Origin: a virus
Length of the DNA stretch: 64,000 nucleotides
Virus record (IMG/VR): IMGVR_UViG_3300045988_095445
Reading direction: 5' to 3' (one strand)
Part shown: one piece after another, positions 1 to 64,000 of the stretch
Numbering within the stretch: the stretch's first letter is position 1
Layout of the letters: the number at the start of each line of letters is the position of its first letter
Notes under the pieces: generated by a model
Database searches by the model: none
What the model was told of the DNA's origin: nothing
The model's input: only the letters and a program-made list of their open reading frames with translations
Position numbers and translations under genes: made by a program

Positions 1-487
1 CTGCTTCCCATCCAGCAATTCTAGGATAAGAAAATCGAGTAAGAATAATCGGATTATATTCCTTCAAGCAAATAGGCTGTTTAGGTTTTGGTAACTGAAT
101 ATTATGTCTTTTAAAGATATCCCAATCTTCTAATTCTTTTTCTTCATCTTCTAGTTCTATTCCATCAAAACCAAAATATCCAGCTATATAATCCATAGCA
201 TTATATAGTTCCCACTTTTTACCTTCTTGCTTTTTTTTAACCTTTATACATAAATCAAATATATCAAAAGTAGGATCTATACATCCAGTATAACATCTAA
301 AAAGTTTTGTATTTTCGTAATAATATAACTTTCTTGATCCCTCTCCTGGAAGATTATGACATATAGTTTGGGAGATGAGCCCACCATCTACATATTCAGG
401 CTCACCGCCCCATGCTTCAATTAAATCATAAATTTGTTCTAACTCTAATTTTCCTTTTAGTTCATCTTTATCATAATAGCGTGACAT
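1..487 (-). CDS. DNA primase N-terminal zinc-binding domain. Partial: the ORF runs off the window start.
   Basis: Hand translation from the ATG at 485-487 gives MSRYYDKDELKG...ICHNLPGEGSRKLYYYENTKLFRCYTGC (a C-H-x22-C-x2-C zinc ribbon, as in DnaG/T7-type primases). There is no stop before position 1. The ORF is absent from the track because it is open-ended. Confidence 0.45.
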   Translation of the reverse strand, partial: MSRYYDKDELKGKLELEQIYDLIEAWGGEPEYVDGGLISQTICHNLPGEGSRKLYYYENTKLFRCYTGCIDPTFDIFDLCIKVKKKQEGKKWELYNAMDYIAGYFGFDGIELEDEEKELEDWDIFKRHNIQLPKPKQPICLKEYNPIILTRFSYPRIAGWEA

Positions 488-682
488 AATTAAGCATCAT
501 ATACGGAAACATTTGTTACAGTTCCTTTAAGACCAAATTGCTCATTAATTACTTTTGCAATATAATCTTTAGGATTTTGTTTCTTCTCCGTCTCGCTTCT
601 ATCGGCAAGCATAGCATTAAACATTTTTTTACTCATACGATACTCTAAAGATTGATTGTTTTTCATATTAATTCCTCCAAAA

Positions 683-2236
683 TTATTTTTCCCATGCCGC
701 GGGACCTTCATCTACAATTACTCTAATATCTTCAATACTAATCATTTCATGTCTCCAATTAGTACAGAATTGTGGTAATATACGACAAGTACCTAAATTT
801 GCTGAACACCATAGATAAACTCCTTTATATGATCCTCGTCTATTCTTATAAATAGATAATTTTAAATTAGGACGAAGAAGATTTTTATTGCTATCAAGTA
901 TTGGATCAAGTTTTACCAAATCTTCATCTGTAACTCCAAGAAGAATCATGCCAACATCAATTCTATCTGCAATACTTTTAGCTCCACGCAACAAATTTTG
1001 GTCTGGTGTTTCACTATTCTAATAATCTGCATTTAATTGAGTTGCAGACATAATAAATATACCATATTTATTTGCTAAATCTTTTAATCTTGCGGAAAGC
1101 ATGAATAAGATATTATCTTCTCTTAATTTAACTCCGCCAGATTTCTTACTAATTTCTTCAAGAATCTTAAGAGATGTTTGTAAATAATCGAATAAAACAT
1201 ACTTAACTTCGTGTTCACGGATATTCTTTTTTATCTTATTTTCTACATCTTGCAAAGAAAAATCCGGCAATTCTTCAATCCAAATCGGACTTCTTTTAAT
1301 AATTTCCGCGGCTTTGAGAACTCGATCCTTTTCTCCATCAAAATATTGGCCATTCAAGATATGTTCTTCATTTACATCAGAAAGAAATGCTAACATCATA
1401 GTTTGCACCTCTCCTTTATCTTGCTCTGTCGCGATAAACAAAGTTGGTTGAGAAGTTCCGTTTTTAATCCAGCCAAATTGATCATGATAGATCTCATTAC
1501 ACGCAAAATTACAAGCATCTGCAATCATTGATCTAGTTTTTCCAGTTCCTGTAGCAGCTGACCGCAAATAAAATTTTCGCAATCTTGCGCCTCTTGTTAC
1601 TGTATTAATCAATGGACCATATAAAGGAATACCAACTTCTGGATGTTGTTCTAAATCACTGATTAAATCGTCGATTCCGTCTCCGGCTTGATACCCTAAT
1701 CCTAAATCATCTTCAATATATTTACTCTTAATTTCATCTATTTTTACGTCAATAACATGAGCTATTTCAGTTAAACTTGTATTATCTAACCAATCTTCTT
1801 GCATTTGTCTCTTTTTAGTATCAAGAATATTATTTGGATCGTAAAGATAGGTTACATCAAGGCCAAAGTTATTATATGCCCTTAATAGGGTAAATTTTTT
1901 TAATCTATTATAGTAGTAATTAAAAGTATCCTATCGAGCGTTTTGTGATGCTTCAAGAAGATAATCTACACCTTTATTTTGTTTAAATATAGCATCAAAT
2001 TTGGGTCTATTCGCTAAATAATCTATAATTGCATCAATATTGACTTGACTACCTGTTAGATGAATATTGTAGATACTCCCAAAGATAATTTTGTGAAAAT
2101 CCTCTTGAAAATCGTCTTCGTGAATTATATATTTATCTGCATCATCGAGAATAGAGGCATTATTAAATACACACCCAATTATTTGAGTAATTGCTGCTGT
2201 ATCTACATAGTTACTCTTCATGTGTTTCCTCCTCAT
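683..2236 (-). CDS. dnaB: DnaB-like replicative helicase, continuous across two in-frame TAG codons (1931-1933 and 1019-1021).
   Basis: Track ORFs 1931..2236, 1019..1804 and 683..994 share one frame and are separated only by TAG. The product has a Walker A motif (AATGTGKTR) and a DnaB H4-like SATQLNADY*...LLRGAKSIADRID. The upstream linking segment translates cleanly (DTFNTYYNRLKK...). Confidence 0.7.
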
Positions 2237-2744
2237 TTAAGAAAGTAAATAGCTTTCGTATATGTTTCATTGGTTGTCGCTGAGGAGGCTCTATATGAAC
2301 TTCTCTTACAGGCAAAATAAATTCTTTTATATCTACCCGCTCATTTCTTTCTCTTGCTTCCCACAATGCTCTCCAATATAGATATGCTTCATCATAAACA
2401 AAAGGAACAATACCAATTCCACCATTGGCCTTTTCAATAGAATTTCCTTTTATCTCAAAAAAATATTTTAATGTTTTATATATTCCTGTATATGAATAAT
2501 TTCTATCTTTTTTAAAGGTTTCTATTTGTTTTTTAATTTTTGGGGAGATACAATTAATTCCAAATAAATCCTTTATATATTTTTCTAATAATTCTTTATC
2601 TTTTTCTTCTTGAGTTTTATTTTCTTCTGCCGTTTGCGCACAAGTTTTATGAGCGTAACGTCTTGAGTTTGGTTTAACGTATGGGGTGGTTGATGCATCA
2701 AATACTTCTCCACAGTAAAAACATTTTACCATGTGTTTCGCCAT
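2211..2744 (-). CDS. Hypothetical protein with an N-terminal Cys/His cluster.
   Basis: Intact 177 aa ORF; MVKCFYCGEVF...HKTC. Confidence 0.35.
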   Translation of the reverse strand: MAKHMVKCFYCGEVFDASTTPYVKPNSRRYAHKTCAQTAEENKTQEEKDKELLEKYIKDLFGINCISPKIKKQIETFKKDRNYSYTGIYKTLKYFFEIKGNSIEKANGGIGIVPFVYDEAYLYWRALWEARERNERVDIKEFILPVREVHIEPPQRQPMKHIRKLFTFLNEEETHEE

Positions 2745-2846
2745 ACATTACGCTCCTTTCTTTATAACCTTATATAAATATAATATCATATTTTAGATAA
2801 AAAATCAAGGAAGGAGAAATATCCTTGATACTCTCCTTCCTTTTAT

Positions 2847-3827
2847 TTAGGTCTTAATTAAGTCTTCTAATTCATGAATAATTAGATCCAATTGTTCAGA
2901 CTGTTCGGGAGTGCAGTCTCCAACTTTTTTCCCTTTGCCTAAAAATTTATCAACAATAGCAGTAATTTTAACTGCATTGGATTGATTTTCTGACATAAGA
3001 TTTCCAACTAAATCATTAAATCTTGTCATTAGATAATCAAAATCATAAGTAACATCTTCTGTGACAACTTGTGTTGCCTCATCTGTAATATACTTGCCAC
3101 CAGTTTCTTCTGCTTGCTTATCAATAGCATCAGAAATTGCTTTTACAAGATTATCATATGTAAATTCAATAGATTCTGGAACATATTTAAATCTTGAACC
3201 GGCAACATATTGCGGAGTTCCGCGCATAAAGAGACGAGTTTCTGTGCCTCCAGATTCATTGGTTACAGAACGAGAATAACCAATAATATCACAAGTTCTC
3301 TCACAAATTAATCTACCTCTATTGTCAAGAGTTGGTACAATTTGAGAAGCGACATCTTCTCCTTTTGCATTTTTTTCTGTCTTTACTTTGGCATGAGAAA
3401 TCAAAATAAGACCATAATTAAGTTGTAGAATTTTACGAATTGCTTCATCAAATTCTGTACTAACAAGTGCGTATCCCTTTCCATAAGGAATATCACCAAT
3501 AGTATCAACAGCCTCGCGTCCGCAAATAAATTTCTCACAATAGCCATATGCAATGTCTGCTGTATCAATTACAATAGTTTGGAATTTTTCTTGAACTTCT
3601 GGAGTTTTTAATTCACTAAAAAGTTTCTTAAATTCACCCCAACTATTGATTGGTTGAGCATATACTCCTGGCAAGGCATTATAACCTTTCTCAAAAGCAA
3701 GTAGTAGCGCTTTTGGAAACTTACTAGCAATAGTTGTTTTGCCAGACTTTGGATCCCCATAGAAAAATACTGAATAACCTCTTAAATCTCTTGATACTTC
3801 ATGTGGTTTAATATCTAATAAACTCAT
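2847..3827 (-). CDS. AAA_24/Sak4-like RecA-type ATPase (phage recombination/replication).
   Basis: FFYGDPKSGKTT P-loop near the N-terminus and VIDTAD Walker B; 326 aa. This architecture is typical of phage Sak4/AAA_24 proteins. Confidence 0.5.
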   Translation of the reverse strand: MSLLDIKPHEVSRDLRGYSVFFYGDPKSGKTTIASKFPKALLLAFEKGYNALPGVYAQPINSWGEFKKLFSELKTPEVQEKFQTIVIDTADIAYGYCEKFICGREAVDTIGDIPYGKGYALVSTEFDEAIRKILQLNYGLILISHAKVKTEKNAKGEDVASQIVPTLDNRGRLICERTCDIIGYSRSVTNESGGTETRLFMRGTPQYVAGSRFKYVPESIEFTYDNLVKAISDAIDKQAEETGGKYITDEATQVVTEDVTYDFDYLMTRFNDLVGNLMSENQSNAVKITAIVDKFLGKGKKVGDCTPEQSEQLDLIIHELEDLIKT

Positions 3828-3884
3828 TTATTAATCGCTCCTTCTAAAATTAATTGGGAAAGAAAGGGAGAAAATCTCCCTTTC

Positions 3885-4841
3885 TTAGAATTTATATTCT
3901 CCCTTTGCAGGAGCGGAAGTAGAAGTACCGCTAAGTGCGTTACCCTTTGTAGCCTGATACTCGTCTTGACGCTTTTTAATTTCTGCAAGAGTAACTTCGC
4001 GAGCAGCCATCTTTTCATTAAGTTCAGAAACAAGAAGAGTCTCTTCGCTATCCCACGCATAAGTTTCAGGTTGTGCCCAGTTAATTACAAAATCTCGCTG
4101 AGAGTTACGAACCTCTTTTACCTTTGTATCACCAAAAGCACTTTCTTCTTCAATTTTGCGAATTACTGTCTTAGAAATTTGAACACCTTGTACTCTAGTA
4201 AATACTGGAGAACTAGAAGTTGCTCCAAGATTCTCAAAATAATCAAGAGCCTTTTCTGGTGCATAAGGAGTATATACATTAAATTCAACAGGAAGTAGAG
4301 ATCCACGGAAATCAAAAATGCACCCTTTTACAGTTACCTTTTCAGGTAAATCGCGCTCTTCATCAGCTTCTGTACGAATTACATTAGTAATAACCATATC
4401 AGTATCAAATGTTGCACGATTCTTTTCTTCCGCGAGCTCCTGAGTCACATGGACAAACCCACCCTCATTTCTTTTTACACTTACAAGAGGGTGACCAGTA
4501 GTATTATTATCATACCACTCATTTAGACCAATAGCAGAATCAATACGGAGCTTTCCTGCGTTTTCTTTACCATGCTCCATTACAGAGCCAATCTTTCCCT
4601 CAATAATATTCAAAAGAACTCCATAGGTAGAATTTGCTTTTCCGTTTTTAGTAGTCTCAGTTACATAACTAAAATGAACATCAACTACATTTAGCATTTC
4701 ATCATCGGTTGCAATTCTTAAAATACCGTTAATAAACTCTGTTCCAGGATTTTTAGAATTTTCTCCAGAAACTTTCTTTTCGAGCTTATGCTCATAGACA
4801 TACCCTTCAATATGAGTAGCATTAATCATTTTCTTTTTCAT
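3885..4841 (-). CDS. Hypothetical protein (318 aa).
   Basis: Intact ORF with no recognisable motif. Confidence 0.35.
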   Translation of the reverse strand: MKKKMINATHIEGYVYEHKLEKKVSGENSKNPGTEFINGILRIATDDEMLNVVDVHFSYVTETTKNGKANSTYGVLLNIIEGKIGSVMEHGKENAGKLRIDSAIGLNEWYDNNTTGHPLVSVKRNEGGFVHVTQELAEEKNRATFDTDMVITNVIRTEADEERDLPEKVTVKGCIFDFRGSLLPVEFNVYTPYAPEKALDYFENLGATSSSPVFTRVQGVQISKTVIRKIEEESAFGDTKVKEVRNSQRDFVINWAQPETYAWDSEETLLVSELNEKMAAREVTLAEIKKRQDEYQATKGNALSGTSTSAPAKGEYKF

Positions 4842-5217
4842 TATTTAACTCTCCTCTATACTTTTCAATATCAAAATTTTTACCTTTTTCGGTCAGGGTA
4901 TAAACCACAGGATTAGAACTAAACTTCTCAACAAAACCATCAGAAACTAACTTTCTAATAGAACCAGAAACTTTTCTGGAAGAAATCTCCATCCCATCAG
5001 CTATATCTTTTGCTTTTAAAGATTTAGCATTACTATTTTGAAGATACTCAAGGATTTGAAATCCAGTTTCAGTAAAAAGAGGTTTATCAATATGCTTGTC
5101 TTGTTGTGAACGAAGAATATCATAAAATTCTTTTACTTCATCCGGGATAATAACAGGTTCTTTACAATTAGCTATAAGCCAATCAAAATAATTTAAAAAA
5201 GTCTCACATTTGTTCAT
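4822..5217 (-). CDS. Putative winged-helix DNA-binding protein.
   Basis: 131 aa; the ISSRKVSGSIRKLVSDGFVEK segment resembles a MarR/wHTH recognition helix. Confidence 0.3.
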   Translation of the reverse strand: MNKCETFLNYFDWLIANCKEPVIIPDEVKEFYDILRSQQDKHIDKPLFTETGFQILEYLQNSNAKSLKAKDIADGMEISSRKVSGSIRKLVSDGFVEKFSSNPVVYTLTEKGKNFDIEKYRGELNNEKEND

Positions 5218-5270
5218 ATCATTTTCCTCTTTATTTTATATAAATATAATAACATATAAAATAAAGATTG

Positions 5271-5897
5271 TCAATCAAGAGCAATATCATCAAAGATTAC
5301 AGGGATTTTTTCCTTGACTTTATTAAGTGCAATAATTGCTACTTCTCTCATTTGTGGATGGGCGGCTGGAGAGCAGCGAAGCTTGAAGAAATGCCGCCAT
5401 TCCCGCAAATCCGCAGTCATAACTACTTCTGTTTTTAAACTATTAGGTAGAACTGCTCTTGCTTCTTGGGGTGTGCATCCAGTAGAGAGCATATTAAAAT
5501 ATTCCTCTTCCGCATTTTGGCAGGCATTATACCAATGATCGTAAGCTGGATTGCTCTTGATTAAGAAACAGGGTTCAATAACAGTAATTTCATTTCCGAA
5601 CCCGTCTTTCGAATAATTGCAATATCTTGTAGATTCTTGACAATAGGCAGCCAATCTATGACGAACAATTTCATGGCTAACACCTCTATCGCAAATAAAT
5701 TTAAGAGTAAAAGAGCAATGCTCGAGGACTGCTTCATGTCCTCTTTTAATAATATTCTAAACAAATTTTACAGCACTATCTTCTGTAATCTTATCTTCAG
5801 ATTTATAACAAACTCTACCGCACTGTTCAATTCGTTTAAGAATTATTTCACCGTCAATAGGTGTAATCAGTTCAACATCTGGCTTAATAATTTTCAT
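5271..5897 (-). CDS. thyX: FAD-dependent thymidylate synthase ThyX, with one in-frame TAG at 5757-5759.
   Basis: Hand translation gives MKIIKPDVELITPIDGEI...AVKFV*NIIKRGHEAVLEHCSFTLKF...GVSHEIVRHRLAAYCQESTRY. The RHR/ThyX signature and the PNSLKTEVVMTADLREWRHFFKLR block are present. There is a GAGGA RBS before the ATG at 5895-5897. Confidence 0.7.
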
Positions 5898-5898
5898 A

Positions 5899-6174
5899 TT
5901 ATTCCTCACTTAAATTATATCCAATAAGTTCCATACAAGGATTTATTAATCGCAATAATATCTCTACTTCATCAATTACGAATTTTTCCTTCAAATCTCT
6001 ACTTTTTAGAAATTCAGAATAACTAATACAATTTAGTCCAATAATTCCATATTGTTCTGCTTTAATTCTCATTGAGCGTGGATTGCTACATACAAAAATA
6101 GCATCATTATCTTTAGCATATTGCATTAGTTGATAGGTTTTTCCAGTACATCTGTTACCAATAATTCTAAACAT
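5899..6174 (-). CDS. Small P-loop protein (91 aa).
   Basis: GNRCTGKTY Walker A; a GGAGG RBS lies 7 nt upstream; TAATG overlap with the upstream gene. Confidence 0.4.
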   Translation of the reverse strand: MFRIIGNRCTGKTYQLMQYAKDNDAIFVCSNPRSMRIKAEQYGIIGLNCISYSEFLKSRDLKEKFVIDEVEILLRLINPCMELIGYNLSEE

Positions 6175-7085
6175 TAAGACCCTCCGCGAGTAGTATTTAA
6201 ACCAAAATCTTTCGTTTTATAAAACTCAATCCAATAAGTTTCTCTCTCATTTAAATTTTCCCTTAAAACTTCTTCTAAAATCTCAAAGGTAAAATTATGA
6301 ACTCCAGATTTCTACATGGTAGAATATAGTTTATTGGTTGCTTTTCCGTAAGTTAAAGCAGATTTAATATGTTGTCTAAAACGTTCTTTTATATCAACTG
6401 ACTATCCTATATAGGATTTCCCAGTGGTCAAATCAGTTATCCTATAAATCCCACAATATTTAATTGCTTTTGGGAATAACCGAGCTGTTAATATATCATA
6501 AGCTGGTTTATAATACACTTCCCATATTAACTTATCTATGCTTTCTTTTTTGACAAATCTAGGTTGCAACTCACGCAATAATGTAATATCATTTATATCA
6601 ATTTCATCAAGAGCTAAACGATAGTAATCTTGATTAGAGTCAATCTCTTCCTATCTTTGTTGAGCCTAAATATAAGCAAGTTGTTTAGCTTGTAAATCCG
6701 CTAATTTACTGGATTCGATAGAAATTTTATTTGATAAATCTTGACTTTTAGCATCAAAAGTCATAGTAAGCTCATTTTCTTTTTCTTCATAGGATTTTAA
6801 AAGTGCGGAAATGCGAATCTAGTATGCCTCATCAGCTTGCTTTTGTGCATTTTCCCGCATTTCTTCCTAAGATTTTACTAGAGAAGAAAGAATTTCATTT
6901 TCAGAGTATATATTTTCTTTTATATTAGATAATACTTCTCTATTATGTTTTATTTCCTATTCTATCTCTGAGTTTTTCCTCTAATTATCTATATTAACTT
7001 CAATTATTTGATGCTCTTGTTTCTTGAGATAATAGATATAAATTATTAACCCGATTATAGTAATTAATAATAACCCTATAATCAT
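6174..7085 (-). CDS. Transmembrane + coiled-coil protein with a C-terminal GIY-YIG nuclease domain, read through 8 in-frame TAG codons.
   Basis: Single frame from the ATG at 7083-7085 to the TAA at 6174-6176. In-frame TAGs are at 6983, 6959, 6869, 6821, 6668, 6653, 6404 and 6314. The C-terminal domain reads KAIKYCGIYRITDLTTGKSYIG*SVDIKERFRQH...HNFTFEILEEV...EREKYWIEFYKT, a textbook GIY-YIG homing-endonuclease core. The N-terminus MIIGLLLITIIGLIIYIYYL is a transmembrane helix. Confidence 0.55.
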
Positions 7086-7093
7086 ATTTAAAA

Positions 7094-7120
7094 AATTCGG
7101 GGAGAGGTTAACTCTCCCCG
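7094..7120 (-). terminator. Rho-independent terminator (cggggagag-gttaa-ctctccccg, then a T-run on the minus strand).
   Basis: Perfect 9 bp inverted repeat followed by TTTTTT on the minus strand, downstream of the 7128..7403 gene. Confidence 0.6.
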
Positions 7121-7127
7121 AACAAAA

Positions 7128-7403
7128 TTACTCTTGAGCGTCTGGGTCGAGATCTAGCCCGCTTTGAGTTAAATGGAGATACTTTACCTTCTGATGAGAA
7201 CCATCTTCAAGAGTTACCTCATCAGGAACACGCTCTCCAAGTCCCTTGCGTTGGAAAGCAGAAGTAAAAATACCATCAACTTGACGCTTCTCAAGTCCAA
7301 GAGCTTCAGCAACATCTGCCGCTGTTAAATTTTCACCATTATGCTCCTTTAAATAATCTAAAACCTTACGAGTATTTTCTTTCATAGCTGCCATAGTAGA
7401 CAT
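7128..7403 (-). CDS. Hypothetical protein (91 aa).
   Basis: Intact ORF with an RBS. Confidence 0.35.
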   Translation of the reverse strand: MSTMAAMKENTRKVLDYLKEHNGENLTAADVAEALGLEKRQVDGIFTSAFQRKGLGERVPDEVTLEDGSHQKVKYLHLTQSGLDLDPDAQE

Positions 7404-7733
7404 TCTCCTTTAATAATAAATTTATTTTAATTTAATTTGTTGCTAAATCTTGAACCATAGTGTCAATTTCTAGCATAATATTTATCCCGTCGCTTAATGA
7501 CATAATTTGATTGGTAATCTGCATAATTCGATTATCGGCTCGGGATTTTTCTTCCTTTGAGGAAGTTTCATTTTGGTGAATTTGCTCACATTTATAAAGT
7601 TCTTGAGCGAGCTTTTTCATCTATTTTCGGGTCATATAATTTCTATCCTTTATCCCTGAATTACATATATATTATATCTAAAATATTTTTTTAAGTCAAG
7701 AATTTTAGGTAAATATCTCAGCAAAGTTAGATT

Positions 7734-8840
7734 TTATGAGAAAATTTCATCTATAATACAATCTTTTGTGTCTTTATCTTCTCTCCACAACTTTAATACT
7801 GGGTGTCTTAATGTATGTTCTTTTTTATCAATAGACATGCAATCAAGAGAAACAACTTTATTAAGATAGTTCTGCGGATTTTCAGTCATATCGCGCTTCA
7901 TGTCATCAGTTAGACCAGAACTAACCGTACCTAATTCTATTAGTTCGCCTTGATTATCATAAGCGCCAACTTTAATTGCTGTATTCCATCCATAGAAATA
8001 GTATCTACTAATAGGGATTGTTCTATAATCGGGAGACCTAATTGCTTTATAGGAATTTATTTTTTCTTGTTCTACCCATACTCCATTCTCGCCTTGTTTT
8101 TCAATAGCCCAATACTCCCATGTATCTATCTCTTTTCCTGTATATTCTTTTGTTGGAGGACAAAAACCTATGCAGATTAAATCAATAGAATCCATCTGTT
8201 TAATTTTAATTGTAGACCAAGCGGGACGTTTTCCAGGAGTATAAGGATAATCCCTTTTCTTTAAAACCGCGCCTTCGCCGCCACTTTTCAAGATTCGAGA
8301 GATTTCTTCTTCAAGATTAGTGTCTACTTTTACTGCTAGCCGCAAGAAACTATATTGTGATAAATTATGTTTTTCCCATACTGCCGCAAGGATTTTATAT
8401 CTATCTTCTGCACCGACATTTACTAAATTAATATTATCATATTCAATTATATCATGTATATAATAATGAATAGGATTATCTTTTTGCCTTTTGATAGCTA
8501 AATCTGGTAGGCATCCCATTATGCTTGTTACTGTTTTAGATGTCCCTCCAGGATAATAAATCTCGCCAATTAAAATTGTATTTGATGGCATACAATTTAA
8601 GGCTTCAATAATATGAGGCACATTTGCACCTTTTTCAGAGAGTAATCCAGTTGTTGTACTTGTATTACGAGAAAATAGATAACTGTAGTTATCTGTCTTT
8701 TCAAACTCATACCAATATCCATCAATTTTTTCTTCGAGAAAATAATCTCCAGATTGGCACATTTCAGAAAGCATAGATTCTTTGCCAGCAGGTAATTTCC
8801 ACACCTTCATAGCATCTATCATTTTAGCTTCAGGATACAT
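7734..8840 (-). CDS. lig: ATP-dependent DNA ligase.
   Basis: Motif I EEKIDGYWYEF (K-x-D-G), IGEIYY motif, EGAVLKK motif IV and TIKIK motif V; 368 aa. Confidence 0.7.
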   Translation of the reverse strand: MYPEAKMIDAMKVWKLPAGKESMLSEMCQSGDYFLEEKIDGYWYEFEKTDNYSYLFSRNTSTTTGLLSEKGANVPHIIEALNCMPSNTILIGEIYYPGGTSKTVTSIMGCLPDLAIKRQKDNPIHYYIHDIIEYDNINLVNVGAEDRYKILAAVWEKHNLSQYSFLRLAVKVDTNLEEEISRILKSGGEGAVLKKRDYPYTPGKRPAWSTIKIKQMDSIDLICIGFCPPTKEYTGKEIDTWEYWAIEKQGENGVWVEQEKINSYKAIRSPDYRTIPISRYYFYGWNTAIKVGAYDNQGELIELGTVSSGLTDDMKRDMTENPQNYLNKVVSLDCMSIDKKEHTLRHPVLKLWREDKDTKDCIIDEIFS

Positions 8841-9046
8841 TATTTATCAAACTCCTTATATTCTTTATATCCAAAGTAAATTCCTATAGGAATGGCATAT
8901 AAAAATAAAAACCAAGGACTAACAGTAAAACATAAGATGATTGGTAAAAATATTGTCATAGCTAAAACGAAGACAAGAAGAATGTCAACTAGTATGAATT
9001 TAATAAGAGTAGAATTTTTTAATTTATCAATCATATAAAACCTCAT
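8840..9046 (-). CDS. Small membrane protein (68 aa).
   Basis: Two hydrophobic helices. Confidence 0.3.
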   Translation of the reverse strand: MRFYMIDKLKNSTLIKFILVDILLVFVLAMTIFLPIILCFTVSPWFLFLYAIPIGIYFGYKEYKEFDK

Positions 9047-9126
9047 TTTTCTCTTTATATAAATATATTATAATAATAAAAAAGAAAAATCAACTAAAGA
9101 TAAGAGTGGTTTTACCACTCTTATCT

Positions 9127-11493
9127 TTAAATCTTGGCTACTGAAATAATCTTATCATTATTTTTTATCATTATATTTCCCATAGAAATTCTTGATAGCT
9201 TGGGAAAATCTTTTACACTAACGACAATAGAACTCTTATTACCAGAAATTAAAATATCATTATCATCAGACACCAATTCTGCTCCGACAACTGTTCCTTT
9301 GTAACATGATACTCCTTTGCCACCGCGGTTTTGTTTATTAAACTCTTTTAGCTCAATTTTCTTTCCAAGACCATCTTCTGAAATAATAGCAAGGTAATCT
9401 GCATTATTGCTTATTGGTAATGCAGCGATAATACTATCATCATCGGATATATTCATTCCTTTTACTCCTTGCGCGGTTCTAGAAGAAATTGGCATTTCCG
9501 CAGTATTAAATCTTATAGTCATTCCATTTTTAGTAACAAGTATCATTTCCTCTTGATTTATAAAAGTTACTGCGGCGAGTTCATCACCATCTTTTAACTT
9601 AATTGATACAATTCCAGTTCTCTTCATTGCGTCATATTCTTCCAGAGGAACTTTTTTGACTATTCCTTTTTTAGTAGCAAAGAATATAAACTTCTTATTT
9701 GTATCTCTTGTTAAAGTAGTATATGCCATAGGAGTTTCATTATCTTCAAAAGTAATCAAAGTAGATAAGGGTACGCCGATAGAATTGTTATTTCCTTCTG
9801 GAATATTATCCACGAGCAGTCTATACATCTTTCCTTTTGATGAAAATATCATCAAAGTATCTTGTGTATTTGTAGCAGAAGAAAATGCTATAATGTCATT
9901 AATTTTCATTCCAGTAGTATTTCTTTTTTGAGGTTTAAAGGCTTTTTTCGCAATTCTTTTTACTGTGCCTTTACTAGAAATAATAACAACGCAATCTTCT
10001 GGCTCTATAACTACTTGTTCTTTCTCTTGTTTAGGGATTTCTGTATTAATAAGTTTTGTGCGGCGAGCATCTCCATATGTATCTTTAAGTTCGGTAATAA
10101 GTTTAATTAACTTATTATTCCTTACTTCTTTATTATTTAACACCTCATTACACTTAGCTATAAATTCTATTTTTTCGTTTAGCTCGTCAACTAACTCTTG
10201 TTTATCAATGCGAGTTAATTTGCCAAGTTTCATATCTAAAATAGCTTTAGCTTGAATATCATCTACATCTAAGAAAGCAATTAGTTCTTTCTTTGCTTCA
10301 TTAGTGTTATTTGCACTTTTAATAATTTTGATAACTTCATCAATCTTATCAACAGCAGCGATCAATCCCTCAAGAATATGTTTGCGGGCCTCAGCTTTTT
10401 CCTTATCAAACTGAGTTGCTTTAATTAATACATCTTCCTGATGGCTGACATAAATCTGTAATAAATCTATCATTGAGCAAAGTCTAGGAGTTCCATTTAC
10501 AATATAATTCATATTATAAGAAATAGAAGATTGTAAGTCAGTTAATACAAATAATTGATTTAATGCTTTAGATACAGAAACACCATCTTTTACATAAAAT
10601 ACAAGCCTATTATTACCGATATTTGATTCATCATCAAAATCTTCAATAATCTCACTTAATGTTTCAATATTCTTCTCTATTTGCTCTTTTATTTTATTTC
10701 GATAGGTTCTATAAGGAATACTTGTAAAGATAATTTTTTGCCCATCAATCTCATAGTCGCCTTGAATTTTCAAAGAGATTGTGGATTTTCCCGTTTTAAA
10801 CGCGCTCTTTACATCCTTGATATTTAGAACAGTTCCGCCAAGAGGGAAATCTGGGCCAGGAATATAGGTTAGTAATTCATCAATAGTGAGCGAGCCTTTT
10901 TGAATTAGAGCAATTGCTGCATTACATACTTCTGTTAAATTATGTGGAGCGCTATTATGGGCCATGGAAATACCAATGGCTTGTCTTCCATTGCAAATAG
11001 CATTTGGAAAAAGGGCTGGTAAAATCACTGGCTCCATAAATTCTCCATTATACGTTTCTTTAATTGGAACTACATTTTTCTTGTAATCATTCATCATTAT
11101 ATCAGCAAATAGTGAAGGTTTTGCCTCTGTATAACGAGAAGAAGAAAACATATCATTATTTTCTTGAGTTCCTAATTGTCCTTGTCCTGTAATAAGAGGA
11201 TAACGCATTAAAAATGGTTGCGCCATCTTTCGAAGAACACCATAGCAAGCAATATCGCCATGAAAGTAAGAGGTGGCTAGAGTAGAACCAACAATAGCAT
11301 TACACTTTTTGGTCTTACTCTTATTATTCATCTTTAAATAATCTTCCATAGTCCAAATGATTTTTCTTTGCGCGCTTAACAGCCCATCCTCCGCCGCAGG
11401 AATGGCTCTATCAGTTAAAACCTCTTCTGCATATGTTAAGAATGTGTTTTTTGCTTCATCAAGAATATCTACTTCTGTAATTAAACTACTCAT
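9127..11493 (-). CDS. Type IIA DNA topoisomerase A subunit (GyrA/ParC/T4 gp52-like).
   Basis: YFHGDIACYGVLRKMAQPFLMRYPLITGQGQLGTQ matches the GyrA active-site region; 788 aa with no in-frame stop. Confidence 0.8.
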   Translation of the reverse strand: MSSLITEVDILDEAKNTFLTYAEEVLTDRAIPAAEDGLLSAQRKIIWTMEDYLKMNNKSKTKKCNAIVGSTLATSYFHGDIACYGVLRKMAQPFLMRYPLITGQGQLGTQENNDMFSSSRYTEAKPSLFADIMMNDYKKNVVPIKETYNGEFMEPVILPALFPNAICNGRQAIGISMAHNSAPHNLTEVCNAAIALIQKGSLTIDELLTYIPGPDFPLGGTVLNIKDVKSAFKTGKSTISLKIQGDYEIDGQKIIFTSIPYRTYRNKIKEQIEKNIETLSEIIEDFDDESNIGNNRLVFYVKDGVSVSKALNQLFVLTDLQSSISYNMNYIVNGTPRLCSMIDLLQIYVSHQEDVLIKATQFDKEKAEARKHILEGLIAAVDKIDEVIKIIKSANNTNEAKKELIAFLDVDDIQAKAILDMKLGKLTRIDKQELVDELNEKIEFIAKCNEVLNNKEVRNNKLIKLITELKDTYGDARRTKLINTEIPKQEKEQVVIEPEDCVVIISSKGTVKRIAKKAFKPQKRNTTGMKINDIIAFSSATNTQDTLMIFSSKGKMYRLLVDNIPEGNNNSIGVPLSTLITFEDNETPMAYTTLTRDTNKKFIFFATKKGIVKKVPLEEYDAMKRTGIVSIKLKDGDELAAVTFINQEEMILVTKNGMTIRFNTAEMPISSRTAQGVKGMNISDDDSIIAALPISNNADYLAIISEDGLGKKIELKEFNKQNRGGKGVSCYKGTVVGAELVSDDNDILISGNKSSIVVSVKDFPKLSRISMGNIMIKNNDKIISVAKI

Positions 11494-11505
11494 TTATACA
11501 CTTCC

Positions 11506-13395
11506 TCATTCAAAATTAAATCCTAATTCTTCTGCATTATCATAGATATATTGCTTGCGGGGTTCAACTGCGCTTCCCATCAAAATTTCGAGCAATTCTG
11601 TGGTAGCTTTGGCATCACTAATAGTAATGCGTTTATATCTTTCATTCATAAAACATACTTTTTGCAGATCCTCTGGATTTAATTCTCCCAATCCCTTAGC
11701 TCTAAGTAAATCATAACTGCCGCTATGATTCTTTTTCCACTCTTCAAGTTCATTGTCACTATAACAGTAATACTCTTTTCCTTTTTGTCGAATAATATAT
11801 AATGGAGTTACAGCTCTATATAACTTACCAGCTTCAATAAGAGGACGCATATATGTATAGAAGAAAGTAATAAGCATTAATTCAATATCTGCACCATCAC
11901 TATCTGCATCGGCCGTGATTACAACTTTATCAACGGTCAATTTACTAATATCAAAATCTTTACCAAAACCTCCACCAAGGATCCTAATAATATCAGACAT
12001 TTCTTGGTTAGAAAGCAGCTTATCAATAGCAGTCTTTAATGGGCTGATAATCTTTCCTCGCAACATATAAATGCAATCAGTTTTAGGATTTCGTGCTTCT
12101 ACTGCGGAAGCTCCTGCTGATAGTCCCTCAACAAGCAAGAGATTACGATCTTTAGGACTACGATTTCCGCAATCAATAAACTTATTACTAAGTTTCATTT
12201 TTGCCTTTAATCCGGTTTCTTTCTTTGTCTTTATTCCTCTTGCTGCCTCTCTTGCTTTACGAGCTGCCTCTCTTGCTTTTCTAGCATTTAATGCTTTATC
12301 CGCGATACTTTTAATTTCTTTTTCATTTGTTGTGAACCAATATTGCAGCTCTTCTGCTATTGCTTGTGTAAAAGGTTTCATATCTAGTTTTGTGACACGA
12401 GATTTTACTTGAGCATCATATCCAATATTTGGTGCTGTAATATTAAAAACAAGATACATTCCTTCTTGGCAATCATCTCCAGAGAGATTTTCATCCTTAT
12501 CTTTTAGCCACCCTTTTTCTCGGAAGAATTTATTAAATTCTCTTGTTAAAAGGGTTTTAATTTGCGTAATATGCGGACCTGCTTCTGTTAAACCAGTATT
12601 TACATATGGAACAATCGTAGAAGAGTAGTTATTTGTGTAAGTTAGAGCTAAATCCAACTTATTTTTACCTTCGGAAAAATTAATTGAGAAACGATTTTTC
12701 AGAATCTCTTTTCCCTTAACGCCTTCATCTAACAAATCCATAAGACCATTCTTAGAGAAGAACTCTGTCTTTTTTCCATTATCATCTAGTTTGATAGTTA
12801 GCCCCGGACAAAGACATACAATAGTTTTAAATAAGGAGTTTAATGCTTTTGCGTCTGGCTTTGGATCAGTAAAAAACTCTTCACTTGCAATCCAGAAAAC
12901 AGAAGTTCCATGAACATTTTTATCAACCTTACAAGAATCTCTAGATTCAAAAATGCCCTCTTTGAATCTTACTTGTTCTCCTTCTCCATCTCTATATGTC
13001 CACACAGTTAATTCATGACTAAGATAAGTTGCAAGTTTGCTACCAATACCAAAACTACCAAGAGAAGTTCCCTCATAAGTTCCATCTTCTCTATATTTAC
13101 CACTGGTATTTAATACACTAAATGCGGCTTCCAAAATTGTTTTCCCATCTTCTCTAAAAGAATTAGGAATAAATCCTTGACCATGATCGCTGACAGACAC
13201 TCTGGCACCATTAATTTGTACGTCTATTTCATTACCGTGACCCAATCTAAATTCATCTACCGAGTTTGATACAATCTCTACTACTAATTGAGTAGAAGTT
13301 GATGTATCTCCGCAATATACCCCAGGTCTTAAACGAGTAAATTCTAGAGGACTTAATGACTCAATACTTTTTTCATTATATAACTTATCTGACAT
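11506..13395 (-). CDS. Type IIA DNA topoisomerase B subunit (GyrB-like ATPase + Toprim).
   Basis: GHK ATPase N-terminus; Toprim LLLVEGLSAGAS and DADSDG motifs; 629 aa. Confidence 0.8.
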   Translation of the reverse strand: MSDKLYNEKSIESLSPLEFTRLRPGVYCGDTSTSTQLVVEIVSNSVDEFRLGHGNEIDVQINGARVSVSDHGQGFIPNSFREDGKTILEAAFSVLNTSGKYREDGTYEGTSLGSFGIGSKLATYLSHELTVWTYRDGEGEQVRFKEGIFESRDSCKVDKNVHGTSVFWIASEEFFTDPKPDAKALNSLFKTIVCLCPGLTIKLDDNGKKTEFFSKNGLMDLLDEGVKGKEILKNRFSINFSEGKNKLDLALTYTNNYSSTIVPYVNTGLTEAGPHITQIKTLLTREFNKFFREKGWLKDKDENLSGDDCQEGMYLVFNITAPNIGYDAQVKSRVTKLDMKPFTQAIAEELQYWFTTNEKEIKSIADKALNARKAREAARKAREAARGIKTKKETGLKAKMKLSNKFIDCGNRSPKDRNLLLVEGLSAGASAVEARNPKTDCIYMLRGKIISPLKTAIDKLLSNQEMSDIIRILGGGFGKDFDISKLTVDKVVITADADSDGADIELMLITFFYTYMRPLIEAGKLYRAVTPLYIIRQKGKEYYCYSDNELEEWKKNHSGSYDLLRAKGLGELNPEDLQKVCFMNERYKRITISDAKATTELLEILMGSAVEPRKQYIYDNAEELGFNFE

Positions 13396-13860
13396 TTATT
13401 CACCATACTCTCTTAAAATTTCTTCTGAGGTCATTCTTCCAGTAGCTAATGCATCAGCTAGTTCATTATAAAGCTCTCCGTCATGACCTTTGATTTTTCT
13501 TAAATCAATTCTATAGTCTTTGCTTAACATATCATAGGTCTTAATTAAATCAAGATTTTCTAGCTTTTTACCTCCAGCTCTTGTCCAACCATTAGCTTTC
13601 CATCCTTTAATCCATGAAGTAAAACTATTTACACAATAAGCGGAATCGCTATAAACAATAGGGGCAAAGAAATCTCCATCTTTAGCTCCATAGTTTTCAA
13701 GAGCATAAATTATAGCAGACATTTCCATCCTATTATTAGTAGTTTTAGGTTCACGCTCTGCATAAGCAGCTATAACGATACCATTATCATCAACTACTAT
13801 AACCCCAAAACCTCCTGGGCCGGGATTTCCTAAGCAAGAACCATCAGTATATATAGTCAT
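13396..13860 (-). CDS. rnhA: Ribonuclease H.
   Basis: MTIYTDGSCLGNPGPGG...SDSAYCVNS...HDGELYNELAD is the RNase HI catalytic signature. Confidence 0.8.
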   Translation of the reverse strand: MTIYTDGSCLGNPGPGGFGVIVVDDNGIVIAAYAEREPKTTNNRMEMSAIIYALENYGAKDGDFFAPIVYSDSAYCVNSFTSWIKGWKANGWTRAGGKKLENLDLIKTYDMLSKDYRIDLRKIKGHDGELYNELADALATGRMTSEEILREYGE

Positions 13861-13986
13861 AAATACAAATGCTCCTTTATTTTTATTCTTTTTATTTTCT
13901 TAATATATAATATCATATATTTTAAGAAAAATCAAACTACAAACAAATAAAGGCTTAATGAGTATTTAACTCATTAAGCCTTTATA

Positions 13987-14322
13987 TTAAATAGGACCAT
14001 CGAGATCAATGGGAATATCATTAGAGGCTGAAAAATCTTCTGCGGGGATGTTATATGCAGAATTGAATTCAGTTTCTTTTAAAGCTAGGTCATAAGTAAT
14101 GCCGCCCTTTTTGTGATCTGATTTAGCCATTGCTAAATAAAAAGAACAAACTACTCCGTGGGCGCTCCATGGTAGACCAACAAGAGCACTAATCCATGGA
14201 AGGGTTCCTAAATATCCCATATAAACACACATAAATGCCAAAAGGATACCTGACACAGTCACGACCCATAATAACATACGAATATCATTTATAAGTTTTT
14301 TGGAAAATTCTAATTTTTTCAT
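13987..14322 (-). CDS. Membrane protein, putative holin.
   Basis: 111 aa with 2-3 predicted transmembrane segments, directly downstream of the endolysin; ATGA overlap with the upstream stop. Confidence 0.35.
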   Translation of the reverse strand: MKKLEFSKKLINDIRMLLWVVTVSGILLAFMCVYMGYLGTLPWISALVGLPWSAHGVVCSFYLAMAKSDHKKGGITYDLALKETEFNSAYNIPAEDFSASNDIPIDLDGPI

Positions 14323-15197
14323 TTTAAACCCAGCTTTTCAGCCAATCTTCTTAACATAGTTACAGTTTCTAATCTAGTGCAGAATTTATTTGGCATCATT
14401 CTTCCAGCACTGTCTCCAGCCATAATCCCATTCGCTTTAGCCCATTCAAGATTATCGGTGCCCCAAGTTTCTTTTTCATTAGCTTTATTAGTAAGCCAAG
14501 TATTCATAAGTTCAGCGAATTTCTCGTCAGTCATATCTTCATCATCCTCCTAGATATTTGACATTAAATTATAAACATCTGTTCTTGCGGTTTCTATGCT
14601 TTTCCCAAATTTTGGAAACCAATGGTTTACATCTGCATGATTAGATCCTAATCCTAGCTTGTGACTATCAGCATGACATAAAATAGTCGGAACGGTGATA
14701 CCATTTAAAGTAGTGGTTCCCAATGGATTTATGTTATACATTTTACATAAATAAGCAGTAATTTGACAAGCCTCTTCATAAATTTTGTTAAAATAATTTG
14801 CATCATTTAATCCATCTTCGCAAATTTCAAACTGAATCCATCCATTATTACAAGAACCTTTAGACCCAGAACCGCATCCCCAAGGACGATAATTCCATGG
14901 CATTGTCTATACTGTTGTTACTGTTCCATCAGCCAATTTACCAATCCAACAGTTTAATCCAGCTTGAACAGATATATGATTCCAGTCATTCTTGCTAGTA
15001 TTTTTTCCTAATTTATTTATTAAACTGGTGTAGTTAGGATCATTATCGCTTGGCTATACATATCTTTTTAAATTAGGATTATTTGCACCAGTACTATGCC
15101 ATAAGATTCCTTTAACTTGCATGGTGCGTGTTTGTTTATAGCAAGTGCTATTTGTCATCATACATTGAAGTGGTTTATTGCTATCGCTATATTTCAT
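14319..15197 (-). CDS. Endolysin: N-acetylmuramoyl-L-alanine amidase (amidase_2/PGRP-like) fused through an in-frame TAG to a C-terminal SLH-like cell-wall-binding domain.
   Basis: QVKGILWHSTGANNPN amidase_2 start; ...ILCHADSHKLGLGSNHADVNHWFPKFG. TAG at 14907-14909 and at 14550-14552. The C-terminus WAKANGIMAGDSAGRMMPNKFCTRLETVTMLRRL matches the SLH consensus. The ATG at 15195-15197 has a GGAGG RBS. As I read the bases, the frame is locally discontinuous between 15055 and 15125, consistent with one missing and one extra base. Confidence 0.5.
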
Positions 15198-15280
15198 TTT
15201 ATTACCTCCTTCAATTACATTTGAAATGTTAGCAAATTTATTATAATACTATTGACCATAATTAGCTCTCTTTTGTTGCA

Positions 15281-15318
15281 TAGAAAAACTCTAGTCTGAA
15301 GGTCTTTCAAACTAGAGT
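15281..15318 (-). terminator. Rho-independent terminator (actctagt...actagagt, then a T-run on the minus strand).
   Basis: 8 bp inverted repeat followed by TTTTTCTATGC on the minus strand. Confidence 0.45.
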
Positions 15319-15730
15319 AATACTGCGGTAGAGGCTTCTGTGACAGAAGTGGCAGAAATCAAAATTTTAACTAAACTAGAAAAACTTGTAATTAACTCCT
15401 AATATAAAAAATCTAATTGAGTATTTAAATCTCCAATGGATTTACCTCGACTTTGACAGAACTAAAGCAAATTTTGTTTTCTGCTCCAAAATGTCCATTG
15501 AGCCAATCCATATCCCGCCCCATCTTTTACAAAGTTTTTATACCTTCCATCATCAACTGCAGAGGTATATCCTGCGTCGGTCATTTTTAATTTTTTTTCA
15601 TAGGTGTTCTATAAGTTAATAGAATTAAGACCACTTTCGGCATAAAGATTACCCATTAAACCGGCAATTCCGCAATCACTAAAACCTTTGCCTTTAAAGT
15701 ATTTCCAAATAATTTGAGCATTAGTCATTT

Positions 15731-16585
15731 TTATTTTTTTGTAATGAAAGAGCTATATCCAGCAGATTTTAATTTATCTTTTAGTCTTTCTGCATTTAAT
15801 TTCACAGAGAAAGCACCTAATTGAACTTTATAAAAAATTCCTACTTTCTTGACATACCCGCTAAATCCTTTCTCTTCCAATTCCTTTAACATATTCTCTG
15901 CATTGGTTTTAGATAGAAATGCTCCTACTTGAACTCTGTAAAGAACTACCTCTTGTTCTTTCTTAAGATATACACACATTACATTATCAACTGGTCTTGC
16001 ATAAATTTGAGAAGTTTTTCTTTTCCCATCTATTAGTAATCTAGTAGATCCGCCTCCATCTAAATTAATAGCATATTCTACTTTCAATTCAAGAAAAATT
16101 TGCTATAGGGCAGCATAAACAAGACTTGGAGAATCTACGGTTACAATATAATAATTATTTTTATTCCATCCAATACAAGTCCTGCGGGCTTTATAATCTA
16201 ATTCTTTTCCATCTGTTATAACTACTTTTTTGCTATCTACAATTAATGCAGGATAAGCTGCGATAAAATCTCTAGCGGTTTCATAATCTTTTAATGTTGT
16301 ATATATAAGTGTTTTATTGCCGCTAATTGCAACTCCATGACGAAAATCAGACTAAATAACAGTTCCTTCGTCTTTATAACTAAAGCAAGTGTTGCCATTA
16401 TTCATGGCAAAGAAACCTCCATTAGTAATAATATCTGGTTTAGTAGCCTGTCTTTTATAATAAGCATCTGGAGTTTCCGTCGGTTGATTGCATAAGGCAA
16501 AGTCAATTTTTTCAATGTCTGTGAAGGGAATTGTTACAATTTGAACATAAGGATAGAGACTATGTTTTTTGATACTATATCCCAT
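15731..16585 (-). CDS. Cell-wall-associated phosphodiester glycosidase-domain protein with two C-terminal SPOR domains. Read through in-frame TAGs at 16352-16354 and 16103-16105.
   Basis: Track ORFs 16352..16585 and 15731..16087 share a frame; the linking segment translates cleanly. The hallmark is AINLDGGGSTRL. Two SPOR-like repeats (YRVQVGAFLSKTNAENMLKEL... and YKVQLGAFSVKLNAERL). AGGAG RBS before the ATG at 16585. Confidence 0.55.
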
Positions 16586-16638
16586 ACTTTATCTCCTTTC
16601 AATAATAAAACCCAATCTCTAAAGAGATTGGGTTTAAA

Positions 16639-17895
16639 TCAAATATATTCAGCTATTTGCGCGATTCTAGATCTATAAATATTACGGAGTTCTACTTCAC
16701 CGTATATATCTTGTCCTCTATAAACTTTAGAAACTCGTTTCATTCCATTGTTTATGCCAGCAAAATGAATATCATCAACTTGAGTTTTTTCATCGCCGTC
16801 AATGATACAAATGCAATCCTCTCCAATTCTTTGAAGAGCCAACTTAATAAGTGTACGATCTAAATTCTGAGCTTCAGAAATGTATATACCTGCTCTTGAA
16901 CCATTGGTATCATATCCTCTAATATCCGACATTGGTAGTAAAATTAATTTTTCTTCGCTCATAAGATGTTCTACTCCCGTTCTACCGCTGAATTTAGATA
17001 TTAAGAGATTGCCGATTTGAGAGTCTAATAGTTTTTCATCTCTTGTTCCAGGTAGAAATCCTAATCTTGCACTATTGGCTGTGGCAACGGTATTGCAAAA
17101 TACAATAATATGATCAAGTTCGCCTTTTTCTAGCTTAGACATTAAATAGGCTAAGCTAATAAATGTTTTACCAGATCCCGCAGGCCCTTTAATCAAGGTA
17201 ATTTTATTATTAGATAAGCTATCAAAAAGTAATTTTTGGTAAATATCATTTTGATATGGCTTTACTTTTCCAAACCAATTTGAATTAAAGTCATTATAAT
17301 TTAGATATCTATGGTCGTTTCCAGTCCATACTCTCAAATCTACCACTTTATCATCCATATCTCTTATAATGAGATATTCTCCAACATGAAGATTAAAATG
17401 ATTCAGCTCTGGTTTTTGATAAAATTCTGTAAGATTCTCATCACTAGCAGAAATTTCTTTATATCCACTATAATTATCAGTTTCTTCTGGAATACTTTCT
17501 ATCATGTCAGACCCGAAGAATAGATTTGCAATATGCTTTAGGCTTAAATCATTTGTTACAAAGATGACTTCATCCACTCTTTTATTATTATTATACCAAA
17601 TTGCATCAGACAGTATCCTTGTATCATCCGTTACGTCAAGACACATTTCTTTAATATAGTCTTCAAAATCTGTTTGATGGATTACTACTTCATACATATC
17701 AGGGTGCGTTTCAAATAAATGTAGCAATAATCTAGCTGAATATTTTATATCTGAATCTTTATTGTTAGCGGTTTTAATTCTTTCCAATTCCTGAAAAGTA
17801 ATTGATGATACAATAAATTTTTCATCATTATTGAATAAGCCTTCTCCGCATATCAATAGTGAACAAGTATCATAGAACCGAATATCTTTATTCAT
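16639..17895 (-). CDS. phoH: PhoH-like ATPase (PIN + PhoH domains).
   Basis: GPAGSGKTF Walker A; 418 aa; N-terminal PIN-like region. Confidence 0.7.
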   Translation of the reverse strand: MNKDIRFYDTCSLLICGEGLFNNDEKFIVSSITFQELERIKTANNKDSDIKYSARLLLHLFETHPDMYEVVIHQTDFEDYIKEMCLDVTDDTRILSDAIWYNNNKRVDEVIFVTNDLSLKHIANLFFGSDMIESIPEETDNYSGYKEISASDENLTEFYQKPELNHFNLHVGEYLIIRDMDDKVVDLRVWTGNDHRYLNYNDFNSNWFGKVKPYQNDIYQKLLFDSLSNNKITLIKGPAGSGKTFISLAYLMSKLEKGELDHIIVFCNTVATANSARLGFLPGTRDEKLLDSQIGNLLISKFSGRTGVEHLMSEEKLILLPMSDIRGYDTNGSRAGIYISEAQNLDRTLIKLALQRIGEDCICIIDGDEKTQVDDIHFAGINNGMKRVSKVYRGQDIYGEVELRNIYRSRIAQIAEYI

Positions 17896-18163
17896 AATTT
17901 TCCTCTTCCTCTTCTGATGTAGTAGTAGTAAATCCTATAACTTTTACACTCTTATTTATAGAGTTATTTAATTTATCTATTTTAGCATTACACTCTACTA
18001 TTTTTATACTTAATCTCGCTTTTAAGAGTTCTACAAAGACAGAAATAAGCTCTTTCAAGTCCAAAATGATTGGAATACCCAACGATCCAATAAGAATACC
18101 TATAAGTAAATATAACAAAATGTACCACCTTCTTCTTTATATATAACAAAAAAAGAAGGAGAT

Positions 18164-18625
18164 TTAATTATTATTGCCCTGACGAAATTTTCTAACTATC
18201 GAGAGCGCCTTAGTTTGATTTTTAATGTAAGTTTTTAAGTTAGTTTCTTCTGTTTTTAATGCTTTTTCAAGTGCGGAAATTCGAGCTGAGCAGCGTCCAA
18301 TTGCATAATAAAAGTTTCCAGTAGGGTCAACTTCCGCAGGACTTAATCGCTCATATTTTGTTGCCTCTTGATAATAGTCATATCTATATTGTAATTCTTT
18401 GCGAGTTTTTTTCATTTCATATTGCATAGCATTTATTCTTGCTTTTGATAAAGCGATAGTTTTACCTACCTTTTCAGAAAAAAAATCTTTATCGCTTTCC
18501 GCTAACTTGGCTCGTCCGCTAAAGATTTTTCCATTATAATTAATTCCAACAATACATATGCCAGATTTTTCATTAACTAGCTATGTAATTGTTGGAGCTT
18601 TATATATAGCACTAATAACACTCAT
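18164..18625 (-). CDS. Hypothetical protein with one in-frame TAG (18581-18583).
   Basis: ATG at 18623-18625 with a GGAGA RBS; MSVISAIYKAPTIT*LVNEKSG... continues into track ORF 18164..18427 in the same frame. Confidence 0.4.
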
Positions 18626-18706
18626 TATTGTTTTCTCCTAATCTTTTAAATCTTTATATTAAAATTATATCATTTATTTATAGAAAAATCCAATTTTAAG
18701 GATTTT

Positions 18707-18758
18707 GAAAGAAAAATTTGGTGAGCCTGCGCGAACGGAAACTCGGAGCAAAACGAGG
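18707..18758. promoter_or_regulatory. Conserved about 52 nt GC-rich element, copy 1.
   Basis: GAAAGAAAAATTTGGTGAGCCTGCGCGAACGGAAACTCGGAGCAAAACGAGG, near-identical to 43648-43699. Both copies lie just downstream of a minus-strand terminator hairpin. Confidence 0.5.
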
Positions 18759-18766
18759 CTAGTGGC

Positions 18767-18795
18767 AAAAGAAAACCCTCCAGGTTAAAAACCTG
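18767..18795 (-). terminator. Rho-independent terminator (ccctccagg...cctggaggg).
   Basis: 9 bp perfect stem followed by TTTTCTTTT on the minus strand. Confidence 0.55.
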
Positions 18796-19092
18796 GAGGG
18801 TTAAAATTAAGGGGTAATCAGAATAGAAGAATCTGTTCCTGTCATAGTAGAAGGCATCTGGCCATTCCACTGTTCATACTTAATCTTTTCAATCAACTCG
18901 GGAGTAAGAGAAGCAGCGATTTTGGAGTTAGCTTCTGCTTCCGCCTGGGCAGCAATCTCAAGAGCATCAGCCTCAGCCTGCGCCTTAATCAAAGCCTGCT
19001 CAACCTGAATTTCAGCATCTTCCTAAATGTGAAATTTAGCAAGAACCATATTGCAACAAGAGCAAGTACAACTAAAATCCAGAAAATAGGAT

Positions 19093-19656
19093 TCATAGCA
19101 TCTCGATACACTCCTTTACCTTCAAGTTCATATCTTCAATGACCTTATCCAAAGATACTGGATAACAGTCATGAGAATCAACTCCTACATGATACATATA
19201 AGGTCTATCTTCAAAGAAATTAGTCTGCTGATGCGTATGACCATATAGATTAATGATCATCTGCTTGAGACTTTCTTTCTCAAGATTTCCAGTCAAAGTG
19301 GGGAAATGAGACATATAGAAATGATATTTCCTGTACTTAAGAGCAATAGCCCAAGCAGTTTCTACCACATTAGGAAGCTCGGCGTACATTTTCTTACGGC
19401 TATCCGTACAGTGGTTTCCAAAAGCAATGTGGAGTTTTCCATTCATAGAGGAAATAAACTCCTTGTTTCTCTCAAGACTATCTGTTCCACCGAGACAGAG
19501 ATCTCCAAGAACATATACATCATCTTCTGGAGTGACAATAGAGTTATGCCTCTCAACAAGAGCAATATTCATCTCTTCAACGGAGTTGAATCCACGAGGC
19601 TTATAGACAAACTCACGGTCATGTGAGAAGTGCCAATCCGAGGTTACGAAAATCAT
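19093..19656 (-). CDS. Metallophosphoesterase (calcineurin-like).
   Basis: FVTSDWHFSHD, GDLCLGG and GNHC motifs; 187 aa. Confidence 0.55.
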   Translation of the reverse strand: MIFVTSDWHFSHDREFVYKPRGFNSVEEMNIALVERHNSIVTPEDDVYVLGDLCLGGTDSLERNKEFISSMNGKLHIAFGNHCTDSRKKMYAELPNVVETAWAIALKYRKYHFYMSHFPTLTGNLEKESLKQMIINLYGHTHQQTNFFEDRPYMYHVGVDSHDCYPVSLDKVIEDMNLKVKECIEML

Positions 19657-39077: not shown

Positions 39078-40415
39078 TTATATTACTGTGCTAGAACTTC
39101 CACAATTAAAAATAATTGTAGCGGTCTGAGTTAGATCATCAATCTTTCCACTTTTAGCAACAGATGCTAAGTCTGCATCATTAGCTTTTTTAGTAAGAGC
39201 CGCAGGTAACCCGTTGATATTCTCCATGGTAGGTTGAGCACGAGTTACGCTAATGATACCATCAGTCTCAGACACCGCAGTTACAAATTGATTTTCTACG
39301 GCTGAATCTTCTTTATCTAAAGTGTTAACTTTAGAATCTGCATAGCTTTTGGCCTCTTGCTTAGCGGAATCAATTTTTCCCTGAGTTATCTCTGCTGTAT
39401 CATACGCTGAAAGATCTACCATTCCAGCTAAAACATCCCATTTAAATTCTTCTTCTCCCACATCTATACAAACAATATTAGTACCAGCAGGATAACTCTT
39501 CCCGGAACCTTCTACGAAATCGTCTGTAGTAGTGAATTTATCAAGAATGTTATAAACCTTTCCTTCTTCTGTTGCAGTTAGTTCTGGTAGAGAAGCGAAT
39601 GCAATAGATCCTCCGGCTTTATAAGTAGAGGAAATTCTAGCAGCAATTTGCTAATCAGTATAGGTTTTAGCTTCATCATAAGCACCTTTAATAGTAGTGG
39701 AAGAACCACTTCCTTCACCAATTAACTCTGTTTTTGCTGCCCCAATTTTAGAATCTACTTCTGTGGTTTTTGCATATTCATTGATTTTTAGAGCTGCAAT
39801 TTTTTCATCGGTGGCATTAGCAGCTTCCTTGATAGCTTCGCTTTTTGCTGTATCTGCACTACCAGCTGCGTCATAAGCACCAGATTCAGTATAAGCTGCT
39901 GATCCAAGTCCATGAACTTTTACTTCTTTTTCAGAACCAGTAACTCCAAATTTTACAGTACCATTAGTAGTCCCTTCGACTAAATTATAAGTGGGAGCGG
40001 TCAGAGCAATAGTGCTTACATCTGTCCAAGATCCGCCAGTTTTTGGTCTAGATTGAAGCTTAAAGCCCATATCTCCATTTTTAACAATCTAATATTGTGT
40101 ATCGGTATCTTGAATTTTTTCTCCAATAAAATCTTCAAGTCCGGTAATTTCAGTCGCTGCATAAGTTGGTTTACTTGCCGCTTTAGCCCAAGTATAAACA
40201 TCTGCGGCCGTCCCGCTTACCCATTTTAAAGTTTTAAAATCTGATTCACCGTTACCGATTTTTAACAAATAGGTAGGCTCATTTTGAGCAACTCCAGTTT
40301 CAACAGGAACTTCAACAACCGCCATTTCTCCTTTTAGAAGAACGGGGTTATTGGTATCCCAATTTTTATAAGTATCATATTTTAATTGGATTCTTGTATT
40401 AAAAGTTGTAGCCAT
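39078..40415 (-). CDS. Tail fibre / receptor-binding protein (445 codons) read through in-frame TAGs at 40089-40091 and 39651-39653.
   Basis: Track ORFs 40089..40415, 39651..40070 and 39078..39461 share one frame with TAG-only separators. The segment linking the last two translates as QIAARISSTYKAGGSIAFASLPELTATEEGKVYNILDKFTTTDDFVEGSGKSYPAGTNIVCID, paralogous to the neighbouring gene. GGAGG RBS; TAA stop. Confidence 0.6.
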
Positions 40416-40440
40416 TATTTATCTTCCTCCAAGTTGATTT

Positions 40441-41613
40441 TTATTCACTAACAGTAGCATCTCCACCATTTAAGATAAGCTCTGTACCAGGAGTCTAAGT
40501 AATTTTTTTTATATTTATGTTATTGACAATCATAGTTCCATCGCCTGTAATAGAAACGCCGTTTTCACTAGTGGTGCTTTTTACTACACCAAGAGCCTCT
40601 GCTGTAGCAATAGGAATAGTAACTGCGCCATCGCTAACCTAAAGAGGAGTAGTTCCTACGGTTATACTCTTAATCTTCTCTGCTAAAGCCGCGGGAAGGC
40701 CAGTAATTTTCTCCTATGCAATCGCTTTTACGCCAAGAGTTTTATTATCAGGATCAATTTCTAATTCATCACTAACTCCTTTGATTTCTGCTAAACCCTA
40801 TAATTTAGCAATTAGAGTATCTTGAACTAAAGATGATCCTTCTACTTTGTCGACTTTATTAGCTAACTTAGTATCTACACTACTTGTAGTTTCGTATCCA
40901 CTTAAATCTACAAATCCCGCGAGAACATCCCATTTGTAAGTTCCAGCATTATCAGTGTCAATACATACTACATTAGTTCCAGCTGGATATTTATTATCGG
41001 CTCCTTCAACGAAGTCTTCAGTAGTGGTGAAAGCATCTATAATATTATATACTTTTCCCTCTTGATCAGCTCCAAGTGTAGGAAGGAAACTAAACATAAT
41101 GGAACCAGCAGGTTTATAAGTTGAACTTATTGCAGTAGCAATTTTTTGGTCAATCTTAGAATCTGCTTCTGTTTTATTATAATAATCATTAAATTTTCCA
41201 TTAATAGAACTATCAGCTGCTTCATAAGCTGCTTTAACTTCCTCAATGGCTGCCCAAAGATTAGAAGCTGTTATTGAACTTTCTTCTTCTTTGGTACCAA
41301 CAGAGGTTTCTAATGCGGAAACTTTTCCTTGAAGCTCTAAAACATCTTCCGTTAAATCACCAGAAGCAGTAGTTGAAGCCAATTTCATTAAATTGCCAGC
41401 AGCATTTTGAATCATATACGCTTCAACTGTATTTTCTTCTTCATTAACTAAGGTAACTACCTAACCAACATATGCTACAGGACTAGATTGAGCATATGTT
41501 GTTAATTCTTCCATATCATACCATACTGAATATTCATCAATAGGGAAAGGATTTCCTCTACGAATACTCAGAGGTAACGCCATATATGCAATATCTTTGT
41601 TAATTACTGCCAT
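40441..41613 (-). CDS. Tail-fibre-like structural protein read through at least 5 in-frame TAGs (41461, 40798, 40714, 40639, 40495).
   Basis: One frame from the ATG at 41611-41613 (GGAGGA RBS) to the TAA at 40441-40443. The central part is track ORF 40798..41415. Confidence 0.5.
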
Positions 41614-41630
41614 TATTTGTTCCTCCTTCC

Positions 41631-42693
41631 TTACTTTCCAATTACAACCTTATGATCCTCAGTTGGATCAATGGAAGCAGGTTGATAAACGAATACATCA
41701 TAAGGAACCGCGGTAAATCCATTTGCTCCTTCTACTTGCACTGGTTCTTGCTTTACATAGCTAGAAGTTACATCTGCGTTCAAACTAGAAGTAATATTAG
41801 CTGCGGTAACTTTAAGCCCAGAAGATTGAGGAACTGCGATAATAATTCTCTTAGTATCACTTTTTGCTTTAATGCTATTAATAGTCATTGCGGCTGCCGC
41901 TTTATTGCTTGCTGTTAAAGAACGAATAATCGCGCTAGTTAAAGGATCTGTAGAATTATTAACTCCATAAAAAATCTAGCGATATCCAGTAATAGCTCCT
42001 GTGCTATTAGACTTAGATCCAGCTTTAATTTGTCCTTCTGCATATTCAGAACCAAGATTTGTAACAGGAATAGCTCCATTCCCATAATTAGCTGTTGCTG
42101 TAATCTTTAAATTAGTAGCATCTTCAACTTGAATTTCAGAGAAAGTTCCAGTAGCTTCTGTTTTTGTTTCTTCATCAAATTGAACGCTCCAACCGGTTGC
42201 TGTAATTCCAGTGTCGGGGCCATATTGATAAGATCCTTTATTTAAAGTTGCAGTATAAGTTGGAGTTACATTAGTGCCCGCTTCATATGCTTTCATTTGG
42301 CTGGAGGAAATACTAACAGAAGGTTGTGTGATAGTAGGATTTTTTTCTTCCGCAAAAGCATCTAGCAGTAATTGATCTAATGTTTTTCCAGTCGCGGGAA
42401 TATTAACAGATCCATCTCCTCCAGGAGTATATTTACCAAAAGTATAGGTAAATGTAAAATCATCATCAAATTTTACAATAGATGAATCAACTTCTACAAT
42501 ATCTTTTCCACCAGAATATTCTAACTAACCCCAAGTGCTTGTTCCATCACCATATTTTACTTTTCCTTTATTCTCGCCATCAGTGGTAAGACAAGCCTCT
42601 CCAACGAGAGGAATAAAGGAGTCCTTAACTGAAGTCCAATTTTCCTCAGTATCATGTCTAAGTTGGATTCTAGTTTTTAATTCATTGGCCATC
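41631..42693 (-). CDS. Tail-fibre-like protein with the conserved N-terminal domain, read through at least 2 in-frame TAGs (one at 41976-41978).
   Basis: MANELKTRIQLRHDTEENW... start; track ORFs 41976..42296 and 41631..41888 are in one frame and joined by a cleanly translating segment. Confidence 0.5.
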
Positions 42694-42719
42694 TTTAAAA
42701 TGCCTCCTTATTTTAGTTT

Positions 42720-43548
42720 ACCGCTGTCCCACAGTTTAATATTAAAGTGAAACCTTCAACATCCACTATTTTATCAAGTCCTACAGAATTAATTTCTCCG
42801 GTTCCATCTGAAAGTATTTTTATCTAGTTATTCTAACTACTCCCTTTAATTAAACCAAGATTTTCTTCTGTTCCCGCCGGAATAGTAACTTTATTATCTT
42901 CAACCGGCAAATCTTTGTTTCCGATAGAGATAGTTTCTATTACTTTATCCTAAGATATTGGAGTATACCACTCTAATGTGCCATCTTCTCTTTTTCTAAT
43001 AGATTGCCCTGTTGATGCTTCTGCAAATCCTTTTAATGAAATCTGTCCAATTCCATCAATAACAATAGATTGATTGTCTACATCAACATTTACCAAACTA
43101 CTATTTATATATTTTAACTATTTCCACTCGGTGGCTCCATCTCCAATTTTTAACTTTCCAGTATCTATTTCAAATCCCGGCTCACCTTGACGAAGAATTG
43201 GATTTAATTCGGTCCACTTCTCTGATGTTCCTCGCTTGAACTAAAATATTGTTTTATAAACAACTTCAGTCAAAGTCACTCCCTCCTTTAGCCAATTAGT
43301 CCGCCATCATAAATAATAGTTGTATCTTCTGGAGGAAGAGGCTAATCTCCGCCTCCACCAGAGGGCTACAACACCCATTCATGATCAGAATTGAGAATAT
43401 ATTTATTTCCATTTTCAATTACATATGCCGAACTGCCTGGCTTTCGGTTTGTAGGGAGATTAGCAACATCACTTTGGTAATCACATAAAAAATGAATCGC
43501 GCCATATATAATTTTATTGGCTGTATTTTTACCAACAGTAATCATACT
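42720..43548 (-). CDS. Structural protein, heavily TAG-interrupted.
   Basis: ATG at 43546-43548 preceded by an AAGGAG RBS; MITVGKNTANKIIYGAIHFLCDYQSD...; no track ORF over 60 aa despite a coding-like sequence. Confidence 0.35.
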
Positions 43549-43647
43549 TATTCTCCTTTCTTAAAGAAGTAGAGAAAATTATCTCTCTTTATACTATATA
43601 ACAATATTGACAAGAGATTTCACATAAATTGTCCAAACCCCATTTTT

Positions 43648-43699
43648 GAAAGAAAAATTTGGTGAGCCTGCGCGAACGGAAACTCAGAGCAGAACGAGG
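43648..43699. promoter_or_regulatory. Conserved about 52 nt GC-rich element, copy 2.
   Basis: GAAAGAAAAATTTGGTGAGCCTGCGCGAACGGAAACTCAGAGCAGAACGAGG; followed at 43706-43742 by a 13 bp terminator hairpin (gaggggctagc...gctagcccctc). Confidence 0.5.
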
Positions 43700-43822
43700 A
43701 CAACAGAAAAGAGGGGCTAGCTTATGGCTAGCCCCTCTAGGGTAATCAAGGTTTTGCAGAACCTCAATCATACATATTGCATTTATAAATGAAATATATA
43801 TAAACACCGCTGCAACGATGGA

Positions 43823-43898
43823 TGGTTGCGGGTATGAGAATCGAACTCATTCCTCAAGCCTTATGAGGGCTGCGACTTAACCACTTGTCCTACCCGCA
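43823..43898 (-). tRNA. tRNA-Met/Ile2 (anticodon CAU).
   Basis: Acceptor TGCGGGT/ACCCGCA, A73, CCA; anticodon loop CTCATAA; T-arm ATGAG-TTCGATT-CTCAT. Confidence 0.65.
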
Positions 43899-43937
43899 AT
43901 ATATAAAGCAGTTTTAAGACTTGCTTAGGTCTTTATA

Positions 43938-45059
43938 TTAAAGGTCAATATACTTATTGACTCCATAAATTGAAACCTTAGTAAAGGTTGCATTTTCAAC
44001 CCTTACTTTTTCGTTAAATTCCTTTCTAGCCTTTGCACTCTCTTCCTCAGTGGGATAATCATAATCGAAAGCATCAAAATCACAATAGAAATTAGCATCT
44101 ACGCCCATAAGTACGAGAGTACCATCCATAGATTTAATCTTTCCTGGATCAAAAGAAAGGTAGAAATCATTCTTATCTTTTTTAAACCGAAGACACTGAA
44201 CCTCTTTGGCATAAAGATCGAGATTATAATTATATGCAGTCATAACCCAACCATTAGTCAAACGAACATTAACATCAAAGAGAACACCTCTCTCATAGTT
44301 AATATTCAAATCCATTAAGGTTTCCTCCAAAGGATAACCCTGTTTCAAATCAAAAGCAATAGCCCTTAGGGCATCATAAGTGATGTCTGCGACCTGCGAT
44401 AACTTAACAACCTTTTCAATTTCCTCTTCCTTGCCGCTTCCAAGCGCATCCATCATATATGCCCGTACTTCATCTGCGGTAGGACAGCCAATCTCAAAAT
44501 GATAGTGAAAACGACCAGGGCGATTGATAAGAAATTCGTTCAATTTTCTTGTATCGTTACAAGTGATAACAAAAAGTTTCTTTCCATTATCAATCCCATC
44601 AAATAGACTTAAAAGTCCTACCTGCGGATCGCCGTCATCATTCCTGGCAAAAGTCTTTTCAAACTCGTCAAAGATAATAACAACTTCTTGTTCAATGGAA
44701 CTGAGGAAATTACTAATTCCGGGAATAGGAGAATCAACTACAATCACTGGCATTTCTCGCTTGATTGCGGCATCCGCGATCATTCTTGCAAAAAGAGATT
44801 TGCCAATACCTTTCTTACCAGAAAGAATTATACCAAAGTTTCGCTCGGACTTATCGAAAGAGTTGAAAACTTTCTCTACCTTATGACCATGCGAGCCATA
44901 AACTTTTTCTTCGCCAATCTGCAAATTATTATGAACAGAAAGCCAAATTCCCATTTGGGGATGGAAACCGATTGTATAAGTTCCGATTGGTAACTCTTTA
45001 TAAGTTTTTACATCGTCACCATATACCTAAAAACGATTTCCTGTATGGATAATATTCAT
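43938..45059 (-). CDS. AAA+ ATPase with one in-frame TAG (45027-45029).
   Basis: GKKGIGKS Walker A, IIFDEFEK Walker B, NRPGRF sensor; the ATG at 45057-45059 is in frame with track ORF 43938..44954 across the TAG. Confidence 0.55.
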
Positions 45060-45088
45060 CTATTTACTTCCTTTCCTATTATTAGATG

Positions 45089-45176
45089 TGGTGGGCCAGG
45101 AGGGAATCGCACCCACTCGAGCTCGAAAGCACCGGTTTTACAGACCGGGGTGTCTACTTTAGCACTTTACTGACCC
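45089..45176 (-). tRNA. tRNA-Tyr (GUA), class II.
   Basis: Anticodon stem CCGGT/ACCGG, loop CTGTAAA; 88 nt; CCA. Confidence 0.65.
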
Positions 45177-45194
45177 ATATATAAAAGAATTGTT

Positions 45195-45281
45195 TGGTCC
45201 CGGAGACGGGACTCGAACCCGTACGAGATTGCTCTCAGGGGATTTTAAGTCCCCTGTGTCTGCCAATTCCACCACTCCGGG
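45195..45281 (-). tRNA. tRNA-Leu (UAA), class II.
   Basis: The anticodon loop reads TTTTAAG on the plus strand (codon TTA); 87 nt; T-arm ACGGG-TTCGAGT-CCCGT. Confidence 0.65.
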
Positions 45282-45366
45282 ATATTGCACATTTTTATGC
45301 TGAGTTGTGCTTCTCACCTTTCTCTTCTTCTTCCCCGGCGGATGAAAGTATCTCCGGTGTATTCGG

Positions 45367-45483
45367 CGGGGAGTGCAGGACTCGAACCTGCGACATCGTG
45401 CACCCAAAGCAAGTTAAAGATTGCTGTTACGGTCTTTAACAAGACCAAACTATAACGCGCTCTACCAACTGAGCTAACTCCCC
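45367..45483 (-). tRNA. tRNA-like gene (Lys/Ala-like acceptor, D- and T-arms) with an insertion of about 45 nt in the anticodon region. Possibly an intron or a disrupted gene.
   Basis: Perfect acceptor GGGGAGT/ACTCCCC, D-arm GCTC-AGTTGGTA-GAGC and T-arm GCAGG-TTCGAGT-CCTGC. The 117 nt total includes an 8 bp perfect hairpin (GTTAAAGA...TCTTTAAC). No encoded CCA. Confidence 0.4.
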
Positions 45484-45729
45484 ATATAAACGATTTTGGA
45501 TAAGGTTAATCGAGAACCTCGTCAGTGTGCTACTACGCCAAAGGCGAGCCCTGCAGGTTTACTCGCCACTCTTTAAATGGTGGACGCTTTCAATCCTACA
45601 TCCTGACAATAGAAGTCTTATTTACGATTTCTGTGCGTATTGCTTCTATTACTGGCACCGCTTCTTCGTGTTGAACGAAAACTTCTTGGTTCAGAGCCAA
45701 GCGTGCAGACCGCTACACTAAAGCGGTAT

Positions 45730-45803
45730 ATGGCAGCGGATAGAGGGGTCGAACCTCTAACAAGGGAGTCAAAGTCCCGCGTGTTACCATTACACCAATC
45801 CGC
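45730..45803 (-). tRNA. tRNA-Gln (UUG).
   Basis: Acceptor AGCGGAT/ATCCGCT, G73, CCA; anticodon loop CTTTGAC. Confidence 0.6.
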
Positions 45804-45885
45804 TATAAATCAAGACGCATTAAAGAAAAGACTGTTTATCAGACAGTTGCGTAAACCATTCCGCCAAAATCGCTAAGCGCGATCC

Positions 45886-45925
45886 ACAGGATTCGAACCT
45901 GCATCTTCTATTAAGAAGAATTTGC
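45886..45925 (-). pseudogene. Truncated tRNA remnant (hairpin + T-arm + 3' acceptor strand only).
   Basis: GCAGG-TTCGAAT-CCTGT T-arm and 3' acceptor strand GGATCGC, but no 5' acceptor strand or D-arm. Preceded by the conserved TTTGCTGTATGCGTCTT motif. Confidence 0.3.
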
Positions 45926-46164
45926 TGTATGCGTCTTTATTTTACTTATATTTTAATTACACTCGCTGCTATATCGCAGTTGAACAAATCGTCATAAATC
46001 TTCTCTAAAGAAGCATCTTCATCAATGGTATATCCATTCAAAAGAGAATGTTTCTTTAGAGCTTCTTTTTCTGATTCAGCAGTAATCTTCTCTAACTTAA
46101 TTTCATTTTCAAAGAAACTAAGAACTCCAACAACAAAATTCATAATTTTCTTCTAGACTTTAAG

Positions 46165-46240
46165 TGGTACCCGGTGACGGGCTCGAACCGCCGACCTCCG
46201 CGGTGTAAACGCGATGCTCTCCCAGCTGAGCTAACCGGGC
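46165..46240 (-). tRNA. tRNA-Val (UAC).
   Basis: D-arm GCTC-AGCTGGGA-GAGC; anticodon loop TTTACAC; CCA. Confidence 0.65.
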
Positions 46241-46706
46241 ATTTAACTCAGAAAGATATTTTTAAATTCGTTCTCAAGCATAAAGAAAACTTCGCTCGCG
46301 CAACCACCTTTGCCGACTTGAACATAAGCAATCATAACATCTCCAGAGTCAGCATCGAAACCACGACAAATAGTCTTAACAAGACCATAAGGATTAGCTC
46401 GATAAAAGCAACCCATAGCAACAAAGTTATTCTTCATATTTAAGACTTCCTTTCTCAACTTTCTATAAATATTATATCATTTATTTTTAATATTTTCAAA
46501 AGTTTCTAAAGACTAGACTCAAAAGGGCTTGCCCCATATGCTCAACATTTTCTTGGCTTCCCTTCAAAAAGAAAATGCTTCTTAGCTTTCTAAATAAGAT
46601 TTATTTAGTAAAATCTTTTTATACAAGTATATTTGCATATATTTGCTGTATTGAGTCTATATATATAGGAAAGGAGTGATACATATCCTCGCTCCCTAAG
46701 AGCGAG

Positions 46707-46783
46707 TGGTCCGAGTGGTGAGACTCAAACTCACGGCCTCGTGATCCCAAATCACGCGTTCTAATCAACTGAACTACACCCGG
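46707..46783 (-). tRNA. tRNA-Pro (UGG).
   Basis: Anticodon stem CGTGA/TCACG, loop TTTGGGA. Confidence 0.65.
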
Positions 46784-47059
46784 ATATTAACTTAGGGTTT
46801 TTCGCACTTCCGCAGATTTCCATGCCTGGTCCTTATCGTTTCCTCTAGTGCTATACGAGGCACCGACCCTAAACCCTTCTGCTCTATGCCGGTTGTGTAC
46901 TGATACCGGAAAACATCTTGGGGACTTTATTTTTTTACCTTCGTTGCTCCAATCCTCGAAGGGTATCTCGAAGTATAGCTCTTCTATTTTACTGGCTCGG
47001 ATTTAAGGCCCTACGATTTATTCTTACTGCCTTTCAGACTTGTATGTAAGATACCAATA

Positions 47060-47147
47060 TGGCGCAGAGAGTAGGATTTGAACCCACGGATCTTTCGACC
47101 TCCTGCTTTCTAGGCAGGCGCCATAAACCAGACTCGGCCATCTCTGC
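47060..47147 (-). tRNA. Class II tRNA with anticodon AGA (Ser, unusual A34).
   Basis: Anticodon stem GCAGG/CCTGC, loop CTAGAAA; 88 nt; acceptor GCAGAGA/TCTCTGC. Confidence 0.5.
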
Positions 47148-47151
47148 ATAT

Positions 47152-47227
47152 GGTACGCCAGAGAAGATTTGAACTCCCACAAGCTAGGGTCCGTAGCCCT
47201 GTGCACTCTCCGTTATGCTACTGGCGC
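47152..47227 (-). tRNA. tRNA-Arg (ACG).
   Basis: Anticodon loop CTACGGA. Confidence 0.65.
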
Positions 47228-47301
47228 ATATACTAGACCCATCATCTTTTTCTCCAGTTCAAACAACAGGTAAAGAGTTCTTTGCAGTACGGGTCTAAAT
47301 T

Positions 47302-47754
47302 TTAATTACGAGTACGTAACCAATAATTTTTCATCTTGTAATTTGAATCATCCGTCACTTCAATAGCATCATCAATAGGAAACTGATAGTCGCGGGCCTG
47401 CTCCTCTGATTCAAATTCAATTTCTGCATAGATAAAAGCTCCATCATCTACTACAGAAACCGTGAGCGGATACCCGCCGCAATTAAAAACGGAATAATTT
47501 TTCTTAATTGGAGATTTACCGACAAAATCTTTTAGCTGATTATAAAAATCTTCCGAAATTTCTGCTTCAATTTCTTCTCTTGTTAAAGACCCTTCACCTT
47601 TTACGGTAATTCTAAAAGGCTCTTTACTTGCCGGGTTATGTCGTAATCGCACTTCTGGATTCGTCGAAACATAAAATTGTTCTACCTGAGAATTTTTTAC
47701 TAATCGAAATTCGGTAGGAACTCTTTGAAGAATCCACTTTCTTTCAATTTCCAT
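47302..47754 (-). CDS. CYTH-domain triphosphatase/cyclase-like protein.
   Basis: MEIERKWILQRVP start (the EIERKW... CYTH N-terminus); 150 aa. Confidence 0.45.
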   Translation of the reverse strand: MEIERKWILQRVPTEFRLVKNSQVEQFYVSTNPEVRLRHNPASKEPFRITVKGEGSLTREEIEAEISEDFYNQLKDFVGKSPIKKNYSVFNCGGYPLTVSVVDDGAFIYAEIEFESEEQARDYQFPIDDAIEVTDDSNYKMKNYWLRTRN

Positions 47755-48037
47755 ACGAATCCTCCATCAAATAATCTTCATCTTCGTAAAGAGTGTCTTT
47801 TATAATAACACACTCATACTTATTATCTCTCTCCGCAGAAGCATCAAGAATGATTAAAGGCTCTCCTCCTACAGTAGTTTTGGAAAAAACTCTCGCAGCG
47901 ATGTTCATCGCTTCCCAAGGAGAATTTGCTACTAAAAGAACATTCCGCTTAAATACTTTACTTTTTATTGTCTTTAATTTAACTGAGACATTAAAAAAGT
48001 ATTCCATAATAAATCCTTTCCTATTTTTATTATTAAC

Positions 48038-48353
48038 TGGTGGAGCCGGCGGGAGTCGAACCCGCGTCCGAAACACCTATATAATTAAAGTCTTTTCACA
48101 CGATAGTTAAACTTTATCCACTAAGTAGGATAGGCTTTAACAAACCACACTCCGTTAAGCGTACTGGTTTACCTCCACCACTTTGTTTAAAAGAGTAAAC
48201 AAAGAAACTCAAGGGTTAAGCGGCGAGCTTAGCTCAAGCCGCAAGATAATTCTCGAAATAATCGTTGTCAGTTAATTTTTGTTGCCCCTTAAGGCGGTGT
48301 GCATACCCGTGAACTTTAATCCTTCAATGCCCCGTCGAAACCTTTACGGCCCC
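48038..48353 (-). ncRNA. ssrA: tmRNA (ssrA), phage-encoded.
   Basis: 5' end GGGGCCGTAAAGGTTTCGACGGGGCATTGAAGG and 3' end GGACGCGGGTTCGACTCCCGCCGGCTCCACCA match the tmRNA tRNA-like domain. The internal tag reading frame ends ...AACGATTATTTCGAGAATTATCTTGCGGCTTGA (NDYFENYLAA, then TGA stop). Confidence 0.75.
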
Positions 48354-48424
48354 ATGTGACCCCTCTTGTTAATTATATAAGCAAAAGGGGTATATAACAC
48401 TTCAAGAAATTTTGTCCTGCGGAC

Positions 48425-48499
48425 TGGTGGGCCACCGAGGACTCGAACCTCGTCCCGTAGGGCTTCAACCTACTGCTCTGCCCGTTAAGCTAATGGCCC
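48425..48499 (-). tRNA. tRNA-Phe (GAA).
   Basis: Anticodon loop TTGAAGC. Confidence 0.65.
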
Positions 48500-48580
48500 A
48501 TAGGCTCTCTATGTGAGGCGATGCTCAACTCACAACCAAGACGCGCGCTCTTGTGTTTTCCACTTTTAAACTAATAGAGA

Positions 48581-48657
48581 TGGTACCCCGTATTGGACTT
48601 GAACCAATGACCTACCGCTTAGAAGGCGGTTGCTCTTTCCAGCTGAGCTAACGGGGC
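48581..48657 (-). tRNA. tRNA-Arg (UCU).
   Basis: Anticodon stem ACCGC/GCGGT, loop CTTCTAA. Confidence 0.65.
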
Positions 48658-49188
48658 AAATAAGGAGCATTAAGCTACTCCAGCTTTTCTTGCTACTCTT
48701 GCAAGAATTTTATAGTCTGTGCTATCTTCTGCAACCAATTTACATGGCTTTCCAATTAGAGCAAATAAACCAAGCAGACTACGAGCATCAACCATAATCA
48801 TACCGTCATTAGAATGAACCCAAAGTACATCTGGAGTTTTACTCGCTACGGCATTTAGACGCTCAATATCACTTGTGCTTTTGATATTAATATCCATTAC
48901 CATTTTATCGACCTCCTTTTATATTCTCCATGTACGAAACTCTTTGAACTGCTCTTCCAGATCTTGTTGATAGTTATAAACTTCGAGAACCCGTTGCATA
49001 TTTAAACTATTGGTTCTATCAATAAGACTAATCGCTTCATTTCTATCAACTGCATAAATAGGGTAATCTTCAAAGGAAAATTCATCAACTGCAATAATGC
49101 AGTATTGATTGATACCATTATCACCATGGATTACCATATCGCGAACTTCTGCATAACTTGCTATAGACATGGTACTCTCTCCTTTTAT

Positions 49189-49263
49189 TGGCAGGGCGAG
49201 TAGGATTCGAACCTACAGTCATGGTTTTGGAGACCATTGGTTTAGCCATTAACCGATCGCCCT
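49189..49263 (-). tRNA. tRNA-Trp (CCA).
   Basis: Anticodon loop CTCCAAA. Confidence 0.65.
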
Positions 49264-49502
49264 ATGTAAGCTGAGCGTCCCCAGCCCTAATCGAGTTACT
49301 TTGGAGCTGCTTCCACTGACGGGCGAACTCGATAAACAAAAGCCTTTTGTTCTACACTCTAGTCAAAGCAGCATGACACCCTAGTGTAGCATGGCCTCTG
49401 TGGTCTTTGTCCCACAAAGAATTTTTCGAACCGAACTCTTTGCACATGATAGAATTTTGCGTTAGGTATTCACCCTGCCATCTATCAAGGCTGACATTCG
49501 GT

Positions 49503-49579
49503 TGGTGCTCCGAGGCAGATTTGAACTGCCGACCTCGCGATTATCAGTCGCGTATTCTAACCAACTGAACTACCGAAGC
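49503..49579 (-). tRNA. tRNA-Ile (GAU).
   Basis: Anticodon loop CTGATAA. Confidence 0.65.
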
Positions 49580-49805
49580 ATATAATAGGTTCGTTTCGGC
49601 GTCACACGCATTGAGGAGAACCATTTCCCCAGTCTGAGGCCTTAGGGCATACCTCGACAACAGCCCAGCGTTATGTCCGCCAACAGAAAGTTTTTTGACA
49701 CCCAGTTTATCACTTTCAACTTTTCCGCCGAAGAATGGCGTGGCTTTCCTTTATACACCTCCGAGGAGGAGCTTCCCGCAGTCTATTCGCCCCGGCTACG
49801 AGGGG

Positions 49806-49881
49806 TGGAGCAAGATACCGGATTCGAACCGGCCCTTTCTGCTTGGAAGGCAGACGTGCTAGCCGCTAACACTAATCCTGC
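49806..49881 (-). tRNA. tRNA-Gly (UCC).
   Basis: Anticodon loop CTTCCAA; T-arm ACCGG-TTCGAAT-CCGGT. Confidence 0.65.
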
Positions 49882-50150
49882 ATATGGTAGTTTCCCTGTT
49901 TTTTAGAGGTACTACCTAACCCAAGTCGACTTTGTCGTTTGTTCACAGATAACCCGCTCAAACAAAACAAACCAAAATGCGGAGATGAACGAAATTGTTT
50001 TCTTCTTCTTGAATCAGAGAATCGTCATCAAGTTGTCCCTAAGTCATGCAGTCTTCGTAACGCCAGACTACCAGAAACGCTACTCGGTTTAACCTTGACT
50101 GAAAATTCTCGTGCACAGAATAACAGTTGTGTCTCACTCAAGAGTAGAAA

Positions 50151-50227
50151 TGGTGCGTGTGGCGAGATTCGAACTCGCGACTCCCTGCTTAAAAGGCAGG
50201 TGCTCTAGCCTACTGAGCTACACACGC
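50151..50227 (-). tRNA. tRNA-Lys (UUU).
   Basis: Anticodon loop CTTTTAA. Confidence 0.65.
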
Positions 50228-50741
50228 GACTGTAAACTTTTAAAGTTCACTTAGGATATTATCGAGAATCTTTTCAAAATCTTCATCCTCAACATAGAAC
50301 ATCTCATTCATAGTTTTACGATCAGTAAGAGAATGATCTGCATTATATCTACAAACTAGCACTTCAAGAAATTGCCAAAAGCGCAGATTTGGATTAGTCT
50401 TTCGCCAAATAACCTCAATCTTATTAGCAATACTAGAAATGCGATTTGCGTCTCTCACACTTAATCCTCCTCTAGCCACATATCTTCACTAAACAATTCT
50501 CGATATTTGTCATCATCGACAATTAACTGTCTACATCTGCGGGCTTCAGGCTTTGCGTCGTATCTATCAAGGAATTTAGCATCATCAGTCAAGAACCCTT
50601 GCACTAAATCTTCTTTATCCCATTCATACCCCATCTGATATGCTTCTTCGAGGCAATCTGCATGGCGCTTCCCGCAAATAATTACAGGGTACTTACTAAA
50701 GTGAGGAATAAATTTAATTGCAGAAGCAATAATCATAACTC

Positions 50742-50812
50742 AAAACTTCCTTTCCTTAACTTTCTATATATATTATATAATAAAAATTAAGAATTTTCAA
50801 AAAGATTTTTAT
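50742..50812 (-). promoter_or_regulatory. Representative copy of the conserved promoter-leader: TTGAAA-N17-TATAAT-ATATATAGAAAGTTAAGGAAAGGAAG (minus strand).
   Basis: The minus strand reads cTTTTTGAAAattcttaatttttattaTATAATatatatagaaagttaaggaaaggaagtt-ATG. About 20 copies in the window, each just upstream of a minus-strand gene start (20188, 21831, 23571, 29222, 38041, 46442, 54641, 55232, 59431, 60391, 62852 and others). Confidence 0.6.
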
Positions 50813-51013
50813 GCTTGAGTTTTCTATTAAAGGAACCTTTTCCTTTCTTTGCTCTTGTTATAGAACCTCTCTGTTTAAAATGAAGATATTCTTGCAGCTC
50901 TTCTGGAGATTTCTTTTGAGCCTGCTTTATAGTTTTTAAATTCATTTTACTAGACCCCTTTTCATCTTATTATGTACCAAAAACATATGATTTAAAGTTG
51001 CTGAATAGGTCTA

Positions 51014-51089
51014 TGGGGTGTACGACGAGACTTGAACTCGCACCTCTCAGAGCCACAATCTGATGCTCTACCAATTAAGCTACGCACAA
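51014..51089 (-). tRNA. tRNA-His (GUG), with C73 but an imperfect 5' terminus/G-1 context.
   Basis: Anticodon loop TTGTGGC; D-arm GCTT-AATTGGTA-GAGC; the 1-72 pair is mismatched in my fold. Confidence 0.55.
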
Positions 51090-51271
51090 CATATTAGCAA
51101 TAGATTTTAATATCGGGTATTAGCCTCCGGCCTTTGCGCTCGGAATTGGCGGTACAATTCTCTGCGCCCTATCTAACCCTATCCGACTCGATTTACCATA
51201 CGGACTGCTTGATAAAGTGGCCACAATATCTTGCAGGCTTTCTTGCCGCGTTTAAACGCCTCTGCCGAGGC

Positions 51272-51347
51272 TGGAGCTGGATAAGAGACTCGAACTCTTA
51301 ACCTATCGCTTACAAGGCAATTGCTCTACCTATTGAGCTAATCCAGC
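51272..51347 (-). tRNA. tRNA-Thr (UGU).
   Basis: Anticodon loop CTTGTAA. Confidence 0.65.
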
Positions 51348-51430
51348 GTATAATGGCCGGTATAAACCCCGGCTCGGGTTAAGAAAATCGACAGTATGCT
51401 CGTTTCCGCACTATACACCAACCGCCAGCT

Positions 51431-51694
51431 TAATCGCCGGCCGTATGGGAGTCGAACCCATTCCTCTGTCTTTCGGTTTTGGCCTTCTCTTCCCCATAGG
51501 CTCCCGCAGCAGTACCAAAAAACTTGACGAGATTATATTGAAGTTGTTTTTGTCTCATTGAGACCGGCAGGCGGCTATACTTCCAAACCTTCACAAGCCC
51601 TATTATTTCGTTAATCGCTTGTATTATCACCGCAAGCAAACGGAACTACTTAGTCGGTTTTCGTAGTTGACACAATAGCCTCGTTTATATGCGG
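51431..51694 (-). ncRNA. Unassigned structured RNA candidate: 264 nt closed by an 8 bp GC clamp, with a canonical T-arm next to the 3' strand.
   Basis: 5' GCCGGCCG ... ATGGG-TTCGACT-CCCAT-A-CGGCCGGC 3' on the minus strand. No D-arm and no CCA. Internal GTCTCA-ATG-AGAC hairpin. The overlapping track ORF (69 aa) looks spurious. Confidence 0.3.
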
Positions 51695-51731
51695 CCGGCA
51701 TATATAACAGTGTCTTATCCCGATTGGCTAT

Positions 51732-51824
51732 TGGCGAAGGGGAGAGGATTCGAACCTCCGGACCGTGTTTCCACAATCAAGGGATTAGCAATCCCTCGCA
51801 TTCAACCTACTCTGCCACCCCTCC
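51732..51824 (-). tRNA. tRNA-Ser (GCU), class II.
   Basis: Anticodon stem AGGGA/TCCCT, loop TTGCTAA; 93 nt. Confidence 0.6.
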
Positions 51825-52222
51825 AAATATGTTTCCTCTGCGTTTTATGGGCTTGGAACCATCACCTATCGGCGGCCGCATTAAACATAAAAGTTATCTA
51901 TCACTATGAATAACTTCTGTTTCTGCGAAAATGAAATCATCAATATCCATCATTTTTTAATACCTCCTTAATTTATTTTAATCGGTAGTGCCATTCTAAC
52001 AGCCTATCTTGCACTTTTGATAGGTTCCCGATTCGCTAGTCTTTTATATATAAATCTCTATTGAGAAAATAATCGGTGCCAACTTAATTTTTTAACGAGG
52101 TCGTTGACTTCCATCCCCGAACCCTTTTCGTTACTCCAGATTTTATCTCTCAGCCAGCCGATTTCTTTATACAGCGCTATATAAAGCTGCTTCAACTGAG
52201 CCTTTAGGTTCTTGGCACCTAA

Positions 52223-52297
52223 TGGGTGCGGGAGCGAGAATTGAACTCGCGTAATCGAGTTTATGAGACTCGACTGGGAACCAACACCCTTCCCGCG
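52223..52297 (-). tRNA. tRNA-Met (CAU) with a C1:A72 mismatch (initiator-like).
   Basis: Anticodon stem CGAGT/ACTCG, loop CTCATAA; 5' CGCGGGA against 3' TCCCGCA gives C1·A72. Confidence 0.55.
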
Positions 52298-52609
52298 ATA
52301 TACAGCTATTAGAATTAAATTATAATGAAACCAAAATATATTTTTACTACTTAACGCCTAGACACTCTTGAGTTGGTCTGCGTTGCCACTCCTCGCTTTT
52401 TATTCTCGCCTCATATATTCTATATTTTGGAATAACTCTAATAGCCACGGTACTCTTGCGCCCCTCCGCTGGATGTATCAGCCGGAACCGTTTCACTTTA
52501 ATTAAGCAAGGGCGTGCCACATATCAATAATTCATTCTTGCCGTACCATACTCTACGCACAAGAAAGGCCCGTCTTTTCTTTCACTCGAAACTGTGGAAC
52601 CCATACATC

Positions 52610-52687
52610 TGGTGACCTTGGAGGGATTCGAACCCATCAACCTCCACCTTGAGAGGGTGGCGACTTTGCCATTTCGTCGACAAGGCC
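52610..52687 (-). tRNA. tRNA-Glu (CUC).
   Basis: Anticodon stem GGTGG/CCACC, loop CTCTCAA. Confidence 0.55.
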
Positions 52688-52991
52688 ATTTAAAGAGCAG
52701 TTTATTGACTTGCTCAGGTCTTTTAGTTAATCGCTAAGTTCGACGGCGCCGCATTTAGTGAACACCTGCACGGGAGTTCCGTTCAACTCGTTGTCCTCAA
52801 GAATGGAATAATCACAAATATAAACATTTGTATTACCAATCTTGCGAAGCGGGTTTCCGCAATTAGAACACTTACGTTCCTTTTCCACATTCTGCGGAAC
52901 CTTAATTCCGAGAGCCTTACCAAGCTCTGCGAAAGAGTTGAACTTCCCGTGAACATTCTTCATAATAGCAATCTCCTTTTCTATTGTTTAA

Positions 52992-53066
52992 TGGTACTCG
53001 GTACGGGAGTCGAACCCGTGTTTCTGGCGTGAAAGGCCAGCGTCTTTACCGCTTGACTAACCGAGC
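52992..53066 (-). tRNA. tRNA-Glu (UUC).
   Basis: Anticodon loop CTTTCAC. Confidence 0.65.
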
Positions 53067-53318
53067 ATATCTGCACTTTTAATAATCTCTTTCTGTCTTA
53101 TTTAATAATAGCTATTGTTTATTATAAGCTATACTGTCATTACTATATATAAAGAGAATATTAACTTATCTTCTAGTTGGTGAACAGCGGCGTCACTGAA
53201 AACCACCTATTTCTATTAAGGACGGAAATAGGAATGCCCTATTGTTCTTATGGCAATGAAATCAATAAAAACCTGTAATCATTAGACGGTATCATATATA
53301 ATTATTAGTAGATACCTA

Positions 53319-53394
53319 TGGTGGAACATACGAGGGTCGAACTCGTGACCTCCTGCTTGCAAGGCAGGCGCTCTCCCAACTGAGCTAATGCCCC
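53319..53394 (-). tRNA. tRNA-Ala (UGC).
   Basis: D-arm GCTC-AGTTGGGA-GAGC; anticodon loop CTTGCAA. Confidence 0.65.
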
Positions 53395-53608
53395 ATATTG
53401 TGATTAAGATGATTGGTCGTGTCAATCAAGGAGAACTACGCTCTAATTTATCGGCTACTACAGTCCAATGTGCCAGGCATCAACCTAAAAGGGACACCGC
53501 ATTGCTGATTCGCTTGCGCGCTATCGCTGCCTATATACGACTTGCGATACTTTGTTCTTTCTTAACCTTACATAAATATTATACAATATTTTTTATTGTT
53601 TTTCAAAT

Positions 53609-53685
53609 TGGCGATGACGACGGGGTTTGAACCCGTGACCTTCGGCGTGACAGGCCGACGTTCTAGCCTACTGAACTACGCCACC
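53609..53685 (-). tRNA. tRNA-Asp (GUC).
   Basis: Anticodon loop CTGTCAC. Confidence 0.65.
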
Positions 53686-53789
53686 GTATAAGGCGAGGAA
53701 GGGTCGTACGCACCCCGTGTGCTTTGCGCCTCGCCGTTCACATATATCACACTTCTGACTTATTGGGCATGGGAAATCAGTAGAAACCA

Positions 53790-53876
53790 TGGTGCGCATG
53801 ATGGGACTTGAACCCATACGCTCTTACGAACACGAGCACCTCAAGCTCGCCTGTCTGCCGATTCCAGCACACGCGC
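53790..53876 (-). tRNA. tRNA-Leu (GAG), class II.
   Basis: Anticodon loop TTGAGGT; 87 nt. Confidence 0.6.
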
Positions 53877-54034
53877 ATATTTCTATGGTATTGATCGAGT
53901 TCCAAGGCTTCCTCTTTTAATACTGACTAGCCATCATAAATGCTTGGCCATTTACGACAAGAAATCCAGTCTTCAACTACGGGCCATAGCTCCGCCGGTT
54001 ATATGGGTTTAAGACAATGTCACCGGAACCATCT

Positions 54035-54110
54035 GGTGTTCCCGGCGGGAGTCGAACCCGCAACATCATGGTTCTAAACCACGCGTGTCTGCCTATTGCA
54101 CCACGAGAAC
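54035..54110 (-). tRNA. tRNA with anticodon UAG (Leu by anticodon), class I-like with a large D-loop.
   Basis: Anticodon stem CGTGG/CCATG, loop TTTAGAA; 76 nt. Confidence 0.5.
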
Positions 54111-54236
54111 ATAAAAGAGCAACTATTTGTTTCAGAACTACCCGTCGCTCTATTGGGCCAGCCTATTATTTTAGTTCGCAGTGGACGAATTGAGAGTTTA
54201 GGGTTAAAGTCGCGGCGCTACTCACAAACTCGACTT

Positions 54237-54313
54237 TGGCGGGAAGGGTGGGGCTCGAACCCACGACATCTTGCTTAACAGGCAAGCGCTCTACTCTTCT
54301 GAGCTACCGACCC
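54237..54313 (-). tRNA. tRNA-Asn (GUU); two mismatches in the acceptor stem.
   Basis: Anticodon loop CTGTTAA; D-arm GCTC-AGAAGAGTA-GAGC. Confidence 0.55.
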
Positions 54314-54718
54314 AAGCTCAAGGCAGAATAAATAAACTTTCTTAAACCAAAAATAAGTGTTTTATTTAATAAAAGATTTGCTGTGTCTGCCTTATATAAA
54401 TATTATATAATATTTTTTATTGTTTTTCAAAAAAGATTCAGTTGTTTAGCTTCATCATAAGAAATACCAAAGGTATCCTTGAAAGTTGCGTTAAAGTTCT
54501 CCCACTGTTCCTCGGGGCCACCAACTCCACCATTCATAAGCCAAATAGCATCACAAATACTATCCTCATTTTTATAACAAGAAAGAGCCTCGGCCGCGAG
54601 TTGTGCGAGATATAACTTCTTATCCATATGCAACTTCCTTTCTTACTTTCTATAAATATTATATCATATTTATAAAAGTTTTTCAAATGTTTTCAAGACG
54701 CTAGCTATTTAGCTCCGG

Positions 54719-54795
54719 AAATCGGATTCGAACCGATAATTTTTCACTTTGAGTTGAAATGTCTTAACCATTTGACTATTCTGGAAATAGATTTG
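54719..54795 (-). tRNA. tRNA with an 8-nucleotide anticodon loop (ACUCAAAG; contains CAA/UCA).
   Basis: Acceptor TCCAGAA/TTCCGGA; T-arm ATCGG-TTCGAAT-CCGAT; anticodon stem TTTCA/TGAAA flanking an 8 nt loop. No encoded CCA. Preceded by the TTTGCTGTATGCGTCTT motif. Confidence 0.45.
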
Positions 54796-54847
54796 CTGTA
54801 TGCGTCTTATAGCAAGAGGGCCCTCCTATTGGGTCTGTCCTCTTAAA

Positions 54848-54923
54848 TGGTACTCCGAGCTGGACTCGAACCAAGCATCAAGCGATTATAAGTCGCCCGT
54901 TCTAACCTTTGAACTACCGGAGT
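54848..54923 (-). tRNA. tRNA-Ile (UAU).
   Basis: Anticodon stem GGCGA/TCGCT, loop CTTATAA. Confidence 0.55.
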
Positions 54924-55708
54924 ATAGATAAAGTGAGTATTTTATTTAACGCATATCAGCCTCACTCACGCCTTACCCGTGCAATTATTTATAGTTACTG
55001 TCGATAACTTATATAAATATTATATAATATTTATTTTTATTTTTCAAATAATCAATAAGGAGTAGATGTTCCATAAAGACCAGTAATATCAATATCATTA
55101 CATAGATCTCTAGTCACACAAGTTTCAAGTTCTGCCTGAGAAATAATTTCTTCCTCCGCTAGAGGTTCATCACTCTCGATAGTAGCAAGGATAGTGAAAG
55201 AAACTGCATAAACATATTTACTCATAAACTCAAAACTTCCTTTCCTTAACTTTCTATATATATTATATAATAATTTTTTTTATTTTTCAAGGAAGCGTAA
55301 GTTCTAGAAAATATTTCTCTTACGCTTCCCTTTTAGTAAGGAAGTTTGTACTATTATTAAACTTTATATTAAATATCTTAATTACCCATACCCAAAATTT
55401 TTAATCAGTAATTCCCAACTTAGCTTTAAGCTCCTCAATCTTAGCTTTATCCTCTGGAGCCAACTCAGTTGGAGCAAAACTATTCGCGGATGGAGTATCA
55501 GAACTTGATGTAGAGAGCGTACTATCTCCTCCGCCCGCAATCGGTGTCTTAGGCATTGTAAGTGATACAGCAATCTGAACAACTTCTCCACTCGCTCCAT
55601 CTTTTACTGAAATGTAAATCTTTTTATCCGAAACAAAAGAGCCTTCAAATGTTGAAAGAATTGTCTTTGTAATTAGGTCTTTCGCGGCATCTCCTCGTCT
55701 AACTGCCA

Positions 55709-57013
55709 TTATTCATCGTCCTCCTCGATTAATCTATCCTCTTGTTTCATTAGATTATGGCAAGTCTTACAATACGGCCTACCATCCATCCAATAAATTT
55801 TATCTTCATCATATATTCTACGATAACAACTATTACAAGTCAAGAAGAAATCTTCATCTGCCTCTTTCTCTGATATGCAGAAATTACATAAAAATGAATC
55901 TTCTCTATTTATATGTTCTGTTCCACAACAGGGGCAAATTGGTCTTTCACCAATTTTGATTTGAAAAACATCATTAAAATGTAGTTCTTCCACATATTTA
56001 TTTTGATCTAAATGCTTTGTATAATCCTCATACTTTCCATTATTTACTGATATAATCGGTGCGTACGTACTAGAAATAACTAAATCGGAATATCCTAAAT
56101 AATCACTCATATCAATTACATCTCTCGTATCATGAATACGTCCGCCTGCATTTATTTGATTATATATAAGTTGCTCACTACCCCATTGAGTTTGGATTAC
56201 TTTAAATCCATAATCAAGAGGAAGAGACATATCAAATTTAATCAATTTAAGTAACATATTATGTACACAAGCGAGTAAATCTCTTGATTCATATGGATAT
56301 TGTCTATTATAATAAATATTTCTGATACCATCTGTATGGACTAACATTCTCCATTTTTTGCTATTCCATTTCATTCCTAATGGAAGACATTTTAGATGCT
56401 CTTGTTTACCATTAGATAAATAAGCAACAATAGTTGTTTTATCTACTAAATAACTAAGATTTCCACTTCTATAATCTCCATCAAGAGACTGACATGACCA
56501 CCAATTTTCATTGTTTTCTGAAATAGTTAAGAAATCAAGAGGATGAATAGAAAGATATAAATATCCTTCTATTTTATTTTCTTGCATATATCTTGAAGCA
56601 GTATCTTGTGCCCATCTAACAATCTCTTGACTATTAATAAATCGCTTAAAAGATTTGGATAATTTAGAACCTAGTGGAATATTAAAAGAAGGATATGGTA
56701 ATAAAACTCTGTTATCAAAAAATCCTCCTTTATTATCTCTCAAAAATAATTCGAGATCAGTAGTTAAGATTCCGTTTTCATCAAGAGCTTGAATAAACTC
56801 TTCAAATCTTTTATTCTTCTGCTCTTCTGTCAAAAGAATTTTAATTGGTTCCTTGCTTCTTAATATCAATTCTCCGCCAAAAAGATTTATTATATCTTTT
56901 TTCGCTTCTGCCCATTGTTCGATTAAATTTTTTGAATCGAGATAAAATGGATAATCTTGAGAATGAACAAGTACAGATTCAAAATCATTTTGTAACTTCT
57001 GTAATTCTATCAT
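55709..57013 (-). CDS. Hypothetical protein with C-terminal zinc-ribbon pairs (434 aa).
   Basis: Intact ORF; CPCCGTEH...CNFC...CNSC...CKTC. Confidence 0.35.
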   Translation of the reverse strand: MIELQKLQNDFESVLVHSQDYPFYLDSKNLIEQWAEAKKDIINLFGGELILRSKEPIKILLTEEQKNKRFEEFIQALDENGILTTDLELFLRDNKGGFFDNRVLLPYPSFNIPLGSKLSKSFKRFINSQEIVRWAQDTASRYMQENKIEGYLYLSIHPLDFLTISENNENWWSCQSLDGDYRSGNLSYLVDKTTIVAYLSNGKQEHLKCLPLGMKWNSKKWRMLVHTDGIRNIYYNRQYPYESRDLLACVHNMLLKLIKFDMSLPLDYGFKVIQTQWGSEQLIYNQINAGGRIHDTRDVIDMSDYLGYSDLVISSTYAPIISVNNGKYEDYTKHLDQNKYVEELHFNDVFQIKIGERPICPCCGTEHINREDSFLCNFCISEKEADEDFFLTCNSCYRRIYDEDKIYWMDGRPYCKTCHNLMKQEDRLIEEDDE

Positions 57014-57059
57014 CTATACATTATATCTCCCATCTTATAAACTCCAATCAATCGGTTCT

Positions 57060-57459
57060 CCACCCATAGAAAGCAGTAAATTATTTGCTGTTGAAAATGG
57101 TTTACTACCTTTAAACGCAGGAGTTCCTTTACATGGTTTACTTACACTAAAAGGACTGCGGAATTGGAATCCCTAAATCGCTATTAAGCTCGCTAAAAAT
57201 ATTTCTTAAAGATGGTTGAATGGGGCTCCCATCAGAAATAGAAAATGCTAACCCGTTTGCTGCGCCTGGGGTATGATACGGGTCTTGTCCTACAATACAA
57301 ACTTTTACATCTTCTGGATGCGTAAGATTAAGCGCTCTAAAGATTTTATCCTATTCTGGAAATAAAATCTTTCCTTTAGAGCGCTCTTCTAAAGCATGAT
57401 TTTCAAGTTGAACACTTAAATCCAGTGCCTCTTGAGGAAGAATTTCCGACCATTTCACT
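57060..57459 (-). pseudogene. Uracil-DNA glycosylase (family 1) remnant.
   Basis: Reads ...[48 protein letters not shown]... then breaks frame, with GGEPIDW (the UDG C-terminus) in another frame. The central about 100 aa of UDG are absent. No track ORF over 60 aa. Confidence 0.35.
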
Positions 57460-57523
57460 TTAGAAACACTCCTTTTATTATCTTTATAATAATATTATAA
57501 TATATAAAAATAATAAAATCTAA

Positions 57524-58300
57524 TTATTTCTTTTTGCTAAGTCTAGCAAGTTCATGGAAATGCGAGATTACTGAAAAATAAGTATCACAATAATGACAAG
57601 AATGACCAGGTATATTACATTTTTGCCCACAGTTTAAACGAGTTTTTGCAAATGCTTCTTTAAATGTTAAGTTATTTCTTGTAGGTAAGCCATCAATGAG
57701 AAGGTTTATATCATAATTAAATGAACCTCTATTATAGATATTAAACAAAGTATCTTCTTTTTCTAAATTAGGTTGCTTAAAATCTATTACATCAATAGCA
57801 GAATATAAATGGAGATCCTCCGGGCGAATAAAAAAACTTGAAGGTTTTCTTTCTGCGGATAGGGAGACATTAGGGGAAATGGTGGGTGATACTCTTATCT
57901 TAATATCTCCTTTAACCTTTTCTAATAACTCCATTTGAAACCCTAGTGGTCCATCTATATAGATATCACTAACCTTGGCCTCCCGCAATTCTTGAAAAGT
58001 TTCCCAATCAGTAACCGGGAACCGCAAATATCTATTATATCCCATATCTTTTAAATCATTTAATTGATATATGTTTCCGCATTGAATAGTGTAATCATTT
58101 GCTATTGTTTTAATTATCTCAACTTGCTCAGCCAATCTTGTTAATTGCACCTGAGTTAATTCATCTGGAATAATTATATTACACCTTTTATTTGGATTTT
58201 CTTTAAGAAATTTAATAATTGTTCCTAATTGATTGTAGGGGCAACGTATCTCTCCAGCCATTTTTATATTGCTGGAATGATAATTTACACTAAATATCAT
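57524..58300 (-). CDS. Hypothetical protein (258 aa).
   Basis: Intact ORF. Confidence 0.3.
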   Translation of the reverse strand: MIFSVNYHSSNIKMAGEIRCPYNQLGTIIKFLKENPNKRCNIIIPDELTQVQLTRLAEQVEIIKTIANDYTIQCGNIYQLNDLKDMGYNRYLRFPVTDWETFQELREAKVSDIYIDGPLGFQMELLEKVKGDIKIRVSPTISPNVSLSAERKPSSFFIRPEDLHLYSAIDVIDFKQPNLEKEDTLFNIYNRGSFNYDINLLIDGLPTRNNLTFKEAFAKTRLNCGQKCNIPGHSCHYCDTYFSVISHFHELARLSKKK

Positions 58301-58593
58301 TAAATAAGCCCTCCTTTATTTATATATTTATTATAGCATATAATAAAAAATCCGTCAATCTTGAGATGAAAATGCCAAATTGACACATCCTTTTGCTTTT
58401 GTTATAATAAATATATAAATAAAAAAGGAGTTTTAACTGTGGTTTTTATTATTATCGCTATTTGCGTAATATTATTCTCGGCATTTCATATTATGAATTT
58501 TCCAGGTGGCCCTTCTGGATTTGCAATTTGTACTAAAGTATGGCTAAAAAGAAAGGTATCTACTTTTCGTAGATACCTTTCTAAAGGTTTTAA

Positions 58594-59034
58594 TTAGCCA
58601 ATTCTGCGGTAAGCAGAGAGCTTCTTAGACTTTCCACCCTCAGTGGAAGCAGGAACACTTACGGTCTCCTTAGCAACACGATTGACCTCAGGAGAAGCAA
58701 GCTGGGTTAGACGAGCAGTAACCATCTGAGCAGAAATGTCCTCGTCGTTCAAAGCCTTTACAATATCATTGATAGTCATAGGCTCATCACCAAGGACTTC
58801 ATAAATCTTCTCGCGAAGAGCATCTCCCTCGACCTTCTTAGCAGCAGCTCTCTTAGCGGCAGCAGCAGTCTTATTGTCAAGCAACTCGACCTCGTGCTCG
58901 ACGAACTCGCGCAGGCTATCATAAGTAATTTCACTGGACTCGAGGACAAGACCCTCGTTCTCAGCGACAGACAAAATGCTCAAAATAGCATTATAATTGG
59001 CTTTCTTTGTGGGCTTCTTTACAGTGTTAGACAT
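58594..59034 (-). CDS. Hypothetical Ala/Lys-rich protein, possibly DNA-binding (146 aa).
   Basis: Intact ORF. Confidence 0.3.
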   Translation of the reverse strand: MSNTVKKPTKKANYNAILSILSVAENEGLVLESSEITYDSLREFVEHEVELLDNKTAAAAKRAAAKKVEGDALREKIYEVLGDEPMTINDIVKALNDEDISAQMVTARLTQLASPEVNRVAKETVSVPASTEGGKSKKLSAYRRIG

Positions 59035-59672
59035 AATTTAATCAATTCCTCTCTTGTTTTATTGTATTTATATTATATGATATTTTTTGAGTAAAGTCAA
59101 GAAAATTTCTTGTAATTTACAAAACACAATGGACTACATACCATTTAGGTTCTCGCGTAATGTTTAACGCGCCCAAAATGTTTTTAAGTTCACTGGTTTC
59201 AAGATTGTTATTAGAGAAAGTGATTTCTCTAATTGTCCCTTCTTCAACGTCATCGCCTACTTGAATACCAATTACAATATCTTCATCATTATCATAGTAG
59301 TTAGCTCTGTGAATAAAATCGCAATTTTTATCACAAAATTCATCATCCTTCTGATTTAAGACATTGATTTCGTCATTTTCAAGACGAACTCCATAGACGA
59401 TTTTAGTAAAATAGCTAACGCTCATTACAAGAAATCTCCTTTCCTACTTTCTATATTTATTATAACTTATTTTTTTGTTTTTTGCAAACCGATTCCTTGA
59501 CTAAAGTGGTAATTTTTATGTCAAATATCTCTAATGAAAAAGATTAGATTTGTAATCCAACAAGTTGCGGAGATGCCATATAAGACTGCGTGAAGCATTG
59601 TTGGTGAAGAATACAGAAGTATTAGAGACGAAAAGACAAGGAACATATATAGTATTAGCAGCAGAGTAGTTT

Positions 59673-60155
59673 TCATTTCATTTTAACCCATTCCTTATTT
59701 CTAGCTTTTTTATCGAGTAAGGTAGACAAATCCGCAGGTTTCTTCATATGACGGTCATCTCCATCACGGAATTCATCCCAACCGAGCAGGAGATACTTCA
59801 GATGCTCAGGAGCATCATCAGGGAAAATATCGGTAGAAGCGATATACCAACCAATCCCTACGGCATATCTAGCTACGGACTCCCGCAGCCAATCTTCATC
59901 AGCAGCCTTATTCCCACGAATTACAAGAATAGGCCCATTGTCAAAGCCGCGAGCATGCTTTAGACCATCATAGCCTTTATCGGTATCAACAATCTTCTTA
60001 CCATAGGCTTTTGCATATTCTGCATCGCTGTAGTAGCGAACATCTCGATGATTCTTAGTATTTGGATGCTCTACAGTAACATAATATTTACCATTTTTAA
60101 TAAAAGGCTCTTCAGTAATGCGCTTATAGGACTGAAAACTAGGTGCAACAGGCAT
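59673..60155 (-). CDS. Hypothetical protein (160 aa).
   Basis: Intact ORF. Confidence 0.3.
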   Translation of the reverse strand: MPVAPSFQSYKRITEEPFIKNGKYYVTVEHPNTKNHRDVRYYSDAEYAKAYGKKIVDTDKGYDGLKHARGFDNGPILVIRGNKAADEDWLRESVARYAVGIGWYIASTDIFPDDAPEHLKYLLLGWDEFRDGDDRHMKKPADLSTLLDKKARNKEWVKMK

Positions 60156-60860
60156 AATTTAAACCTCCTTAATGATTTTCACGAAGTTCATCAAGAGCGT
60201 TCTTGCTCAAAGTAATACAGCCTTCGCAATCCCAGGGGATAATTTTTACAGAATTTAAATCTTCCTCGCCGTAGTAATCAGCTACATTTCTGAGAGCTTC
60301 AGCGAAGTCGTTACCGTATGTAATGCCCTGATAAGTCTTTACTTGAAACTCCTCGAACATTTCTACCTCGTATTCATAGTAATTCTTCATCTTTTGATAC
60401 TCCTTTCCTCATCTTCTATAATTATTATATCATTATTTTTTAATTTTTGCAAAAGAAAAAGAGCTTCCTTAAAGGAAGCTCTTTGTTAGTTAATAAAGTT
60501 TTAAGATGCCTCTTCTTTGATTTTATAATCATAATCAAGATTTTTGAGAAATTCGCCAAAATCATATCCAGAAATAATTCTACCGAATTTTGCGATAAAT
60601 TGAGTTTGTGCGAAAAGAATAGCAAGCCTATATGCCTCGTCCGCGATCATATACTCAGGAGTTTCTCTATCAATAGGGAAATGGCTCTCAAAAGTTTTAT
60701 TTTCAATAGAGCAAGTAATAATAGCAGTCATGGCATTTACTTCCTTTCTTATTTTATATATTTATTATATATTATAATAAATATAATTGCAACAAAAGAA
60801 AAAAAATAGAAGATGCGCGGGTAGGCGAGATTGGAGAATTTCCAATCTCGCCTATTAGGA

Positions 60861-61721
60861 TTACTTAGATGTGTCTCCAGTGAGGAAGCTAAAAGGATTA
60901 GAGTTGCCCATCATGGTAGAGAGCATAAACATCTTACCCATATCGCTGCTGTTGCCGTCACTGTCGCCAAAAACCATGTTAGCCATCATCATAGGCATGA
61001 GATTGCCGAAGGGCTGATCAGGAGAAGGAGCAGTATTACCAAAATTAATGATAGGCATAATCTTGGTAATAAAATTGAAGCCAAAAGGATTAGAGGTAGG
61101 AATTACAGTCTTAACCTCAGATTCCAAGATATCTACGACTTCAATATTACTGCCGTCAACCGCAGATACAAACATAGGATGATGCTTATGAATAATCATA
61201 TCGCCCTCTTTGACGGCAGAGGCTGCGACAGGCATACGATATACCATGTTCTGGAAGGAGAAGGTAAAGCCAGTCACATCAATGGTCTGCTTAGTAGCAG
61301 GATTATAGGTAAAATACTCACCCTTAGAATTACGAATAGCCAAGCCATAAGGAGAAAAAGCTACCTCATCCCCGCAAGGGCCAAAATCAAAGTTCATATT
61401 AAAGCCTTTTCGAGTAGTGTTTCCGCTTTTGTTGGGCATAGGCGCATTGGTGTCAACCATATGAATAGTCCTTTCTTTAACAAGATAAGCGAATCCATCA
61501 GTTACAGGGATCGCGCTGGTAATATCGGTTCGGGTGTCAGTTAAATAGAGCATAGAGTTTTTATCTGTAATCTCTATTTTGACTATATAATCGGTACTAG
61601 TATTACTTAGTTTCTTTAGGGTTCTCCACGAATCATACGAAATTTTATTATAACCGAATTTAACTTTTTCGGCGTATTCGGTAAGGATAAGATTTATAAG
61701 ACTTGAGTTGAGGATATACAT
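60861..61721 (-). CDS. Hypothetical protein (286 aa).
   Basis: Intact ORF. Confidence 0.3.
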   Translation of the reverse strand: MYILNSSLINLILTEYAEKVKFGYNKISYDSWRTLKKLSNTSTDYIVKIEITDKNSMLYLTDTRTDITSAIPVTDGFAYLVKERTIHMVDTNAPMPNKSGNTTRKGFNMNFDFGPCGDEVAFSPYGLAIRNSKGEYFTYNPATKQTIDVTGFTFSFQNMVYRMPVAASAVKEGDMIIHKHHPMFVSAVDGSNIEVVDILESEVKTVIPTSNPFGFNFITKIMPIINFGNTAPSPDQPFGNLMPMMMANMVFGDSDGNSSDMGKMFMLSTMMGNSNPFSFLTGDTSK

Positions 61722-61724
61722 ATC

Positions 61725-62327
61725 TTATACCTTTAGTCTCTTGTTGAGTTCAGCAATTAGCTCCTCGTTAGTAAAGTCACTAAGAGATTTCCCATTTTTA
61801 TCAAGAATGAAAGCCGGCGCCAGACCGTGGCTGATGCCGTAGTAGGTGTAGCTCGCAGATCCATCGGTGTCGACATAGCAAACGTGGTTCGAGGCCCAAT
61901 TATCCTTTTCAGGGCTTCCCCAAGGAGTAACAAGCCAGAACGAATCCTTGATATGAGGGGTTAGGATATGATTATACTTTCGATATTCATCGAAGGTAAG
62001 TGGTGCAACAGCGGTATTTAGCGAATCATATCCTTTATATCCATCCATTGCAGTCAGGTCGACATCGCGCGGAATAGCCTTAATGCCAGTTTTCTTAAGC
62101 CAAGCCTCAGCGCCCTTCCGCAATGTACTCTCTTTATAGTTATTAGAATTTCCAAAGACAAAATCAATTCCTACTTCAAGTGCAATTACGAAGGGGTTAC
62201 CATCAATTTCGTCAAGAACAAGGCACTTTACTCCATTTACAGTAATAGTCTCACCAATCATATTTCTCTTCCTTTCTTTAATTAGAATACTCTTCAACCA
62301 TTTGAGAAAGCATATCAATTTCATCAT
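61725..62327 (-). CDS. Hypothetical protein (200 aa).
   Basis: Intact ORF. Confidence 0.3.
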   Translation of the reverse strand: MMKLICFLKWLKSILIKERKRNMIGETITVNGVKCLVLDEIDGNPFVIALEVGIDFVFGNSNNYKESTLRKGAEAWLKKTGIKAIPRDVDLTAMDGYKGYDSLNTAVAPLTFDEYRKYNHILTPHIKDSFWLVTPWGSPEKDNWASNHVCYVDTDGSASYTYYGISHGLAPAFILDKNGKSLSDFTNEELIAELNKRLKV

Positions 62328-62485
62328 CTGTTATATTATCAAAAAAGATACCGTATTTTGCGCAGATTTGAGCTTGCTGAGAAGTCCATGGCTTTGAAGC
62401 CAATTCTCGAGCAGCCAGTTCAAAAGCGCCAGTGTATGCGAAAAATGACATATCCATATTTTATACCTCCTCTACAGAATCAAAC

Positions 62486-62839
62486 TCATGAATTAAGATT
62501 GCTGATTTTTTCTGCGCAAATTTCATCGGGACAGTAAACAATATGTCCACTTTTTAGCAAGGAAAGAAAGTCACTTTGATAGTAAGTACGACCTCCGAAC
62601 TCGTTGCGAATTTTATATCCTTCATCAACAGAATAGAGATCTCTTACATTATTATCTACTTCGCATAATCGCCAAGTTGGGTCTCCATTATTAATGCTGA
62701 CTCCAAGAACCGGAATAGGACTATAAGTTTCTTGAATAGCGAAGAATTTAGCTCTTTTGAGTTGGTCTGTATCAGAAAAGCCGAGGAACTCGCAGATTCT
62801 TACAGTGGAGTTCTTATATCCTAGTTCACTAATCTTCAT
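62486..62839 (-). CDS. Hypothetical protein (117 aa).
   Basis: Intact ORF preceded by the conserved promoter-leader. Confidence 0.3.
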   Translation of the reverse strand: MKISELGYKNSTVRICEFLGFSDTDQLKRAKFFAIQETYSPIPVLGVSINNGDPTWRLCEVDNNVRDLYSVDEGYKIRNEFGGRTYYQSDFLSLLKSGHIVYCPDEICAEKISNLNS

Positions 62840-63014
62840 AATTTTTACTTCCTTTCCTTAACTTTCTATATATATTATATAATAATTTTATAAAAAAATA
62901 AAGACACTCTTAAAAGAGCGTCTTTATTTTACATAATTCTCTTGGATGCGGGAATTTTTTAGGCAGAGAAATTGACAATCCCGCGGTAATTTTAATAAAA
63001 TGGTCATAGAGGTA

Positions 63015-63140
63015 TTTTTGTCCAAAATTTTCTAACGAGTGTCCGATTTTTTCTAATGACTTGTCCAAAATTTTCTAATGTATTGATTGTTCTATTGTTT
63101 ATAATTTTAGAAAAAAGTTTAACAAATTTTAGGACAAAAC
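63015..63140. repeat. Iteron/operator array in the divergent control region: TTGTCCAAAATTTTCTAA x2, GTGTCCGATTTTTTCTAATGA, and an inverted TTTTAGGACAAAA.
   Basis: Direct repeats at 63018-63035 and 63061-63078, a variant at 63040-63060 and an inverted copy at 63127-63139. They are flanked by sigma70-like promoters (TTGACA at 62973 and TATAAT at 63154) that drive the plus-strand RHH and Rep genes. Confidence 0.5.
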
Positions 63141-63189
63141 CGGAAAATTATGTTATAATAAAAGTAAAGAATAGTAGAGAGGTGATTTT

Positions 63190-63333
63190 ATGAATTATTC
63201 CACTGTTTCTGTTAGATTAACAGAGGAAGAGAAGAAAGATTTGGAAGTCTTTGCTAAGAGTTGTGATTTAACAATGTCTTAGGTAATTAGAAAGGCTGTT
63301 AAAGAATATATTGAGAAAAATAAAATAGACTAA
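63190..63333 (+). CDS. Ribbon-helix-helix (CopG/Arc-like) DNA-binding protein with one in-frame TAG (63280-63282).
   Basis: MNYSTVSVRLTEEEKKDLEVFAKSCDLTMS*VIRKAVKEYIEKNKID; RBS GAGAGGTGA; plus strand. Confidence 0.5.
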
Positions 63334-63349
63334 AGGAGATTAAACCAAA

Positions 63350-63934
63350 TGACTAATGATACTTATAAAGTTTTTACGGTAAAGTTAGCACGCAAACTCT
63401 GTGATCTTGGTTTTATTATTGTTGGAACTGTTCCTAATGTTTAGAAACCTTGGTTAAATGTCTATCTTTTTGAAGATAGTTAGGATTTAAGGGATGCAGT
63501 TTAGAAATATAAAGGGATAAGTTCGTTATTGGAGGATGATTGCCATGGCAGACAAAAAAAGAAGTCCTAATTAGCGAACTATTAATCATATTCATAAGGA
63601 ACCATGTGATACTAATAATATATATGCTAGGATTAATAAGGAAGCGTTATTTGCGGCCCGTAGAGAGTTGACAGATGGAGAGTTCTCTTTGTGGATATTT
63701 TTTGCTAGTCAATCTGAGAGGTTAACTGATTATGATTTTGGGCCTACTATTATAGAAAAAGAGCTTGGTATAAAGAGAGCGAAATATACAAGTGCAGTAG
63801 ATGGATTGGTAAAAAAGGGATATTTAGTTCCAGTTGAGAGAGAAGGATATTACGATTTTTACGAGATTCCTATTGATAGTGACGACGATAAGTATAATTA
63901 TATAGCTCCAGATGGAGAGAAATTTTCTTTTTAA
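63350..63934 (+). CDS. Replication-initiator-like DNA-binding protein (RepA_N-like N-terminus) read through 4 in-frame TAGs.
   Basis: MTNDTYKVFTVKLARKLCDLGFIIVGTVPNV*KPWLNVYLFEDS*DLRDAV*KYKG...AMADKKRSPN*RTINH...FSLWIFFASQSERL... is a single frame from the ATG at 63350 (AAAGGAG RBS) to the TAA at 63932; track ORF 63668..63934 is its tail. Confidence 0.45.
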
Positions 63935-64000
63935 TCGTATTTCTGCAATACTATGATTTCATGGTATTCTGACAATACTATGATTTCATGGTATTCTGAC

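Follow-up and report, generated by a model that had tools for sequence, protein, structure and literature searches.

The locus lies on the minus strand of a 64,000-nucleotide stretch of viral DNA (IMG/VR record IMGVR_UViG_3300045988_095445), the whole of which is referred to here as the window. It is occupied by one gene, running from 15728 to 14319, that encodes a three-domain endolysin built of Phage_lysozyme2, Amidase_2 and a single SLH domain. The gene, its parts and its surroundings comprise the following features:

13947..16635, minus strand: candidate transcription unit of three genes, with terminator-like hairpins at 16635-16608 and 13985-13947 and a promoter-like site at 16602-16574, predicted by consensus scans only
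15731..16585, minus strand: NAGPA (phosphodiester glycosidase) and SPOR gene upstream of the endolysin, with TAGs at 16354-16352 and 16105-16103
14319..15728, minus strand: full endolysin gene, 469 sense codons, 52.8 kDa with TAG read as Gln, stop codon TGA at 14321-14319
15611-15609, 15464-15462, 15401-15399, 15314-15312, 15293-15291, 15251-15249, 15056-15054, 14909-14907 and 14552-14550, minus strand: the nine in-frame TAGs of the endolysin gene
15234..15722, minus strand: Phage_lysozyme2 (PF18013) catalytic domain, residues 3-165, six TAG codons, Pfam E 4e-35
15195..15209, minus strand: putative internal start site 1 between the catalytic domains, GGAGG at 15209-15205, 7-nt spacer, ATG at 15197-15195
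14670..15125, minus strand: Amidase_2 (PF01510) catalytic domain, residues 202-353 of 469, Pfam E 1.7e-11
14532..14552, minus strand: putative internal start site 2, TAG GAG GAT GAT GAA GAT ATG
14322..14534, minus strand: SLH ORF, 71 codons, 8.1 kDa, TAG-free, an N-terminal helix segment and one SLH domain
13987..14322, minus strand: gene of a hydrophobic 111-residue protein, probably with membrane-spanning segments, no TAG, downstream of the endolysin
37550..37625, minus strand: tRNA-CUA found by ARAGORN, needed to decode the nine TAGs

With TAA and TGA as the only stops, the endolysin frame runs open from ATG 15728 to 14319. A previous reading of the sequence alone (the sequence-only reading) had placed the gene start at ATG 15197, but the frame goes on upstream to ATG 15728, which adds the Phage_lysozyme2 domain and six TAGs. 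Within the ORF 15197-14319 the TAG reported at 14909-14907 is present, whereas the number of TAGs had to be corrected from two to three, the one at 15056-15054 having been overlooked. ATG 15728 starts two bases after the TAA of the upstream gene and no Shine-Dalgarno (SD) sequence was found before it (the preceding bases are cattacaaaaaaataaaa), which fits an excess production of the short isoforms considered below. Standard-code relatives (L028, L030, L031, L036, L040, L062 and L072) possess the fused frame without any stop codon, and the cultured phages FP_Lagaffe (527 aa) and Fontainebleau (470 aa) each have a single annotated CDS in which an amidase domain comes after this lysozyme domain. 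The relatives were recovered at the protein level only; a megablast search of window positions 9000-20000 against the phage collection gave no match. Relatives occur in IMG sample 3300045988.

The Phage_lysozyme2 part also matched the endolysin family phrog_20388 (E 7.5e-65). The Amidase_2 domain scored 45 bits against a threshold of 26, contains the TAGs 15056-15054 and 14909-14907, and its profile matched the PlyL-type amidases 1YB0 (E 1.4e-4) and 2AR3 as well as endolysin PHROGs. The SLH ORF extends from ATG 14534-14532 to TGA 14321-14319. The 71-residue ORF alone scored 23.7 bits with the SLH profile (PF00395, cut-off 20.8), and within the full protein the score was 19.8 bits, slightly under the cut-off; the Pfam match was found in six of nine relatives, with a best E of 2.5e-8. 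Profile comparison pointed to Sap SLH1 (3PYW/6BT4, E 1e-3) and to the single-SLH OmpM stalk 8BZ2. The translation contains ...NLEW...NGIMAG...CTRLE..., to be compared with the conserved Trp, GIIxG and TRAE motifs as defined previously (PMC12285257), and the T and R of the TRLE-type motif are invariant in the 9-sequence SLH alignment. S-layer proteins carry three tandem SLH copies, forming a pseudo-trimer; only one is present here, and in this it is like the single-copy SLH domains, for which separate chains come together as a trimer. The order proposed in the sequence-only reading, an amidase domain upstream and an SLH-like domain downstream of the junction, is upheld by these Pfam scores. All three Pfam domains are contained in one 469-codon frame, so that two catalytic domains and a binding domain are joined as in endolysins with a Type I internal translation start site (iTSS). 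The SLH ORF encodes the wall-binding module with which the full protein ends, and presumably this module also exists as a free short isoform, which would start with (formyl-)Met-Thr-Asp-Glu-Lys.

The ATG of the 111-residue protein gene overlaps the endolysin TGA (ATGA), and its product is 65% identical over 79 residues to that of a Dulem virus 33 gene in the same 4-nt-overlap position after the endolysin. No significant Pfam or PHROG match was obtained for this protein and it is a holin candidate by position only. The NAGPA-SPOR gene, the endolysin gene and the gene of the 111-residue protein probably belong to one transcription unit, as judged from the predicted signals. A further terminator-like hairpin, at 15318-15288 in the lysozyme domain, was considered as a conserved feature and rejected, being degraded in L008 and absent from L010 and L011.

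Like the reading frame and the domains, the alignment of most TAGs with Gln in relatives is documented. The window encodes a tRNA with the anticodon CUA, as expected of the amber suppressor of genetic code 15. The label 'Pyl' given to it by ARAGORN derives from the anticodon alone; it shares the acceptor stem GCGGA/TCCGC, T72, G73 and CCA with the tRNA-Gln(UUG) of the phage, a resemblance that makes it a putative Gln tRNA. Seven of the nine endolysin TAGs are located at positions where some or most relatives carry Gln. In a 29-sequence alignment Gln was the commonest residue opposite TAG (211 cells, the next residue accounting for 46) and one site was TAG/Gln polymorphic inside the closest clade. 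In Dulem virus 33 each of the three sites that are TAG in the 292-codon amidase-SLH part is occupied by CAG (Gln), and the amidase/SLH junction of this virus reads ATA CAG GAG GAT GAT GAT ATG ACA. In crAss-like phages the decoding of TAG as Gln has been confirmed by metaproteomics (PMC9523058).

The endolysin codon counts TAG:CAA:CAG were 9:13:1. The junction TAG fills a slot whose final AG forms the beginning of AGGAGG. An xAG codon for Gln can only be CAG or TAG, and the gene uses TAG nine times and CAG once. The peptide predicted across the junction with Gln at the TAG is ...NIQEDDEDMTDEK.... Across the listed ORFs of the window 45 TAGs were counted, and in the endolysin gene nine. The fraction of Gln codons represented by TAG was highest in the tail-fibre-like genes (0.45 and 0.56), the GIY-YIG endonuclease-like gene (0.40) and the endolysin gene (0.39), whereas the gyrase-like, RNase H-like and PhoH genes had none and the DnaB-like helicase gene had two TAGs; the recoded stops thus cluster in genes of late, structural or lysis function. 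The apparent avoidance of TAG in the SLH ORF was discarded as evidence, the ORF being devoid of any Gln codon and the counts in other recoded relatives too small.

At the amidase/SLH junction the TAG 14552-14550 indeed lies inside TAGGAGG (14552-14546) on the minus strand, 11 nt before the in-frame ATG opening the SLH domain, as had been noticed from the sequence alone. AGGAGG (14551-14546), the 11-nt spacer ATGATGAAGAT and ATG 14534-14532 occupy the linker after Amidase_2, the location typical of a Type II iTSS. The spacing of 11 nt is at the long edge in comparison with the 6-10 nt usual in this phage, and relatives mostly have 8. Of 95 distinct SLH-type genes, 68 have a perfect GGAGG at the junction, 4-12 nt ahead of an in-frame ATG, GTG or TTG. 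In a junction set of 70 genes, whose GC content ranges from 32 to 71%, GGAGG with a start codon was present at the junction in 56, in comparison to 0-1 of 70 in each of four control windows of equal size; out of frame the figure was 1-6 of 70. Pinto et al. recognise such starts by their recurrence at one relative position in the majority of cluster members, and the site recurs in this way here. The aligned start column contains ATG 60, GTG 17 and TTG 4 times among 87, and every Val there is encoded by GTG. What exceeds chance in these comparisons is the conservation of GGAGG and the start codon at the junction in relatives, and not the TAG itself. The junction ribosome-binding site and ATG are real in the sense of strong conservation, and the wall-binding module is probably also made alone.

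The codon in the slot occupied here by TAG was counted in 60 genes preselected for GGAGG and having the NNG GAG GNN register: GAG 26, ATG 11, TAG 7, AAG 7, CTG 4 and CAG 2. Elsewhere in the genes with this register Glu is encoded by GAG and GAA in the proportion 708:550. The acidic run E-D-D-E-D may be kept for protein reasons, and GAG-GAx then gives GGAGG easily in GC-rich genomes. TAGGAGG as such was rejected as an over-represented motif (4 in the window versus 6.1 expected). An internal promoter before the SLH ORF was likewise rejected: a sigma-70-like sequence at 14596-14568 matches 10 of 12 positions, but the region gives 20 matches versus 18.2 in shuffled sequences. One subfamily with a shorter single-SLH tail (NatCom_20922, L121-L131 and L144) has no internal start, so free SLH chains are not obligatory for single-SLH endolysins.

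The lysozyme/amidase junction carries the second element, placed as in Type I iTSS. GGAGG 4-12 nt before the ATG of site 1 was found in 27 of 29 distinct fused relatives and in none of 201 controls, which were other in-frame start codons in the upstream domains of the relatives. The motif encodes Gly-Gly in some relatives and Lys-Glu-Glu in others. Translation from 15197 would give a 292-residue, 32.9 kDa amidase-SLH isoform with three TAGs still to decode. Only 4 of the 71 coding-strand GGAGGs in the window lie deeper than 60 codons within an ORF and are followed by an in-frame start, and two of the four are these junctions. Both SD-start elements are conserved at the nucleotide level across relatives of 32-71% GC and under both genetic codes.

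In the sequence-only reading the junction TAG had been taken for a dedicated switch, with amidase and SLH made separately early in infection and fused late by the tRNA-CUA, so that lysis would be timed. The TAG, the SD and the in-frame ATG are all present, the endolysin TAG/Gln ratio is among the highest in the window, and for recoded phages a bias of recoded stops toward lysis genes has been described (Borges et al., 10.1101/2021.08.26.457843). Read-through into one fused protein is corroborated by the tRNA-CUA in the window and by the standard-code relatives, which at this place have one uninterrupted ORF and not a real stop with independent genes. The separate production of the two domains in the absence of suppression does not hold, however, as two further TAGs lie in the amidase part (codons 48 and 97 of 292). 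Eight TAGs in total precede the junction in the gene, so no intact catalytic domain would be made without suppression: the 117-codon piece from 14903 to 14553 is devoid of the first third of the Amidase_2 domain and only the TAG-free SLH module could be made. The junction TAG adds nothing to the effect of these eight. The switch is argued against also by the conservation of the same SD-start element in standard-code relatives with GAG, ATG, AAG, CTG or CAG in the slot, by the GAG found there in the other TAG-recoded relatives (L010-L027 and L086), and by the restriction of TAG in the slot to one shallow clade of 88-99% identity. Programmed stop-codon readthrough involves one specific stop that usually terminates and is now and then read through, adding a domain; here the junction TAG has eight companions, placed inside essential domains, and relatives have sense codons at the site. 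The idea that recoding delays lysis has already been put forward by Borges et al., and nothing singles out the junction TAG. A dedicated switch is thus considered highly doubtful, and the junction TAG (codon 393) is most likely an ordinary Gln sense codon of a TAG-decoding gut phage. Translational coupling nevertheless has as its classic layout a stop codon that overlaps an SD shortly ahead of an ATG, and suppression might be leaky: termination at the junction TAG would free a lysozyme-amidase without binding domain, and re-initiation at the ATG 15 nt on would tune the ratio of full-length to free SLH chains in step with the suppressor level. Host RF1 should compete at every UAG, and all seven distinct sequences of the clade retain the TAG, although the codon before it may be ATC, ATT or GTT. 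The clade is shallow, though, and TAG retention proves little; only ribosomes past eight TAGs get to the junction, relatives achieve the layout without a stop, and no RNA structure that masks or exposes the junction SD, or couples both events, was found (the predicted MFE fold leaves the SD in a loop, and with z 0.48 the region is not more structured than shuffled sequences). Such coupling seems unlikely.

It could also be argued that the GGAGG-ATG elements are unused, as relics of the fusion of formerly separate genes or by-products of Gly-Gly and acidic linker codons, and that only the full-length protein is made. The modules have clearly been shuffled, as in L041, in which a CHAP-like domain replaces the lysozyme domain and the same junction is kept; internal GGAGG-ATG does occur by chance, an example being the NGGFFAMN motif of the neighbouring gene (16420-16405); and predictions based on ribosome-binding sites gave about 15% false positives in portal genes (PMC9430671). 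On the other hand, the elements persist over the whole GC range with the motif encoded by different amino acids, ATG, GTG and TTG interchange in the start column with all 17 Val as GTG, the controls are near zero and coding-strand GGAGG elsewhere in the window is found mostly at gene starts, which makes their being unused improbable. A further reading, that the TAGs are true stops in a decayed pseudogene or between several small separate genes, has in its favour that the standard code breaks the region into short ORFs. It is barely tenable given that in intact relatives most TAGs face a sense residue, usually Gln, that high domain scores extend across the TAGs and the same TAGs recur in independent contigs, and that the tRNA-CUA is accompanied by in-frame TAGs in other conserved genes of the window (tail-fibre-like genes, ATPase, DnaB-like helicase). 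The reading preferred here with good confidence, on the strength of the comparative sequence data, is that of a three-domain endolysin gene with TAG read as Gln, two conserved internal start sites and an ordinary Gln codon at the junction.

So understood, the gene fits the known class of endolysins with internal translation starts, here in a phage in which TAG is recoded to Gln. Internal starts have been predicted in about 50% of the endolysins of phages of Gram-positive bacteria, with heteromers of full-length and binding-domain chains (PMC9430671, PMC12203907, PMC4777826). In the Type II iTSS endolysins CTP1L, CD27L and CS74L of Clostridium phages, Lys170 and LysIME-EF1 of Enterococcus phages, and LysP7951, an SD and a start codon are likewise found in frame in the linker before the wall-binding domain; this domain is therefore produced on its own as well and associates with the full-length chain (PMC4777826, PMC7098653, PMC9430671). 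Those systems differ in having binding domains of non-SLH families and the standard code in host and phage; here the short chain and any heteromer are putative, and a recoded TAG lies inside the SD. The Type I iTSS endolysins Ply2638A (Staphylococcus phage 2638A), Ms6 LysA, LysPollywog and LysJavan488 resemble it in having two catalytic domains, a binding domain and an in-frame start between the catalytic domains, from which an active short isoform is made (PMC12203907, PMC9430671). They have other catalytic pairs and, in the papers cited, one internal start each, whereas the present gene appears to bear both a Type I and a Type II site. FP_Lagaffe (Faecalibacterium phage) and Fontainebleau (Acutalibacter phage), which join Phage_lysozyme2 and amidase in one CDS, have an analogous in-frame GGAGG-ATG after the lysozyme domain; they differ in the standard code, another amidase sequence and other C-terminal domains, with no SLH tail.

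The single SLH domain of SlpA trimerises. The single-SLH OmpM is also a trimer (PMC10628300), and LysBT1 of the Brevibacillus thermoruber prophage PBT1 trimerises through its SLH, a three-prong spindle being predicted (PMC12285257). Compared by description, LysBT1 shares with the present protein Amidase_2 and one C-terminal SLH with W, GIIxG and TRAE motifs, and differs in its length of 261 residues, in lacking a lysozyme domain and in using the standard code, and no internal start has been reported for it. Recombinant LysBT1 forms homotrimers with no short isoform on record (PMC12285257), which counts against a need for free SLH. As for recoding, the TAG- or TGA-recoded gut phages (crAss-like, Agate and others) described by Borges et al. 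(10.1101/2021.08.26.457843) have in-frame recoded stops concentrated in lysis and structural genes and bear a suppressor tRNA, with a proposed role in the delay of late and lysis proteins. The recoded lysis cassettes described there are from another phage lineage and host, and are not known to have been linked to internal starts there.

The gene would thus carry two in-frame internal starts, one per domain junction: Type I at 15197 (AGGAGG-N7-ATG) and Type II at 14534 (AGGAGG-N11-ATG). Three nested products are expected, namely the 52.8 kDa full-length protein, the 32.9 kDa amidase-SLH and the 8.1 kDa SLH alone. If the short products are made, the free SLH module may join a full-length chain and form a three-SLH 'spindle', by analogy with the trimers mentioned above. 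The TAG load may hold back the catalytic isoforms until the suppressor tRNA becomes active, whereas the SLH module, being TAG-free, would escape the delay. A more elaborate joint reading combines a code-dependent ratio of three isoforms, 1:2 SLH-captured heterotrimers and a TAG in the SD that feeds terminating ribosomes into the SLH start. The SLH module would then be translated from its own strong SD whenever mRNA exists and the catalytic isoforms only after the tRNA-CUA becomes active, and pre-made SLH chains would capture full-length chains in 1:2 heterotrimers, completing a three-SLH wall anchor. Taken as a whole, this joint reading is a long shot; if it is true, the recoding of a stop codon and the subunit stoichiometry of a lysis enzyme would be connected.

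Gene callers that use the standard code break this endolysin up, and the 71-residue SLH part would appear among the resulting pieces as a small gene of its own; with TAG decoded as Gln, a single enzyme of three domains emerges. The case shows that a reassigned stop codon can drift into a functional RNA motif without a special role, and calls for caution in reading 'stop codon in RBS' patterns in recoded genomes. The conservation of the start elements is unusually clean and one gene appears to bear both described site types. Internal start sites in endolysins are extended in this way to the large Amidase_2-SLH lysin family, found mostly in Oscillospiraceae genomes, where the wall-binding homologues mostly reside, and in gut phages, and recombinant versions of these enzymes may need the free SLH chain to be co-expressed.

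When TAA and TGA are taken as the only stops, the endolysin frame extends on the minus strand to ATG 15728 and comprises 469 codons with nine TAGs. ATG 15197, taken as the gene start in the sequence-only reading, did not hold as such: the frame is open upstream of it to ATG 15728. Of the ORF described from ATG 15197, the TAGs at 14909-14907 and 14552-14550 are present, but a third at 15056-15054 was overlooked. ATG 15197 is considered internal because relatives encode lysozyme and amidase together in one frame or CDS. The two parts are unbroken in the TAG-free relatives L028, L030, L031, L036, L040, L062 and L072 (loci collected for comparison). In FP_Lagaffe (527 aa) and Fontainebleau (470 aa), both cultured and using the standard code, a single annotated CDS begins with this lysozyme domain and continues with an amidase domain. 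MT835491.1 aligns to residues 2-335 of the endolysin as one piece. Judged by these comparisons, the endolysin is one fused gene. No SD was found before ATG 15728, which lies two bases past the TAA of the upstream NAGPA-SPOR gene; this arrangement suggests that endolysin translation is coupled to that gene.

A Pfam scan of the 469-residue product, with TAG translated as Gln, gave the following domains:
Residues 3-165, Phage_lysozyme2, E 4e-35
Residues 202-353, Amidase_2, E 1.7e-11
Residues 422-454, SLH, 23.7 bits (cut-off 20.8) for the 71-residue ORF alone

Within the full protein the SLH score was 19.8 bits, below the cut-off of 20.8. Both catalytic parts are endolysin in PHROGs. The SLH model was matched by six of nine relatives (best E 2.5e-8), and the tail profile matched SLH repeat 1 of Bacillus anthracis Sap (3PYW, 6BT4; E about 1e-3) and, weakly, the single-SLH stalk of Veillonella OmpM (8BZ2; E 0.12). 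The tail has the Trp, a GIIxG-like GIMAG and a TRAE-like TRLE, motifs defined in PMC12285257.

The phage decodes TAG as sense. The standard-code Dulem virus 33 (PP511792.1) encodes a 'PGrP protein' 44.5 % identical over amidase plus SLH, with CAG at all three TAG positions of this part. An alignment of 29 sequences over the full protein placed Gln opposite TAG far more often than any other residue, and one TAG site was polymorphic (TAG/Gln) inside the closest clade. Among the 31 tRNA genes of the window, which also encodes a tmRNA, one specifies a tRNA with the anticodon CUA (37625-37550, minus strand); the acceptor stem and discriminator of this tRNA resemble those of the phage's own tRNA-Gln(UUG), which is suggestive, though not proof, of Gln identity. 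In-frame TAGs are confined to a subset of genes and are absent from the gyrase-like, RNase H-like, PhoH and many other genes of the window. The TAG share of Gln codons was as follows:
Endolysin, 9/23 (0.39)
Two tail-fibre-like genes, 0.45 and 0.56
6174-7085, minus, GIY-YIG endonuclease-like gene, 0.40
NAGPA-SPOR gene, 0.20

This pattern agrees with published code-15 phages (PMC9523058, PMC10607447). The GIY-YIG gene, of 303 codons with eight in-frame TAGs (40 % of Gln codons), encodes a protein that begins with a hydrophobic segment, continues with a long stretch rich in Glu and Gln and ends in a homing-endonuclease-like domain (PHROG E 1.9e-20); Borges et al. (10.1101/2021.08.26.457843) likewise place a homing endonuclease among preferentially recoded genes.

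The 31 tRNA genes lie in an 18-kb minus-strand stretch (36490-54923) together with the tmRNA (48038-48353, tag DNDYFENYLAA), so that a phage tmRNA co-occurs with an amber suppressor tRNA; tmRNA frees ribosomes stalled on truncated messages. Within about 20 nt past the tRNA-CUA gene, AAGGAGG-N7-ATG opens a 104-codon basic protein (37215-37541, minus) with one TAG of its own, and the suppressor's neighbour therefore depends on the suppressor.

At the junction with the SLH part the minus strand reads, 5'-3', ...TCA AAT ATC TAG GAG GAT GAT GAA GAT ATG ACT GAC GAG..., and the elements as originally described are correct:
14552-14550, minus, TAG in frame in the endolysin gene
14552-14546, minus, heptamer TAGGAGG, containing this TAG
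14534-14532, minus, in-frame ATG, 11 nt after GGAGG
14534 to 14321-14319, minus, 71-codon SLH ORF, ATG to TGA

The comparison set consisted of 80 viral loci and 80 loci from bacterial genomes, the latter mostly Oscillospiraceae MAGs and isolates including Flavonifractor, Pseudoflavonifractor, Intestinimonas, Lawsonibacter and Flintibacter. Essentially every relative with such a tail showed the pattern NNG GAG GAN GAN (GAN), then ATG, GTG or TTG, then ACN. Perfect GGAGG stood 4-12 nt 5' of an in-frame start in 68 of 95 distinct tails, mostly at a spacing of 8 nt, versus 11 nt in the window's group. For 70 genes with enough upstream ORF (GC 32-71 %), a 40-codon junction window was compared with four equal control windows: the element was present in the junction window of 56 genes and in the control windows of 0, 0, 1 and 1, while out-of-frame scans found it in 1 and 6. 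An independent alignment of the start column (n=87) gave ATG 60, GTG 17 and TTG 4, with valine encoded by GTG in 17/17. The conservation at the junction bears the signature of an SD and start codon rather than that of a preferred residue. In one subfamily, the Amidase_2 lysins with a single SLH and a shorter tail (L003, L121, L124, L126, L129, L131 and L144), the helix segment of about 20 residues that elsewhere trails the internal start is missing, and so is this start codon; the two seem to go together.

A comparable element marks the other domain junction:
ATG at 15197, minus, lysozyme/amidase junction, GAA GGA GGT AAT AAA ATG (GGAGG-N7-ATG)

GGAGG preceded the equivalent ATG by 4-12 nt in 27 of 29 distinct fused relatives, against 0/201 other in-frame start codons in their upstream domains. 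Some relatives translate it as Gly-Gly, others as Lys-Glu-Glu, and it is kept where a CHAP-like domain stands in for the lysozyme domain; FP_Lagaffe and Fontainebleau have an analogous in-frame GGAGG-ATG after the lysozyme domain. Of the 71 coding-strand GGAGGs in the window, only 4 occur at a depth of more than 60 codons in an ORF and are followed by an in-frame start; two of these are the endolysin junctions. GGAGG-N8-ATG also occurs in frame at 44315-44328 (minus), deep inside ORF 43938-45116, which is ATPase-like (PHROG 2376) and has two TAGs; the frame is open for 274 codons upstream and 125 downstream, and the site may be an additional internal start or reflect a wrongly placed gene boundary.

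The junction TAG had been proposed as a timing switch for lysis, with amidase and SLH domains made separately when it is not suppressed and fused when it is. Readthrough to a fused protein is borne out by the Gln/CAG alignment and the unbroken relatives, and a separate SLH product from the junction start is probable in view of the conserved SD and start codon. Unsuppressed translation, however, ends after 39 codons from 15728 and after 47 codons from 15197, and no unsuppressed fragment holds a complete catalytic domain. The amidase, already broken by other TAGs, is then never intact; the TAG-free SLH ORF is the only part that can be completed. Therefore the junction TAG cannot separate two domains from a fused enzyme, and any such timing role belongs to the whole TAG set, as hypothesized for recoded lysis genes by Borges et al. 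(10.1101/2021.08.26.457843).

Nor is the junction TAG special in its position. Among 60 genes in the NNG GAG GNN register, selected for GGAGG, the first codon was GAG in 26, ATG in 11, TAG in 7, AAG in 7, CTG in 4, CAG in 2, GGG in 2 and GTG in 1. This slot has to end in G and is xAG in most relatives, extending the SD to AGGAGG; in Dulem virus 33 it is CAG (Gln). TAG is the expected choice for an xAG Gln codon because the endolysin gene uses TAG 9 times and CAG once (CAA 13). Only the window and its near relatives L005-L009 and L085, a shallow clade with 88-99 % identity, have TAG in the slot; in other recoded relatives it is GAG. The TAGGAGG heptamer is not enriched within the window, and a search for RNA structure marking the junction found none. 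The observation is real yet incomplete. L085 (CALCFD010000051.1, 147,780 bp), with a junction 88 % identical and the same TAG, is binned as an 'uncultured Eubacterium sp.' MAG; its size is in the range of related IMG/VR phage contigs (98-148 kb), and the contig probably represents a phage genome swept into a bacterial bin, not an indication of the host.

The endolysin is flanked by the NAGPA-SPOR gene (15731-16585, minus; two TAGs), encoding a NAGPA phosphodiester glycosidase with a SPOR peptidoglycan-binding domain, a second wall-directed protein in the same apparent operon, and by a TAG-free gene. The product of the TAG-free gene, and the terminator-like hairpins and promoter-like site that bracket the three genes, are as follows:
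13987-14322, minus, 111-residue protein with hydrophobic segments, ATG overlapping the endolysin stop (ATGA)
16635-16608 and 13985-13947, terminator-like hairpins
16602-16574, promoter-like site

The 111-residue protein shares 65 % identity over 79 residues with the product of the same-position gene in Dulem virus 33. Neither Pfam nor PHROG gave a significant family match for it; it is a holin candidate, from a family not described so far. The part of the endolysin gene that encodes the lysozyme domain contains a further terminator-like hairpin (15288-15318, minus), with 13 pairs ahead of TTTTTC and two TAG codons at the core of its arms (CTAG being palindromic). L005-L007 and L009 share this hairpin unchanged, L008 has a degraded version and L010 and L011 have none, so that chance is its probable origin.

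The gene most likely belongs with endolysins having in-frame internal translation start sites, which its two junctions fit. In Type I examples (Ply2638A, Ms6 LysA) the start lies between catalytic domains; in Type II examples (CTP1L, CD27L, Lys170, LysIME-EF1, LysP7951) it precedes the binding domain, and the free binding domain joins the full-length chain in assembly (PMC9430671, PMC12203907, PMC4777826). Both types of site seem to be present in this one gene; a limited literature search found no paper describing such a combination.

S-layer proteins carry three SLH domains in tandem. One SLH domain would then be a third of a wall-binding unit, which may be the rationale for the Type II site, and free SLH chains would allow one bulky catalytic chain to complete a trimer. 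The single-SLH proteins OmpM and SlpA and the endolysin LysBT1 do trimerise (PMC12285257, PMC10628300). This inferred rationale is weakened by the shorter-tail single-SLH subfamily devoid of the internal start and by LysBT1 itself, which homotrimerises.

The gene is a new example combining two known things, an internal-start endolysin and a TAG-to-Gln recoded phage. The added interest is modest and lies in the presence of both site types in one gene, the SLH-type tail and the very clean comparative evidence.

What the first reader, a model, noticed from the sequence alone, without database searches (positions are those of the whole stretch)
43800..54930. tRNA island of about 30 tRNAs plus a phage-encoded tmRNA, with several non-canonical members
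There are 26 standard-looking tRNAs covering most amino acids. They include Ile(UAU), Glu(CUC), Arg(UCU), Leu(UAA, GAG), two CAU tRNAs (one with an initiator-like C1·A72), and a tRNA with anticodon UAG. All are on the minus strand, and most have encoded CCA.

Unusual members:
- a 117 nt tRNA-like gene with an insertion of about 45 nt (45367-45483), possibly an intron;
- a tRNA with an 8 nt anticodon loop ACUCAAAG (54719-54795), the kind seen in frameshift-suppressor tRNAs;
- a class II tRNA with A34 (AGA);
- a hairpin + T-arm + 3'-strand remnant (45886-45925).

A complete tmRNA (48038-48353) encodes a tag ending ...NDYFENYLAA with a TGA stop. This codon choice is consistent with TAG not serving as a stop here.
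Basis: seen in the sequence. Interest (0 to 1): 0.6.

Follow-up and report, generated by a model that had tools for sequence, protein, structure and literature searches.

The report
Phage tRNA island with Y-RNA-like mimics
The flagged stretch is a real phage tRNA and tmRNA island, and three of its four "odd tRNAs" are not broken or intron-bearing tRNAs but members of a conserved family of small tRNA-mimicking RNAs that most likely partner a phage Ro60-like protein.

Summary
The flagged region carries 26 canonical tRNAs, a 27th (a non-canonical tRNA-Tyr) that ARAGORN missed, and a full tmRNA at exactly the stated coordinates. All are on the minus strand and all tRNAs have an encoded CCA.

TAG is indeed not a stop here. 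The evidence is in-frame TAGs inside DnaB, endolysin and tail-fibre genes, plus a CUA suppressor tRNA at 37550-37625. The tmRNA's TGA stop says nothing either way.

Three "unusual members" are reinterpreted: the 117-nt "intron" tRNA, the 8-nt-loop tRNA and the "remnant". They share one conserved handle: a 7-9 bp terminal helix (A/U)AGRCNN...NNGYCU(U/A)G followed by ACAGCAA. The window has 9 copies. Related IMG/VR loci plus the window have 152 under a strict definition, all on the gene strand.

The "remnant" is a complete YrlA-type Y RNA (V, T, closed acceptor, D arms) with strong covariation. The 117-nt RNA is the same fold circularly permuted into tRNA order and has no anticodon.

ORF 34726-36246 (DUF2828) folds like Ro60. 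The same handle RNAs lie next to DUF2828 genes in Bacillus, Listeria, E. coli and Mycobacterium phages. Ro binding is inferred, not shown. Ser(AGA) is real and conserved.

The parts
43823..43898 (-). tRNA-Met(CAU), U1-A72, CCA encoded
   Evidence: ARAGORN; Rfam 52.8 bits; sequence
45089..45176 (-). Non-canonical tRNA-Tyr(GUA), class II. T loop is UGCGAUU (G55), the D loop has no GG, and ACCA is encoded. ARAGORN missed it.
   Evidence: Rfam tRNA-Sec model, 33.2 bits; sequence; conserved in L001/L004/L005/L037
45195..45281 (-). tRNA-Leu(UAA)
45367..45483 (-). tRNA-ordered Y-RNA-like molecule. It has acceptor, D and T arms, but the anticodon loop is replaced by a capped handle (GGUCUU-GUUA-AAGACC + GUAACAGCAA) and a hairpin.
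   Evidence: Rfam tRNA 49.8 bits with a 55-nt insert; conserved in 8 lineages with 14/23 compensatory pairs; circular permutation of L030:2914-3044
45653..45727 (-). tRNA-Gln(CUG)
45731..45804 (-). tRNA-Gln(UUG)
45811..45937 (-). YrlA-type handle RNA: 9-bp terminal helix, ACAGCAA, V hairpin, T arm, loop-closed acceptor stem, D arm, and an extra anticodon-like arm (GAU).
   Evidence: MFE fold z=-3.1; covariation on 15 homologues
46165..46240 (-). tRNA-Val(UAC)
46513..46659 (-). Handle RNA, 147 nt, with cargo that is not tRNA-like (UAGACUCA/UGAGUCUA + AUACAGCAA)
46707..46783 (-). tRNA-Pro(UGG)
47060..47147 (-). tRNA-Ser(AGA), class II, A34
   Evidence: conserved in L003 and L007
47151..47227 (-). 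tRNA-Arg(ACG)
47233..47297 (-). Short handle RNA (UAGACCC/GGGUCUA + GUACUGCAA). It ends 5 nt before tRNA-Arg(ACG).
48038..48353 (-). tmRNA, tag (A)DNDYFENYLAA, TGA stop
   Evidence: ARAGORN; Rfam RF00023 113.4 bits; sequence
48425..48499 (-). tRNA-Phe(GAA)
48581..48657 (-). tRNA-Arg(UCU)
49189..49263 (-). tRNA-Trp(CCA)
49503..49579 (-). tRNA-Ile(GAU)
49806..49881 (-). tRNA-Gly(UCC)
50151..50227 (-). tRNA-Lys(UUU)
50950..51013 (-). Short handle RNA (UAGACC/GGUCUA + UAUUCAGCAA). It starts directly after the CCA of tRNA-His and ends at the SD/ATG of a small ORF.
51014..51089 (-). tRNA-His(GUG); G-1 is encoded at 51090
51272..51347 (-). tRNA-Thr(UGU)
51732..51824 (-). tRNA-Ser(GCU)
51830..51887 (-). 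Type-P1 twister ribozyme candidate, 5 nt upstream of tRNA-Ser(GCU)
   Evidence: Rfam RF03160 51.7 bits, E=3.7e-9, below the gathering score of 67.2; same position in L003 and L007
52223..52297 (-). tRNA(CAU) with a C1/A72 mismatch
52610..52687 (-). tRNA-Glu(CUC)
52992..53066 (-). tRNA-Glu(UUC)
53319..53394 (-). tRNA-Ala(UGC)
53609..53685 (-). tRNA-Asp(GUC)
53790..53876 (-). tRNA-Leu(GAG)
54034..54110 (-). tRNA-Leu(UAG); it reads CUN codons and is not a suppressor
54237..54313 (-). tRNA-Asn(GUU)
54319..54393 (-). Short handle RNA (AAGGCAG/CUGCCUU + ACACAGCAA), between a TATAAT promoter and tRNA-Asn
54694..54808 (-). Handle RNA whose cargo is a tRNA-like in standard order, with an 8-nt 'anticodon' loop, no CCA, and an A.C mismatch in the acceptor.
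54848..54923 (-). tRNA-Ile(UAU)
37635..37710 (-). Short handle RNA (AAGACGC/GCGUCUU + UUUCAGCAA). It ends 9 nt before the CUA suppressor tRNA.
37048..37145 (-). Handle RNA copy with one C.A mismatch in the terminal helix; the helix is perfect in L001
37550..37625 (-). Amber suppressor tRNA(CUA), with G73 and U1.U72
   Evidence: in-frame TAGs
36490..36576 (-). 87-nt tRNA-Cys(GCA) with a long variable arm and U73
   Evidence: conserved in relatives
36721..36797 (-). tRNA-Leu(CAA)
38279..38366 (-). tRNA-Ser(UGA)
34726..36246 (-). Ro60-like protein (DUF2828 + DUF7788/vWA), the proposed partner of the handle RNAs
   Evidence: Pfam; AF2 pLDDT 75; Foldseek top 11 hits are all Ro60/TROVE; 35% identity to a mycobacteriophage 'Ro-like RNA binding protein'
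31874..34315 (-). Major-vault-protein-like protein next to the Ro-like gene
   Evidence: Pfam MVP_shoulder, Vault_3
26065..27336 (-). RNA ligase (RNA-repair context)
   Evidence: PHROG 968 and Pfam RNA_ligase

Best explanation
**What the island is.** This is the translation and RNA-maintenance island of an uncultured, TAG-recoded phage. From sigma-70-type promoters on the minus strand it expresses tRNAs for all 20 amino acids (31 in the window, all with CCA), an amber suppressor tRNA(CUA), and a tmRNA.

**The handle RNAs.** Interspersed among the tRNAs are at least nine small non-coding RNAs built on one handle. The handle is a 7-9 bp helix formed by the RNA's two ends, 5'-(A/U)AGRCNN ... NNGYCU(U/A)G-3'. 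An invariant ACAGCAA follows the 5' strand directly.

**The cargo.** The handle encloses a variable cargo.
- In the long forms the cargo is a tRNA mimic in YrlA order: V hairpin, T arm, loop-closed acceptor stem, D arm.
- In one case (45367-45483) the same fold is circularly permuted. The ends then lie in the acceptor stem, as in a tRNA, the handle is capped by a tetraloop, and the handle sits where the anticodon loop would be.
- In the short forms the cargo is A/U-rich.

**Inferred steps.**
- The RNAs are released from polycistronic transcripts by RNase P and 3'-end processing of the flanking tRNAs.
- The handle is bound by the phage's Ro60-like DUF2828 protein (34726-36246).
- The resulting RNPs act like bacterial Ro/Y-RNA complexes in surveillance or repair of tRNAs during infection, together with the neighbouring RNA ligase, RlaP, phosphatase and MVP-like genes.

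Three of the four are therefore not decoding tRNAs.
For: **Shown: strand bias.** Under a strict definition of the handle there are 152 instances in the window plus 51 related loci, and all are on the gene strand (152:0). The window has 9 copies.

**Shown: helix covariation.** The inner pairs of the terminal helix covary (GC/GC, CC/GG, UC/GA, AC/GU, AG/CU and others).

**Shown: YrlA-type subfamily.** With 15 sequences, 95.9% of cells are paired against 34-42% in slid registers. 16 of 23 pairs show compensatory changes, and 0 of 500 shuffles reach the observed values.

**Shown: tRNA-ordered form.** It is conserved in 8 lineages, with 14 of 23 pairs compensatory. Rotating the 117-nt RNA aligns 97 of 117 nt to L030:2914-3044, against 62 unrotated.

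**Shown: independent model.** Rfam YrlA (RF02553) gives hits below its gathering score but with significant E-values on four framed elements in relatives: 48.2 bits (E=1e-7), 39.5, 35.9 and 32.4 bits.

**Shown: the protein fold.** The DUF2828 protein model has pLDDT 75. Its 11 best PDB matches are all Ro60/TROVE over the full length, with E from 3e-8 to 7e-6.

**Shown: association with DUF2828.**
- Among IMG/VR loci fetched by the motif alone, 19 of 57 with a valid closing helix hold DUF2828, against 1 of 63 chance loci.
- The same handle lies beside DUF2828 genes in four cultured, unrelated phages: Bacillus Nate, Listeria LMTA-34, E. coli adrianh and Mycobacterium Wamburgrxpress.
- Each of these has 3-6 copies on the gene strand, with 0 on the other strand under the stricter screen, against a background of about 0.2 per 10 kb.
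- The fetched stretch of the Mycobacterium phage has no annotated tRNA at all, and its three copies lie directly behind the 'Ro-like RNA binding protein' gene.

**Precedent.** YrlA has the order motif-V-T-AS-D, lies within 4 kb of Ro on the same strand, and occurs alongside a short YrlB (PMC4201824). Phage Ro60 binds phage Yrl RNAs (PMC12135203).
Against: - No binding or expression data exist, so Ro binding is inferred from neighbourhood and analogy.
- The conserved motif is ACAGCAA, not the GNCGAA/CGAA motif of described Y RNAs.
- No window copy reaches any Rfam YrlA hit.
- Nine copies in 18 kb is far more than the 1-4 Y RNAs known per genome.
- DUF2828 genes usually sit next to tRNA arrays, so association with the arrays and association with the protein are partly confounded.
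- Many elements sit exactly between a tRNA 3' end and the next tRNA or ORF, which also fits a processing role.
- The DUF2828 protein has no sequence-level match to Ro60. The similarity is in fold only, with TM about 0.55.
Confidence: 0.62

Rival explanations
1. The handle is a processing or stability cassette for polycistronic tRNA/mRNA transcripts. It would be a structured spacer recognised by a host RNase or by some phage protein other than the Ro-like one. It would define transcript ends or control maturation of the downstream tRNA, notably tRNA-Gln and the CUA suppressor. The tRNA-like cargo would serve to recruit RNase P or RNase Z.
For: - 66 of 152 elements end within 20 nt upstream of a tRNA, and 36 of those tRNAs are Gln or Sup(CUA).
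- 27 start within 5 nt after a tRNA 3' end, and 59 lie just downstream of a -10 box.
- A twister ribozyme occupies the equivalent position upstream of tRNA-Ser(GCU), so the phage does use RNA-level processing devices.
- The copy number is high.
Against: - In Listeria, Bacillus and Mycobacterium phages, tandem copies cluster at the DUF2828 gene rather than between tRNAs. The fetched Mycobacterium stretch has no annotated tRNA.
- The long forms match the YrlA architecture and, in relatives, the YrlA covariance model.
- No ribozyme family matches.
- A mere spacer would not need an invariant ACAGCAA.
Confidence: 0.2
2. 45367-45483 is an intron-containing tRNA (ARAGORN: Lys-CUU with a 42-nt intron) that is spliced. 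54712-54795 is a +1 frameshift-suppressor tRNA with an 8-nt anticodon loop. 45886-45925 is a decayed tRNA fragment.
For: - ARAGORN in intron mode calls Lys(CUU) with a 42-nt intron.
- A 5-bp stem with an 8-nt loop can be drawn.
- The phage encodes RNA ligases.
Against: - The ARAGORN model needs three G.U pairs in the anticodon stem and U37.
- The insert is conserved as a structured module in 8 lineages, while no lineage keeps a U33 anticodon loop.
- It is a circular permutation of an RNA with a closed acceptor stem.
- The 8-nt-loop RNA has no CCA, a mismatched acceptor and 38% GC. Its orthologues have 7-nt loops reading UAA, ACA, GCA or CCU.
- The 'fragment' is part of a fully covarying 127-nt fold.
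Confidence: 0.04
3. The tRNA-shaped, CCA-ending form (45367-45483) and the tRNA-like cargos act on their own as decoys or competitive inhibitors of host tRNA-targeting defence nucleases, or as aminoacylatable tmRNA-like molecules. The Ro-like protein would play no part.
For: - Most orthologues end in an encoded CCA and keep 7-bp acceptor stems.
- M. smegmatis YrlA is cut by RNase P and receives CCA (PMC4201824).
- The island sits beside an RNA-repair gene cluster.
Against: - The window copy ends GCCG, not CCA.
- The anticodon loop, which is the usual nuclease target, is absent.
- Short family members have no tRNA-like part yet keep the handle.
- This reading does not explain the invariant handle.
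Confidence: 0.1
4. The repeats are selfish or neutral tRNA-derived repeat elements (MITE-like) or chance inverted repeats with no RNA function.
For: The copies are multiple, and some cargos resemble degraded tRNAs (low GC, mismatches).
Against: - Orientation bias is 152:0.
- There are compensatory changes in all helices.
- The elements are conserved at syntenic sites down to about 42% protein identity, and across five phage lineages.
- Background frequency is about 0.2 per 10 kb.
Confidence: 0.02

Closest known systems
YrlA / YrlB bacterial and phage Y RNAs (Rfam RF02553; Chen et al. 2014, PMC4201824; phage phiLo Yrl1/2, PMC12135203)
   Same: - The 5' and 3' ends pair into a stem, with a conserved short motif just after the 5' strand.
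- The long form carries V, T, loop-closed acceptor and D arms in that order, and shorter partner RNAs lack the tRNA mimic.
- They are encoded on the same strand within a few kb of a Ro60-fold protein, in an RNA-repair context (RNA ligases).
- The Rfam YrlA model detects four family members in relatives.
   Different: - The motif is ACAGCAA rather than GNCGAA(N)G / CGAA.
- The partner protein is DUF2828-type, not Pfam TROVE.
- There are up to 9 copies per 18 kb, spread through a tRNA array.
- Some cargos are complete tRNA-likes in standard order or keep an anticodon-like arm.
- One form is circularly permuted into tRNA order with acceptor ends.
- No window copy reaches an Rfam YrlA hit.
Phage tRNA arrays with tmRNA (for example mycobacteriophage Bxz1-type cluster C and huge phages; from general knowledge)
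   Same: Dozens of tRNAs with CCA plus a tmRNA in one block of a large phage genome, next to a Ro-like gene.
   Different: This one belongs to a TAG-recoded phage, covers all 20 amino acids plus a suppressor, and is interleaved with handle RNAs and a twister ribozyme.
One-piece versus two-piece (circularly permuted) tmRNA, and permuted tRNA genes of Cyanidioschyzon (from general knowledge)
   Same: The same RNA fold is encoded in two circular permutations in related genomes: ends in the acceptor stem, or ends in the distal helix.
   Different: Here the permuted pair is a Y-RNA-like tRNA mimic without an anticodon. No circular intermediate or splicing is implied.
TAG-to-Gln recoded phages (genetic code 15) with suppressor tRNAs, and ribozymes flanking phage tRNAs (HDV-like theta ribozymes; from general knowledge)
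   Same: There are in-frame TAGs in the replication (DnaB), lysis and tail-fibre genes. The CUA suppressor tRNA is phage-encoded. A self-cleaving ribozyme candidate lies directly beside a tRNA.
   Different: The ribozyme is a type-P1 twister on the 5' side of tRNA-Ser(GCU), not an HDV-like ribozyme on the 3' side of the suppressor.

Membership tests
tmRNA (RF00023) | tRNA-like domain with a CCA end, pseudoknots, and an internal tag ORF ending in a hydrophobic ..LAA | tested here: met
   Rfam 113.4 bits over model positions 1-374. ARAGORN gives the tag DNDYFENYLAA*. The 3' end is GGCUCCACCA.
tmRNA (RF00023) | Partner SmpB available (phage or host) | not tested
   Only about 25 window ORFs were scanned against Pfam. 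None was SmpB.
Canonical decoding tRNA (for 45367-45483) | 7-nt anticodon loop with U33 and an anticodon, either directly or after removal of an intron | tested here: not met
   55 nt replace the loop. ARAGORN's intron model gives a stem with three G.U pairs and U37. None of the 8 orthologues keeps a canonical loop.
Canonical decoding tRNA (for 54712-54785) | Paired 7-bp acceptor stem, 3' CCA like the other tRNAs of this genome, and a conserved anticodon | tested here: not met
   There is an A.C mismatch and no CCA, and GC is 38%. Orthologues show UAA, ACA, GCA and CCU, with 7- or 8-nt loops.
Bacterial tRNA group I intron / archaeal BHB intron | Group I core (P3-P9, at least ~200 nt) or a bulge-helix-bulge at the exon junctions | tested here: not met
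   The insert is only 45-55 nt. There is no Rfam intron hit at E<=1. No BHB can be drawn around a canonical loop (sequence).
YrlA-type Y RNA (RF02553) | Order: 5' motif, V, T arm, acceptor-like stem-loop, D arm, with a 3' end that pairs with the 5' end | tested here: met
   Shown for 45811-45937 by MFE fold and by covariation on 15 homologues.
YrlA-type Y RNA (RF02553) | Reaches the Rfam gathering score (69 bits) | tested here: not met
   No hit in the window at E<=5. Relatives reach 32-48 bits, with E from 1e-7 to 4e-3.
YrlA-type Y RNA (RF02553) | GNCGAA(N)G / CGAA Ro-binding motif near the 5' end | tested here: not met
   The motif here is (A/U)ACAGCAA. Only some copies have ACAGCGAA, as in Bacillus phage Nate.
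YrlA-type Y RNA (RF02553) | Encoded near a Ro60 orthologue, on the same strand | tested here: met
   The window copies at 37.0-37.7 kb lie 0.8-1.5 kb from the Ro-like gene at 34726-36246. In four cultured phages, copies lie within 50-1200 nt of the DUF2828 gene.
YrlA-type Y RNA (RF02553) | Physically bound by the Ro protein | not testable with these tools
   Needs RIP/CLIP or EMSA.
Ro60 / TROVE protein (for ORF 34726-36246) | HEAT-repeat ring plus a C-terminal vWA domain | tested here: met
   The AF2 model has pLDDT 75. The Foldseek top 11 hits are all Ro60/TROVE over the full length, including 9kop, 1yvr, 9l5y and 2nvo. There is a weak VWA_2 hit.
Ro60 / TROVE protein (for ORF 34726-36246) | Match to Pfam TROVE (PF05731) or sequence similarity to solved Ro60 structures | tested here: not met
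   Pfam gives DUF2828 + DUF7788 only. phmmer and hmmsearch against PDB find nothing.
Twister ribozyme, type P1 (RF03160) | Conserved core and pairings at the curated score | tested here: inconclusive
   51.7 bits against a gathering score of 67.2, but E=3.7e-9 with core nucleotides aligned. It is conserved at the same site in L003 and L007. Cleavage was not tested.
TAG-recoded phage (code 15-like) | In-frame TAG inside conserved domains, plus a CUA suppressor tRNA | tested here: met
   DnaB, Phage_lysozyme2/Amidase_2 and NAGPA domains span TAGs. The CUA tRNA is at 37550-37625. Gln is the commonest residue opposite TAG in orthologues.

The most novel reading that the evidence does not exclude
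The handle RNAs define a previously undescribed and widespread class of phage Y RNAs.
- The signature is a terminal helix followed by ACAGCAA.
- They are the cognate partners of DUF2828-type Ro60 paralogues.
- They are present in uncultured TAG-recoded phages and also in cultured model phages: Felix O1-like E. coli phages, P100/A511-like Listeria phages, Bacillus phage Nate and cluster-L-type mycobacteriophages.
- They exist in interconvertible circular permutations, including a CCA-ending molecule in tRNA order whose anticodon loop is replaced by the protein-binding handle.
Probability: 0.45. Interest if true: 0.75.

Novelty: new variant of a known kind. Interest (0 to 1): 0.62.

Why it matters
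Phage tRNA arrays are usually annotated with tRNA finders alone. Here those tools either miss the handle RNAs or mislabel them as odd tRNAs: 'Leu-caa', 'tRNA-???', or intron-bearing Lys.

Recognising them as a modular RNA family has three consequences.
- It removes false inferences about frameshift suppression and tRNA introns.
- It gives the large DUF2828 protein family a candidate RNA ligand and a Ro60-like role. That family had more than 7,900 hits in one search and occurs in 711 GenBank phage records.
- It points to experimentally tractable systems (Felixounavirus, Listeria Pecentumvirus, Bacillus and Mycobacterium phages) for asking what Ro/Y-RNA particles do for a virus that brings its own tRNAs, tmRNA and RNA-repair enzymes.

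The pair of circular permutations is a rare natural example of the same tRNA-mimic fold encoded with ends at either pole.

Tried and rejected
- **Near relatives.** A megablast of the island against 50,697 GenBank phages gave only short tRNA matches and no close relative.
- **ARAGORN intron mode.** It gave Lys(CUU) with a 42-nt intron. This was rejected on stem quality and on comparative grounds.
- **Rfam at permissive thresholds over 36-55.5 kb.** There was no ribozyme, riboswitch or YrlA hit on any window handle RNA. The tmRNA_permuted hit overlaps the true tmRNA plus tRNA-Phe and is spurious. The Plastid-ycf2 and psbI-rps4 hits are tRNAs read on the wrong strand. The c-di-GMP-II hit at 46517-46599 has E=1.3 and is noise.
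- **Known ribozyme folds.** HDV-like and hatchet/pistol architectures were considered for the handle, because it abuts tRNA ends. They were rejected because the 3' strand of the helix is terminal, nothing downstream can pair with ACAGCAA, and there are no Rfam hits.
- **Promoter explanation.** The handle often follows a TATAAT box, so this was considered. It was rejected because the two strands covary and the handle also follows tRNA 3' ends directly.
- **Structure and sequence searches for the Ro-like protein.** The single-sequence AF2 model of the Ro-like ORF was unusable, with pLDDT 39. Sequence and profile searches against PDB found nothing.
- **Identity of the suppressor tRNA.** Identity scores to the phage's own tRNAs do not discriminate: Trp 0.69, Met 0.67, Gln 0.67.
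- **Literature.** The supplement of Chen et al. 2014 and the 2020 Annual Review on bacterial Ro60 could not be read. A full-text search for DUF2828 gave no relevant paper.

Full report
**1. Checking the observation**

ARAGORN on the whole window finds 31 tRNAs and one tmRNA, all on the minus strand. The CAU tRNA at 52223-52297 has C1 opposite A72.

Every tRNA has an encoded CCA, and nearly all are preceded by ...ATAT.

The tmRNA sits at exactly 48038-48353. Rfam RF00023 scores 113 bits over the full model. The tag is DNDYFENYLAA and the ORF ends GCG GCT TGA.

Rfam's tRNA model also matches 45367-45483, at 49.8 bits, with 55 nt in place of the anticodon loop. tRNA-Ser(AGA) at 47060-47147 is a clean class II tRNA with A34 and recurs in relatives L003 and L007.

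The apparently missing tRNA-Tyr is present at 45089-45176. It has anticodon GUA, a long variable arm and an encoded ACCA, but its T loop is UGCGAUU (G55) and its D loop has no GG. That explains why ARAGORN misses it and why only Rfam's tRNA-Sec model picks it up, at 33 bits. It is conserved in L001, L004, L005 and L037.

**2. Context**

The window has 36% GC and no close relative among GenBank phages. Its genes are those of a large tailed phage:
- gyrase A/B, PhoH-PIN and DNA ligase;
- an RNA ligase (26065-27336), a metallophosphatase (29291-30055) and an RlaP nucleotidyltransferase (30042-30845);
- a major-vault-protein-like protein (31874-34315);
- a DUF2828/DUF7788 protein (34726-36246).

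An ATPase gene inside the island retrieved 51 related IMG/VR loci at 31-99% identity. These served as the comparative material.

**3. TAG is a sense codon, but not for the reason given**

Read with TAG as sense, several fragmented regions become continuous genes. The evidence by gene is as follows.
- **DnaB helicase (2236-683).** Its N- and C-terminal Pfam domains run across TAGs at residues 101 and 405.
- **Endolysin (15773-14319).** It has ten in-frame TAGs, with the Phage_lysozyme2 and Amidase_2 domains running across them.
- **NAGPA/SPOR protein (16588-15731).**
- **Four contiguous tail-fibre-like ORFs.** They fill 43306-39078.

A CUA suppressor tRNA lies at 37550-37625, outside the flagged range. 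It has G73 and a U1.U72 mismatch.

At the window's TAG positions, orthologues most often keep TAG or have Gln. Where relatives have the stop, the window most often has Gln. TAG read as Gln is therefore the likely reading.

The tmRNA's TGA stop is uninformative. The 'UAG anticodon' tRNA is an ordinary tRNA-Leu.

**4. The odd members share a handle**

Reading the minus strand around the 'remnant' and the '8-nt-loop tRNA' shows the same 18-mer, AAGACGCAUACAGCAAAU, at the start of both, and GCGUCUUG at the end of both. The 18-mer with up to 3 mismatches occurs four times in the window, where 0.08 are expected.

I then defined a strict frame: (A/U)AGRC plus 1-4 nt, then NWHCWGCA, then the reverse complement of the first strand within 30-220 nt, then G. 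This frame occurs 152 times in the window plus the 51 related loci. All 152 are on the gene strand.

The outer pairs of the helix are constant and the inner ones covary.

With two further copies found by a relaxed search and by eye, the window holds nine copies:
- 54808-54694
- 54393-54319
- 51013-50950
- 47297-47233
- 46659-46513
- 45937-45811
- 45483-45367
- 37710-37635
- 37145-37048

The elements follow either a promoter or a tRNA 3' end, and they precede a tRNA or an SD-ATG:
- 59 of 152 have a TAnAAT box within 35 nt upstream.
- 27 start within 5 nt of the preceding tRNA's 3' end.
- 66 end within 20 nt of a downstream tRNA. Of those tRNAs, 20 are Gln and 16 are the CUA suppressor.

**5. 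What the three odd members are**

*(a) 45811-45937, which contains the 'remnant'.* It folds into a 9-bp terminal helix, a V hairpin, a T arm (GCAGG UUCGAAU CCUGU), a 7-bp acceptor-like stem closed by a loop, a D arm and an extra anticodon-like arm. The z-score is -3.1. On 15 homologues, 95.9% of cells pair against 34-42% in slid registers. 16 of 23 pairs have compensatory changes, and no shuffle out of 500 reaches the observed values. The order handle-V-T-AS-D is exactly that described for YrlA Y RNAs (PMC4201824).

*(b) 45367-45483, the 'intron tRNA'.* It has acceptor, D and T arms in tRNA order. Its 'insert' is GGUCUU-GUUA-AAGACC followed by GUAACAGCAA, which is the same handle capped by a tetraloop. 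Eight lineages keep this arrangement with covarying helices, and most end in CCA. None has an anticodon loop. Rotating the sequence at AAGACC aligns 97 of its 117 nt to L030:2914-3044, against 62 unrotated. In that RNA the handle is open and the acceptor stem is closed. Rfam's YrlA model scores that same L030 RNA at 48 bits, E=1e-7. The 117-nt RNA is therefore a circular permutation of a YrlA-like RNA, not an intron-bearing tRNA.

*(c) 54694-54808, the '8-nt loop'.* It is a handle RNA whose cargo is a tRNA-like in standard order. However, the molecule lacks CCA, has an A.C mismatch in the acceptor, has 38% GC, and its acceptor stem continues into a further helix. Its orthologues have 7-nt loops with unrelated triplets. 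It is not under decoding constraint.

**6. The likely protein partner**

The DUF2828/DUF7788 ORF has no sequence-level match to solved structures. A single-sequence model was useless. With a 30-sequence alignment, AlphaFold2 gives pLDDT 75.

Foldseek's 11 best PDB hits are all Ro60/TROVE proteins aligned over the full length. They include Xenopus Ro, Deinococcus Rsr and the Ro60 of Thermus phage phiLo, with E from 3e-8 to 7e-6.

tblastn finds homologues in 711 GenBank phage records. These include mycobacteriophage proteins annotated 'Ro-like RNA binding protein' at about 35% identity.

**7. Association of RNA and protein**

Within the clade the gene is syntenic with the island.

Among IMG/VR loci fetched only by a 15-base motif, the two classes differ sharply:

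| Class of locus | Loci | With DUF2828 | tRNAs in total |
|---|---|---|---|
| Valid closing helix | 57 | 19 | 545 |
| Chance matches | 63 | 1 | 38 |

More tellingly, four cultured and unrelated phages that encode DUF2828 carry the same frame beside that gene:

| Phage | Copies | Position relative to the DUF2828 gene |
|---|---|---|
| Bacillus phage Nate | 6 | 3 lie within 550 nt upstream |
| Listeria phage LMTA-34 | 3, in tandem | 75-340 nt upstream |
| E. coli Felixounavirus adrianh | 4 | between tRNAs just downstream |
| Mycobacterium phage Wamburgrxpress | 3, in tandem | directly downstream; no tRNA annotated in the 13-kb stretch fetched |

The frame in these phages is a 7-bp terminal helix, then 1-3 nt plus ACAGCAA (ACAGCGA or ACAGCUA in three of the Nate copies, GCAGCAA in one Mycobacterium copy), and a G after the helix. 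In each lineage except Listeria, short copies (47-70 nt) sit alongside one long copy (~123-126 nt) with T/AS/D arms. This mirrors YrlB and YrlA.

Under a stricter screen requiring CAGCAA exactly, these four loci have 3-4 copies on the gene strand and none on the other, against a background of about 0.2 per 10 kb of strand. The extra Nate copies come from the relaxed screen. Rfam's YrlA model also hits framed elements in L026, L019 and L042.

**8. Interpretation and limits**

Shown:
- a conserved, strand-specific, covarying RNA family with a constant handle and modular cargo;
- YrlA-type architecture of the long forms;
- a circularly permuted form in tRNA order;
- a Ro60-fold protein nearby;
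- recurrent adjacency of the RNA and the protein in five phage lineages.

Inferred:
- that the protein binds the handle;
- that the RNAs are released by RNase P and 3' processing of the flanking tRNAs;
- that the RNP serves tRNA quality control or repair during infection.

Against full membership in YrlA:
- the motif differs (ACAGCAA rather than GNCGAA/CGAA);
- the window copies get no Rfam hit;
- the protein is not Pfam-TROVE;
- the copy number is unusually high.

The main rival is a processing or stability cassette for tRNA transcripts. The position of the elements and the neighbouring twister ribozyme (51830-51887, 51.7 bits, conserved in L003 and L007) favour it. The clustering at DUF2828 genes in phage stretches without tRNAs weakens it.

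**9. Novelty**

Phage tRNA arrays, phage tmRNAs, TAG recoding, phage Ro60 and YrlA-like tRNA mimics are each known. The following were not found described in the searchable literature:
- the ACAGCAA handle;
- its link to DUF2828-type Ro paralogues;
- its multiplicity inside tRNA arrays;
- the permuted CCA-ending form.

I rate the finding a new variant of a known kind. It has practical value for annotation, and tractable model phages are available for experiments.

Noticed in passing
window 51830-51887 (-): Type-P1 twister ribozyme candidate (51.7 bits, E=3.7e-9, below the gathering score), 5 nt upstream of tRNA-Ser(GCU). The same arrangement occurs in L003:2273-2330 and L007:2942-3000.
   Followed up: partly
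window 37550-37625 (-) and ORFs 2236-683, 15773-14319, 16588-15731, 43306-39078, 7127-6174: A CUA suppressor tRNA, together with many in-frame TAG codons inside DnaB, endolysin, NAGPA/SPOR, tail-fibre-like and GIY-YIG genes. TAG is recoded, most likely to Gln.
   Followed up: yes
window 36490-36576 (-): 87-nt tRNA-Cys(GCA) with a long (class II-like) variable arm and U73. It is conserved at 87 nt in L007, L011 and L017 but is 77 nt in L003.
   Followed up: partly
window 45089-45176 (-); L003:9373-9816, and the equivalent site in L002: tRNA-Tyr with G55 in the T loop and no G18G19. In L002 and L003 the same gene is interrupted after nt 37 by a 444-nt insertion made almost entirely of an ORF with in-frame TAGs. 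That is too little RNA for a group I core.
   Followed up: partly
window 26065-36246 (-): RNA-repair-type cluster: RNA ligase, metallophosphatase, RlaP nucleotidyltransferase, an 813-aa major-vault-protein-like protein and the Ro60-like protein. The MVP-like and Ro-like genes are also adjacent in L003, L026 and L027.
   Followed up: partly
L003:8080-8675, L030:13316-13907, L019:12689-12801: ROOL RNA (350 and 313 bits) and RAGATH-33 (138 bits) lie inside the tRNA arrays of relatives. Neither is present in the window.
   Followed up: no
L007:9797-9870, L011:9797-9870, L017:6755-6828: A tRNA-like with an 8-nt anticodon loop (ARAGORN 'anticodon' UAAA; Rfam tRNA 36 bits) is conserved just upstream of the ATPase gene in three relatives. 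It is absent from the window.
   Followed up: no
window 47060-47147 (-); L007:6661-6730, L011:7574-7643, L019:5546-5617: A34 tRNAs other than Arg recur in this phage clade: Ser-AGA, Cys-ACA and Phe-AAA. Whether the phage or the host supplies a deaminase was not tested.
   Followed up: no
window 45484-45652 (-): Unannotated 170-nt stretch between tRNA-Gln(CUG) and the 117-nt RNA, with the hairpin GGCGAGUAAACCUGCAGGGCUCGCC. It is conserved in L002, L003 and L004 and has no Rfam hit.
   Followed up: no
window, upstream of tRNAs and ORFs (e.g. 38090-38050, 54690-54640, 54420-54394): Recurrent promoter-like consensus TTGAnn-N17-TATAAT followed by ATTTATAGAAAG. Nearly every tRNA is immediately preceded by ATAT.
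   Followed up: no
L042:7776-7943, L019:13122-13267, L030:13914-14049, L026:16359-16481: Further Rfam tRNA hits of 120-170 nt with large internal insertions in relatives. They may be more members of the tRNA-ordered handle class.
   Followed up: no
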